From assembly GCF_001447785.1 (NCBI RefSeq), contig NW_015161498.1:124001-188000 (forward strand): a DNA stretch of 64,000 bases, in the 5' to 3' direction. The translations under genes were made by a program, and so were the position numbers. Positions 1-64,000 of the stretch are shown piece by piece; the stretch's first letter is position 1; each line of letters begins with the position of its first letter. This DNA comes from Gekko japonicus (lineage: Eukaryota). The notes below the pieces were generated by a model, which had not been told where the DNA came from, did not search any database, and saw only the letters and a list, made by a program, of their open reading frames with translations.

Positions 1-1667
1 CCACAGCAACAATGATAGACACGGAGGAAGTCAGTGGGGGCTCTCCATTGTCTCTGACCTCCACGGTCATGTTGATGGTGGCCATGCTGTCCTCCTCCAG
101 CTTACGAGTCGTCCTGATCTCCCCACTGTGGACATCCACTCGAAAGAGGTCTGGAGCCGAGGCCTGGGCAAGGCGGAAGAACAGCCAAGCGTTCTGCCCT
201 GAATCTGCATCAAGGGCTATGACTTTTGTGACCAAGTACCCTGCACTGGCTGAGCGAGGGATCATCTCCACNNNNNNNNNNNNNNNNNNNNNNNNNNNNN
301 GGTCGTTCTGATCCACCACATAGATATGAACAGGGGCCGTGCTGCTGAGAGGCGGCACCCCAGAATCCTGGGCCTTCACCACGACCTGGAACTCCCTCAA
401 CCTTTCATAGTCGAAGGATCTGACAGCATAAAGGCTGCCCGTGTCAGACTGAATGGAGACGTAGGAGGCGACGGGCAGCCCTTCGATCTCTCCATTCAGC
501 AGAGAGTAGGAAACAGAAGCATTTTCCTCAGCATCCGGGTCAACGGCCTTGGTGGTGCAAAGGGGGACCCCAGGGGTGTTGTTTTCAGGGATGTAAACAG
601 AGTAAGCCCGCTCTTCGAAGCGGGGAGGGTTGTCGTTGACATCGGAGATGTCCACCTGGATAGTTCTGTGGGAAGTCAGGGGAGGGGCCCCAGCGTCGGT
701 GGCCGTGATGGTGATGTTGTAGGCGGGGGCCCTTTCCCGGTCCAGGTGGCCCGCGGTGACCAGGGTGTAAGAATTTTTGAAGGAGTTGAGTTTGAAAGGC
801 AGGTGGGCAGGAGAGCTGAGAGTGACCTGCCCATTTTGGCCAGAGTCCTGGTCAGTGACGCTCATTAAGGCCACCACGGTGTCCGGAGGGGCATCCTCAG
901 GCACAGGGCTGTACAAGGCAGTCAGCACCACCTCGGGGGCATTGTCGTTGGCATCCACCACCTCCACCAGCATTTTGCAGTGTCCAGCCATGGGGACAGA
1001 GCCCCGGTCTGTGGCTTGCAGGTAGATCTCATAGGAGGAGGCTTCCTCATAGTCCAAGGTGCCGTTAACCCTCACCTCTCCGGATGCCGGGTCGACGGTG
1101 AAGAGGCGGCGCACTCCCTGCGGGGTGTAGCTGCTGAAGGCATAGCGCACCTGGCCGTTGGGTCCCTCGTCCGGGTCCGAGGCATTGAGGGTGACCACCA
1201 GCGTGCCCGGGGCCGCGTTCTCCAGGAGCCTGGCGGTGTAAGTGGGGCGGTCGAACTGCGGGGGGTTGTCGTTGGTGTCCAAGACCCGCACGGAGATGTG
1301 AGCCGTGGCCGACTTGGGCGGCTGGCCGCCGTCGAGGGCGGTGAGGACCAGCCGCTGGAGCGGGCTCTGCTCGCGGTCGAGGGGCTGAAGCAGGACCAGC
1401 TCGAGGACTTTGCTGCCGCGCTCGAAGCCGCGCCGGTCCAGGGCGAAGTGCCGGTTGGGGCTGAGCTGGTAGGTCTGCACCGCGTTGGTGCCCACGTCCG
1501 GGTCCTGCGCGCCCTCGACGGGGAAGCGGGCGCCAGGCAGGGCCGACTCGCTGAGCTCCAGGCGGGCCTCCGGGCTGGGGAAGTGGGGCGCGTTGTCGTT
1601 GATGTCCAGCACCTCCACCTCCAGGTCGTGCACCTCCACCGGCTGCTCGATGACCAGCTCCAATCCT
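1..1667 (-). CDS. PCDHAC2: Protocadherin alpha-C2 variable exon, partial (end of EC1 to EC6). ATG probably in gap 1668-2131; 3' part runs off the window
   Basis: Manual minus-strand translation (not in ORF track): LEVEVLDINDNAP...ISVRVLDTNDNPP...LDYEEASSYEIYLQATDRGSVPMAGHCKMLV...EVVLTALYSPVPE...GLPVASYVSI...VEMIPRSASAGYLVTK. Closely resembles mammalian alphaC2 as I recall it; the position downstream of alphaC1 fits. Internal gap 272-300. Confidence 0.93.
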
Positions 1668-2520
1668 NNNNNNNNNNNNNNNNNNNNNNNNNNNNNNNNN
1701 NNNNNNNNNNNNNNNNNNNNNNNNNNNNNNNNNNNNNNNNNNNNNNNNNNNNNNNNNNNNNNNNNNNNNNNNNNNNNNNNNNNNNNNNNNNNNNNNNNNN
1801 NNNNNNNNNNNNNNNNNNNNNNNNNNNNNNNNNNNNNNNNNNNNNNNNNNNNNNNNNNNNNNNNNNNNNNNNNNNNNNNNNNNNNNNNNNNNNNNNNNNN
1901 NNNNNNNNNNNNNNNNNNNNNNNNNNNNNNNNNNNNNNNNNNNNNNNNNNNNNNNNNNNNNNNNNNNNNNNNNNNNNNNNNNNNNNNNNNNNNNNNNNNN
2001 NNNNNNNNNNNNNNNNNNNNNNNNNNNNNNNNNNNNNNNNNNNNNNNNNNNNNNNNNNNNNNNNNNNNNNNNNNNNNNNNNNNNNNNNNNNNNNNNNNNN
2101 NNNNNNNNNNNNNNNNNNNNNNNNNNNNNNNGCTCTTCCTGCCGGGCGTGCGCGCTGGGAGGGGCGCGCCGAGCTTCGGCCGGGCTGCCTTTCAGCACCT
2201 GAGCTGTGGACAGCGACCTGCCGGCGCCGCAGGGGACTGGGGAGAGCGGGCGGCCTGCCCTTCGCTCAGTCGACTCCGCCGGCCGGCAGCATCGTAGCAG
2301 GCAAGCCGCTTTCGGGGGATCCTAGAGATGCCCGGGGGGGGGGGAAGTCTCCCCCTGAGCCCGACCTCTTCCCAAGGCAAAGCCCCTCTCCCTGGCCGGG
2401 AAACCAGCCAGCGTCGTTTGTGGCGCGTTTGGTGCGGCCCTGACACAGTGGTAACTCGGGGCCCCGGTGGAAAGCTGGAAACCACGGCTCGGAACGGGCG
2501 GCTGAATGTTAGGGAGGCAA
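1050..2520. promoter_or_regulatory. CpG island over the alphaC2 promoter and 5' part of the exon
   Basis: Very high GC and CpG density on both sides of the gap; boundaries approximate. Confidence 0.75.
2191..2217 (+). promoter_or_regulatory. Non-canonical (spaced) REST/NRSF RE1 site
   Basis: TTCAGCACC (2191-2199) + 8-nt spacer TGAGCTGT + GGACAGCGAC (2208-2217); both half sites near consensus, just upstream of alphaC2. Confidence 0.75.
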
Positions 2521-3766
2521 ACGCAACTGTCGATTTCTCTCCCCTCTCGGAGAGAGGGGAGTGGGGGAGAGAAAAGTCTACCGAGCTGCTTTATCTAGAA
2601 AGGCCCACCTGGTCTCCAAGGCTCCAGGAGATAATGAACGAGAATCGCCACCCATTTAAAATGGATACCACCAGCCTTGAAAAATATAGGTTATCAAAAC
2701 ACCCACAGCAGCGTGTCAGTTTCAGACGTGCCAGAAAAAGTCTGCTGGAAGGAAAAGAGCTCTCAGCTCCTCTTTTAGGTAGCCAGGAGATGCGGGGGGA
2801 GGGGGGGCTTGCACAGCTGCGTCAGAGTCCTTGGAAGGCTTCTCCAGAAGGGCTGGTGGCCATAATCGATGATGCTGAGTCACGCTTGCCATGCCTTCTT
2901 TCCCCCTTCGGCTTTGTATTAAGATTAAGGCTCCCTGCAGTGCCCTCCTCTCCCTACAGAAGCGCCAGAAATGTCTTTTTCAGGGATCCTTTCCCTCACC
3001 TTCCCCTGCCAACATCTTCAGGGTCCTGCATTTCAAAGAGAACTTTATAGTTGGGGGGTGGGAAAAGAAATGAATGAAATAAACAGTACCAACAGGACAT
3101 AAATGTTGGCGGACTTGGCCATTCACCTCCCTGAATTACAGGCAGGCTCCACAATCGCTGCGCTCCAGAACTTCTAAAATCACAAGCTTCAAAGTATTAA
3201 TAATGGATCATAATGTTTCGGTAATAAATGGATGCAGATTTGGAAACTAGGGAATAACAGGCACTTATCCATGCTTGCCCAGTTTGTTTTCTATGAAGCT
3301 TGGATCTGTCACCCACAGTCTACAAATCAAAATGCTGTAACCATCAGATACAGAAAGACAACTGCCCACCCCCAACCTGTGCTCTGGTCCACACATATCT
3401 TGAGCCCCACTGGCTTCCTCCTCCAATTTCTCCTTCTGTTTGAGTCTGTAGGGAGCCAATCCTTCTCTCAGAGTCTGTGAGCCAGCCCTTAAAATGTGTG
3501 CATTTCTACAATGAATAGCCTAGGTAAGGAATAGTTTCATGTTTTTCTTTTGTTCAATAGGTCCTGTATGTTTGTTTGCCCAGATTTCCAGTTTATTCTC
3601 AATAAAACAGTCCATCCAGTGCAACGCTTGCTGGATTAACTCAGGCTAGGCCTAATGCAGACATTCAGTAAAATACAGTCAACAGATGTACACATTCCAA
3701 ATGCAAACGTTTACATCATAAAAGGATGAAACTAATACATTTTTAAAGTTAAGTAAAATACCAATA

Positions 3767-4093
3767 CTGCTAAAGAAGACTCTTGAGAGTCCCTTGGACT
3801 GCAAGGAGATCGAATCAGTCAATCCTAAAAGAAATCAACCCTGACTGTTCCCTGGGAGGCCAGATACTGAAGCCGAAGCTCAAATACTTTGGCCACCAAA
3901 TGAAAAGGGAGAAGACCCTGATACTGGGAAAGATTGGAGGTAAAAGAAAAAGGGGATGGCAAAGGGTGAGATGGTCAGATAGTGTTATCGATGCAATGAA
4001 CATGAAGTTGAGCAAACTCCGGAGGGCCTGGCGTGATGTGGTCCATGGGGTCGCAAAGAGTTGGACTCAACTGTGTGACTGAACAACAGCAAC
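3767..4093 (+). mobile_element. BovB (RTE) LINE, 5'-truncated 3' end
   Basis: Encodes RVPWTARRSNQSILKEINPDCSL...KLKYFGH; (CAA)n-like tail; imperfect TSD AAAATACCARTA (3755-3766 / 4094-4105). Confidence 0.9.
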
Positions 4094-5829
4094 AAAATAC
4101 CAGTAAACCCACTGTCAAAATTAGATCAGACCTCTGAACCCACTTGGCATACTTTCAAGACATGGTCACGACATTTTAGTGCCCATGAGATGAATTCTGC
4201 CCAGGAGTCTGCCCAGGTTCTTACTGGGGTTGTAAAATCAGTGTCTGGCCTCTTCCACTTCAGGCTGTAGGCTGAGGTTCACACGAGTCCTCTTCCATGC
4301 AAAAAATCCCCTCCACCCAGAAACCGGCAGGTCAGACTATCCCTTGACACCTACTTTTCTACATAAAGGGAATTAATTTTCTTCATTTTACGAAGAAATA
4401 TTCATTGATGTTAGCCTCAATTTGCAGTCTGAGTTGGTACAGCCCAGACAGAGGTTTACCACCTTAGTAAGAACTAAGCCTGCAACATACACATACAGTT
4501 ATTTTCTTCTCAGCCAGTTAGCGTCATGCTCTAGACTTGAACAGCATTTTCAAAATCAAGATTGAGAAACAAGGGCAATAAAAAAAAACCCTCCTGAACA
4601 ATTCAAGCCTTCCCATGCATGGAATTTCACTGCAGAGTTAATCTTCTAAAGCTTTCTGTTCTTTCCTTTTCTAAATATATCTCCAAGCCCCTCCTGAACT
4701 CATGGGTGTTTCATGTTTGGGTCCAGCCTCAGCCATTTCGTTTCATGGTTCAGATCTCTTTTATGCCTGACTTTCTTGGCTACATATTCTTCCCTTGTTT
4801 GAAGCTCGGTGTATTTTTTTAGGTATGGCCTTCCCAAACTGATCATTGGGTTTAATCTATCACTGCATCCAGGTTATCTTAACGTAAATCTGATCTCATC
4901 TGTTATGTAAATCCCATTCACCCAAACTTTGCTTGTTGCACTCAATATATCAGGAGCCAGAATTCTTCAGAGATGTGAGGCCTTGAAAAGCTGCCAAACA
5001 ACCAATGAGAAAGCAGTATAAATCTTGTCTGGTTAGGGCTTGTCTTTAAATGGGTCATTTCTGTTGCTGCAGGAATTAGTAAGCAAAACAGCCCTTGTCC
5101 AAAAATCACCCTTCCTGTCCAGTGTGTACTTGCTGGATGAGATTTGTATTTAGGGTGACCTTGCAGGCTAAGGCTGCAGTGGGAGGTCAATGGGTCTCCA
5201 TGTCAGCTGCCCAAACTGTGTGCAGAATGGCAGCCTTATAAAAGACCATGTGGCTATGTAGTCCGACCAGCTAGATTAAATGCCTAGCCCAATTCCCACT
5301 AGCTTGTGCCTGGGATGTATTACCTTAAACTGCAGACTGGGAGCCACATGATTGAATTCTCAAAGAAAATCCTTTCTTTTATCATGTATGTTTTAAATTG
5401 TTAGCCCTTGTGAGGGCAGAAAGGCAGGATACACATTTTGTAAAGAAAGAAACAAATGTATTCTCATTTTCTGGCTATGTTGGGGCCAAAATGTGGACAA
5501 GCGAACAGAAGCTGAATTTAAAGACAAAGCTAATGATGGTTAGTGGGGGGGGGGCACTCAATGAAGAGGAGTTTCAACCTCACAAAGTCACACAGCTATG
5601 GAGGGTTCTTGGAATCAACATCACAGTGGAAAGGGGGCTGCCTAAGTCAACAGCTCATACTGCACTTGGTGGATCATCAGAAATGTCTTAATGCTCTTTC
5701 TAATATTAATTTGAGGCTATAAACCTTATTTATTTAGTACATTTTTATTCCATCCTTCCTCTATGGAGCTCAAGGTAGTGTGCATTGTTCTCCCCTCCTG
5801 CACTTTATCTTTATAACAATCCTGTCAAG

Positions 5830-6036
5830 CAGTGTTCCCTCTAAGCTGAGTTAGTGTGAGCTAGCTCACAGGTTTTTAGCCTGCAGCTCATACATTTTTG
5901 TTTTGGCTCAGGAAGGGAGGGCTCCAGAGGAAACTAATTTATGCAGTAGCCAAGTTGCCTGCTCACAACTTTAATGCCAGCAGCTCACAAAGTAGATTTT
6001 TTGCTCACAAGGCTCTACAGCTTAGAGGGAACATTG
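5830..6036. mobile_element. hAT-type MITE, family B (TIR CAGTGTTCCCTCTAAGC)
   Basis: TIRs plus perfect 8-bp TSD CTGTCAAG; inserted in an older MIR/L2-like SINE remnant (~5720-6165). Confidence 0.88.
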
Positions 6037-6880
6037 CTGTCAAGTATGTTAGCAGTACTGTTGAGTGTGCATTTGTGTGTGAGACTGGCCAAAGGTCATT
6101 TAGTGAGCTTCATGGCAGAGTGGAGGTTTGAACTTGCATCACCCAGATCCTAGTCTAACACGAAGACTACTTTTCTAGGAGTAAGGCCCAGACCTAATGT
6201 TGCCTCTATTCCCCTCCCTACTGAGCAGAGCCATTCACGTCCCGAGCAGAATATAACTGCTGTGATCTTAAAATGGGCAACGGGCAGTGCAAGACCCTGC
6301 GTGGCTCCAGATTGCTGCTGAGCGGGGCTTCCTGGGTTCATGAGCAGCATCTCACATGCACAGCTTAGAGGGAATTGCGGGTCTATATGTTTCCACTGCA
6401 ATCTCCAAAATCACCCAACAGCTTCCAATTGATTATACAGCCTATACCATCAAGACCACATTACAGGCCTGTCATGCCCAGAATTATGGGCACATATCCT
6501 ACTAGTCTGCTCAGTGAAGTCTGAAATCTTCCTGCAGCCTAAGGGGCCTTTCTGCAACTTGAGTGGCTCTTCTTCTGCTAGCAGGACTTCTGCTTGGTAG
6601 AACACATCCCAGATAACTTCCTTGCTTGAAGAACATACCAGACCAGTCTGTTGGTCCATCAAGGTCAATATTGTCTACTCAGACTAGCAACAGGTCTCCG
6701 GGATCTTAGGTAGAGGTCTTTCACATTACCTCCTACCTGATCCTTTTAACTGGACATGCCAGGGATAAAACCTATGACCTTCTGCAGGCCAAGCAGATAC
6801 TCTACCGTTCAGCCACAGCCCCTCCCTGCACATGTCCTCCAGCCTCAGAAACCATGGAGAACAAATGAGATCTATGTAAA

Positions 6881-7226
6881 GGTAAAGGTAAAGGTTCCCT
6901 TGCTCAAAAGCCAGTCGAATCCGACTCTAGGGTTGCGGTGCTCATCTCCGTTTCAAAGCCGAAAAGCCAGCGCTGTCCGAAGACGTTTCCGTGGTCATGT
7001 GGCCAGCATGACTAAACACCAAGGCGCACGGAATGCTGTGACCTTCACACCAAAGTGGTACCTATTTATCTACTTGCAATTTCTTGCTTTCGAACTGCTA
7101 GGTTGGCAGGAGCTGGAACTAGAGACGGGAGCTCACTCCATTTTGCGGCACCCGGGTCTCGAACTGCTGAACTACTGACCTTCCACAGCCTGCAGTTCAG
7201 CGTCTTAACCACTTGAGCCACCGCAG
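6881..7226 (-). mobile_element. Sauria SINE, full length
   Basis: (ACCTTT)n tail in reverse, characteristic body GGTCATGTGGCCAGCATGACT / TACCTATTTATCTAC; TSD CTATGTAAA. Confidence 0.88.
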
Positions 7227-7665
7227 CTATGTAAAAAGAGCTAAAAGAGAAGCTGGTGTGATCAGAGTGCAGGCATAAAGATACAAGCACTCCTGGGAGA
7301 ATGTCTGTGGGCCAGCCATGGTAGAAACTGCTGCCTTCCAGCCTCCTCTGCAGAATTTCCCCCTAGGTTTTGGGGATACACAGGATGGACAGGTTTCCTA
7401 CAACAGAACTCAGCACGCTAGAATGTGGGGTTCCTACATACCTGTACTACTGAGTGGCATTAAAAATATATACCCCTTTCTTCCTAATTTCCTTTTGAAA
7501 TGAAAAAAAAGGAAAATATTTTGCACAAAAACACTATGGTATCAAAAGTGAAATATGAAAAGGTTGCTATTATAAAATGAACATGAAATTTGGGGAGATT
7601 TCAAACAGGCAAAATTCCATTCCAGATGTTTTCTTGAAGCAGACGTGTCAGAGCATGGGAGAGTA

Positions 7666-8014
7666 AAGGTAAATGTTCCCCTTGCTCGAAAGCCAGTCGA
7701 ATCCGACTCTAGGGTTGCGGTGCTCATCTCTGTTTCAAAGCCGAACAGCCAGCGCTGTCCAAAGACATTTCCGTGGTCATGTGGCCGGCATGACTAAACA
7801 CCAAGGCACACAGAACGCTGTTCCCTTCCCACTGAAGTGGTACTTATTTATCTACTTGCAATTTCTTGCTTTCGAACTGCTAGGTTGGCAGGAGCTGGAA
7901 CTAGAGACAGGAGCTCACTCCGTCATGTGGCACCCGGGTCTCGAACTGCTGAACTACCAACCTTCCACAGCCTGCAGTTCAGCGTCTTAACCACTTGAGC
8001 CACCGCAGCCTTAA
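7666..8014 (-). mobile_element. Sauria SINE, full length
   Basis: Highly similar to 6881-7226; TSD GGAGAGTA. Confidence 0.88.
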
Positions 8015-9404
8015 GGAGAGTAGCCTTAACCACATTTGTATTTACCTCCTCCTACTTCTTTGTAAAACTGTGGTAATTAATGCTGTAACAACAAATGCAG
8101 AGTTAATATTAAAAACTCTCAATCCAGGCAGCAAATAGCCTGATCCATTAATCCTGGTCCCTCACTTGCATTCCCTGGGTTGACAGTCAAATGTCGTGTT
8201 AACCAAGTATACAGTCGTTTAAATCAATGGGTTTAAACTGTAGTAACTGTGCATGAGACTGTACTCAGCCCTGAAACCATACCCTCAGACATGGCACCCT
8301 GATTTCCACCCCTAATCTTGCACCATTCAAGGCTCTTTTCTATGGCATCTGATGGCTCTGTCGAATTCTTGTGCTATCTGTGTTGGCTCATGGCAGCAAC
8401 CTTGAACCGGACTCTGCAGAGTCAAAATGCCAGAGAAGCATCTCATAGGGTAGAACGCTCACCCTATTATACACAGACTTGGGCAAAGCACCATGTTTTC
8501 TGTGCTTTCAGTCTCCTGCGAAAAAGAAATACAAGTTGTCATTTTGGAAGAAAAGTCCTGATGTGCTCTTCATTGGGGACAAAAAAGAGCCACCATGGAG
8601 TCTAAGACCTACTTTCTGCAGATGAGCAAGTCTGGAGAAATGTCCCTGATGCCCAAGAACAACATGTTACCAAGGGAAGCACAAGGGCAGAGAAGCACCT
8701 TTTTTACTGACATCAACAAAAGAAAGAGATCTGCAGCTCCAGTTCAGTAAACAGAGAAAGGAGGGACACCAGAGAGTTTAATCAATTATTCACAGCAACC
8801 ACAACTTGCAAGCAAAGAATCTGAACCTCAGTAATCAGAATCACCAAGGTCATGGAGTGGAGGTATAGGCCTAGTAGCTAACACACAGGCGTGGGAGTTC
8901 TATGCTAATAGAGAAAGAAAATGAGTCTGTGTAAGGGGCATAAGGAAGGGTCCCGAGGGATCGCACTGGGAGTCCATCTCAACCAGCATTCGTTTTCAAG
9001 CAGTGGCCAGACAGATTTCTCCAGAAAGCTCATTAATGGGCATGGCAGCAGACACCCGACTTATCCCTAGAGATTGGAACAAAGAAGTACACTGTTTCCA
9101 AACACAGAAGTTCCATTGAGCTATTGACCACAAGCACAAGTAGACTCATCCTCCATGCATTTGTCTAATTCCCTTTCAAAGCTATCTAATCCAGTTGCTT
9201 TCACCATTTATCTGACTATGAAAGTCACCCTGGTGTAGCAGTTAGAGTGCTAGGTGAGGACCTAGGCAGGGTTGCCAGGCCTCCCACTATGGCTATGGCT
9301 GGGTTTCCCAGAAGTGATCATAGTGTACATGACGCTGCGTGCCCCGCCCCCAAGCTCTCACTGGTTGCCAGCCTGGGAACTCTAGATCTGGGAGAGCCAT
9401 GTCA

Positions 9405-11417
9405 TTTGGTAAATCTGCCCTCCAATGGTAAGAGTGCTTACACAGACATTGTCAAAACAATTTACAAATAGCCTGCCCTAAAATTCCCAGAGAGGTGGAA
9501 ATGGGCTCACCAGCACAGCCCTCAGGCTGCCTCCACCTCACCTGATGCTTCCAGTAAGTTGCCTGATTCTTCGGAAAAGGCACTAAACTCTACCAAGAAT
9601 TCCCCAAAAGCACACCAATGACAAGCAACCACATTGTTAGGCTTCCAGATAACCAGTGTGGTGTAGTGGTTAGAGTGTCAGAAAAGGATTCGGGAGCTCC
9701 TAGGATCTGGTTCAAGTCCCCACTCCACCACTGAAGCTCGCTGGGTCACCTTGGGGCAGTCACACACTCTCAGCCTAACCTACCTCACAGGCCTGATGTC
9801 AGGATAAAATGGAGGAGGGAGAACAATGTATTTCTACGAAATGACCCCTGGCTATGGGTTTCCCAGAAGTGACATCATAGTGTACATGACGCTGCATGTC
9901 CCGCCCCCAAGCTCTCACTGGTTGCCAGCCTGGCAACTCTGGATCTGGGAGAGCCAAGTTCAGAGCCCCCCTCTGGCATGAAATTTCCTGGGTGACCTTG
10001 GTCTCATCACTCTCTCTCTCAGCCTAGCCTACTTCACAGGGTGGCTGTTAGGATAAAATGGAAGATGGGAGAACAGCACTGTAAGCTGCTTTGGCTCCCC
10101 ATTGGGGAGAAAACCAGGGTAGAAATATTTCAACAAACAAATATGTGGCAGCAATTCTACAAATGAATTGTGTGTGCCAAAGAACTTTCAATGGCTTGCC
10201 CTGAATCTGCAACCCATCAAGTTCTAGCATTATAGAAGAGAGAGAGAAAATTATCCATAGATATCAACAACTTGTTTGTTACAGAAAGGTTCAGTGTCTG
10301 GCACTTCATATCTTGAGGGCCACTGGCTGAAACACAAACAGAAATATGCTAGACTGAGTTCCATATACATATGGCTATCTGCTTTGTGAAGGATTTGCCC
10401 CTGTCGATATTATAAAAAAATCCAGGAAACAGGTCCAGCCTCAGCTTCCATTTGTACTTTGGCAAACCTAGGGGAGCCCCCCTCCAGCTTGCAGAAAAAT
10501 CCACGTTGTTTGGTAAATCTGCCCTCCAATGGTAAGAGTGCTTACACAGACATTGTCAAAACAATTTCCAAATAGCCTGCCCTAAAATTCCCAGCGAGGT
10601 GGAAATGGGCTCACCAATACAGCCCTGATGCTTCCAGTGAGTTGCCTGATTCTTGGGAAAGGGCACTAAACTCTACCAAGAATTCCCCAAAAGCACACCA
10701 ATGAAAAGCAACCACATATTTAGGCTTCCAGATAACCAGTGTGGTGTAGTGGTTAGAGTGCCAGAAAATGATTCGGGGGCTCCTAGGATCTGGTTCAAGT
10801 CCCCACTCCACCATTGAAGCTCGCTGGGTCACCTTGTGTCAGTCACACACTCTCAGCCTAACCTACCTCACAGGCCTGATGTCAGGATAAAATGAAGGAG
10901 GGAGAACAATGTAAATCCTCTGGGTAAAGGTAAAGGTTCCCTTGCTCGAAAGCCAGTCGAATCCAACTCTAGGGTTGCGGTGCTCATCTCCGTTTCAAAG
11001 CCAAAGAGCCAGCGCTGTCCGAAGACGTTTCCGTGGTCATGTGGCCGGCATGACTAAACACCAAGGCGCACGGAACGCTGTTGCCTTCCCACTGAAGTAG
11101 TACCTATTTATCTACTTGCAATTTCTTGCTTTCGAACTGCTAGGTCGGAAAAGGCACTAAACTCTACCAAGAATTCCCCAAAAGCACACCAATGACAAGC
11201 AACCACATTGTTAGGCTTCCAGATAACCAGTGTGGTGTAGTGGTTAGAGTGTCAGAAAAGGATTCGGGAGCTCCTAGGATCTGGTTCAAGTCCCCACTCC
11301 ACCACTGAAGCTCGCTGGGTCACCTTGTGTCAGTCACACACTCTCAGCCTAACCTACCTCACAGGCCTGATGTCAGGATAAAATGGAGGAGGGAGAACAA
11401 TGTAAATCCTCTGGGTA
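9405..11417. repeat. Locally triplicated segment (9405-9830, 10509-10925, 11145-11417) containing a SINE remnant; probably uncollapsed haplotypes
   Basis: Near-identical copies; copies 1 and 3 share variants against copy 2. 9291-9398 is also repeated at 9849-9957. Confidence 0.8.
10926..11144 (-). mobile_element. Sauria SINE, partial (tail half)
   Basis: Matches the first ~220 bp of the 6881 copy, then breaks into the duplicated segment. Confidence 0.85.
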
Positions 11418-12574
11418 CAAATGTATAAAGTAAAATAAAAATTAAATAATCTTTTATGCACACCTGCTTAGAGAGTTTCATAGACCAGGTGTTGGATGTA
11501 CTAGAAGATATATTTATGCTCCCTTCTGAGGTATAGTAGATGATCTAGCAGGTAAATGTTTCTGTCCCTTAAATCAAGTTTGCAATGATATTGCCTTTCA
11601 AATGTAACACTCTCCCAAGAGTAAATCAATACACTTGTTCTCTTCCTGAACCAGCACAAAGTTTTGTTTTCTTTGTCCCTACCAATGTCATTGATGGCAC
11701 CTCATGATCAACTTTTATTATAAGCTGAGTTAGGGTGAGCCAGCTCTTACTGCTGGTAGCTCACAAAGCAGAATTTTTGCTCACAAGACTCCACAGCTTA
11801 GAGGGAACATTGCTCATGATCAACTTTTATTATTATTGCTGACAGAAAGTGAGATAGAAGTAGGAAGATCATAGTGCAAACTGTTCTGAAGTGGGGAATG
11901 GTAAACAACTATTCTGATGGGCTAGCAAAAGAGGAAATGGATGGGAAGTAAGAAAGAAAGCAGGAAATACACAGAAGGAAGGAGGGAGACAAGAGACAGG
12001 AATAAAATTAGGCCAGATATCTTTCATTAGATATACATTTTTGCCACAATTGTACTTGTTCAGCCTGAGAGATCACTTTAAAATCGTATTACTTCAAACC
12101 CCGGAGCTATTCATACAGGAAAGACCATTGGATGGTCCTTCAATTCCATCAGCAGACGCCAAGACTGAGAGAACGGGGTCATCCCTTGTGGCAGGAGAGG
12201 AGCCACCCGGTCTGTTCCATATTTGCAATCTGGTGGGGCAGTCCTCAGTAGATCTACTCAGATGTCAGCCCCCTGTTATTTAGTGGGGCTCACACCCAGG
12301 AAAATATCCATTGGCTGTGGTCAAACGGAGCATTAGGCACGCTAGAGAGACGGAAGATAGGCGGATTTTCCGGGTGCAATCTCACCACCACATCTGGGAA
12401 GCGTAGAGCTCCCGTGGGTCACCCGAGGCTTCACTCCGAAGATGCGCTGTAAAAAACTAGTACTTCCGAGGTACTAGTTTCCGGAAACCGCGGGGCAAGG
12501 GAGGGCCTCTGATTGCGTTTCCGGTGGTAGTTCCGGCACCTGCCCATGTCTTCTCGCAAAAAAGGGTTTCCCCC

Positions 12575-12802
12575 CGTGGCACCTTTAAGGCCAAGTTTTA
12601 TTCAGGTACAAGCTTTCCCTCCTCTGTGAGGGTAGATCTGCACGCCCCCCCCCCAATAGCTAGCAATCCAAAAAAGTCTAGTGGACCCTGAGCGGTGGGT
12701 GTTGCCTTCTGACACACTCCCAGTGATGTCAGGGGGTGTGGCATATGCAAATGAGTTATGCTAATGAGCTCCGGCACCTCTTTTTCTACAAAATGACCCC
12801 TG
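12575..12802. mobile_element. hAT-type MITE family A, one-ended fragment
   Basis: Matches the right half of 13956-14370 and ends in AAATGACCCCTG. Confidence 0.75.
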
Positions 12803-13955
12803 CAGCCCCCTGTTATTTAGTGGGGCTCACACCCAGGAAAGTATCCTTAGTGTTGCAGACTGAGTTCAGATCTCTCTTCAGCCCTGAGCCCATCAACGTG
12901 GCCCCATGGGGAAGTGGTCAGGGTACAGTGTACAGACGTGTACAGTGGTCAGTCCCTCACACCAAAGGCCAGATTGCCTCTTCACTACAAAGACCGCTTC
13001 ACAAAAATAAAGAGATGTTATTAATGTGATCATGGTATAAGTATCTACTACTTGAACAAAATGCTGCCCTTCATTACATCTCCAGCAGAGCATAGGATCG
13101 CCAGGTCCCCTCCAGCCACTGGTGAGGGATGGGGGGGGTAGGGTTGCCCACTCCAGGTTGGGGAACTCCTAGAGATTTGGGGATGAAGCTTGAGGAGGAC
13201 CAGGACCTTCATGGGGTACAATGCCATAGAGTCCACCTTCCAAAGCATCCATTTCCTCCAGGGAAACAGATCTCTTTAGTCTGGAGATGAGCTGTAATTC
13301 CAGGGCATCCCCAGGTCCCGCCTGGAGGCTGAAATCCCTAGGAGAGAGTGGCTAAGAAATCCAGACCCCCCATATGTGGTCTAAAAATATATTTTTTCCC
13401 TGCAGGAATATATAAATTACTGACCTTCCTTATTTTCAGCAGAAAAAGAAAATAATACATCAAAAATGCTTTAAAGACTAACAAAAAGCACTCTAAATCA
13501 TAAGCATTATTATTACTGCCAGCTGGCGTAATAATAACATAGTAAAGTTGGAGGAAGGTTTCAGACTTGGCTGAGCAGAGCAGTGGGACACTAGCCAGCT
13601 TCTCAGCAAATACGACAACCTCCTGTCATTGAAGGCTTGGGATTTCACGCTACTATCATGCTTTGCATTGCTGAAACCAGACTGAAAATTAGATGTAGTG
13701 GTTAGACTAATCAATAGCTATTAGCCCTTATGTTGAAGAGGAGGCCAACTCTCACGTCCACCTGGGCCCTCACCTAGCAGCAGAGGGCAAGGACTAAATC
13801 TCACATATTCCTCCAATGCCCCAGCTGGACAAAGGGAGTTCAGCTGCAGGATCCTATTGGCTGGATCCAAATGGGCCAGTGTGGTCTCACACCTGGTGCT
13901 GTCCCAGATGAAGGACTTCTGAATGACACCTGCTCAGTTTGGCAAAGGCCATTTC

Positions 13956-14370
13956 CAGGGGTCATTTCCTGCAGGAGCGCACAGGAGCGGAGCTCCGGCA
14001 GTAAAGAGCCCAGGGGGTGGGCACATGCAACAAGCCCCACCCCCTGCTCCCAGCAGCCCTCAGTCAGAGCAAGAAGCAGCCAGGTAAATTGCAGAGCCCC
14101 CCCGGCCCCCCAGCCCAAAACAGTCCAGTGGCACCTTTAAGACCAAGTTTTATTCCGGTACAAGCTCTCCCTCCTCTGCAAGGACAGATCTGCACGTTCC
14201 CCACCCCCCAATAGCTAGCAATCCAAAAGAGTCCAGTGGAGCCTGAGCGGTGGGTGTTGCCTTCTGACACACTTCCGGTGATGTCAGGGTGTGTGGCATA
14301 TGCAAATAAGTTATGCTAATAGGTTATGCTAATGAGCTCCTGCACCTCTTTTTCTATGAAAGGACCCCTG
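13956..14370. mobile_element. hAT-type MITE, family A (TIR CAGGGGTCATTT)
   Basis: TIRs; TSD GCCATTTC/GCTATTTC; right end repeated at ~14402-14448. Confidence 0.85.
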
Positions 14371-14559
14371 GCTATTTCTATCCCACTGCTGCATTCCCTG
14401 TCTACGAAATGACCCCTGGCCATTTCTATTTCACTGCTGCATTCCCTGGCCCTGGTCAAACTAGCCTATTCTTGCGCTCTCAGGCACCTTCATTTCTCAC
14501 AAAAGGGGATATATCAGATGCTTCTGAATGTGTTCCTTTAATTCAGCATACAGTACAAC

Positions 14560-15054
14560 CAGGGGTCATTTTGTAGAAAAAGAGGTGCAGGAGCTCATTA
14601 GCATAACTTATTAGCATAACTTATTTGCATATGCCATGCCCCCTGACATCATCGGAAGTGTGTCAGAAGGCAACACCCACCGCTCAGGCTCCACTGGACT
14701 CTTTTNNNNNNNNNNNNNNNNNNNNNNNNNNNNNNNNNNNNNNNNNNNNNNNNNNNNNNNNNNNNNNNNNNNNNNNNNNNNNNNNNNNNNNNNNNNNNNN
14801 NNNNNNNNNNNNNNNNNNNNNNNNNNNNNNNNNNNNNNNNNNNNNNNNNNNNNNNNNNNNNNNNNNNNNNNNNNNNNNNNNNNNNNNNNNNNNNNNNNNN
14901 NNNNNNNNNNNNNNNNNNTGGCTGCTTCTTGCTCCTCGTGGCCTGACTGAGGGCTGCTGGGAGCAGGGGGTGGGGCTTGTTGCACGTGCCCGCCCCCTGG
15001 GCTCCTTACTGCTGGAGCTCCGCTCCTGTGCGCTCCCGCAGGAAATGACCCCTG
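14560..15054. mobile_element. hAT-type MITE family A, inverted relative to 13956-14370 (internal gap)
   Basis: TIRs; TSD AGTACAAC/AGTCCAAC. Confidence 0.85.
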
Positions 15055-15505
15055 AGTCCAACTAACAAACAAGTAAGCAGTCTTAAGCCAGCGGCCTGCA
15101 CTCTTTCTCACAAGGGTACCATCCAGCACTATCTACTAGCAGTTTCTTAGTGGAAGAGTCCTTTCATTTCAAGTCTCCCAAGGAAGAGAGGCATATCTGA
15201 GGATGTTCTGGGCCTGTTCCCACTACAAGGTCCCTAGGTAGGGTCTAGAGTTCTCCCAGAATTATGACTGATCTCCAGACTACAGAGATCAGTTCCTCTA
15301 AAGGAAATGGCAGGTCTGGAGGGTGGACTTTGTGTCAGCAGTTCCCAACCTTTTCGGTATGGTGGCCCACAAGTCCAAATTTACTTGATGTGGTGACCCA
15401 TCGTTTTGGATGTCTAGCTATTGGGGGGGGGGGGAAACGTGCAGATATGTTCTTGCAGAGGAGGGAGAGCTTGTACCTGAATAAAACTTGGTCTTAAAGG
15501 TTCCC

Positions 15506-17270
15506 AACCCGGAACTGGCAACCCTAGTGACCCCACCCCCCTGGAAAAAGTGAGCCAGATCATATGGGAAGCTTCTGTATGGCCACTGTAGTAGGCGGCA
15601 GCATCCAAAACATTGGATCACACTTTTAAGGGTCAGAGGTCTGCAGACTGAGGGAGGAGGCAGATGGGTCCAGACCAGTGTTCCCTCTAAGCTGAGTTAG
15701 TGTGAGCTAGCTCAAGGGCAGCTCCAGAGAAAACTAATTTATGCAGCAGCCAAATCGTTCGCTCACAACTTTAATGCCAGCAGCTCACAAATTAGAATTT
15801 TTGCTCACAAGACTCCACAGCTTAGAGGGAGCATTGCTCCAGACTTGGTTCTCAATTGGCACTACCCCGAATCTCCCCCCCCCCTTTCTTTTCACACCTG
15901 TGGAAAAAATCATGTTGTTAAAGCGAGGACAGAATCTAGCCTCCCCTCCCAATACTGGAATTCCAGTCCTAATGGGCAAAAGTATAGCAGGGGATGCAAG
16001 CAGGGTTGCCAGCTACCTGGAGAAAAAGTATCCTGACCAGTGTTCCCTCTAAGCCAAGGTAGTGTGAGCTAGCTCACGGTTTTTTAGCCTCCGGCTCACA
16101 CATTTTTGTCTTCGCTCAGGAAGGAGGGCTCCAGAGCAAACTAATTTATGCAGGAGCCAAACTGCTCGCTCACAATTTTAATGCCAGNNNNNNNNNNNNN
16201 NNNNNNNNNNNNNNNNNNNNNNNNNNNNNNNNNNNNNNNNNNNNNNNNNNNNNNNNNNNNNNNNNNNNNNNNNNNNNNNNNNNNNNNNNNNNNNNNNNNN
16301 NNNNNNNNNNNNNNNNNNNNNNNNNNNNNNNNNNNNNNNNNNNNNNNNNNNNNNNNNNNNNNNNNNNNNTGAAAACTTTGTGATGGACAGTAAAAGAAAT
16401 ACGTAGTGTATCCTGTGTCAAATAGGGTTACCAACCTCCAGGTGGTGACTGGAGATCTCCCACTATTGCATGGCTGCTTTAGAGTGTGGATTCCATGGCA
16501 CTGAAGTCCCTCCCCTCCTCAAACCCCACCCTCCTAAGGCTCTACTCCCCAAATCTCCAGGTATTTCCCAACCCGGAACTGGCAACCCTAGTGACCCCAC
16601 CCCCCTGGAAAAAGTGAGCCAGATCATATGGGAAGCTTCTGTATGGCCACTGTCGTAGGCGGCAGCATCCAAAACATTGGATCACACTTTTGAGGGTCAG
16701 AGCTCTGCAGACTGAGCTCTAAGCTGAGTTAGTGTGAGCTAGCTCAAGGGCAGCTCCAGAGAAAACTAATTTATGCAGCAGCCAAATCGTTCGCTCACAA
16801 CTTTAATGCCAGCAGCTCACAAATTAGAATTTTTGCTCACAAGACTCCACAGCTTAGAGGGAGCATTGCTCCAGACTTGGTTCTCAATTGGCACTACCCC
16901 GAATCTCCCCCCCCCCTTTCTTTTCACACCTGTGGAAAAAATCATGTTGTTACAGCAAGGACACAATCTAGCCTCCCAATACTGGAATTCCAGTCCTAAA
17001 GGGCAAATGTATAGGAGGGGATGCAAGCAGGGTTGCCAGCTGCCTGGAGAAAAAGTATCCTGACCAGTGTTCCCTCTAAGCTGAGTGAGTGTGAGCTAGC
17101 TCACAGTTTTTTAGCCTCCGGCTCACACATTTTTGTCTTCACTCAGGAAGGAGGGCTCCAGAGCAGACTAATTTATGCAGGAGCCAAACCGCTCGCTCAC
17201 AATTTTAATGCCAGGAGCTCACAAAGAAGAATTTTTGCTCACAAGACTCCACAGCTTAGAGGGAACACTG
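15506..17270. repeat. Direct duplication across a gap (15506-16187 vs 16568-17215), each copy with family B MITEs (15676-15836, 17065-17270)
   Basis: Near-identical blocks flanking N gap 16188-16369; MITE TSD STCCAGAC at 15676-15836. Likely haplotype duplication. Confidence 0.75.
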
Positions 17271-18354
17271 AGATTCCTGACCCTTCTAACAGAAGCTTAA
17301 TGGGATTTTACTGCCAGGTGATGGAGTTTATCTCCTTGTAAGTCTCCATGAAAGGGACAGGGCATTTTTCTCCAGGCCTCTTGGCAACCCTATGTGCAAG
17401 GTGTCTGTGCACAAAAACATTCCACACCCAACAGAGATAAGCACAGGGCCAGTAAAGAGTCATAGCTGTGGAGTTAGGTAAGTCAAGAGGCAATTTTTGC
17501 TTCCAAGCAGTGGCGTCCCCAGTTTACTTTCCTTCAGTAATAAGTATGTGGTTGCCATTCATTGGGGGGGTAGCACTGGTGCATACTTTTGGAATGAGAG
17601 CATACCTGCCCTCCATCTCTGACCCTGGGCAGCACAGGCCTCAATGACATGGATCCCACAGGTGGAGTTTACACACACAAACAAAGAGGGTCCCTTCTAA
17701 TACACAAGCTCTGCATCCACACACACATTTTGCTAGTTCACTAGAGCACACTGCTAGGAGCAGTCAGGGAGGTAGTATTATGTAGCTGGACACGCACATC
17801 TGTATGTGTGGTGCACCCCTGCATGCATGCAAGAAGCGAAATACAAGTGAACAAGAAAAATAATCTCAGCTTATTGGTAAGAGCTGATCTGAGCGTCAGT
17901 AAGAGCTTACTTGGGTAACAGCCTACTGTGTCAACTGCACAACATGAAAATCATTGTTGCAAGCATGGCTGTGTGTGTGATGAAACCGGCACTGAAATTC
18001 TAGCACAGATTGAGAGAGAGAAGCAGATGGACACAGCTGGGAATTGGCTGAAACACATCGGGGATCCAGGCTCTCTCTCCCCCTCCGGGATCCAAATGTC
18101 TCTTTGTCTGCACCTGCAGTCTATTTGTATATCTGTAAATAAAAGCAAGTACTACAAACTCACCATAAGTCTCTGGTGTTCTTTCCTCCAAAGGGAACCC
18201 AACCCAAGTATACTCTAGCCATGAACAGAAGGAAGACTGAGCTGGGAGGGAGAGACACAGAATTCAGCATCCTCAGCAATTCAGCGTCCATTACAGTTGG
18301 AAAAAGAGCTGAAGAAGTGCTAAAGGAAGGATTCATTTGAAATGTGGTGGTGGA

Positions 18355-18731
18355 TGAAGAAGAAAAGTAGATTTTTATGTCCCACTTTTCTGTACCTTAA
18401 GGAGTCTCAAAGGGGCTTTCAATCTCCTTCCCTTCCTCTCCCCCACAACAGGCACCTTGTGAGGTGGGTGGGACTAAGAGAGTTCTGAGAGGATCGTGAC
18501 TGGCCCAAGGTCACCCAGCAGGCTTCATGTGTCTCAAAGGGGCTTACAATCGCCTTCCCTTCCTCTCCCCACAACAGGCATCTTGTGAGGTAGGTGGGGC
18601 TGAGAGAGTTCTGAGAGAACAGTGACTGGCCCAAGGTAACCCAGCAGGCTTCACGAGGAGGAGGAACGGGAATCAAACCCAATTCTCTGGATTAGAGTCC
18701 ACCACTCTTAACCAATATACCACTCTGGCTT
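18355..18731 (-). mobile_element. Squam3-like SINE with internal duplication
   Basis: (GAA)n tail in reverse; CCCCACAACAGGCACCTTGTGAGG core present twice; tRNA-like head GGGAATCAAACCC...TTAACCA. Confidence 0.75.
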
Positions 18732-18742
18732 TCAGTTTTACA

Positions 18743-19063
18743 GATACCGTGGGCTGCCCAAAAGACAAATAAGTGGGTTCTAGATCAAATCAATCATGAA
18801 TTCTCCCTAGAAGCTAAAATGACTAAACTGAGGCTATCGTACTTTAGTTACATTCTAAGAAGACAAGAGTCACTGGAAAAGACAATAATGCTAGGAAAAG
18901 TTGAAAGCAGGAAGAAAAGAGGAAGACCCAACCTGAGATGGATGGACTCAGTCAAGGAAGCCACGGTCTTTACTTTTCAAGACCTGAGCAAGGCTGTTAG
19001 AGGACATGAATTCCTAAGGTCACGATAAGTCAGAGGTGACTTGACAGCACTTAACACACACAC
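18743..19063 (+). mobile_element. RTE-clade LINE 3' end (non-BovB family) with (CA)n tail
   Basis: MTKLRLSYFSYILRRQESLEKTIMLGKVESRKKRGRPNLRWMDSVKE is a typical RTE C-terminus. Confidence 0.8.
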
Positions 19064-19162
19064 AAGGAAAGGATGAATGAAAAGGGCTGTGTACTTTGGC
19101 ATGATGCATAACAGCCCTTTCTTCCCACTGCCTACAAGAAGCAGAATGTCCTACTCTGCATA

Positions 19163-19455
19163 AAGAAAAAGAAGAAGAGAAGAGATTGGATTTATACCCT
19201 GCCCTTCACTACCCAAAGGTGTCTCAGAGCGGCTTACAAACTCCTTTCCCTTCCCCTCCCCACAACAGACACCCTGTGAGGTAGGCGGGGCTGAGAGAGC
19301 TCTTGAAAGAAACGACTCTTTTTCAGGAACAGCTCTTATCAGAACTACGGCTTGCCCAAGGTCATCCAGCCAGCTGCACGTGGAGGAGTGGGGAATCAAA
19401 CCCGGTTCTCCCAGATTAGAGTCCACGCACTTAACCACTACACCAAACTGGCTCT
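19163..19455 (-). mobile_element. Squam3-like SINE, full length
   Basis: Same family as 54189-54463; tRNA-derived head, (CTT)n tail. Confidence 0.8.
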
Positions 19456-19603
19456 CCAAATCTGATAAACACTGCTGTGTCCATTTAGCATCGAAGCAAC
19501 TTCTCATTGATTGCTGGGTTTTGTGATGTTCAGTTGGAGTCAATTTTTGCTACTTCTTCCCCAAATGCCAGGGGAGTGGCCTGCTATCAGCCATACCCTA
19601 TGG

Positions 19604-19922
19604 CAGTGGTGGCGAACCTATGGCACGGGTGCCAGAGGTGGCACTCAGAGCCCTCTCTGTGGGCACGCGTGCCATCGCCCCAGCCAGGCCCAGACCATCA
19701 TTAAAGTGTCGAATTCTCTGCCAAATAATTTTAAGTAAATGAAAGCATTTGGGATTGCTTTCCTTACTTTGTTTCGATCATCTTAAGTTAATGTATGAGT
19801 TGTTTTTTCTAAAGTAAAACCTCAGTATTCAGGTTAAATTGCCGTGTTGGCACTCTGCGATAAATAAGTGGGTTTTGGGTCGCAGTTTGGGCACTCGGTC
19901 TCTAAAAGGTTCGCCATCACTG
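19604..19922. mobile_element. hAT-type MITE, family C (TIR CAGTGGTGGCGAACCT)
   Basis: TIRs; perfect TSD CCCTATGG; second copy at 50789-51106. Confidence 0.9.
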
Positions 19923-20180
19923 CCCTATGGCCACGGCTGTCAGAGTAGCATTCTCTCCAAGATGCAGGCAGAGGCCAGAAGTTCATGTCTTGAAAGACAC
20001 ACACACACACACCGCTTGTGCACTTGAACATCCAACCTGATGAAGAGTTCTGCAAAACTTGAAAGCTTGCACACAGTTTTGTTCAGGTGGGTTGTTGTGT
20101 TGGACTGAAGCAGAAGCACCTTCCTGGCAACCAACCCCCCCAACACCTATATGTAATGGTTGAAGAAGTTTTGTTTCACT

Positions 20181-20218
20181 GTATCTGAAGAAGTGTGTAT
20201 GTACACGAAAGCTTATAC
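20181..20218 (+). ncRNA. Minimal type I hammerhead ribozyme motif in a Penelope-like terminal fragment
   Basis: GTAT-CTGAAGA-A-GTGTG(TATG)TACAC-GAAA-GCTT-ATAC: stem I, CUGANGA, stem II, GAAA, palindromic AAGCTT stem III. Confidence 0.7.
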
Positions 20219-21803
20219 CTTGAATAAAAAACTTTGTTGGTCTTTAGGGGGCCCCTGGACTCAAACTTTATTACACTCTTCTGTGTCATTTTGGTTGGTC
20301 TTAATAAAAGGAATGCCATGGCTTTTGGCTTTGGATGAAGCTATAGACTAATCCGTCTTTTAGTAACTCTATGGATATTTTACAGAATTCTACCAGGTCC
20401 ATGAATTCCATATTCCATGCGACAAAAAAAGAGAATTTTTAAAGCTCAGAGTATTTGGGTGGTGACACACTTTCTACTGCACACCACAGTGCACAAAGAG
20501 GAGTGTGAAATCAGGGTGGGTCTGTCTCAGCTCCATCTCACTCTCTCTACCAAAACTCTATATGCAGATCTATTTTAAAAAACTGGCCTTGATTTCAGAG
20601 ACCAGCAATGCAGATCACACATTCCATCTGCGCGTCCAAGCCCCACACTCACGCAATACTGAGTTATAAAGAAAATACTGACAGACCAAAGTCAACTAAT
20701 TAAAAATCATTCCTTTATTTCCTTTCATCTAGGTTAAATGGACTCTGGCGTGCTCCATCCTGCCTACAGCTTTGAGAAAGTGTAAACCCTAATATTGTCA
20801 GACAGCCGAACAAATATTTGCAGCCAAATCTGATTCAATATTTACTGAGAAATGTCCCACCGATGTCAAGGCAAATTGTCCGTGGAGGTGCACTCAGGAT
20901 TGTGATCACAAAGAAAGACGTGTGTACAAACCTCAGCACAAATAGCTCAAGCTATCAGTGAGCTCTGCAAAGAGTAAATAGCCGAAAAGGTCAGGTTACG
21001 TTTCCCGCATATAGCTATATCATTATTGCTGTTGTTATTATTATTACTACTATTACTACCACTCATAAGAATAAATGAGTACTGAATGCTTATATCAGAG
21101 CAGAGGTTAATCAATAAATTTCCCAGCACTGCATGGTTGCAGGCTGACTCCATTAGAACACTGGTATTGATCAGCAAACCTCCTGATTTAATTTCTGTTC
21201 CCAAGGAAATTCAGGACACAATTAGATGTAACATGAAATCCAAAGTTCTGCAAAAAATAAAACCAAAAAAACCAAAATGAAACCCAGCCCTATGGCGAGT
21301 AATTGATTTATTGAGATGTTTCTTTTTCTTTTCTTTTTTTATTGAGATGTTTCTTGATTGTCTTGCCCCTACACAGGAGGTCCCATCCTTCTGCAAGGGT
21401 CAGCTGACCTCAGCACCCTTATTCTGAGCACTGCCCTACCTATGCCCATGGCAGCCAATGTAAGGAGAAACACTCAGTGGGGGTGGGTCTGTTCCACTAA
21501 GCTAGGAGCTTCCCCACAATTAGGGTTGCCAACCTCCAGGTGGCGGCTAGAGATCTCCCCGCATTAAAACTGGTCTCCAGACAACAGGGATCAGTTCGCC
21601 TGAAGAAAATGGCTACCTCTGAAGGTGGACTGTGTGGCATTATACCCCACCCAGGTGCCTCCCCTCCTCAAGTTCTGGAGACCTCCAGAGAATACCAGGG
21701 CTGGGAAGCCAGAGGCAGGCCATCAAGCCACTTCTCTGAATGTCCTCCATGCCCCGGTAGGAGTCGTCAGAGGTCATAATGACTTCCAGGCATGGGCGCG
21801 CAC

Positions 21804-22162
21804 CAGGGGTCGTTTCGTAGAAAAAGAGCTAGGGGAACTCATTAGCATAACTCATTAGCATATGCCACACCCCCTGACATCACCGGAAGTGTGTCATAAG
21901 GCCACACCCCCTGACATCACCTACCTCAGGGAAGCTCCTGGATGGGGCTGGGAGTCCTTGCGGAGGCCATGTGGAGTGGCCTCGGCCAGGCAGAGGGGGA
22001 GGCCGCCAACTTACCCTCCTGCTTCTTCCTCCTTCTGCAACAGAATGAGGCTGGAAGAAGGGGGCGACCGGAAGAAGGGGCGGGGCTTTGTCGTGTGCCC
22101 CGCCCCCTGCACCTCACCCGGGGAACTGCAATCCCCCGCGATCCCCCCAGAAATGACCTCTG
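21804..22162. mobile_element. hAT-type MITE, family A2
   Basis: CAGGGGTCGTTTC ... GAAATGACCTCTG; TSD GCGCGCAC/GCGCGCGC. Confidence 0.85.
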
Positions 22163-23561
22163 GCGCGCGCGCACACACACAAAAATAACAAAACAAAAAA
22201 CAACTTGAATGGAGCTCAATGCTATTGGATTGCAATATTTTATTCTGCATGCAGGGAACAGTGACTGGCATTCTGAAGTGGGATTAAACCCCTTGACCCG
22301 TGATATTGATGACCAGCCCAAAGCAGTGAATTCTTATTTTTGCTGACAACCCACAGCTGCCTTATGGCAAACACGTAGGCTTTCAAGGCAAGAGGCATTC
22401 AGAGGTGGTTTTGCCATTGCCTGACTCTGTGTGGCGACCCTGGACTCCTTTGGTGGCCTCCTGTCCAAATTATAACCAGGGCCAACCCAGCTAAGCATCT
22501 GAGATCTGACAAGATCAGGCTAGCCTGGTCCATCCAGGTCAGGGCAGTGAAGGATACAAGAAATGAAGAATACATTTGAATACAGTGAGGAATACATTTG
22601 CACACTTGTGCCATTGGAAATATTGGAATCCTTTCCTTTCTGTCTTACCTTTGATCAGTCCTCACTTTCTGTTTGGTTGAGCCATCAGTTTATACGTCTC
22701 AGGCTTCTCATCTCTTAATCAGACCCACAATGATATATTAAGGAATGGTATGATAGTGAAGGGTGTGAAACTGGAAATCCCAGAGTCAAATCCTAATTTA
22801 CCTGTGTACCACTCAGTGGCCATATCACAGGGCTGGATCCCTGGACAGGCTGCCCATGTGGCTGCTTGGGGCAGGCAAAGAAGCTGATTGGCATCCCACG
22901 TAGGCCCACACCACTGCTGGCTGCATCCAAGCCAAGCTTGGAGCTGGACAGAGGTGTGTGGGGGTCCCAAGAGGGGATGGGTGCATGTGGTTTCGGACAA
23001 CAAGATACCTTGCCCTGGGTGGCCTTGGGCCAGTCATGCAATCTTGGCGTAATAACCTACCTCACATCACTGTTGTGAGGATAAAATGGAGAACAATGTA
23101 AAGAAAGGGAAGGGAAGGCGAGAAGATGAGGGGGAGAGAGATAGAATGGATATGAAGTCCACTCCCCCAATGCACTCTTAGCCATGGCAGGGTGAGAAAA
23201 CATTTTGACTCCCACATTTTTTCATCTCACCTGCTCTTCAAGGAGCTTAGAGTGATATACAGGGATCCTCCCTTCCTCTTCTTACCTTCAGAGGCTGGTT
23301 AGGCTTAGAGAAAGTGACTGGCCCAAGGTCACCAGTGAGCTTACAGATGAATGGGAACTTGAGTCTACACTCCTGATCTAACACACTAACAACTACTCAA
23401 TACTCATACACATGAGATTCACAGAAGCAGTCACGCTAAGGACTTGTACAGATCCATTATGAGTTTGTGTTGATTTGATGGGATTCTGGTGCAAAAAATA
23501 GACTTTACCAGGATGAAATAGGTCAACAAGATAATGTGTACAGGCAAAGTTCTTTGAGAAC

Positions 23562-23937
23562 CAGGGCTATTTGGGGGCAGGAACGCACAGGAACGGAGTT
23601 CTGGCTGGCTCCTGAGTTGGCCACTTCCAGCAGGAACTCGTTAACATAATAGACCACACCTAACTGCAGAAACTCATTAGGATTGGCTATATTAGGGGTG
23701 TGTGGTCTAACAAGCAAAGAAGTTCCTGCTACAAAAAAAGCCCTGGGTTTTGACAACAAACAGAGTAAACAGAATAAGAAGCAAAAGGTGAGTGTGGTAG
23801 CATGGGGGTGTGGTCTAATATGCTAATGAGCTGTGATGTCAGGGGTGTGGCTTAATATGTTAATGAGTTCCTGCTGTTGGGTGTGGCCTATTATGCTAAT
23901 GAGTTCCTGCTGGGCTTTTTCTACAAAAAGAGCCCTG
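23562..23937. mobile_element. hAT-type MITE, family A3 (TIR CAGGGCT), with duplicated right end
   Basis: Perfect TSD TTGAGAAC; sister copy at 34277-34673. Confidence 0.88.
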
Positions 23938-25141
23938 TTGAGAACTATACAAACATCTATTAACTAGTGCTATTTTATTTCTAGTTTGAACATCTGTGCC
24001 TGAAGAACACACTTTCAAAACGCTCCCGTCCTAGATTTTTCAACTACTAATAGGTGCAATTGCAATGGATTGCGATCAATACTGTCTTGCTGAAATACTT
24101 GAGGCACGTAATCCAGCAGGAGCACAGAAACTTTCATTCAATCACCCTAACACTTGAACACATGAAGCTGCCTTCTATGAAGTCAGACCACTGATCTATC
24201 AAGGTCAGTCTTGTGTACTCTGACCAGTGGCTCTCCAGGGTATCAAGGTCTTTTATCTACTACCTGATCCTTTGAACTGCAAATGCCAAGGATTGAACCT
24301 GAGACCTTCTGCATGCCAAGCAGATGATCCACAGTCTGTTCCTAATCACCTTTTACAGACCCTACTCCCACCGCTCCATGACCAAGACGGACTTGCCTAG
24401 GATTTTCAGCAGGCATGCCACTCCTTCAAGAGGACACATTTAAAACAGGAGCAAGTGAAGTGCATGAGCAACCTCCATACATCAGAGTAATTCTAGAACC
24501 AAGATGGGCTGGCTGCAGCCTGACTAGAATCCCCACAGTCCAGTGATGCGCAGATTTACAAAACGAATGAGCGCATACTTGATGGCTAAGGTATCATGAT
24601 TCTACGTTAGGATGTCCACTACTTCTTAAGAAATTAAGTGCCCCAGCATTCTTTGCAAGATTATCAGCATCCAGTTACCCAAATTTTCTGGTAGGTGGTT
24701 CCCCAAAAAGTGAACTTTGGCTCGCCTTCTGCTCTCCTAGAAGATACCACTTTATTAGTGTCATGTCGTACTTCCCAAAACCCATTAGCAATATCACCAG
24801 AAAACTCCACATACTGGAAAATATTCAGAACTGTTCATCATTCTGCTACCTGACAAAACTTCTGTATAGTAAGAACAGTCCAGCTGGATCAGACCAGTGG
24901 CCCACCTAGTCTAGCATTATGACTCACACAATGGTCAACTAGTTACTCTGGCAGGACAACAATAGGGCATAGAGGCCAAGGCCTTCCTCAAATGTGGAGG
25001 TTCTTTTAGTCAACATGGCTGGTAGCCACTGATGGACCTCTCCTCCATGAATGTGTCTAATCCTATTTTTAAGCCATCATGCCTTTGGACATCATTATAT
25101 CCTCTGAAAATGAATTCCACATTTTAATCACTCATGGAATA

Positions 25142-25454
25142 TGTTGTCGAAGGCTTTGACGGCTGGGTTGTTGTAGATTTTCCAGGCTGTCTGGCTGTAG
25201 TCTTCTTGGCATTGTAGTACCTGAAGTTTCGCCAGCAGCTGTGACTGGCATCCGCAGAGGTATAACACAGAAAGACGGAGTACTCTCTGTGTCAATGTTG
25301 ACACACTGACATTGTTGACAACATTGACACAAAGAGTACTCCATCTTTCTGTGTTATACCTCTGCGGATGCCAGTCACAGCTGCTGGTGAAACGTCAGGT
25401 ACTACAATGCCAAGACCATGGCCAGACAGCCTGGAAAATCTACAACAACTAATG
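25142..25454. mobile_element. Penelope-like inverted terminal relic: ~283-bp palindrome with two hammerhead-like motifs
   Basis: Arms 25167-25300 and 25319-25449 are near-perfect reverse complements; flanking direct repeat CATGGAATA. Confidence 0.8.
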
Positions 25455-25819
25455 CATGGAATAGTTTTCTTTTGTCTGTTTTGAATCTGTTGCCCATTTA
25501 TTGTGTGATCATGAGTTCTAGTATTTTGGGAGAGGGAGAAAAAAACTTATCACCACATGTTTTCTCTGCTCCAGGCATAATTTTATAAATCTCTATCATG
25601 TCCCCCTCTTTTAGCCATCTTTTTGTTAGTCTGAAAAGTCCCAGACTCTTAAACCTTTCTTCACAGGAAAGTGCTCCAACCCATTAACCACCTCAGTCAC
25701 CCTCTTCTGTAGTTTTTCCAACTCTGCAATATCCTTTTTGAGATGGCAGCCAGAATTGCACACAATATTTCAACTGAGGCTGCACCATAGATCTATGCAG
25801 GTACATTATAATACAGGCA

Positions 25820-25973
25820 GATTCAGGTGGGTAGCCATGTTGGTCTGAAGCAATAGAACAAAGTTTGAGTCCAGGGGCACCCTTAAGACCAACAAGTTCA
25901 CGCACACAAAAGCTTATACCCAGAATTAAACTTTCTTAGTCTTAAAGGTGCCCGTGGACTCAACATTTGTTAC
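25820..25973. mobile_element. Short Penelope-like inverted fragment
   Basis: GAGTCCAGGGGCACCCTTAAGAC ... GTCTTAAAGGTGCCCGTGGACTC; flanked by AATACAGGCA repeats; same family as 20181-20270. Confidence 0.65.
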
Positions 25974-27392
25974 AATACAGGCAATTATTTTCAGCACCTT
26001 TCCTAGTAATCTCCAGCATGGAATTCGCCCTTTTCACCACTGTATCAGAGCTTTCAGTGACCTATCCATTTTGACCCCAAGAGCTCTTCCTCTCTCAGTT
26101 TCAGCAAGTTCAGGTTTTATTCCTACTCCTTCCTTCCTGCCATTTAACCAACGTTTAATTCATAAGACAAACCATCCCCTTATCCCATAATTGCTAAGAT
26201 GATCCAAGAGTCTGTAGCGAAGCACCTTGTCAAAAGACTTTCCAAAGTTCCAATATATAACATCTACCATGTTCAGTTTCTCAAAAGTAGTGAAGCAGGA
26301 CTTGCGCATTATTTCATTTCGCTGTGCATTATTCCGTTTGATTTTTTGTGCAAATTTTATTTGAAGGAACAAGCATTCTGGTTAACAGATTCCGTTCTGC
26401 AAGGTATAACCATCTCGGTAACATTCTTAACTAATACAGCAAATTCAAATTTCCCACGCTTTTGATTAACAGTGCTGAGGGAGCCGGGGGCACTGAATAC
26501 TGAACTAAAGTTCAAGGCCCTCAAAGTGTCATTTTCTCACAACTGAAAACAGCTGACCGCATCATTCCCATAGTGCACCTGGGGAGCATAAGAAGAGCTC
26601 TAAACGGGCCCGGCATCCTGTTGCCACGTGTGACCAGACAGAGGCTCCTCTCCACAAAGTACACAAGCAGCACATGCATATACAGCTCAGCTCTTTTTGG
26701 TTGTCCATCCTCCAGCATTTGGTATTCAGAGGCAGACTACCTCTGAACATGGAGGCTTCCCTGAGTTGTCCTAATAATAATTAATTATTATTGTCACATG
26801 GCATTATGTGTAGTGTAGCCAGGAGATCCAAAGATCATCTGGCAGTCTTCAGTTCTAACTCTTTTTGCATTGTGCACCACCAGGTGGTGAGCTAGACTTA
26901 TTTTTTAGGCTGAGAGAGTTCTGAGAGAGCTCTGACTGGCCCAAGGTCACCCAGCTGGCTTCAAGTGGAGGAGTGGAATCGAACTGGGTTCTCCAGATTA
27001 GAGTCCTATCACTCTTAACCACTACACCAGGCTGGCTCTCCTGAGTTGTCCTATCTGATAGCCCTGCAAAGACCACTGAAATCCCAGGAATCTCAGTTCT
27101 AAAGACCCCACCACACCCACAGCCCCCACATTCACTCACTTCCTTCTGCCTGTCCAGAAGCTTCACTTAGGTCCTCGAGTTATAGCGTGGGGGGGGGGGG
27201 GGGGGGGGCTATGCTGTCCATTGTATGTTCTCTGCCCTATAACTGAAGAGGTCAGGAGGAGGTGTAATGGGACGGCATTCATGCCTTGCTTTCACCTTCA
27301 AATCGCTTTCTGGGCGTTCCGCTGGGGATCAGGACTCCCAGGCAAGCTCCCCTCCCGCCCCCAGCCGCTTAACCCTTTCGACGCCGGCTTAC

Positions 27393-29802
27393 CACCAGAA
27401 TGGCGTTAAAGTGGTCGCTCTTCACTTTCTGCACCTGGATGCAGGAGGCGGGCACCTGCAACAAGCCGCCCCCTTTGGCCAGGTTGCCGGCAGCGTCTCC
27501 GTTGGGCACCAGGTTGTTGTTGCTGCTGGGCCCCACGCCCAGCGCCGCCCGGTACAGGTAGGTGTGCGTCAGCTTGCCCATGCCGGCGATCTCGACCATC
27601 TCCGGGGTGAAGTGGGAGCCGGGCAGCATGCGCACGTTGTAGCGGTACTTCTCGTACTCGTCGCCGGGGCAGCAGCAGGAGCAGCCGGAGCAGGGGCGGG
27701 CGGGTCCGGGCCGGGCGTGGAGGAGGCGCAGGGCCAGCAGCACCAGGAGGAAGCCCAGGAAGACGCAGGAGAGGCAGCCCAGCGAGACGATCAGGTAGAA
27801 GTTGAGGCGGGGGGGGGGCTGGGNNNNNNNNNNNNNNNNNNNNNNNNNNNNNNNNNNNNNNNNNNGGCTCGCCGCGGTCCGTCACCAGCACCACCACCTT
27901 GTGCTTGAGCGCGTCGCTGGAGCGCAGCGCGCGGGCCGTCCGCACCTCGCCGGCGTCGGGGGAGACGCGGAAGAGGCTGGCGTCGGAGGCCTGGAGCAGG
28001 TGGTAGGAGAGCCAGGCGTTCTGGCCGCTGTCCGGGTCGTGGGCCACCACCTTGGTGACCAGGTAGTCGGCGTCGGCCAGGCGCGGGACGATCTCCACGG
28101 CCACCGAGCCGTTCCGCGGGGCCGCCGCCGGGTAGAGGATGACCGGGGCGTTGTCGTTCTGGTCCAGGACGGTGATGCTGACCAGGAAGGCGGCGGCCAG
28201 GGCGGGCGAGCCGTGGTCCTGGGCCTCCACCTGGAAGTGGAAGCTCTGCAGGCGCTCGAAGTCGAAGGCGGCCTTGGCGAAGACGGTGCCGGCCTCGGCG
28301 TCGATGGCCAGGTAGGAGGAGAGGGCGCTGCCCTGGATGTCGATGTCGCGCAGGAGGTAGGAGACGCGGCCGTTCTCGCCCAGGTCCGGGTCGGAGGCCG
28401 ACACGTGGAAGAGGGAGGCGCCGGGCGGGTTGTTCTCCGCCACCTCCACCTGGCGCCGCTGGGTGAGGAAGCGGGGCGGGTTGTCGTTCACGTCGGCGAC
28501 CTGGAGGCGCAGCGTCCGCCGGCTGGCCATGGGCGGCGAGCCCAGGTCGGAGGCCGTCAGGGTGATGTTGTACTCGGCCACCCGCTCGCGGTCCAGCAGG
28601 CCGCTGGTGACCAGCGAGTAGTAGCTGTCGAAGGAGGACTTGAGCTGGAAGGGCAGCTGGGTGGGCAGCTGGCAGATGACGCGCCCGTTCTCGCCGGGGT
28701 CGCGGTCGGTGATGCTCAGGAGGGCGATGACGGTGCCCAGCGGGGCGTCCTCGGGGACGGGGCTGGAGAGGGAGGTCACCACGATCTCCGGCGCGTGGTT
28801 GTTCACGTCGCTGACGTCCACCAGCAGCTTGGCCAGGCCGGAGAGGCCGAAGAGGCCCCGGTCGCGGGCCTCGACGAAGAGCTCCAGCGGCGGCGCCTGC
28901 CCGTCCAGGGGCCCGCCGAGGCGCACCTCCCCGCTCTGCGGGTCCAGGAGGAAGAGGCGGCGCAGCTCGGCCGGCGTGCTGTTGCTGAAGGCGTAGCGCA
29001 CCTCGCCGTTGGCGCCCTCGTCCGGGTCGGTGGCGCGCAGGCGGGTGACCGGCGTGCCCGGCGGGGCGTCCTCGGGGACGCTGGCCCGGTAGACGGAGTG
29101 CTCGAAGACGGGCGCGTTGTCGTTGGTGTCCAGCACCGTCACCAGGACCTGGGCGCTGCCCGAGCGGGCCGGGCTGCCGCCGTCGAGGGCGGTGAGGGCG
29201 AGGCGGTGGGTGGCCTGGCGCTCGCGGTCGAGGGGCCGCTCCAGCACCAGCTCCGGGTAGCTGCTGCCGTCGCCGCGCGTCTGCATGGCCAGGCCGAAGT
29301 GGGGGTCCGGGCTGAGGGCGTAGCTCTGCACGCCGTGGGGGCCCTCGTCCGGGTCGTGGGCGCTGGGCAGGGCGAAGCGGGCGCCGGCCGCCAGGAACTC
29401 GGCCACGCGGAAGTGGTACTCGGGCAGCGGGAAGCGGGGCGCGTGGTCGTTGACGTCCAGGACGCGGACGCGCAGCTTGTGCAGCTCCAGCGGGTTCTCC
29501 AGCACCAGCTCGTAGCTGAGGGCGCAGGCCGGCTGCAGCGCGCAGATCGCCTCCCGGTCCACCGGCTCGCCCACCGCCAGCGCCCCGCTGGACGCCTCCA
29601 GGAGGAAGTAGGCCGGCCCCGGCCCCCCGCCCACCAGGCGCCCCCGGCGGGAGGGCAGCGCGGACGCCTCCAGGCCCAGGTCGCGGGCCACGTTGCCCAC
29701 CGGCGCGCCGCGCGGCGTCTCCTCGGCGATGGCGTACTCCACCTGGCCCTGCGCGCCGCACGACGAGACCAGGCAGCAGCACGCCAGGAGGTAGAGCCGC
29801 AT
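27393..29802 (-). CDS. PCDHAC1: Protocadherin alpha-C1 variable exon (signal peptide, EC1-6, TM, variable cytoplasmic domain)
   Basis: ATG at 29802 (MRLYLLACCCLVSSCGAQGQVEY); diagnostic alphaC1 motifs YELVLENPLELHK, EFLAAGARF, SNSTPAELRR, TYLYRAALG, PASCIQV; ends at phase-0 donor GTG|GTAAGC (27393). The frame change coincides with N gap 27824-27865. Confidence 0.95.
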
Positions 29803-30310
29803 GCTGCCCTCAGCTCCCCCCGCAGCCGGCCGGCATCCTCCGGCGGGCCGCCACCGCCTAGCGCGGCCCCCGAGCGCCGCCGCCGCCGCCCGCTTCCATG
29901 GCTCGCCTCGCCTCGCCCGCCTAGTGCTGCTGAGCCAGCNNNNNNNNNNNNNNNNNNNNNNNNNNNNNNNNNNNNNNNNNNNNNNNNNNNNNNNNNNNNN
30001 NNNNNNNNNNNNNNNNNNNNNNNNNNNNNNNNNNNNNNNNNNNNNNNNNNNNNNNNNNNNNNNNNNNNNNNNNNNNNNNNNNNNNNNNNNNNNNNNNNNN
30101 NNNNGCCGGCCCGCTCCTGCGCACGGGGATGGGCCGAGAGTCCGGCGGCTTTGGGGCTGCTGCTGGGGGACGCGCGGGAGCGGCTCCGCGGTGTCGCCTT
30201 CGTCGTCGCCGCCGCGCTTTGGAAGCGGCGCACTGGGCGGAAAGGGGCCCGAGTCGCCCGTGGTTGAGAACGCCTCCCCCCGCCCCAAGACGTGGAGAGA
30301 ACTTCCAGGG

Positions 30311-30535
30311 CAGTGTTCCCTCTAAGCGGGCAGTGTTCCCTCTAAGCTGAGTCGGTGTGAGCTAGCTCCCAGTTTTTTAGCCTCTGGCTCACACTTTTTT
30401 GTCTCAGCTCAGGAAGGAGGGCTCCAGAGCAAACTGATTTCTGCAGGAGCCAAATCGCTCGCTCACAACTTTAATGCCCTTAGTTCACAAGGTAGAATTT
30501 TTGCTCAGAGACTCCAGAGCTTAGAGGGAACATTG
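30311..30535. mobile_element. hAT-type MITE family B with duplicated left TIR, in the alphaC1 upstream region
   Basis: CAGTGTTCCCTCTAAGC at 30311 and 30331; ends CTTAGAGGGAACATTG; no clear TSD. Confidence 0.85.
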
Positions 30536-33369
30536 GCTGCGGGCCAGGGAAGTGCGGGACGCCCGGTCCTTCGCTCTTTCCCCCGGCGGTCCAGCGGACT
30601 GCCCTGCGGCAAACGTCCCAGAAAGGGCTGCCCAGCCAGGCAGTCTCCTCCTCGGTCCCCGTCCTTCCTGCTTAGCGAAAACGACAGGTCGAGACTTCGG
30701 TGCTCCCCGTCCTGGAAGGGGATGCCCACGGCCAGGAGAACTCCCCTTCCCCCCCCCAAAAAAAAGGCCCAGCCTGGGATCCCCCTAGGCTCCCTCCCCC
30801 AGTTGGGAGCGGCAATGCCGTGGCTGCTGCATGGCGATCCTTGGGTCGAGGCTCGCTCCGGGTCTTCGGCCAGATGCCCCTCGAAAGAGCCTCCCTCGCC
30901 GTCGGGCCCGCGCTCACCCGCCAGCCGGTCCGAGGGCGACGGAGCCAGAGGCGCGATGGTTGCAAGGCCGGGAGCCGCGTGAGAACGGGAGAAGAGGAGA
31001 ATCCCAGAATCCAGATTCTCCTGCGCAGGGACTTGGGAAGGTTGCTTGCTGGCCAGAGGCTGGGGGAGAGGAGGGGACCGCTCGGGGCCGGCAGGAGGGC
31101 CACCTGAGGACGGGATTTCAAAACTTCCAAAGCTAAGAACCAACCGGAATCTCGTCCTAATCCTTCCCCCCCCCAAAAAAAAGCAGACTCTCATCCAAGA
31201 GCGCGCAAGCTTCCCGGTTCCCCACCGCTCTAGGGTGGTGGCAGGAGCCAGGATCCAAAGAAAACCCCTCCCGGAGGTGGCGTCTCCAGGAGCTCCTCCC
31301 TCGCCGGCAACTGGCGGGGTCTTCCAGGCAGACTTCAGCTCCAGGGGAGGTGGCGGTGCGGGCAGAGGACGGGGCTGCCTCCCGCGCCGGAGGAGGGAGG
31401 AGCGAGCCCTCAAGACCACGCCCCCTTTGAGAACAGTCCTCCAGCTCGTCGCGCTCCGCCGGACTGGGCTGTGCGGGAAGAAGTGGCTTCGGGGCGGCGA
31501 GTCCCAGCTCCTCCAGCGGCCGGCCCGCAGCTCCTTTCCGCACAGCCGCCGCGGGTCCCTTTCCGCCTTCGGGAGTCTCCGCGCCGACCGACCCGACAGC
31601 TCTGGGTGGAGAAGCTGCAGGTCTCCCCGGACGCCGCCGATCCACTATAGCCACCCGTCGCTGCCTCTCCCGCAGGCTGCCCTGGCCGGACGGATCTCTC
31701 GCGCTCCCGGCCACAGCAACGCGAAGCTTCCGAAGCCAAATCCCCGCGGGAGCAAACGGCCGGAGACGCCGCATGCGGGGAACCTTCGCTTGGAGGGGCG
31801 GCGACCGCGAAGCCAAGGGGAGCCTGAGCCGACATCCCTCCCCGTCTCTCCTCCTGCTTCGTAGGGGTCTCCCCTCCCCCGCCCCGCAGAATCTGGGGAG
31901 AGTCGCCGAGCCGAGAGAGAGGCGCGAAGTGCTCTAGCTGTGGCGGACCCTCCCCCCTCCTTCTGATGCCTCGCTCTGGGGCTCCTTGGGGCGCGCAGGA
32001 AACTAGGGGAAGGGGGGGTGGGAACGGGACGTGAAGTGCTGCCTGCTCGGGAGTGAGGGTAGAAGGAGCCGCTCCTCGCCCTTCACAAGCAGACCCCCCT
32101 TCCACTCCCCCATCTGCACTTTTGGCCTTTTCCAAACGGGGGGGGAATGCAGGGGATGCGGTGTCTCACTTCACTCGAGGAGGTCACCAAGCCAGGAGGA
32201 AATCTTTCCAGAAAAGAGGGGTTATTCGAGGATGGGGGGAGTTAGGGGGTAGGGGGAGGTGGCTGAAAACGTGGCTAGAATCACACCAGGGCATGAAGCT
32301 GCCTTCAGACCAGGAGACCATCAAGGTCAGTATTGTTCCCCCTCTCCCGGGTCTCAGTCTTCCACCTCACCTGCTGCCTGATCCTTGTAACTGGGGCTGT
32401 GTTGGCAATGGAACCTGGGGCCCTGCCCCTGTGCCACAGAGCACCCTGATCCACCCTGGGTGCAAGGTGTGCACAAGGGGCTTGCATCCCACACAGGTCT
32501 TCCCACAGGCTGGCTGGCTGCGTGGAACAGCACCTTTTCCAGAGGAGAGGGTCAGGAGGCTGGCACTTGCTTGTGCCCACCAGAAGGAACCAGGCCTGGG
32601 TGTTGCCACCAGTCTGACACCAGCGACCAGGTGTGCCAGGAGAGAGCTAGAACTTTGCTGTGGAAACTGCAGCTTCTTTAAAGGAACCCCACCACACCAC
32701 CAGATTCTTTGCCCAAAAAAGGGCATGGAAAAGGGTGCTTTTTGGTGGCTGGCCCCTGTGCATGGGGGTGTTTCTGCTGGAGGGCAGCAGCTGGTCCTCA
32801 TGAGGCGTCCCCAGCTAGCTCTTGTCATCCAAGCACTTACATAGGGCGGTAAGCCCCTTCCCTAACTATTCAGGTTTCATTTTTTAAAAAAAAAGTAGCT
32901 TCCCTGTCTTCCTGAAATGGACTTAAGTGAAAGCTTCCTGAGGGAAGGAGCAGATCACCATCCAGATGAACTCTTCACCCCCCCCCCAAAGATTCATGTT
33001 CCCTGAAAGCAGGAGTGGATGCAATGGGAGCCACTCGTGGGGCATTTTCCAATGGACCCCCTGTTGGGTGTTACAAGTTAAAATTACACTCAGTATTTCT
33101 GGGGTTAAATGTTTGTTTGTGTTGTCACAGGAAGTCACATGTGTTTTATGTAGCCAATGTTAGTTTAGAACTACAAGCCCGGGGAAATCATCCCTGATCT
33201 AGGAGTTTGATTGGAGTGATAGTGTCAAAGTGTTTTAGCATTTTATGGCTTCTCTTCCCGTCTTTGTTTGCTGTTCTCAAGAAGAAGTAGAGAAGCCATT
33301 ATCGCTCTCTTCTAGTCTTGTCTTTGTAGTGTAAAGATGTTAGCTGTTTAGCTCTGTTGTTATTTTCAT

Positions 33370-33750
33370 CCCAGTTACCCTTCCCTATGCTAGAATGTGG
33401 TAGTAAAATGTAGTAAAAACTACATTTTAAACACACATGGTATTTTAAAGTATTTTAAACACACATGGGCTCTGAGTCTGAATTATTTTACTCTGGCATT
33501 GCTAAGCTATTTTCTCTCTGCAAAAAACCAAGTTTTTATTTTAAACACACATGGGCTCTGAGTCTGAATTATTTCTTCCCAGTTACCCTTCCCTATGCTA
33601 GAATGTGGTAGTAAAATGTAGTAAAAACTACATTTTAAACACACATGGTATTTTAAAGTATTTTAAACACACATGGGCTCTGAGTCTGAATTATTTTACT
33701 CTGGCACTGCTAAGCTATTTTATCTCTGCTGAAAACCAAGTTTTATTTTT
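33370..33750. repeat. Local ~190-bp tandem duplication
   Basis: CCCAGTTACCCTTCCCTATGCTAGAATG...AAAACCAAGTTTTATT occurs at ~33370 and ~33578. Confidence 0.8.
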
Positions 33751-34204
33751 AAAAACCCCAACACCCCCTACTGCCTGCTGCTTGCTAGGACCTTTGTGAA
33801 TAGCATCAGGTTCTGTGGAGTGTGGTCTGTTCCAGCAAGGCACTTCTTAGGTTCTGAAGTAAAAGGGGGGGGGGGCATTAGAGAGCTCTTCCACCAGGCC
33901 TTTGGGTAGGGAGCCGCACCTATAAATCTAAGACCCTGTGCCCAATACCACCATCCAGCCTGAGCTTGGCAGCAAGAAAAATCATTTGTTGACTGTAATC
34001 TATATGTTTCCTGCTACTGTGCACCGCCATCGTTATATAAACTGGTTGTAGTAATTATGTTGTGTTTTATGGGGATATTTATACTGATGTTTTTATCTGT
34101 TATTGACTTGTTGCAATTTTATCTAAGCCGCCCTGAGCCTGCTCCAGCGGGGAGGGCGAGGTACAAATCAAACTAAATAAATAAAATAAATTATTGCTCT
34201 TTGA

Positions 34205-34917
34205 GTCACTTAGAGGAGGGCAGGGAGCTGTTCCTGTTGGCAGCAGAGGAGAGGACTCACAATGATGGGTTTAAATCAGGGCTATTTTTGGGCAGGAACG
34301 CACAGGAACAGAGTTCCAGCTGGCTCCCAAGTTGGCCACGCCCAGCAGGAACTCATTAGCATAATAGGCCACACCCAACAGCAGGAACTCATTAGGATTG
34401 GCTACATTAGGGGTGTGTGGCCTAACATGCAAAGGCGTTCCTGCTACAAAAAAAGGCCCTGGGTTTTGACAACAAACAAGGTAAACAGAATAACAAGCAA
34501 AAGGAGGGTGTGGCTGGATGACCACACTTCTGGTAACATGGGGGTGTGTCCTAATGTGCTAATGAGCTGTGCTGTCAGGGGTGTGGCCCAATATGCTAAT
34601 GAGTTCCTGCTGTTGGGTGTGGCCTATTATGCTAATGAGCTCCTGCTAGGCTTTTTCTACAAAAAGAGCCCTGGTTTAAATTATGGGCAGAAAGGTACCG
34701 GCTGAATATTAGGAAAACGTTTTTGCAGTAAGAGTAGTTCAGCACTGGAGTAGACTGCCTAGAGAGGTGGGTGAGCTCCCCCTCACTGGCAGTCTTCAAG
34801 CAGCGGCTGGACAAACGCTTGTGAGGGATGCTCTGGGTCGACCCTGCATTGAGCAGAGGGTTGGACTAGGCGATCCCTTCCTTCCAACTCTGTGATTCGA
34901 TGCGTCTGTTCTATGAT
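34205..34917 (+). mobile_element. CR1 LINE 3' end, interrupted by MITE 34277-34673
   Basis: ATTAGGAAAACG...CTGCCTAGAGAGGTGGTG...TTCCAACTCTGTGATTC..TTCTATGAT, a CR1 3' signature. Confidence 0.78.
34277..34673. mobile_element. hAT-type MITE, family A3
   Basis: Perfect TSD GTTTAAAT. Confidence 0.88.
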
Positions 34918-36346
34918 CTCATAGCACAGAAAAAGCCATGCTTTAACTGTGTAAAACTAAGTATACTGAGTATACATTAATGCTTTGCACATCTGAAGTC
35001 TGAAAATTCAAAACACAGAGATTCTAGACCATACAAAATGGAAGTAAGCCTGCCTTCACTTTTAACACCTCTCTCTACTCATTTTTATGTCCCCTATGTC
35101 TGGAACAACTTCCCTGCCTTCCCTTCCTCCCCTCTCCAGTTTATCTCTTCCTTTCTTTCCTCTGCCTCTAGGATGATATAACTGTATGCTCCTTGGGTAT
35201 GTCTTGGTTAACTGTTAAAACTGTCAAACGTTAACGCCATTTGAAGAGAGATGAGGTTTATTCTGCCAGTAACTAGTAAATAAAGTAGTTTTGATCAAAA
35301 TTAAAGTGTCCTGGTCTTCCTTCCTTCTCTCTGATAGGACTGGTCAACTTTGACATCATGGTATATTCACTTTATTTTTCCATTTTGTAGGGGGATGTTT
35401 TGTGTTAACTTGTGCCGAGTTGTTGCAATCAAGAGAGTCAATGGTGGCAGTTGCATGCGCCAGTTGAATGGTGGCAGTTGCACGCGCCCTGCAGAGGAAC
35501 TTGACATGCAGTTGCGAGATCACACCTCCCTTTGTAGCTGCGGGCTCAGCCCGTCACTGTGTGATCAGACGCAACTGCGGGTGAGTCTCTCTTTTTTTGG
35601 CTGTTTGTTTCCCTTGTGCATAAACGAGGATTCACACCTCCGCAGTGAGGGCCCCCTATGGAGTATGCGATGATGAGCATACTGGGGGGGGGGGCGGACA
35701 ACGTCACCGAGCTGGGATGGCCTGATCAGACCTTTCCGATGGCATGCTTGCATGATCAGACAGGGGAAAGTCCGTCCGTGGCCCGTAGCAACCCGTTTAC
35801 TACTGGACTTTCCCCAGTGTCTTTTAACTCCGCTTCCGTGGCAGAGCAGCAGGAGTTGCTGATGACTATGGCATGCTTCCCAGATGTTTCTGTCTGATTG
35901 CTCCCTTTAAAACAGTCAGGCATTTGCACCTATGTAAGATCTAAAGGTGCGTGTGATCACAGCCAATATGTACTTAACACAGAGTACACCCAATAAACTC
36001 AGCACACATTCTTCTACGTAGACATGCATAGGACTGATCCGCTTATGAGTTGACCAAGATATTATCTTTCCATTTTAGTTATGCCCTCCCTCCACAATTC
36101 AGGGACTAACATGTTGCTAATGAGCCACCTCTCTGCACCTTCTCTTAAAGTGCTGAAAGCAGTTCTTGTAGCTGAGAATTGGGATGTGAGAGTTCAGGAA
36201 TAATAATGGTGATTCTCATCACACTGCTGTTTTCATGTTACTCCTGCGCACTGCTTAGGTGGAGGGGAAAGCGCACAGCAAAGAGCAGCAAGAAGGTGAA
36301 GAGCAAGCTGAGGGGGAGGAGCCTCTGATCATATTCAACACACAAC

Positions 36347-36615
36347 AGCAGTGGGGAACAATGCTTTGTGAGCTATTGGCATTCAAGCTGTGAGCAAGCG
36401 ATTTGGCCACTGCATGAATTAGTTTGCTCTGGAGACATCCTTCCTGAGCAAAGATGAAAATGTGTGAGCTGGAGGCTAGAAAACTGTGAGCTAGCTCACA
36501 CTAAATCAGCTTAGAGGGAACACTGCTCTGGAGCCATCCTTCCTGAGCGAAGACAAAAACGTGTGAGCCAGAGGCTAAAAAACTGTGAGCCTAGATCACA
36601 CTAACTCAGGGGGAA
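36347..36615. mobile_element. Family B MITE, inverted and decayed, plus a partial second copy
   Basis: Ends GCTTAGAGGGAACACTG at 36525; internal part repeated after it. Confidence 0.7.
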
Positions 36616-37625
36616 ATTCAAAAGGAGTCAGTTTTGGAAGTTGCCCTGGATTGTCTCATGTGCTGAAGACCACACACCAAGCCAACACATGTCCTTTGGC
36701 AAGCAGAAGCTACGTAGCTCTGGAACTGTTGAAGGAACCATTAAAATGCTCTCCCACTTCTTTTACTGTATTTACTTTGTTATTATTCCTGTTTTACTCA
36801 GGAGGAAATAAAGCTCTTGTTCTCATGGAAAATGGATGATGTTTGATTTGAGGGAAGAAGTAAAATAATTGTTCCATCTAACCTCCCACCAAACACCTCG
36901 CCTTCAATGCTGGCAGTGCCCTGTCTATCTGTTCTGGGCTCTGAACTTCTTGTCCCTTCTTGCACATGGTTGTTAAACATCTAAGAAGGGTGAAAACAAT
37001 GTGGCCGTTTGAATCAGGAGGGGTATCTAGTTTTCTCAAAAAACAGAATGCGAGCCTCATATTTCAGATGTCAAAGAACCCAAAAGACCAGTGTCTACAG
37101 TGCAGCGAATCACTGCAATTATTACTTCTTTGCCAATACATCATAATCCTAAATGGTTCACCTCAACATCATTCCTGCAATGAAAGCAGAATCCTGGAAT
37201 GCCTAGTCTGACTGCCAAATCCCACTGAAGTTTCATCTCAGCCTTTCTTCCACAACCACATGGTGACCAGGATGAAGGTCACACAAAAACTATCCAAGTG
37301 CTTTGCATGGATATCTTGACATTATTTTCACAGTTGAAACGATTAGTTGAAAAGTCTCCTGAACTTCACTGGGACATTTATTAAGAAACACACGTAACAT
37401 CTGGACATCTGCAACTGTAAACATAGCCAGAAGCGATATGGAGGAATATTGGGATGAGCTCTGAATGGCACTGAAAATGCCTTCCCTGTCTGAGATAAGT
37501 AAGCAATATACAGATATTTAGGAACTGCACAGAATAACCAAATAGTGCACACTTAGCATTAAAAACATTACCATACAGCAACAGAAAATAATTAAAGAGA
37601 GACCTGGATAAGATAAAGCACTTAG

Positions 37626-37968
37626 TAAAGGTAAAGAATTCCCTTGCTCAAAAGCCAGTTGAATCCAACTCTAGGGGGCGGTGCTCATCTCCGTTTCCAA
37701 GCCAAAGAGCCAGCACTGTCTGAAAACTTCTCTGTGGTCATGTGGCCGGCATGACTCAATGCCGAGGTGCATGGAATGCTGTTAACTTCCCACCAAAGGG
37801 GTACCTATTTATCTACTTGCAATTTCTTGCTTTCAAACTGCTTGGTTGACAGGAGCTGGGGCCAAAGACAGGAGCTTACTCTGTCACGCGCCACTAGGGT
37901 CATGAACTGCAGAGCTACAGACCTTCCTGTCTGAGCTCATTGTCTTAACCTCTAAGCCACTGTGGCCC
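37626..37968 (-). mobile_element. Sauria SINE, older diverged copy
   Basis: Colinear with 6881-7226 but with many substitutions. Confidence 0.82.
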
Positions 37969-38066
37969 CATAAAATGCACTTAATAGACTAGCAGTCCCA
38001 ATGCTATAGTCAACTACTGACATAATTATTAATACTATTTTAATTTTGTTTTACTTCGTTTATAGC

Positions 38067-38466
38067 CAGGGGTCATTTCCTGCAGGAGGGCACAGGAGCG
38101 GAGCTCCGGCAGTAAAGAGCCCAGGGGGTGGGCACATACAACAAGCCCCACCCCCTGCTCCCACAAGCCCTTAGTCANNNNNNNNNNNNNNNNNNNNNNN
38201 NNNNNNNNNNNNNNNNNNNNNNNNNNNNNNNNNNNNNNNNNNNNNNNNNNNNNNNNNNNNNNNNNNNNNNNNNNNNNNNNNNNTCGCAAACACAATGTTG
38301 ACCCTGCCCCCCCCCCCCAATAGCTAGCAATACAAAACAGTCCAGTGGAGCCTGAGCGGTGGATGTTGCCTTCTGACACACTTCCGGCGATGTCAGGGGG
38401 TGTGGTATATGCAAATGAGTTATGCTAATGAGCTCCTGCACCTCCTTTTCTACAAAATGACCCCTG
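38067..38466. mobile_element. hAT-type MITE family A (internal gap)
   Basis: Perfect TSD TTTATAGC. Confidence 0.88.
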
Positions 38467-41400
38467 TTTATAGCTCATCTTTCTTACTAAGACTCCAGTC
38501 AGATTACACAAGTAAATCATAGGTTTGATCCTATACTTTGATTCCACTTGTACAGAGCTGTCCTTTTTGGCAGAGCACATTCTTTCAGCATTAAGTGTTT
38601 CCATTCATGCAAGTCCACCATCTTTCAGTGAGCAGAAACAGCCAAATCCTAGAGAACTTGCCCACATGATGGCTGAAGAGCAGCGCAAGCAGAAGGAAAA
38701 TACAAGATCCATGCATTTGATGTTACACAGAATGAACTGGATAAAGAAGTCCAACTTTGGCTGAAAGACTTCATCACATCTCATGACGAGGACTTGCAAA
38801 CTACTTTTGTTAATCAGCTCATCCAAAATACATTTTATTTTGTAATAGCCAGTTTGCTACCATGAAGGGGTGTGGCCCAATATGCTAATGAGTTCCTGCT
38901 GTTGGTTGTGGCCTATTATGCTAATGAGTTCCTGCTGGGCTTTTTCTACAAAAAGAGCCCTGACTACATTAAAGTTGAAATCTAATGCATTTCAGCCACC
39001 AAGTAATAAATTGCTCAGACACAATACTAGCCCAAATATCTATGGTCTTGTACAGCAAATATCTAGGACATCTTAACAGGAAAAAAAAATGAGTATTTAA
39101 AAGCGGATTACCAAAACTTTAACATCACATGTGGAGAAAAGCTGAAAAAGATCACATCCCACCAGACATAATTACAGACCAATTTCAATTATTTGTCAAG
39201 GAACCATCAAGTGGCAGAAATTACAAACAGAAGCCTAGCAGTAAACTACGAAGCCCGTTCTTAACCATACTTCCCTAATCTAGCCCAGTTAACTTTGATT
39301 GTTCAAATCTAACGGTCCTTAAAGGAGAAGGGAAAGTACCTGCTGGGCTTTTTCTACAAAAAGAGCCCTGACTACATTAAAGTTGAAATCTAATGCATTT
39401 CAGCCACCAAGTAATAAATTGCTCAGACACAATACTAGCCCAAATACCTATGGTCTTGTATAGCAAATATCTAGGACATCTTAACAGAAAAAAAATGAGT
39501 ATTTAAAAGCGCATTACCAAAACTTTAACATCACATGTGGAGAAAAGTTGAAAAAGATCACAGACATAATTGCAGACCAATTTCAATTATTTGTCAAGGA
39601 ACCATCAAGTGGCAGAAATTACAAACAGAAGCCTAGCAGTAAAATACGAAGCCCGCTCTTAACCATACTTCCCTAATCTAGCTCAGTTAACTTTGCTTGT
39701 TCAAATCTAATGGTCCTTAAAGGAGAAGGGAAAGTAAAACAAGGAAAACATCAACACAGGACAGGACATCTTAAAACAAGCGGCCCCACATCAGGATTCC
39801 TTCCTCTTCTCCATGCATTCTTATTTGAATTTTGACCAGGGGTCGTTTCATAGAAAAAGAGCTAGGGGAACTCATTAGCATAACTCATTAGCATATGCCA
39901 CACACCCTGCCATCACCGGAAATGTGTCATAAGGCCACACCCCCTGACATCACCGGAAGTGTGTCATAAGGCCACACACTCTGCTCCCAATGGTCCCGGC
40001 CGCCACCGCCGGCCTTGCAGCTCCACTGCCGAGCCCCATGAATGGCCCGGCAGTGNNNNNNNNNNNNNNNNNNNNNNNNNNNNNNNNNNNNNNNNNNNNN
40101 NNNAGGGCAGATCTGCACGTTCCCCCCCCCCAATAGCTAGCAATCCAAAACAGTCCAGTGGAGCCTGAGCGGTGGGTGTTGCCTTCTGACACACTTTCGG
40201 CGATGTCAGGGGGTGTGGTATATGCAAATAAGTTATGCTAATGAGTTATGCTAATGAGCTCCTGCACCTATTTTTCTACAAAATGACCCCTGTTTATAGC
40301 TCATATTTCTTACTAAGACTCCATGCAGATTACACAAGTAAATCATAGTTTTGATCCTATACCTTGATTCCACTTGTACAGAGCTGTCCTTTTTGGCAGA
40401 GCACATTCTTTCAGCATTAAGTGTTTCCATTCATGCAAGTCCACCATCTTTCAGTGAGCAGAAACAGCCAAATCCTAGAGAACTTGCCCACATGATGGCT
40501 GAAGAGCAGCGCAAGCAGAAGGAAAATACAAGATCCATGCATTTGATGTTACACAGAATGAACTGGATAAAGAAGTCCAACTTTGGCTGAAAGACTTCAT
40601 CACATCTCATGACGAGGACTTGCAAACTACTTTTGTTAATCAGCTCATCCAAAATACATTTTATTTTGTAATAGCCAGTTTGCTACCATGATAAAATATT
40701 TCAAAACCGGGGGGGGGNNNNNNNNNNNNNNNNNNNNNNNNNNNNNNNNNNNNNNNNNNNNNNNNNNNNNNNNNNNNNNNNNNNNNNNNNNNNNNNNNNN
40801 NNNNNNNNNNNNNNNNNNNNNNNNNNNNNNNNNNNNNNNNNNNNNNNNNNNNNNNNNNNNNNNNNNNNNNNNNNNNNNNNNNNNNNNNNNNNNNNNNNNN
40901 NNNNNNNNNNNNNNNNNNNNNNNNNNNNNNNNNNNNNNNNNNNNNNNNNNNNNNNNNNNNNNNNNNNNNNNNNNNNNNNNNNNNNNNNNNNNNNNNNNNN
41001 NNNNNNNNNNNNNNNNNNNNNNNNNNNNNNNNNNNNNNNNNNNNNNNNNTAATGTGCTAATGAGCTGTGCTGTCAGGGGTGTGGCCCAATATGCTAATGA
41101 GTTCCTGCTGTTGGTTGTGGCCTATTATGCTAATGAGTTCCTGCTGGGCTTTTTCTACAAAAAGAGCCCTGACTACATTAAAGTTGAAATCTAATGCATT
41201 TCAGCCACCAAGTAATAAATTGCTCAGACACAATACTAGCCCAAATATCTATGGTCTTGTACAGCAAATATCTAGGACATCTTAACAGGAAAAAAAAATG
41301 AGTATTTAAAAGCGGATTACCAAAACTTTAACATCACATGTGGAGAAAAGCTGAAAAAGATCACATCCCACCAGACATAATTACAGACCAATTTCAATTA

Positions 41401-41696
41401 TTTGTCAAGGAACCATCAAGTGGCAGAAATTACAAACAGAAGCCTAGCAGTAAAATACGAAGCCCGCTCTTAACCATACTTCCCTAATCTAGCTCAGTTA
41501 ACTTTGCTTGTTCAAATCTAATGGTCCTTAAAGGAGAAGGGAAAGTAAAACAAGGAAAACATCAACACAGGACAGGACATCTTAAAACAAGCGGCCCCAC
41601 ATCAGGATTCCTTCCTCTTCTCCATGCATTCTTATTTGAATTTTGACCAGGGGTCGTTTCATAGAAAAAGAGCTAGGGGAACTCATTAGCATAACT
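38467..41696. repeat. Duplicated/triplicated blocks around gaps (38467-38865 = 40293-40690; 38866-39340 and 39339-39890 = parts of 41076-41696)
   Basis: Near-identical copies with few SNPs; hybrid MITE at 39837-40292 with mismatched flanks. Probable assembly artefact. Confidence 0.82.
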
Positions 41697-42000
41697 NNNN
41701 NNNNNNNNNNNNNNNNNNNNNNNNNNNNNNNNNNNNNNNNNNNNNNNNNNNNNCCCGGCAGTGGACCTGCAAGGCCAGCGGGAGTGCAAGGAAGCCCCGC
41801 AAAGGCCCTCCCTGGCCCCAGGCAGGCAGGGGTGGGGAGAGGCAGGGAGGAAGCAACTTACCCTCCCTCTTCTCCTGCCTCCTCCTGGCTGAATGAGGGC
41901 CGGAAGCAGGGCGGCCGGAAGCAGGGGGCGGGGCTTTGTCATGTGCCCCGCCCCCGTACCTCACCCAGGGGAACTGCGATCCCCCCCGAAATGACCTCTG
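41648..42000. mobile_element. hAT-type MITE family A2 (internal gap)
   Basis: Perfect TSD ATTTTGAC. Confidence 0.88.
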
Positions 42001-42289
42001 ATTTTGACGCTGCAACAGTAAACAAAGTAGTTCAAAACATTACAAATTTGGCTTGAACTGATTAAAAGTAACCAAACTGTGTCAAACTCATTTCTACCAG
42101 CAAACCTACCAAGTATACCAGCCAAGCACCCATTCCTAGGCCAGGCTGCATGTAATATCTCAGGAACAGCCTCTTCTACCATCTGCAGAGCACAGATGCC
42201 ACAAATACCATTTTACAGGAAAGCTTACTTGTATTTTAAAACATGCAGAATGGCTCTGGAGCCGAACTGTATTTTATGTGTTTCACACT

Positions 42290-42627
42290 ATATGTTATTC
42301 TTTCTAAAGTCATTAAATCTTTTTACAGCAAGATTTAATGCAATACCATCAGCAATTCTACATGGGAGATATAATAACACAGTATATACGGCTAGACTTT
42401 GCCATTGTAACTCTGGATGTATTGAGACAGTTTCACATATCTGCTTGCATTGTCAATTTTATGTAGATATACATTTCAGATTTTTAAATTCTATATGACA
42501 ACATGACGAATCTTCCTGATGCTCTAAAAGTGTACCGTCTTCTGAATGATTCTACTCCTGAAATATCAATGAAGGTAGCCGTATTTTTACAATCAGCTAT
42601 GAAGTTACATCAGGAAAAATTACCAAA
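42290..42627 (+). mobile_element. Decayed non-LTR retrotransposon C-terminus with CCHC zinc knuckle (clade uncertain)
   Basis: ARFNAIPSAILHGRY...RLCHCNSGCIETVSHICLHCQFY; related to 60440-60800. Confidence 0.7.
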
Positions 42628-43126
42628 TTACGGACACAGCGTGGGGAACCAGAAGAGGGCAAAGAGGAGGAAAAAGAAAGCAAATCTGAAGGTGAGTTGG
42701 GCTCGGAGTCTCCGGACGAGGACTCCCCTTCTGAAAAGGGGGCGGCTGCCCCCAAAAGCCCTTATAAACTGAGGATTAGAAAAGATAAGAATAAATAAGG
42801 GCTGAAGAACTCTGATTTGTGCCTGAAAAAATGTTGAAATAACTTGGGGATGCTCTGGGAATTTCTTTAAACAGTTAAAGGGATGGTTAAACGATAATTA
42901 ATCTAGCATAACCGACTAAGTTCATTGTATTATTAGTAGCTTTTTGAAAATAGCATGGTGTTAAGCTGATGTATGATCTCCTACTCTTGGGTTTTTAGTT
43001 AGTTGTGGGTCTTTTTTCTTTATTCCCTAGATGTAGTACCCTTTCCTATATTTTCTGTTGTAGTTTTGTAGTCTGAAAAAAACCCAATAAAAACCTCCCC
43101 CTAGGGGGATGAAAGAAAAGAAAAAA
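42628..43126 (+). mobile_element. TPRT-type retro-insertion with A-rich tail and 16-bp TSD (L1-like)
   Basis: TSD AGGAAAAATTACCAAA (42612-42627 / 43127-43142); AATAAA at ~43086; T-rich 3' UTR-like segment. Confidence 0.75.
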
Positions 43127-43515
43127 AGGAAAAATTACCAAAATGAGTAACACTCTGTAACAAATGGTGTGATGCAATATTATGCAATATTAAAATGATT
43201 TCTTCGATGTATATTTTTTCATTTATTGTAATAGTCTTTTAATGTATTGCTTTATGCCAATAAAGGCTAATATGGTGGTGGTGGTGATGATGACAACGAC
43301 GACAGCAACAACGACTTTTAAAAAACAAAATGCAGCTTCTGGGGCTGAAAATGGGTGGTGAGGAGACAAGCTTCTTTTTTCTCTACTGGGGGGAAATTTG
43401 TGACAGAAAAGTTTTCAGGGCTTTGCAGATATTCTGTCACTGTGATCATATAAAAGTTCAGAGAAACAGAGGAAGCAAAAAAAGAAACCCCGTCCAACTC
43501 TGGCATTATTTTAGG

Positions 43516-43786
43516 CAGAGATCGATTCGGGGGGGATCGCGGGGGATCGCAGTTCCCCGTGTAAGGTGCAGGGGCGAAGCCCCGCCCCCTGCTTCCGGCC
43601 GCCCCACTTCCGGCCCTCATTCAGCCAGGAGGAGGCAGGAGAAGAGGAAGGGTAAGTTGCTTCCTCCCTGCCTCTCCCCACCCCTGCCTGCCTGGGGCCA
43701 GGGAGGGCCTTGGCGGGGTGTGTGGCATATGCTAATGAGTTATGCTAATGAGTTCCCCTAGCTCTTTTTCTACGAAACGACCCCTG
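43516..43786. mobile_element. hAT-type MITE family A2, inverted
   Basis: Perfect TSD ATTTTAGG. Confidence 0.88.
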
Positions 43787-44457
43787 ATTTTAGGACTGGT
43801 GCCCATTCAAAGCCATTCTCTCATGTCCTGGACACTTGCCATTCCTTCATTCTAAATTGCTCCAGAGCCTCTCCCCACTCACACCCACCCATAGGAGTTC
43901 CGCACATGACAGTCATCACAAACATGCTTGGAACTGGGAATGGGGGGTACTGGCAATAAAAGGCTGATCAGGAGCAGTAAAATGGTTTTTTTTGGGGGGG
44001 GGGGATAGAATTTCAAAATCGGGATCACATTAACAAAACAAAATGACCTGATTAAGAAACTACACTTAAGTACCAATAGAGTGAGGTCAACCTATGCCAC
44101 CTATGAAAAAAGAATTAGGTTTGTGAAATTATGTAATAATTTTCAAATTAAATACTAAAAACCAAACATGGCACCCGCAATTTCATTTTTAATTTCAGCA
44201 ACCAAGTTTTCTTAATGGTGTGAACTGTATTGGCTTTGTGACCAAGCACATATTATGGTTGATTTCCATTCTAAAAGAAGTGGTAAAAGTGAATGCTGAG
44301 TAACTAGAAACAAAACACAGTGATCCCTTAAAGACATTAATTTTGAGTCATCAGATAATTTGTTCCATCAAGACTATGTTAAGGTGGGTATATATATTGT
44401 ATACACAAATGTTGGTTACATAATTGATAATTAATTAATCTCCCTTCTGAGACTTAC

Positions 44458-46818
44458 CTGCCCAGCAGCATTCGGGACCAGCTCCTTCCCACTCCCAGTC
44501 AAGACAGGAATGTTGGGGCTGAACACCATGAGGTCATTTTTGGCACCAGGCTCCCCACTCACCCCTGCCAGGATGTGGCTGTGGCGATTGGAATACGACC
44601 AGCTGCCCACTTCACTGGCACACACCAGCGTGGCTGTGCCAGGACCATACATCATTGCCTCCTTGGCCTGGCTCTGGCATCGCAGTGCCACATACACGAG
44701 GATCACCAGCAGGAACAAGCTGGACACTGAGCAGATGGCAATGATCAGGTAGAGATTAGCAGTGTCTGCCAGGGGCTTTGCACTCCCTCCCATCCTAGAG
44801 AGGCGGGCATCAGTCTGGGCAGCCTGGGCGCTGGCCACCAGTGACACACTGAAGGTGGCTGTAGTTGACAGTACCATCTTGCCATGATCCTTCACCAGAA
44901 CCAGCAGACTCTGGATGTTGCTGCCCTCTGCCTCCTCCAGAGCACGTGCAGTACTGATCTCACCACTGTAAAGCCCCACCCGCCAGGGGCTGCTGGTTGC
45001 ATCATACAACTCGTAGCGAAGCCAGGCATTGTAGCCAGAGTCAGCGTCCAGGGCATGGATCTTGCCCACCACATACCCAGCTGCCACTGGAACCTTCAGC
45101 AGACTGGGGGTATCCTCTGCTGGACCAGACACTGCAGGTGCATTGTCATTCTCATCCAACACAAAGACCTGGACGGTCACGTTGCCACACAGGGAGGGCA
45201 GCCCAGCATCCTTGGCCCTCACCCGGAACTCCAGCAGCTTCACCTCCTCGTAATCCAAGGGCTGCAGGGCATACAGCTTCCCACTCTCCGAATGCACCGA
45301 GATGTAGCTCGACAGCGGCCAGAGCTTCTCATCCAGCCAGTAGCTGACCAAGGCATTCTCCGCCACATCTGGGTCCGAGGCAGACACCGTGAAGATGTGA
45401 GCACCAGGTGGGTTGTTCTCCTTCACGAAAACAGTATAGGAGGGTTGTGCAAAAGTGGGTGCGTTGTCATTCACATCACTGATTGGCACCACCAGGCTGC
45501 TGCTGGCTGACAGTGGAGGGTCCCCTTGGTCTTGGGCAAACACCACCAAACTATACTCAGCCACCTGCTCCCGGTCCAGTGGCTTAGCCAGTACGAGTGA
45601 GTAGTAATTCTTGAAGGTGGATGTCAGCTTGAAAGGGAGCCCAGAGGGCCACATTGAACAGGTCACTTGCCCATTGGCCCCAGAGTCCCTGTCTGAGATA
45701 CTGATGAGGGCCACCACTGTCCCCGGTGGAGAGTTCTCAGGCACAGGCACTGACAAGGACGACACAGTCACTTCAGGAGCATTGTCATTCACATCCAAAA
45801 CCTCAATCAGAACTTTGCAGTGTCCTTTCATTGGTGGGATGCCTTTGTCAGTTGCTTCTACTCCAATTTCACCCAATTTAATGCTTTCAAAATCAAGTTC
45901 TCCATTTAATCTCATTTGTCCATTACTTGGATCTAAATTAATCAATGTTCCTAAATTGTTTGGATTTACACTTCGTATTGAATATGTGATATCTTTGTTA
46001 ATTCCTTCATCAAGATCTGTTGCATTGAGACTAACAATTACTGCTCCTATTTTTGCATTTTCCAAAAGTTTTATTTTATACACAGACTGATTAAAAATGG
46101 GTGCATTGTCATTTACATCCAGCACATTGATCACCAGATGAGCAGTGCCAGTTTGCTCTGGTTTGCCCCCATCAGTGGCTGTTAGTAATAAATTATACAC
46201 ATGAGTTAGCTCTCTGTCAAGAGGTTTCCTTAATACAATAACTAAAGACTCACCGGGTTCCTTGCTGTTTTGATAATCCAAGGTGAAATGTTCATTTGGA
46301 CTGATTTTGTAGCTGATGTGAGAGTTTGAACCAATGTCGTCATCAGAGGCTCCCTCTAGTGGGAAGGATGAGCCTGGAGGTCTAGACTCTGCAATAACCA
46401 GATTTTGCTCAGCTGCCGGGAATAGGGGCGCATTGTCATTTATGTCCTTGATCTCCACTTCCACATGGAAGACTCTCAGGGGTTTATCCAGGATCACTTC
46501 CAGGTGAATGGTGCATACCGGCATCTTGGCGCATAGCTCCTCCCGGTCTATCCGGGAATTAACAAATAAAATCCCATTCTGCAGGTTTACTTCAAAATAG
46601 TCTCTGCGGCCTTGGGACACCATCCGGAACATCCGAGGCATGAGTTCACCCACCTCTAGTCCCAGGTCCTGGGCAATGTGGCCCACGAAGGCGCCATGCT
46701 GGGATTCTTCTGGAACAGAATAATGGAGCTGCCCACTCCCCATTTCACAAGCGGTGTGGAGCAGAATCACCTGCAGCAGCCAGGATCTCACCAGGAGGCA
46801 TCGGTGCACAACAACCAT
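44458..46818 (-). CDS. Alternate protocadherin-alpha variable exon (787 codons; last before alphaC1)
   Basis: Intact ORF: signal peptide, QLHYSVPEESQHGAFVG, six cadherin repeats, TM LYLIIAICSVSSL, GSWSYS...DLMVFSP; phase-0 donor CAG|GTAAGT at 44458. PCDHA family; one-to-one orthology cannot be assigned. Confidence 0.96.
46348..46365 (-). promoter_or_regulatory. Exonic CTCF site (eCBS)
   Basis: Minus strand TTCCCACTAGAGGGAGCC over codons FPLEGA; strong CTCF core match. Confidence 0.75.
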
Positions 46819-46990
46819 AGCAACGGTAGGTTATATTCCTGGTTTTAAATATTATATCCACTCTCCAGATCTGACCTTAAATGGTGAGAAATGTTGCAGT
46901 ATCCATTCCATCTTCCTCGTACAGTCTCTTGTTCTTACTTGTGTGGCTGGGAGGGGCTTTGATCTTTGTCAGGAAGAGCCTTTCAGTTTT

Positions 46991-47014
46991 CAGTGGGCAG
47001 CGACATCTTGTGAC
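46991..47014 (-). promoter_or_regulatory. Promoter conserved sequence element (CSE / pCBS)
   Basis: Minus strand GTCACAAGATGTCGCTGCCCACTG with CGCT core, ~180 bp upstream of the ATG. Confidence 0.85.
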
Positions 47015-47643
47015 AATTAGTATAAATGCCCAATACATTTTTATCTTCCATTTTTTGATTTTTCGGATTTGTTTTATAATTGTGTTCTGTAATTTACCTG
47101 TAGTTTCATTATATTATTTTCTAGCATCACTCCAGGCAAAGTTAGTTCAGAGGGTTTAGACCAACAGTCTGGAACAATCATAGTACTGATCAACAAACCA
47201 GACAAAGTAAAAAATGGATTTTAAAAGGCCTCTAATGAACCTAGATGAACGTCATTTGGCTTCCACAGAGCTGTGGGTTAGAGCTATCAATTCAAAAGGT
47301 TTTATGCTTTCTTAGTATTGCAGAGATGTGTTCCCACTAGGAACACCTATAATATTTTCCACTTTGCTGTGTAGTAACAAGGGACCAAGTGAGCATTACT
47401 TTTCACTTGCAGCCCAAAGGAGAGGCCCATCAAGTCCACCTTACTGGCCTCTCTATTAACTTATGTCTATGTTTTTACATTGGGGCAGGTTTTTAATCAG
47501 TGGTAGCTTTTCTTTACACAAATCATAAGATATCACACACTTCCTTCAATCTGTTAAATAGACTTCTTTGGAGAGGTTAGTAACCAGTTCACTGGTTCAC
47601 AGCAAAATTATAAATCAACTCTAATTATTTAACATGTTGACAG

Positions 47644-47849
47644 CAGTGTTCCCTCTAAGCTGAGTTAGTGTGAGCTAGCTCACAGTTTTTTAGCCTCCAG
47701 CTCACAGATTTTTGTCTTAGTTCAGGAAGGATGGCTCCAAAGCGAACTGATTTATGCAGTAGCCAAATCACTTGCTCACAACTTTCATGCCCGTAGCTCA
47801 CAAAGTAGAATTTTTGCTCACAAGACTCTACAGCTTAGAGGGAGCATTG
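47644..47849. mobile_element. hAT-type MITE family B
   Basis: Perfect TSD GTTGACAG. Confidence 0.88.
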
Positions 47850-47909
47850 GTTGACAGCCTTAATATTAAATAATATGTTGTTTAGTTATGATTTAACTAG
47901 GAGTAAGGC

Positions 47910-48175
47910 CTGTTCCCTGGAAGGCCAGATAATGAAACTGAAGCTCAAATACTTTGGCCACCAAATGAGAAGGGAGCACTCACTGGAGAAGACCCTGATG
48001 CTGGGAAAGATTGAAGGGCAAAGAAGACGGGGACGGCAAAGGATGAGATGGTTAGACAGTGTCATCGATGCAACGAACATGAAATTGAGCAAACGTCAGA
48101 GGACGGAAGGCCTGGCGTGATCTGATCCATGGGGTCGCGAAGAGTCAGACTCGACTGTGCGACTGAACAACAACA
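47910..48175 (+). mobile_element. BovB 3' end, 5'-truncated
   Basis: CSLEGQIMKLKLKYFGHQMRREHSLEKTLMLGKIEG; (CAA)n tail; TSD AAGGCCTGTTC with 5' microhomology CTGTTC. Confidence 0.92.
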
Positions 48176-50788
48176 AAGGCCTGTTCTGGGAAGAAATACA
48201 AGAAGCTCTAGAAAGAGGTTCCTGGTGAGTGTCCTGGCTGTGGCTGGTGGCATGGCAGAGGGAAGGGGGAAATAGAGGGAGGCGGTTTCATAGCCAGTTA
48301 CAGGGTTGCCAACTGGGCTGGGAAATACCTGTAGATTTGAGGGCTGGACTCTGTCTTTTTTGGCGTGGCATCAAGGCACCCGTATTCTGTAGGGGAAATG
48401 ATGTGATGTGGCTGGGGGACACAGTCATTTCCAGAAGATCTCCAAGGCCCACAGGGAGATTGGCAACCCCAGTGAACATTTAGGAGACAATTGGGAGATG
48501 TATTTTATCTCAAGATAGATTCAATTATTCCCAACAGCAACAGCAAATTGTACAGAATGTTGGCAGCGAAGGGCAGTCAGGCTGCATATGCAAACAACCT
48601 CTGTGTTCTGACTGCCTATGGGGGGGAGAGGATAATGTACAGAATGGAGTGAGGCCCAATCAGCCCGCATATGCAAATGACCTTAAAAGGCTGGCCCAAT
48701 CAGGTAGTAAGGTGAGTCATCGGGAACACGGCTAGCATTTTATATATATCTAGATTAAATAACTTTCTGTCAAACACATACCTTTATACTATCATACACA
48801 TATAACTTGCCATTGTATGTATTAGATGTATCAAGCAAGTTGTTTCAAGGTAATTTAAGAAAACTGGATCAAGTCAAAATGGTTTTATCAGTAGATCAAC
48901 TAACTGAAGCTTAAATTGATTTAGCAGTGGGGCCACTTTTAAACAAAGATGAAAATATTTAGATGGGAGAGGCTGAAAGTTACAGAACCCTTTGTTTATT
49001 TTATGAGACTATAGTAACTATCTCGGGTTACTGTAATTGGGAATGAAAAGAAATTGTGTCTGTGTATATACATGCATACCGATGGAGACAGAGAGAGATG
49101 ATTGTTTTGTCCTCTAAAATTTATCCAAAGTTTCTTCCAGAGGCTATTGTTCTATGCATACCTCATGCACGACCTCCACTGAAAATATTACGGAATTATG
49201 ATCCCAAGAATTGTTGTGTAGCTCAAGATGGAAACTGCAGGTATAGATCCCTGATTCATGAACGGCGTAATTGGCTGGCTAGAATAACCAATGAGTTCAT
49301 TCAGATAAAAGCCAAGACCACTGTAGACTGACTTTTTATATATCAAACTGAAAAGCAGGTGAATTTACCAAGTCAGACGAGAGGGTATTTCACATTGTCA
49401 TAGATGAAGAATAAACAGAAGAATCAGTCGAAGAACAGAAAAACTCCAGCATTCAGATTTTGAGATGATGCCACCATGCTAACTACAAAAAAAGTCCCTT
49501 TGTCCACCATTTTCATCGTCTCCTGCATCCTTACTATGAAATAGGACCACTGCCATATAATTTGTGATACATGAAATTCCGGGGTCATATCTGGTACTGC
49601 AATAAATTAAGGAAGAACGCACACACATATGTTATATGAGGATATGTATATCTTTCTTTTTAATAAATATATTAATCCCTGCATGATTTGGAGTACAGAG
49701 TATGAGGAAGAACCCTTCAACTGATGACCTGAATTATGTGTGGGGCTACTTATTTGCTGACTTGCTGTTCCATTAACCTTTCCATTATCTTGTTGGAAAG
49801 TATGAAAAGGACCTCAGACCTGGGATGAGTTATCTTGCTGATTGACTGATGATAATGATGAAGAAGAAGAAGACGACTTTAGGAAATATCCATTTGATTC
49901 TGGATCTTCTTTGAGAATTTCCTGAATTATTTTCACAGCATATGGATTCACATTAATATCATACCACCATCAGTTTGTCTGAAGAAAGGCAAATATTCAA
50001 ATTAATAAATAAGCAAAAACACCAAGGATATTGCAACTAAAAAGCCTTGACATGCTGGAAAAGGTGGAAATGCTCTGAGGGAAGAGGCTTGTTTACTGCC
50101 CAGGCAGACAGAAACAGCTATGAAGGTATATCTGTTTCTGGAGAGCAAAATTGTAAAGTTAATTGAGTAATAGTGCAGGCAGGACACACTACAGACTAAC
50201 TCTGCACTGCCACACTGGCTGCTGATTCTTGAGAATGTTGCTTCATCCTCCTCCTAGACCTCTCAGCTATACTTGCTGGTTCTGTGTCTCACTCCTGAAG
50301 TTCAGATTCTTGAAGGATTGGATCAGGAGCCTAAAGCCAATTCTCCTAAACAAACTTTTATCTCTAAAACTCCCAGTTCCTCAGACAACTCAAAAGTCAA
50401 CCTCAGTTATTCAGTTATTCCCAGCATCAGGTTTTTATTTTGCAAAGTAGGGGTCCAGCAGAGGGCTTTGAAAGAGAGGCATTTATCTCCGCCATGTGCT
50501 CAGTGGCCTTTATAGGGCTATGTAGGGATAAAATCTCGGTGAAAAGCTACGATCTATATATAATCACATAACTTTTTTCTATCATCTTTTTCTCCATAGC
50601 TTTCAATATTATTTTCCTCCTGTAGATCTCAAAATTGGAAATGACCAAAACAACACCGGCTAGCCCAATTACAGAAATTACAGAACCACCTACCCAGCAG
50701 GCAGACCAAGCCCGGCAACCCAGGAAATGATGGAACCCAAACAGCACAGGTGCAAAGGAAGAGGAGTTTCCAGAGTTATCAACTAGGG

Positions 50789-51106
50789 CAGTGATGGTGA
50801 ACCTTTTAGAGACCGAGTGCCCAAACTGCAACCCAAAACCCACTTATTTATCGCAAAGTGCCAACATGGCAATTTAAACTGAATACTGAGGTTTTAGTTT
50901 AGAAAAAACAACTCATACATTAACATAAGATGATCCAAACAAAGTAAGGAAAGCAATCCCAACTGCTTTCATTTATTTAAAATTATTTGGCAGAGAATTC
51001 CACACTTTAATGACGGTCTGGGCCTGGCTGGGCGATGGCACGCGTGCCCACTGAGAGGGCTCTGAGTGCCGCCTCTGCCATGCGTGCCATAGGTTCTCCA
51101 CCACTG
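50789..51106. mobile_element. hAT-type MITE family C, inverted copy
   Basis: Perfect TSD AACTAGGG; reverse complement of 19604-19922. Confidence 0.9.
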
Positions 51107-54100
51107 AACTAGGGCGATTTGTACACATAAGCCAAGCCAATGACCATCTGGTGTGGTGCCCTTGCTCTCCTTTCTGTATACTCCCAGGATTGCAAGATGA
51201 TATTAACCAAGAAATGACGAAACAGAAGAGCTCAGAATCATAACCAGATAAACACATTCACAACCATCTCTCCTCAGAGTTTGCTTTACAATTGTCCAGA
51301 ACGTATGAAGAGATATGATGTTATCTGCACATTATCAAAAGTTACAATTTTTCTGCCATTACTTTAAATCATGCCCATTTAATAGGGTTACCAGCCTCAA
51401 GGTAAGGACTGGACTTCTCTCAGAATTACAACAGATCTCCAGGCAGCTGCTCCCCTGGAGGAAAGGGCGGGCTTGGACTCTATGAGTCTAGGAAAACAGA
51501 AGTCCTAGAGTGAGTATAGAGGATGGATACTCCAGGACGTTTTAAATCTCCTACTGCATAGAACCTAAATGGTATACCATATAGACTAGGAGAAACCACT
51601 TGTCTCTTCTAAAGACACTAAAGATCAGAGGCTGCTTGGTGATTGAGAGAAGTATGGGACTGTTGCTGGCTGGCATCTTTCTACAGAGTGGATTTTTTTC
51701 TCCTTAACAACGAGAAAAACTTGAAGAGGATTTTGAGAGGTGTTTTAAGTTGACTGGAGCATAACTGGATAGCAACCAGTATTATCAGCACAAATATTTA
51801 GGATCAAAGAGTTAGTTGACATACACAACACGTGCATAAAGAAGCCTACAAGTGATATATGGAATATGGGGGAAGTGATATAACGTGGGAAATTTAAAAT
51901 AAGAATTTTGGCAGGAGGAAGTGACTTCACAAGAAGGGGAGGAGTTGGAAGAGCTGGCCTTTGACTGGGAGATCACAGGAGTTGAACTCACAGGACACGA
52001 TATCACATCCCCACTGATCTCTCACCCCAAACTCTGCTCCCCCCAGGCAGCACCCCCAAAGTTTCCGAGAATTTCCCAAACCATGATTGGCAACCTTGTA
52101 TTTTAAACATTATTCTTTGATATTTGAACTGCAGATGAGATATTAGATGTTAATCGCCAGAACATTGGCCATTGCCCTACTTTTCAGTTCTCCCATTACA
52201 AGGGTGATATTTGAAAAATGACGTTTCCCATATTAACTTTCTCAAAGATACGTTTAAAGTATTTCTTAACTAAAGCTGCATTCATATATCATTACTAACT
52301 CTGACTTAAACTTTGGTTGATTGTGATGTCTGAAAGCTGGCCACTCCTCTGACTATGTTGGAGGGTCACAGACTAGATTCTGAACCAGAGTTTGTTCCTG
52401 GCTTGCAAACCATGCTTTGTACTAACTGTGGCTGGTTGTGTCATCTGAATGCAGAACCCCAGCTTGTTGAGTTGTGCTGCCCCACTCCCCCAGATACAGA
52501 GCAACTAGAAGTCCTTTTTGCTCCTGCTGCAGCCTGTTCTTCCTGTTGCTACCTCTCAACATGCCTCCATCTTGCTCAGAATGTCCTGAGCCCCCATTCT
52601 CTCTTCCAAGTAATAATGATTCATCCAACTGGAGTGCATGGTTCTAGCCTATGTGGATAAAGGGATAACAGAGGATCTAATCTTGCCAACAAGCAGGAAT
52701 TGCTCCATATAGAATGATTAGAAATACACAACATACCTTACAGCACATCTTCCTCCCCCCCTTCTCTTCTTATTCTCTCTTTCCTCCCCAACCCTAGCAC
52801 AAAGCATTTTGGCAGTGTGCGCAACATGAACCACAGTCCTGGGGAGGTGAATGATTTACTGAGATGCATACACACACACACACACACACAAATTTATACA
52901 GAGAGCCTACCCAAACAAGTCAAGATGGACTGACTGCTTCCCCTGCATATCATAGATGCAACATGCAGAGGTCACACAACCTCTTCTTGCAAATTATTTC
53001 AATAGATTTCCCAGAGTACAGCTGGAATTCATAAACTATGCAGCCTACAACCCCATGAACTTGAAGGACAAATTTTCAAATTGATATTGATGAAAACAAA
53101 TAGCATCTCCATCAGTATACACAGTCAAGAAATCAGGTTTTCTCACTGTGCAAATTCATATCCCATTACTGACTTCTTCCTTTTTTAAAAAGTTATGATG
53201 CCTCTTCAGGAACGTGCCTGAAATAGCTCAAAAAACAAAAATAAAAACAAAACAAAATGCCATAAAAAACAGCCCACCATTAAACACAGACCGTAAAAAG
53301 AGAGTTTAAAAATAACAGCCGTAAGACTAAAATCGTGTTTGCTTGTTTGTTTTTTAAAAAATCAAACCCTAAATTAAAAGCCTAGGTGAACAGAAATGTT
53401 TTGGCCCAGCACCTAAAAGAAAGCAATGTAGGCATCAGGTGGGCTGCAAGGGGGAAGGGCATTCCCAAAGCAAGGTGCCACTACAGAAAATGCTGTCTCT
53501 ATTTTTATTTATTTGTTATTAATTTTTTATCTCGCCCTGCCAGCCAAGGCCAGCTCAGGGCGGCTTACAACAATAAAATTCGCATAAAACAATCATAATA
53601 AAATCACATACAACATTAAAATTGAAACATGATAAAGTGCTAGCAACAATCCTCATTATCCCAATTGGGTCTTCGGCCTTCTGTGGCTATCTCAGGTAAT
53701 TGGCACGAGCTGTGTTTGAGGGACCTACGGACTGCTCTAGTAACCACCTGTGAGCCAGGGCTTAATGGGCGAGCAGGACAATATACAAAGAGGTTGTCCT
53801 TCAGGTGGTCCTTATTTCTAGTATTGTTTACTATTTACTTAACAGCAAGAACAGGATTTAAAACTTTAAACTAGATAATCCATTTGAAATAGCTTGGCCT
53901 ATGTATTTAGTTAAAGTAACTGTAATTTTTTGTAAGATTTTGTAAAATAGTAAGGTCAAGGGCATTCATAGTTTACAGATTAGAAAATGGGATTTATATT
54001 GTGTTATCTGCATAAAAACAAAAGTCACAATTTCTTGTTTACCATTACACTATAACATGCCCATAATATGCTGTTATCAAAGGTGGAAAATCAGTACAGA

Positions 54101-54188
54101 CAGCACAATAAACAGTCTATGTGGACATCTTGATTTCGGCAATGGTTTCCAAATGTCTGTAAGATGCCATTGTTGCCAAGAAACACAA

Positions 54189-54463
54189 GGAAGGAGGGGG
54201 AGGAGATTGGATTTATACCCCACCCTTCTCTACCCAAAGGTGTCTCAGAGCGGCTGACAAACTCCTTTCCCTTCCCCTCCCCACAACAGATACCCTGTGA
54301 GGTAGGTGGGGCTGAGAGAGCTCTTCTGAGGACTGCTCTTGAGAAAACAGCTCTGAGATAACTTGTGACTGACCCAGCAGCTGCATGTGGAGGAGTGGGG
54401 AATCAAATCTGATTCTCCTAGATTAGAGTCCGCTCTCTTAACCACTACACCAAACTGGCTCTC
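54189..54463 (-). mobile_element. Squam3-like SINE
   Basis: Colinear with 19163-19455. Confidence 0.8.
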
Positions 54464-55564
54464 TTGTAGAAGTGGGCCTTGTAGATGAAGAGGCCATGTA
54501 AAGAAGAGCGAACAGAACTCTCAGTGGCTGAGGATGCTAGCAGCAGGTGATGCATCTGACTCCCATCCGAAGCATGTCCCCAGATTAACCCCTTTACTTC
54601 ATTCCATATACATAAATCTGGGAGAAAATAAAGGGCTTGTTGCAGTGAAAGCAAACCCTGCCTCCCACTCCTGATGCTTCATAGCCAGAGCCTTGCAGGG
54701 GAATGAGCCCAGAGCACATAAGGATGTGGTGTGTTGGGGTAGTGTAGTATACACCTGCAACAAAACACTGCCATTGTTTGTATTTTTAAAAACAGGAAAT
54801 AAACCATTTCAACCACAGTCGTTCTATTGTTTTTCAGAAATGTTGGTAGACAACAGAGAACTTTGATCCCTCCTGCCTATGATTGTTTCATGAGGCTTTA
54901 TCTGGTGTTTTTATGACTGTATAATTCAGAGGGTCTCTGGACAGGCAGCATTAAAATCTCCTAAATAAGCAAACAAGCAGGGACCTGGAGCATACTTTTG
55001 TGTGCCCAGGGCTTCCTTCACCAGGCTCAGCAAAAGTTCCGCAGGTCTCTGAAGAGGTGGCACACAGATTTAATTTATTTTAAACATTTATCTGCCACTT
55101 CTTCAGATCAAATAACGAAAATTATAGAGGTTGGTTTCACCATACAATACACCCAGGAGCTTAAACCCCAACTATCTGAAAGGCATACTTAAGAAAACAG
55201 ATACAAGGACATGGTTGAACTGATCTTATCAAATAAGTATGGATAATTCTCACACACACCCAACACTACTGTAACATAGACACTGAAGAACCACTGAGGG
55301 TTACAAGTATTAATTGAAGTACAAAAAGAATAGACATGGGAGGAGGAATTAAGTAGTACTGTACCAGGAAGGAAAGCAGAGAGGAATCAATATAATGAAA
55401 CATAAACTAAACAGATGCACGGTAAATATAGTTCTTAGAAATGAATAACATACAAAAACAGTCCTCCCTCCGGTAAAATAAGTTTCATGCCAAAAGGAAT
55501 AACAAATACCAAAACATGGCAAATGTACCAAAACAAAATAATTGTGTCAATGACTGCAACTCAC

Positions 55565-57925
55565 CTGCCCAGTAGCATTCGGGACCAGCTCCTTCCCACT
55601 CTCGGCCAAAACAGGAATGTTGGGGCTGAACACCATGAGGTCGCTTTTGGCACCAGCATCCCCACTCACCCCTGCCAGGATGTGGCTGTGGCGATTGGAA
55701 TACGACCAGCTGCCCACTTCACTGGCACACACCAGCGTGGCTGTGCCAGGACCATACATCATTGCCTCCTTGGCCTGGCTCTGGCATCGCAGTGCCACAT
55801 ACACGAGGATCACCAGCAGGAACAAGCTGGACACTGAGCAGATGGCGATGATCAGGTAGAGATTAGCAGTGTCTGCCAGGGGCTTTGCGCTCCCTCCCAT
55901 CCTAGAGAGGCGGGCATCAGTCTGGGCAGCCTGGGCGCTGGCCACCAGTGACACGCTGAAGGTCGCTGTCGTTGACAGTACCGGCTTGCCATGATCCTTC
56001 ACCAGAACCAGCAGACTCTGGATGTTGCTGCCCTCTGTCTCCTCCAGAGTACGTATGGTACTGATCTCACCACTGTAAAGCCCCACCCGCCAGGGGCTGC
56101 TGGTTGCATCCTGCAACTCGTAGCGAAGCCAGGCATTGTAGCCAGAGTCAGCGTCCAGGGCATGGATCTTGCCCACCACATACCCAGCTGCCACTGGAAC
56201 CTTCACCAGAGTGGGGGTATCCTCTGCTGGACCAGACACTGCAGGTGTGTTGTCATTCTCATCCAACACAAAGACCTGGACGGTCACGTTGCCACACAGG
56301 GAGGGCAGCCCAGCATCCTTGGCCCTCACCTGGAACTCCAGCAGCTTCACCTCCTCGTAATCCAAGGGCTGCAGGGCATACAGCTTCCCACTCTCCGAAT
56401 GCACCGAGATGTAGCTCGACAGCGGCCAGAGCTTCTCATCCAGCCAGTAGCTGACCAAGGCGTTCTCCGCCACATCTGGGTCCGAGGCAGACACCGTGAA
56501 GATGTGAGCACCAGGTGGGTTGTTCTCCTTCACGAAAATGGTATAGGAGGGTTGTGCAAAAGTCGGTGCATTGTCATTCACATCACTGATTGGCACCACC
56601 AGGCTGCTGCTGGCTGACAGTGGAGGGTCCCCTTGGTCTTGGGCAAACACCACCAAACTATACTCGGCCACCTGCTCCCGGTCCAGTGGCTCAGCCAGTA
56701 CGAGTGAGTAATAATTCTTGAAGGTGGATGTCAGCTTGAAGGGGAGCCCAGAAGGCCGTAGGGAGCAGGTCACTTGCCCATTGGCCCCAGAGTCCCTGTC
56801 CGAGATACTGATGAGGGCCACCACTGTCCCCAGTGGAGAATTCTCAAGTACCGGCACTGACAAGGAGGATACTGTCACTTCTGGTGCATTGTCATTAACA
56901 TCCAAAACCTCAATCAGAACTTTGCAATGTCCTTTTATGGGTGGGAGGCCTTTGTCAGTTGCTTCAATTGCAATTTCACTTGATGTAATACTTTCAAAAT
57001 CAAGTTCTCCATTTAATCTCATTTGTCCATTACTTGGATCTAAATTAATCAATGTTCCTAAATTGTTTGGATTTACACTTCGTATTGAATATGTGATATC
57101 TTTGTTAATTCCTTCATCAAGATCTGTTGCATTGAGACTAACAATTACTGCTCCTATTTTTGCATTTTCCAAAAGTTTTATTTTATACACAGACTGATTA
57201 AAAATGGGTGCATTGTCATTTACATCCAGCACATTGATCACCAGATGAGCAGTGCCAGTTTGCTCTGGTTTGCCCCCATCAGTGGCTGTTAGTAATAAAT
57301 TATACACATGAGTTAGCTCTCTGTCAAGAGGTTTCTTTAACACTAGAAGTAAAGACTCACCATGTTCCTCATTGTCTTGAACATCCAAGGTGAAATGTTC
57401 ATTTGGACTGATTTTGTAGCTGATGTGAGAGTTTGAACCAATGTCGTCATCAGAGGCTCCCTCTAGTGGGAAGGATGAGCCCAGAAGAGTAGATTCTGCA
57501 ATAACCAGATTTTGCTCAGCTGCCGGGAATAGGGGCGCATTGTCATTTATGTCCTTGATCTCCACTTCCACATGGAAGACTCTCAGGGGTTTATCCAGGA
57601 TCACTTCCAGGTGAATGGTGCATACCGGCATCTTGGCGCATAGCTCCTCCCGGTCTATCCGGGAATTAACAAATAAAATCCCATTCTGCAGGTTTACTTC
57701 AAAATAGTCTCTGCGGCCTTGGGACACCATCCGGAACATCCGAGGCATGAGTTCACCCACCTCTAGTCCCAGGTCCTGGGCAATGTGGCCCACGAAGGCG
57801 CCATGCTGGGATTCTTCTGGAACAGAATAATGGAGCTGCCCACTCCCCATTTCACAAGCGGTGTGGAGCAGAATCACCTGCAGCAGCCAGGATCTCACCA
57901 GGAGGCATCGGTGCACAACAACCAT
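55565..57925 (-). CDS. Alternate protocadherin-alpha variable exon (787 codons), close paralogue of 44458-46818
   Basis: Intact ORF with the same architecture; phase-0 donor CAG|GTGAGT at 55565; constant 11107-bp offset to the paralogue with no indels. Confidence 0.96.
57455..57472 (-). promoter_or_regulatory. Exonic CTCF site (eCBS)
   Basis: Identical to 46348-46365. Confidence 0.75.
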
Positions 57926-58097
57926 AGCAACGGTAGGTTATATTCCTGGTTTTAAATATTATATCCACTCTCCAGATCTGACCTTAAATGGTGAGAAATG
58001 TTGCAGTATCCATTCCATCTTCCTCGTACAGTCTCTTGTTCTTACTTGTGTGGCTGGGAGGGGCTTTGATCTTTGTCAGGAAGAGCCTTTCAGTTTT

Positions 58098-58121
58098 CAG
58101 TGGGCAGCGACATCTTGTGAC
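58098..58121 (-). promoter_or_regulatory. Promoter CSE / pCBS
   Basis: Identical to 46991-47014. Confidence 0.85.
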
Positions 58122-60439
58122 AATTGGTATAAATGCTGGACACATTTTTAGTTTCCATTTTCTGAGTTTCTTAGATTAATTTCATAATTATATTCTGGAA
58201 TTTACCTGCAGCTTCATTATATTACTTCCTAACATTTGGCTGTGCAAATTCAATCCAAAGTTTTTAGATAAGTACTTTGAAATAGTCATTGCCCTAATTT
58301 TAAATATTCAGACAAAGTAAAAATGGATTTTAACTGGCCCCAAATGAACTTAGATGAAAATATTTCAGCTTCCACTGAGCTGTGGATTGGAGCTATCAGT
58401 TCAAAAGGCTGTATATTTTCTTAGTAGTGTAGAGACATGTCGTGCATTTTAGCGGTTCCCACTAAAAACCAAGGGGCATTATTTCAGGCCAAGAGCCCAA
58501 ACAATAGAACCATCAAGACCACAAGACTTACCTTCCTATGTCTATGTGTTTATGCTGGGCCAGGGTTTTAATGCTGGATTTTAATTAATATCGTCAATCT
58601 TTTGTTTTTATAATTTTTTTGAAAACTGTAAGCTATATTTGGCATGTTCCTGTAGAAGTTGCATGAAAACTTTCTAAATGAATAACCTAAACCTACACAA
58701 CAAAGACTAAATTCACAAGCTTGCAAGGAGCTCCAAAGATGTCTAGTGTTCTCTCTGTCAGAAAGGGTGAATCCCAGGATTTTTTAATGATCTTGTAGGG
58801 AGATTCCTTCCACACCCCAAATATAGCAGTTAAGAGCAGTGGATTCTTATCCTATTCTTAATAGGATATTATTAGTTGTGATCTGTGATTTTATTGGATT
58901 TTATTGTTTTTATGAATGGGTTTATGCCCCTGTAAGCCGCCCTGAGCCCGCTTGCGGGGAGGGCGGGGTAAAAATACCTAAAATAAATAATAAATAAATA
59001 ATCTGAAGAACTGTGTTTGATTCCCCACCCCTCCACATGAAGCCTGCCGGGTGACCTTGGGCCAGCCACAGTTCTCTCAGAACACTTTCAACCCCACCTC
59101 CCTCGCCAGGTGCCTGCTGTGGTGAGAAGAAGGGGAGGAGAGTGTAAGCAGCTTTGAGGCTCCTTTAGAGAAAAGCAGGGTATAAACATCAACTCTTCCT
59201 TCAACTCTAAGGAAGGCTCACAATTGGTCTGTTGTGCAGAAAATAACATAGCTCTTGACTGAATGTCACTCTATCATCTGTGTAATGCAAACAACAATAA
59301 ATGCTTTCTGATGTAAAGTGGATCATTATATATATAATATATATATATTCTAGACGCATTTCGCCATTCCAAATCTTGGAGCTTGGCAGCAGCAAGAATA
59401 ACAAGGAGAGAGGTGTTCTTCCTTCCTCCTGTGCTCTGCTTTTTGGTTCCAGGTTTCAGCTACTATTGGACCCAGGTGGCAGCAGCTCAGGTTTGGTGGG
59501 AAGAGATAACTGGCACAATCCACAGCAGTCACCTGCCCCTCTGCCAATGTGGTGCCCCAAGCAGCTGCCTGCATCACTTGGATGTTGAACCAGCTCAGTA
59601 TAGATCATTACTGTAAGGTGATTCCCCCATGTTATTGGTATGTTTTGGATAGCCTCTGCAGAATGGCTGTCTTGGTTATTAGTACTTTTTATATTTCATT
59701 GTAGTCAGTCTCTAATAATAAACTGTTTCGTCAACTCTATCATACAAAAGCAGTGCTTCTCAGTCTCTCTTTTAATTACCCGAATAACTTATCAAATGTT
59801 ATTTGTGAAATGTAGGTCTTATGATAATTTGTAAATAGGCCAGCAATATCTAAGTTTATGTGAGGTAACTGGATCAAACCAAAATGCTTTTAGCAGTAAA
59901 TTAATCAACTGAAGCTTAAACCGATTTGAGCAATGGTGCCACTTTTAATCAATGATGTAAAATTTTCAATGGGAGTGGCAAACATAACAGAAACCCTTGT
60001 TTGTTTATGAGGCAATTTTCGTCCTCTTGTGTTATTGTAAAAAGTAATGAAAAAGAATTTTTTGTGTGTGTGTGTGTGTATATATATGCATACAGATTGA
60101 GCCAACGCCAGATTATTGACCTCCAAAACCTATTTGAAGTTTCTTCCAGGGGGTACTGTTCTCTATGTACTTCAGGTAGCTGCTTGCATCCAACTCCTGG
60201 CTAAAATTCATTTTCAATCTAGTGAGTCTAGACCCCTGAATCTTTGCCGACAGCCACCACTCAACCTGGCTAAGTGCAGTCAAGGGGAAACTCCAGGAGC
60301 ACAGCTTCTCCTCTCAAGTTTTACTGCATCTTGGGTATCAAAAAGCAAAAGAAACAATCAAACATTGGTTCGGGAATCATGCCGTACAATCAGATAGGGC
60401 ACAGCTACCGAAATATCCAGTTATTCTGCAGCATGACAA

Positions 60440-60800
60440 ATGTTTTCCAAATGTTTTCAACCAGCAGATGATCTTAGACCCCTTGAGCTCTCTAAATATC
60501 AGAGAATCTTTACTCTGGCACGCTTTAATGCTCTACCTTCAGCCCTTCTGGAAGGCAGATACCATTGTGTCCCACTCTCTCAACGGCTTTGTCCATGTCA
60601 TACAGGGAAAGTAGAGTCTATGGAACATGTTCTCCTCCATTGTCCATTCTACAATAACATTCAACATCAGTATATTGCTCTAATTCTGTCAACTACACCG
60701 GGAACATGTGAACAGCTTTATGCATTTCTCCTCCTTGCAGACTCCTTTCAGAAGATAACCCACAAAGTTGCCAAATTTTGCCCACAGGCATGCGGGATAC
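60440..60800 (+). mobile_element. Decayed non-LTR retrotransposon C-terminus with CCHC knuckle
   Basis: FTLARFNALPSALLEGRY...RLCPCHTGKVESMEHVLLHCPFY. Confidence 0.72.
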
Positions 60801-62570
60801 ACAAGCAGCTAGTCCCAGTAACTTTGCCTGCCTGTTGGAGGAGGGCTTTACTTTTCTTGTCCCCCCTCTTAATCTCTGTTCATTGCTTTATGCTTGTTGG
60901 CTTTTGTGGCCTGCATGCATCCAATGCCAGCATTCCACTCCAGCTGGTATGGGTGTGGGACCCCTGCCCCCTCCCCCTCAGTTGCAGCTGTTGACTGTGA
61001 CTAAACCTCCATCACCATATTGGCCAATGCTGCTTTGCAACAGGAGCCGTTGGGAGAGAGAAAGTGCAGTTCTGTGTTTAGGAAAAGGGTAGGAGAGGTA
61101 GTCTATAGTGTGTTCTGCCCACACTGTTCCTCAAATGGCATTACAATTTTGCTCTATGCAAACCCATCCAGAAACAGATACACCCTCATGGCTATTTCTC
61201 TCTGCTTGGATAGGTAAATGAACTTCCTCCCTCAGAGCATCTTCACCTTTTCCATTATTTCAAGGCTTTTCAGTTGCAATATCCTTGTTGTTTTGTTTAT
61301 GTATTAATTTAAATATTCATAGACCGCCTTTTTTCAGACAAACTGATGGTGATATGATGTTAATCTAAATCCACACACTGTGAAGATAATTTGGGAAGTT
61401 CTCAAGAAGATGCAGAGTCAAAATGGGCTTTTTCTAAAGGTTTTCCCTTGTCTTTTTTAATGAACAGTCTGTCAACAAGATAACTTGTCCTAGGTCCCAG
61501 TTCCTTTCATACTCTCCAACGAGACAATGAAAATGTTAATGGAACATTATTGAGGCTCATCATTTGAAGGAAGTGTTCTTACTCTTACTCTATACCCAAA
61601 GAATGCTGGGATTAAAATATATATCCTCAAAGAAGTCACATAAAGACAAACACTACAGTCTTGGTGAAAGGTGGGAAGCCTGCTTCCTCTGAAATCCTGT
61701 CAATCCTTTTTGCAAAAGGAAGAAGCAATTTGGGAAGAGAGATTAAAGTTAGTTCATCAAAGCACATAGATGGACCAATTATGTGGCAATGCTCCTAACT
61801 TAATGATAAAGATACAGAAGATGATCAAATTAATGAACAAAGGGACCTCTTTTGTAGTTAGCATTCTGGCATCATCTAAAATCTGAACACTGAAACTTTT
61901 CTGCTGTTTGACTGATTCTGCTGTTTATTTTTCATCTATGGCAATGTAAAATACCATCTCATCTGACTTGGTAAATTCACCCACCTTTCAGTTTGATTAT
62001 ATAAAAAAAAAAGTCAATCTATGATGGTCTCAGCTTTAATCTAAACAAATTCATTGGTTCTTCCAGTCACTCAGTAAAACTTCTCCTTAAGTATATCAAA
62101 AAACTCCATAGAGACTAGGAGAAACTTCTTGTCACTTTTAAAGACACTAAATGCCACAGGCTGCTTGGTGATTGAGAGGGATGGGACTGTTGTTGGCTTG
62201 CATCCTCCTAGTCAGTGGATTTTATTATTTTATTTTTTGCCTTAGCAATGAGAAAAACCTTTAGGATTTTGAAAGGTATTTTAGGCCTAAAACTTCGAAT
62301 ACATTTTTCCCTTTAATGGGGGGGACCATTTTGGCAGTCTCTAGAAGCCTAACATTAAAATGGTGGCTCAGCCACAGGGATCTTCTGCAAACCACCAAAC
62401 AAGAATTGCTTGGGATCGATCCATTTGGAAGAAGAGTACAATCCGCACAGGACAGGCTTTTAAAAAATGCCAAGATGACAACCAGTGTGCAGAATCAAAT
62501 TAGGGAATCACTAAGAAAAAACCATGCAAATTCACAAGGAAGGGCAGGAAATTTGCATTACTATGCATCT

Positions 62571-63925
62571 ACCTTAGAAAGCATTACTAACAACAAAGCT
62601 AGTGGAGGTGATGGTATCCCAGCTGAGCTATTCAAAGTCTTAAAAGATGATGCTGTTATAGTGCTGCACTCAATTTGCCAGCAAATTTGGAAAACGCAAC
62701 AGTGGCCACGGGATTGGAAAAGGTCACTATACATTCCAATCCCAAAGAAGGGCAATGCCAAGGAATGTTCAGACTACTGCACAATTGCACTCATATCACA
62801 CGCTAGCAAGGTCATGCTCAAGATCCTACAAGCTAGGCTTCAACAGTACGTGGATAGAGAACTGCCAGAAGTACAAGCTGGGTTTCGAAGAGGTAGAGGA
62901 ACTAGAGATCAAATTGCCAACATTTGCTGGATTATGGAGAAAGCAAGAGAGTACCAGAAAAACATCTACTTCTGCTTCATTGACTATGCTAAAGCCTTTG
63001 ACTGTGTGGATCACAACAAACTATGGCAGGTCCTTAAAGAGATGGGAGTACCAGACCACCTCACATGTCTCTTGAGAAACCTGTATAAGGGTCAAGAAGC
63101 GACAGTTAGAACCGGATATGGAACAACTGATTGGTATAGCATAGGAAAAGGAGTACGACAAGGATGTATATTGTCACCTTGCTTATTTACTATATATGCA
63201 GAGTACATCATGCGAAATGCTGGCCTGGATGAATCACAAGTGGGAATTAAGATTGCTGGGAAAAAGATCAACAACCTCAGAAATGCAGACGATACCACTC
63301 TAATGGCAGAAAGTGAAGAGGACCTAAAGAGCCTATTGCTCAGGGTAAAAGAGGAGAGCGCAAAAGTGGGCTTGAAGCTCAACATCAAAAAAACTAAGAT
63401 CATGGCATCCGGCCCCATCACTCCTTGGCAAATAGAAGGGGAAGTCGTGGAAGTAGTGACAGACTTCACGTTCCTGGGATCCCAGATCACCGCAGACTGT
63501 GACTGCAGCCATGAAATTAAAAGACGCCTGCTCCTTGGGAGGAAAGCGATGGCGAACCTAAACAGCATGATAAAAAGTAGAGACATCACCCTGCCAACAA
63601 AAATCCGCATGGTCAAAGCAATGGTATTCCCAGTAGTCATGTATGGCTGCGAGAGTTGGACTATAAGGAAGGCCGAGCGCCGAAGAATAGATTCTTTTGA
63701 ACTATGGTGCTGGAGAAGACTCTTGAGAGTCCCTTGGACTGCAAGAAGATCAAATCAGTCAATCCTAAAAGAAATCAACCCTGACTGTTCCCTGGAAGGC
63801 CAGATAATGAAACTGAAGCTCAAATACTTTGGCCACAGAGGACGGCAGAAGACAGGAAGGCCTGGCGTGATCTGGTCCATGGGGTCACAAAGAGTCGGAC
63901 TCGACTGTGCGACTGAACAACAACA
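62571..63925 (+). mobile_element. BovB (RTE) LINE, 5'-truncated, with open RT reading frame
   Basis: Frame from 62574: KASGGDGIPAEL...QAGFRRGRGTRDQI...FIDYAKAFD...GVRQGCILSP...LRNADD; (CAA)n tail; TSD ATGCATCT (62563-62570 / 63926-63933). Confidence 0.95.
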
Positions 63926-64000
63926 ATGCATCTGCGCCACAACATGGGCAAAAATACTCCCCAATTTTTTTCAGTTTATTGGCACAAGACTAAAAAACCT

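Follow-up and report, generated by a model that had tools for sequence, protein, structure and literature searches.

Two old, tandemly arranged protocadherin-alpha variable exons of Gekko japonicus are near-identical over long stretches, and we think it likely that repeated gene conversion has homogenised them while short patches in EC2 and EC3, predicted to be partner contacts, have been retained since selection disfavours identical isoforms. In the window, the 64,000-bp stretch of contig NW_015161498.1 analysed here, both exons lie on the minus strand within open reading frames at 44431-46818 and 55547-57925 and, as an earlier sequence-only reading had proposed, align without a gap at an offset of 11107 bp, with 86 differences over 2562 bp (Table 1). 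By homology both are alternate variable exons of the clustered protocadherin-alpha type: their best solved relatives in the PDB are mouse alpha7 (8e-184) and then alpha4, and squamate alpha homologues were found too. Exon A is the final alternate exon ahead of the C-type-like exons. A GT donor follows 44458, and 19 RNA reads from a related organism (organism A), which may include reads from close paralogues, exit the exon at this position into constant-exon sequence encoding PKPPNP. Upstream of the ATG, both exons carry the CGCT box of a putative CSE promoter element, as defined in PMC7811963.

Table 1. Features of the exon pair, in window coordinates; all lie on the minus strand.
Feature	Position	Strand	Copy B	Details	Basis
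Pcdh-alpha variable exon A	44458..46818	-		signal peptide, EC1-6, TM, variable tail	ORF
Pcdh-alpha variable exon B	55565..57925	-		paralogue of exon A, offset +11107	GT donor
Alignable upstream flank	47020..47326	-	58127-58435	75.8% identical	
Putative CSE promoter CGCT box	46999..47002	-	58106-58109	inside T1	motif match only
Identical tract T1, 631 bp	46388..47018	-	57495-58125		offset alignment
Patch P1	46375..46387	-	57482-57494	codons 144-148	
Identical tract, 99 bp	46276..46374	-	57383-57481		offset alignment
Patch P2, 47 bp	46229..46275	-	57336-57382	codons 182-197, mature 153-168	
Identical tract T2, 345 bp	45884..46228	-	56991-57335	EC2 end and two thirds of EC3	
Patch P3	45829..45883	-	56936-56990	codons 312-330, mature 283-301, EC3	
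Unconverted, mostly silent block, 270 bp	45559..45828	-	56666-56935	codons 331-420	
Low-divergence 3' part	44458..45558	-		codons 421-755, pS 0.03-0.07; identical runs of 95, 130 and 188 bp	

The duplication is old because its alignable flanks are only 76-78% alike: a second flank, at 48862-49153, is 77.5% identical to the other unit, where roughly 75-80% had been estimated by eye. These flanks, together with a pS of 0.25 in the silent block, rule out a recent duplication. The three tracts described as identical at every base, silent sites included, were verified by alignment. The longest of them takes in the promoter CGCT element, the 5' leader, the signal peptide, EC1 and the beginning of EC2, with 200 bp lying upstream of the ATG, and a run of its length was reproduced in 0 of 100,000 shuffles. 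Purifying selection alone is ruled out by the lack of any silent difference over 143 codons and again over 114 codons. Permutation tests, used in place of GENECONV and confined to codons with a silent difference only, gave P=0.005 for the longest run and P=1.3e-4 for clustering. GC3, examined for an increase where conversion had acted, was 0.61 in T1, 0.21 in T2, 0.52-0.56 in the unconverted block and 0.72 in codons 421-558. The two proteins share an identical EC1 and are 94.6% identical across EC1-4 (23 of 424 residues differ).

The three dense patches of difference between these tracts are real, and the peptide pairs quoted for them in the earlier reading were correct. P1 exchanges RPP for TLL at mature residues 117-119, which adjoin interface position 116; P2 holds eight residue changes in the region of the EC2 β4-β5 loop; and P3 holds seven, including 290 and 301, with the changes clustered at codons 314-330 (45829-45878). 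Further residue changes number five in EC4 and 10 in EC5-6, and the differences reported for EC4-EC6 amount to 23.5 non-synonymous and 26.5 synonymous. The proposal that the patches sit at the trans interface is compatible with our alignment, which pairs mature 301 with alpha7 L301, 290 with gammaC4 D290 and 156-157 with gammaB3 N155/L156, and places the patches, by prediction, at or beside known trans-interface elements (the alpha EC2 β4-β5 loop, 290 and 301). A complex prediction for the exon-A EC1-4 homodimer, with an ipSAE of 0.00 and no contacts in both runs, weighs neither for nor against this placement. P3 is not the island it had been taken for: its 3' side is unbounded, silent divergence runs on to codon 420 (45559), and it marks one end of a 325-bp block, mostly silent, that conversion did not reach. 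The ratio of non-synonymous to synonymous differences is 19.5:10.5 in the patches versus 5.5:17.5 in the equally old codons 331-420 (pN 0.027 there; Fisher p 0.002-0.012, by rounding). Within the patches pN (0.21) is lower than pS (0.38), i.e. dN/dS is not above 1, and therefore no formal positive selection can be claimed.

Orthologues in Gekko kuhli and Euleptes, representing two gecko families, also carry P1-P3, and the patches must therefore be old. Within the tracts paralogues are closer than orthologues, which, along with the juxtaposition of tracts lacking silent differences and 76-78% flanks, supports conversion; within the patches orthologues are closer than paralogues. In site quartets of G. 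kuhli versus Euleptes, 18 sites group by species, 14 by orthology and 1 is swapped; for the window versus G. kuhli, 10 group by species, 12 by orthology (146-197 and 560-630) and 8 are swapped (all at 314-390). In a tree of EC1 plus EC4b-6, paralogues group by species (Euleptes 98/96, Eublepharis 100/98, and the window pair at 85/83, below the starred threshold). In the EC2-region tree exon A joins G. kuhli exon 2 and Euleptes X1 (95/88), while in the EC3-region tree it is exon B that joins G. kuhli exon 2, Euleptes X1 and Sphaerodactylus (94/96, also below that threshold). In the counterpart of T2, paralogues of Euleptes and G. kuhli differ at 13-15 residues, and the full sweep of this EC2-EC3 tract in the window is recent. 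A-type P2 was found in none of four Heteronotia, three Eublepharis and one Paroedura proteins, and among the protein matches listed no carrier of the A-type EC2 patches besides Euleptes X1 was seen. On our preferred reading one gene encodes a canonical lizard type (P1b, P2b, KLG), while the other encodes a derived isoform that G. kuhli and Euleptes have also conserved (P1a, P2a, Q287/F289, TSS); conversion tracts have overwritten single patches in single lineages. A third paralogue as donor of the patches is unneeded, as both types have gecko orthologues and sequencing depth points to two copies in organisms A-C.

The depth data come from independent sequencing runs of four related organisms (A-D; two runs from one sample for organism B); eight of the 24 listed runs entered the analysis, and none of those listed shares half of the window's words. 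In each of organisms A, B and C a single contig at twice the depth covers T1, differing from the window at 6/552, 16/495 and 31/709 positions, and in run X2 the 99-bp tract likewise forms a double-depth contig, there with 0 differences, although such read contigs may conceal isolated single-base differences. That a short-read assembly wrote the sequence of one paralogue into both loci is very improbable. The assembly is gapped, and the depth checks cover related organisms; against this, organisms A-D share the tracts at double depth, contigs break at patch edges (an X1 contig starts at 46388 and an X2 contig at 46276), close variants persist as separate contigs, and the Euleptes paralogues, in an assembly of their own, show 0 differences over residues 45-143. 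The double-depth tracts in these organisms therefore indicate that homogenisation is biological and not just assembly collapse. Every patch is single-type somewhere (P1 in organisms B and C, P2 in D, P3 in run X2 of A), and thus the peak of divergence is not fixed in all lineages and no patch is strictly protected or indispensable. Even so, no dataset examined has fewer than two patches that still differ.

This turnover bears on whether selection is required at all. The patches may instead be neutral left-overs, in which conversion is real, clustered mismatches hinder it and overwriting is random, with no selection for difference. We consider this fairly unlikely, even though it would accommodate the loss of each patch somewhere, the excess of pS over pN, the persistence of the silent block and the behaviour of four Heteronotia paralogues, which show no excess variation inside the patches (6/40 vs 27/177, p=0.6). 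What it explains poorly is the enrichment of amino-acid changes in the patches, the retention of P2 in 6 of the 7 lineages in which both genes were seen, across two gecko families and despite flanks homogenised separately in each, and the finding that in Eublepharis, whose expansion is separate, variation falls at these places too (12/40 inside the patches vs 17/177, p=0.0016). Selection against sameness remains our preferred explanation, albeit one weakened by the 270-bp silent block, which seems to have escaped conversion without an interface reason. Of the original inference, conversion inside EC2-EC3 is supported by the tracts free of silent differences, whereas the idea that selection kept only the recognition loops is unsupported because the silent block escaped as well, pN is below pS and each patch is single-type somewhere.

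Compared with G. kuhli, Euleptes and organism B, the last phased by depth, the window has P3 and the silent block in the opposite gene. We think it fairly probable that this EC3-EC4 block is misplaced, the most likely cause being that a short-read assembler joined the wrong phases across identical tracts, in which case both proteins as assembled may be chimeras; the two database proteins should be used with this warning in mind, and it is doubtful whether the pair, as it stands in the assembly, is a natural minimal pair. On the phasing question alone, a real exchange is the less probable answer, though a substantial one. As a complete account, with a reciprocal exchange of the block creating two new EC2/EC3 combinations and all else as in our preferred explanation, it is quite unlikely. 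Each combination has a natural counterpart in a related organism (P2a with KLG in run X2 of organism A, where KLG alone is seen at a depth of 154, i.e. double; P2b with TSS in organism D, where P2b accounts for 97.8 of 97.8), and neither exon contains an N gap. Against a real exchange, extra events would be required, the swapped block occupies the middle of the exon, with the 345-bp identical tract on one side and identical tracts of 95-130 bp on the other, 10 N gaps interrupt the assembly, some of which border 92-99% duplications, the other phase is shared by all three comparison organisms, and protocadherin clusters are known to misassemble (PMC1852091).

Conversion that spares EC2/EC3 is already known. 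Regional conversion among clustered protocadherins has been described (Noonan 2004, via PMC3966226) and in fugu (PMC1852091), Xenopus (PMC4978886) and anole (PMC2764143); according to these papers it acts mainly on EC4-6 or 3' regions, largely spares EC2/EC3 and is low in anole. The gecko pair resembles these cases in that tandem variable exons are homogenised within species and EC2/EC3 divergence is kept, but homogenisation is strongest in the gecko promoter and EC1, conversion enters EC2-EC3, and what remains is patches of 13-55 bp plus one silent block. Divergence peaks under conversion, as in the Innan/Teshima model, red/green opsin exon 5 and RHCE/RHD exon 7 (PMC3924837, PMC3966226), likewise confine the greater similarity of orthologues over paralogues to short functional regions; the gecko differs in having three peaks rather than one fixed peak, with every one of the three missing from some lineage, and their function is putative. 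Very similar isoforms are also known from the mouse pairs alpha7/alpha8, beta6/beta8 and gammaA8/gammaA9, of which beta6/beta8 is 92% identical in EC1-4 with specificity set by five interface residues (PMC8901172; bioRxiv 10.1101/493106). Unlike these, the gecko pair has a wholly identical EC1 and natural patch-loss variants. The literature searched yielded no report of loop-scale islands that lie inside a swept EC2-EC3 and turn over from lineage to lineage.

How strictly homophilic isoforms arise and are maintained under conversion has usually been studied at whole-domain resolution, and this pair narrows the question to three short patches. A further, unlikely possibility is that loop-sized EC2/EC3 interface cassettes shuffle freely by conversion and reciprocal exchange, the swap in the window being real, with selection demanding only that isoforms differ and not fixed lock-and-key pairs, which would give rise to new neuronal identity codes. 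The natural variants that lack each patch in turn offer a handle on the minimum differences separating isoforms and on the co-evolution of EC2 and EC3 patches.

A protocadherin-alpha cluster reaches the window with its 3' end, on the minus strand; its variable exons A and B align without gaps at an offset of 11107 and differ at 86 positions in 2562 bp. The sequence-only reading had proposed long base-identical tracts, and these are borne out (coordinates of copy A): 46388-47018 (631 bp), 46276-46374 (99 bp) and 45884-46228 (345 bp, hereafter T2) are identical, the first beginning slightly upstream of a CGCT box that precedes the ATG by 200 bp. A 631-bp run was matched in 0 of 100,000 shuffles of the 86 differences, and when the test is confined to silent differences (44 of 788 codons) P is 0.005 for the longest run. 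Alignable flanks are, as had been noted, far more diverged than the exons (75.8% and 77.5% identity). Of the three dense patches claimed, P1 (46375-46387) and P2 (46229-46275) lie in EC2 and P3 (45829-45883) in EC3; the P3 residue changes at codons 314-330 hold up, but P3 is not a bounded island, because codons 331-420 are still diverged (pS 0.25, pN 0.027). Altogether, 23 of 424 EC1-4 residues differ.

Exons A and B and neighboring features (window positions)
Feature	Position	Strand	Remark
Exon A	ORF 44431-46818	-	protocadherin-alpha variable exon
Exon B	ORF 55547-57925	-	protocadherin-alpha variable exon
GC-rich protocadherin exon	27400-29802	-	frame shift across 42-N gap at 27824-27865
Second C-type-like exon	1-2300	-	N gaps 272-300 and 1668-2131; extends beyond window
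Long open frame	62316-63998	+	upstream of exon B

We take the GC-rich exon, whose frame shift is likely a gap artefact, to be probably alpha-C1, and the second C-type-like exon presumably represents alpha-C2; the open frame resembles, we assume, an RTE/BovB-type reverse transcriptase. The products of A and B match two RefSeq Gekko japonicus proteins over the aligned stretches displayed; as these were probably annotated on this very assembly, they lend no independent support. In raw RNA of a coded relative, organism A (run X21, ~3% read), 19 reads break off from the exon at 44458 and continue in constant-exon sequence, and the P2 reads comprise 4 of exon A type at 46263 and 2 of exon B type at 46229-46242.

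The identity was checked in eight of 24 listed sequencing runs, from related coded organisms, none sharing half of the window's words. Single contigs of about double depth were found in organism A (run X1: 552 bp over 46388-46939, depth 141 vs flanks 59-70, 6 differences from the window), organism C (X15: 709 bp, 19.8 vs 9-10.5, 31 differences) and organism B (X11: 495 bp, 47 vs 19-25, 16 differences). Each lineage's two copies therefore share lineage-specific changes, with the proviso that isolated single-base differences may drop out of such contigs; close variants elsewhere stayed separate, and P2 in run X1 splits into two depths, 73 and 52. Protein quartets agree: the two window proteins group together at 10 sites when compared with those of G. 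kuhli and at 26 when compared with those of Euleptes. In a 16-row tree of EC1+EC4b-6, with Tiliqua the only distant lizard included, paralogues cluster by species in Euleptes, Eublepharis and, weakly (85/83), the window; the tree does not resolve the G. kuhli pair. A43, A97, V262 and M302 (46692, 46530, 46035, 45913), present in both window copies and different in nearly all relatives, either arose in the window's lineage and passed into both genes or were copied by the assembler.

Comparison with relatives shows the patches themselves to be old. The G. kuhli database protein P0125, a fusion model of two adjacent variable exons that informs gene order and is no real single protein, contains the two exons in order. 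The downstream one has a read-through end like that of exon A and carries the exon A versions of P1 and P2 (P1a, P2a), Q287/F289 and the P3 type TSS; the upstream one carries the exon B versions (P1b, P2b) and the P3 type KLG. Euleptes X1 and X5 are of the same two types (orthologous to swapped sites, 14:1), and Sphaerodactylus has a gene with TSA. The remaining lizards in the alignment are of the P2b/KLG type, and the P1a/P2a/Q287/F289/TSS type is therefore derived. Since T2 paralogues differ at 15 residues in G. kuhli and 13 in Euleptes, and T2 GC3 in the window is 0.21, the complete sweep of T2 is recent. Heteronotia (P0040, P0124, P0126, P0127) and Eublepharis (P0057, P0128, P0129) have their own subfamily expansions; A-type P2 is absent from these four and three proteins.

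Compared with G. kuhli, the window has 12 orthologous sites (146-197, 560-630) and 8 swapped ones, all within 314-390. In organism B, linkage inferred from depth rather than formal phasing places TSS (29.6), the middle (31.6) and P2a (29.4) in the higher class of run X12, and KLG (16.5), the middle (17.7) and P2b (18.2) in the lower; run X11 of the same sample has identical linkage. The swapped EC3-EC4 block sits in the middle of the exon, with an identical tract of 345 bp on one side and identical tracts of 95-130 bp on the other. The assembly contains 10 N gaps, some beside near-identical duplications, and fugu Pcdh clusters were misassembled owing to near-identical repeats (PMC1852091). We think it more likely than not that the block is mis-phased in assembly; a real exchange is less likely. 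Organisms B, C and D have extra EC3 differences at 45912-45952 (including F289 and A291) on the TSS copy, absent from both window copies. Local duplications of 90-99% identity at 38309-41696, 15501-17214 and 9397-11417, the first two adjoining N gaps, may be false and owed to short-read assembly.

No single patch is indispensable. P1 has one type in organism B (the A-type) and one in organism C (the B-type). In organism D, P2 appears to be of the B-type alone (97.8 of 97.8 in depth at the patch itself); in organism A, going by run X2, P3 has just the KLG type, at double depth. The Q287/F289 patch is lost from the window. At least two of three patches are retained in 7/7 lineages where both genes were seen, and P2 in 6/7. 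With patches delimited after the fact, N:S is 19.5:10.5 within them vs 5.5:17.5 in an equally old neighboring block (p 0.002-0.012), with pN < pS in the patches. In Eublepharis, whose expansion is separate, variation falls in the same patches (12/40 vs 17/177, p=0.0016); Heteronotia has no excess at patch sites (6/40 vs 27/177, p=0.6), and the enrichments seen in Euleptes and G. kuhli do not count as independent of the window.

The nearest solved structures are mouse alpha7 and alpha4. On an ungapped alignment, with chain numbering taken as equal to paper numbering, P1 (mature residues 117-119) directly follows position 116, equivalent to gammaA8 I116, gammaC5 S116 and beta6 S117 and itself the same in A and B, and P2 falls in what we take from the fold to be the EC2 beta4-beta5 loop region. 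Mature 301 (M/I) and 290 (G/A), both in P3, align with alpha7 L301 and gammaC4 D290. The beta4-beta5 loop is isoform-specific and variably contacts EC3 in alpha isoforms (PMC5001838). PMC8901172 lists alpha7 L301R among constructs where trans-disrupting mutants are described and places D290 centrally in the EC2:EC3 interface. GammaB3 N155/L156, which contact T286 (bioRxiv 10.1101/493106), correspond to alpha 156/157, both different in A and B; T286 corresponds to alpha 288, within P3 and identical. The patches may thus play an interface role. An EC2/EC3-only view of specificity is too simple, as EC1:EC4 also carries specificity (PMC5106212).

The tract pattern, species-shared changes and orthologous patches are direct observations. 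Recurrent conversion between A and B over a distance of 11 kb, starting from identical flanking tracts, probably accounts for them; a tract would at times overwrite a patch, selection would oppose loss of all A/B differences, and the EC3-EC4 swap would arise in assembly.

Gene conversion sparing EC2/EC3 is established in clustered Pcdh (PMC1852091, PMC4978886, PMC3966226, PMC7811963), anole Pcdh have little conversion (PMC2764143), divergence peaks under conversion have been modelled (PMC3924837), and the natural close pair beta6/beta8 has been dissected to five residues (PMC8901172). The literature covered, with most subscription papers outside its scope, held no report of this pair in geckos, nor of islands that are loop-sized and turn over. 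The phasing caveat takes precedence over bench use of the pair. The observation is real; the process itself is known, and the gecko pair is a new variant.
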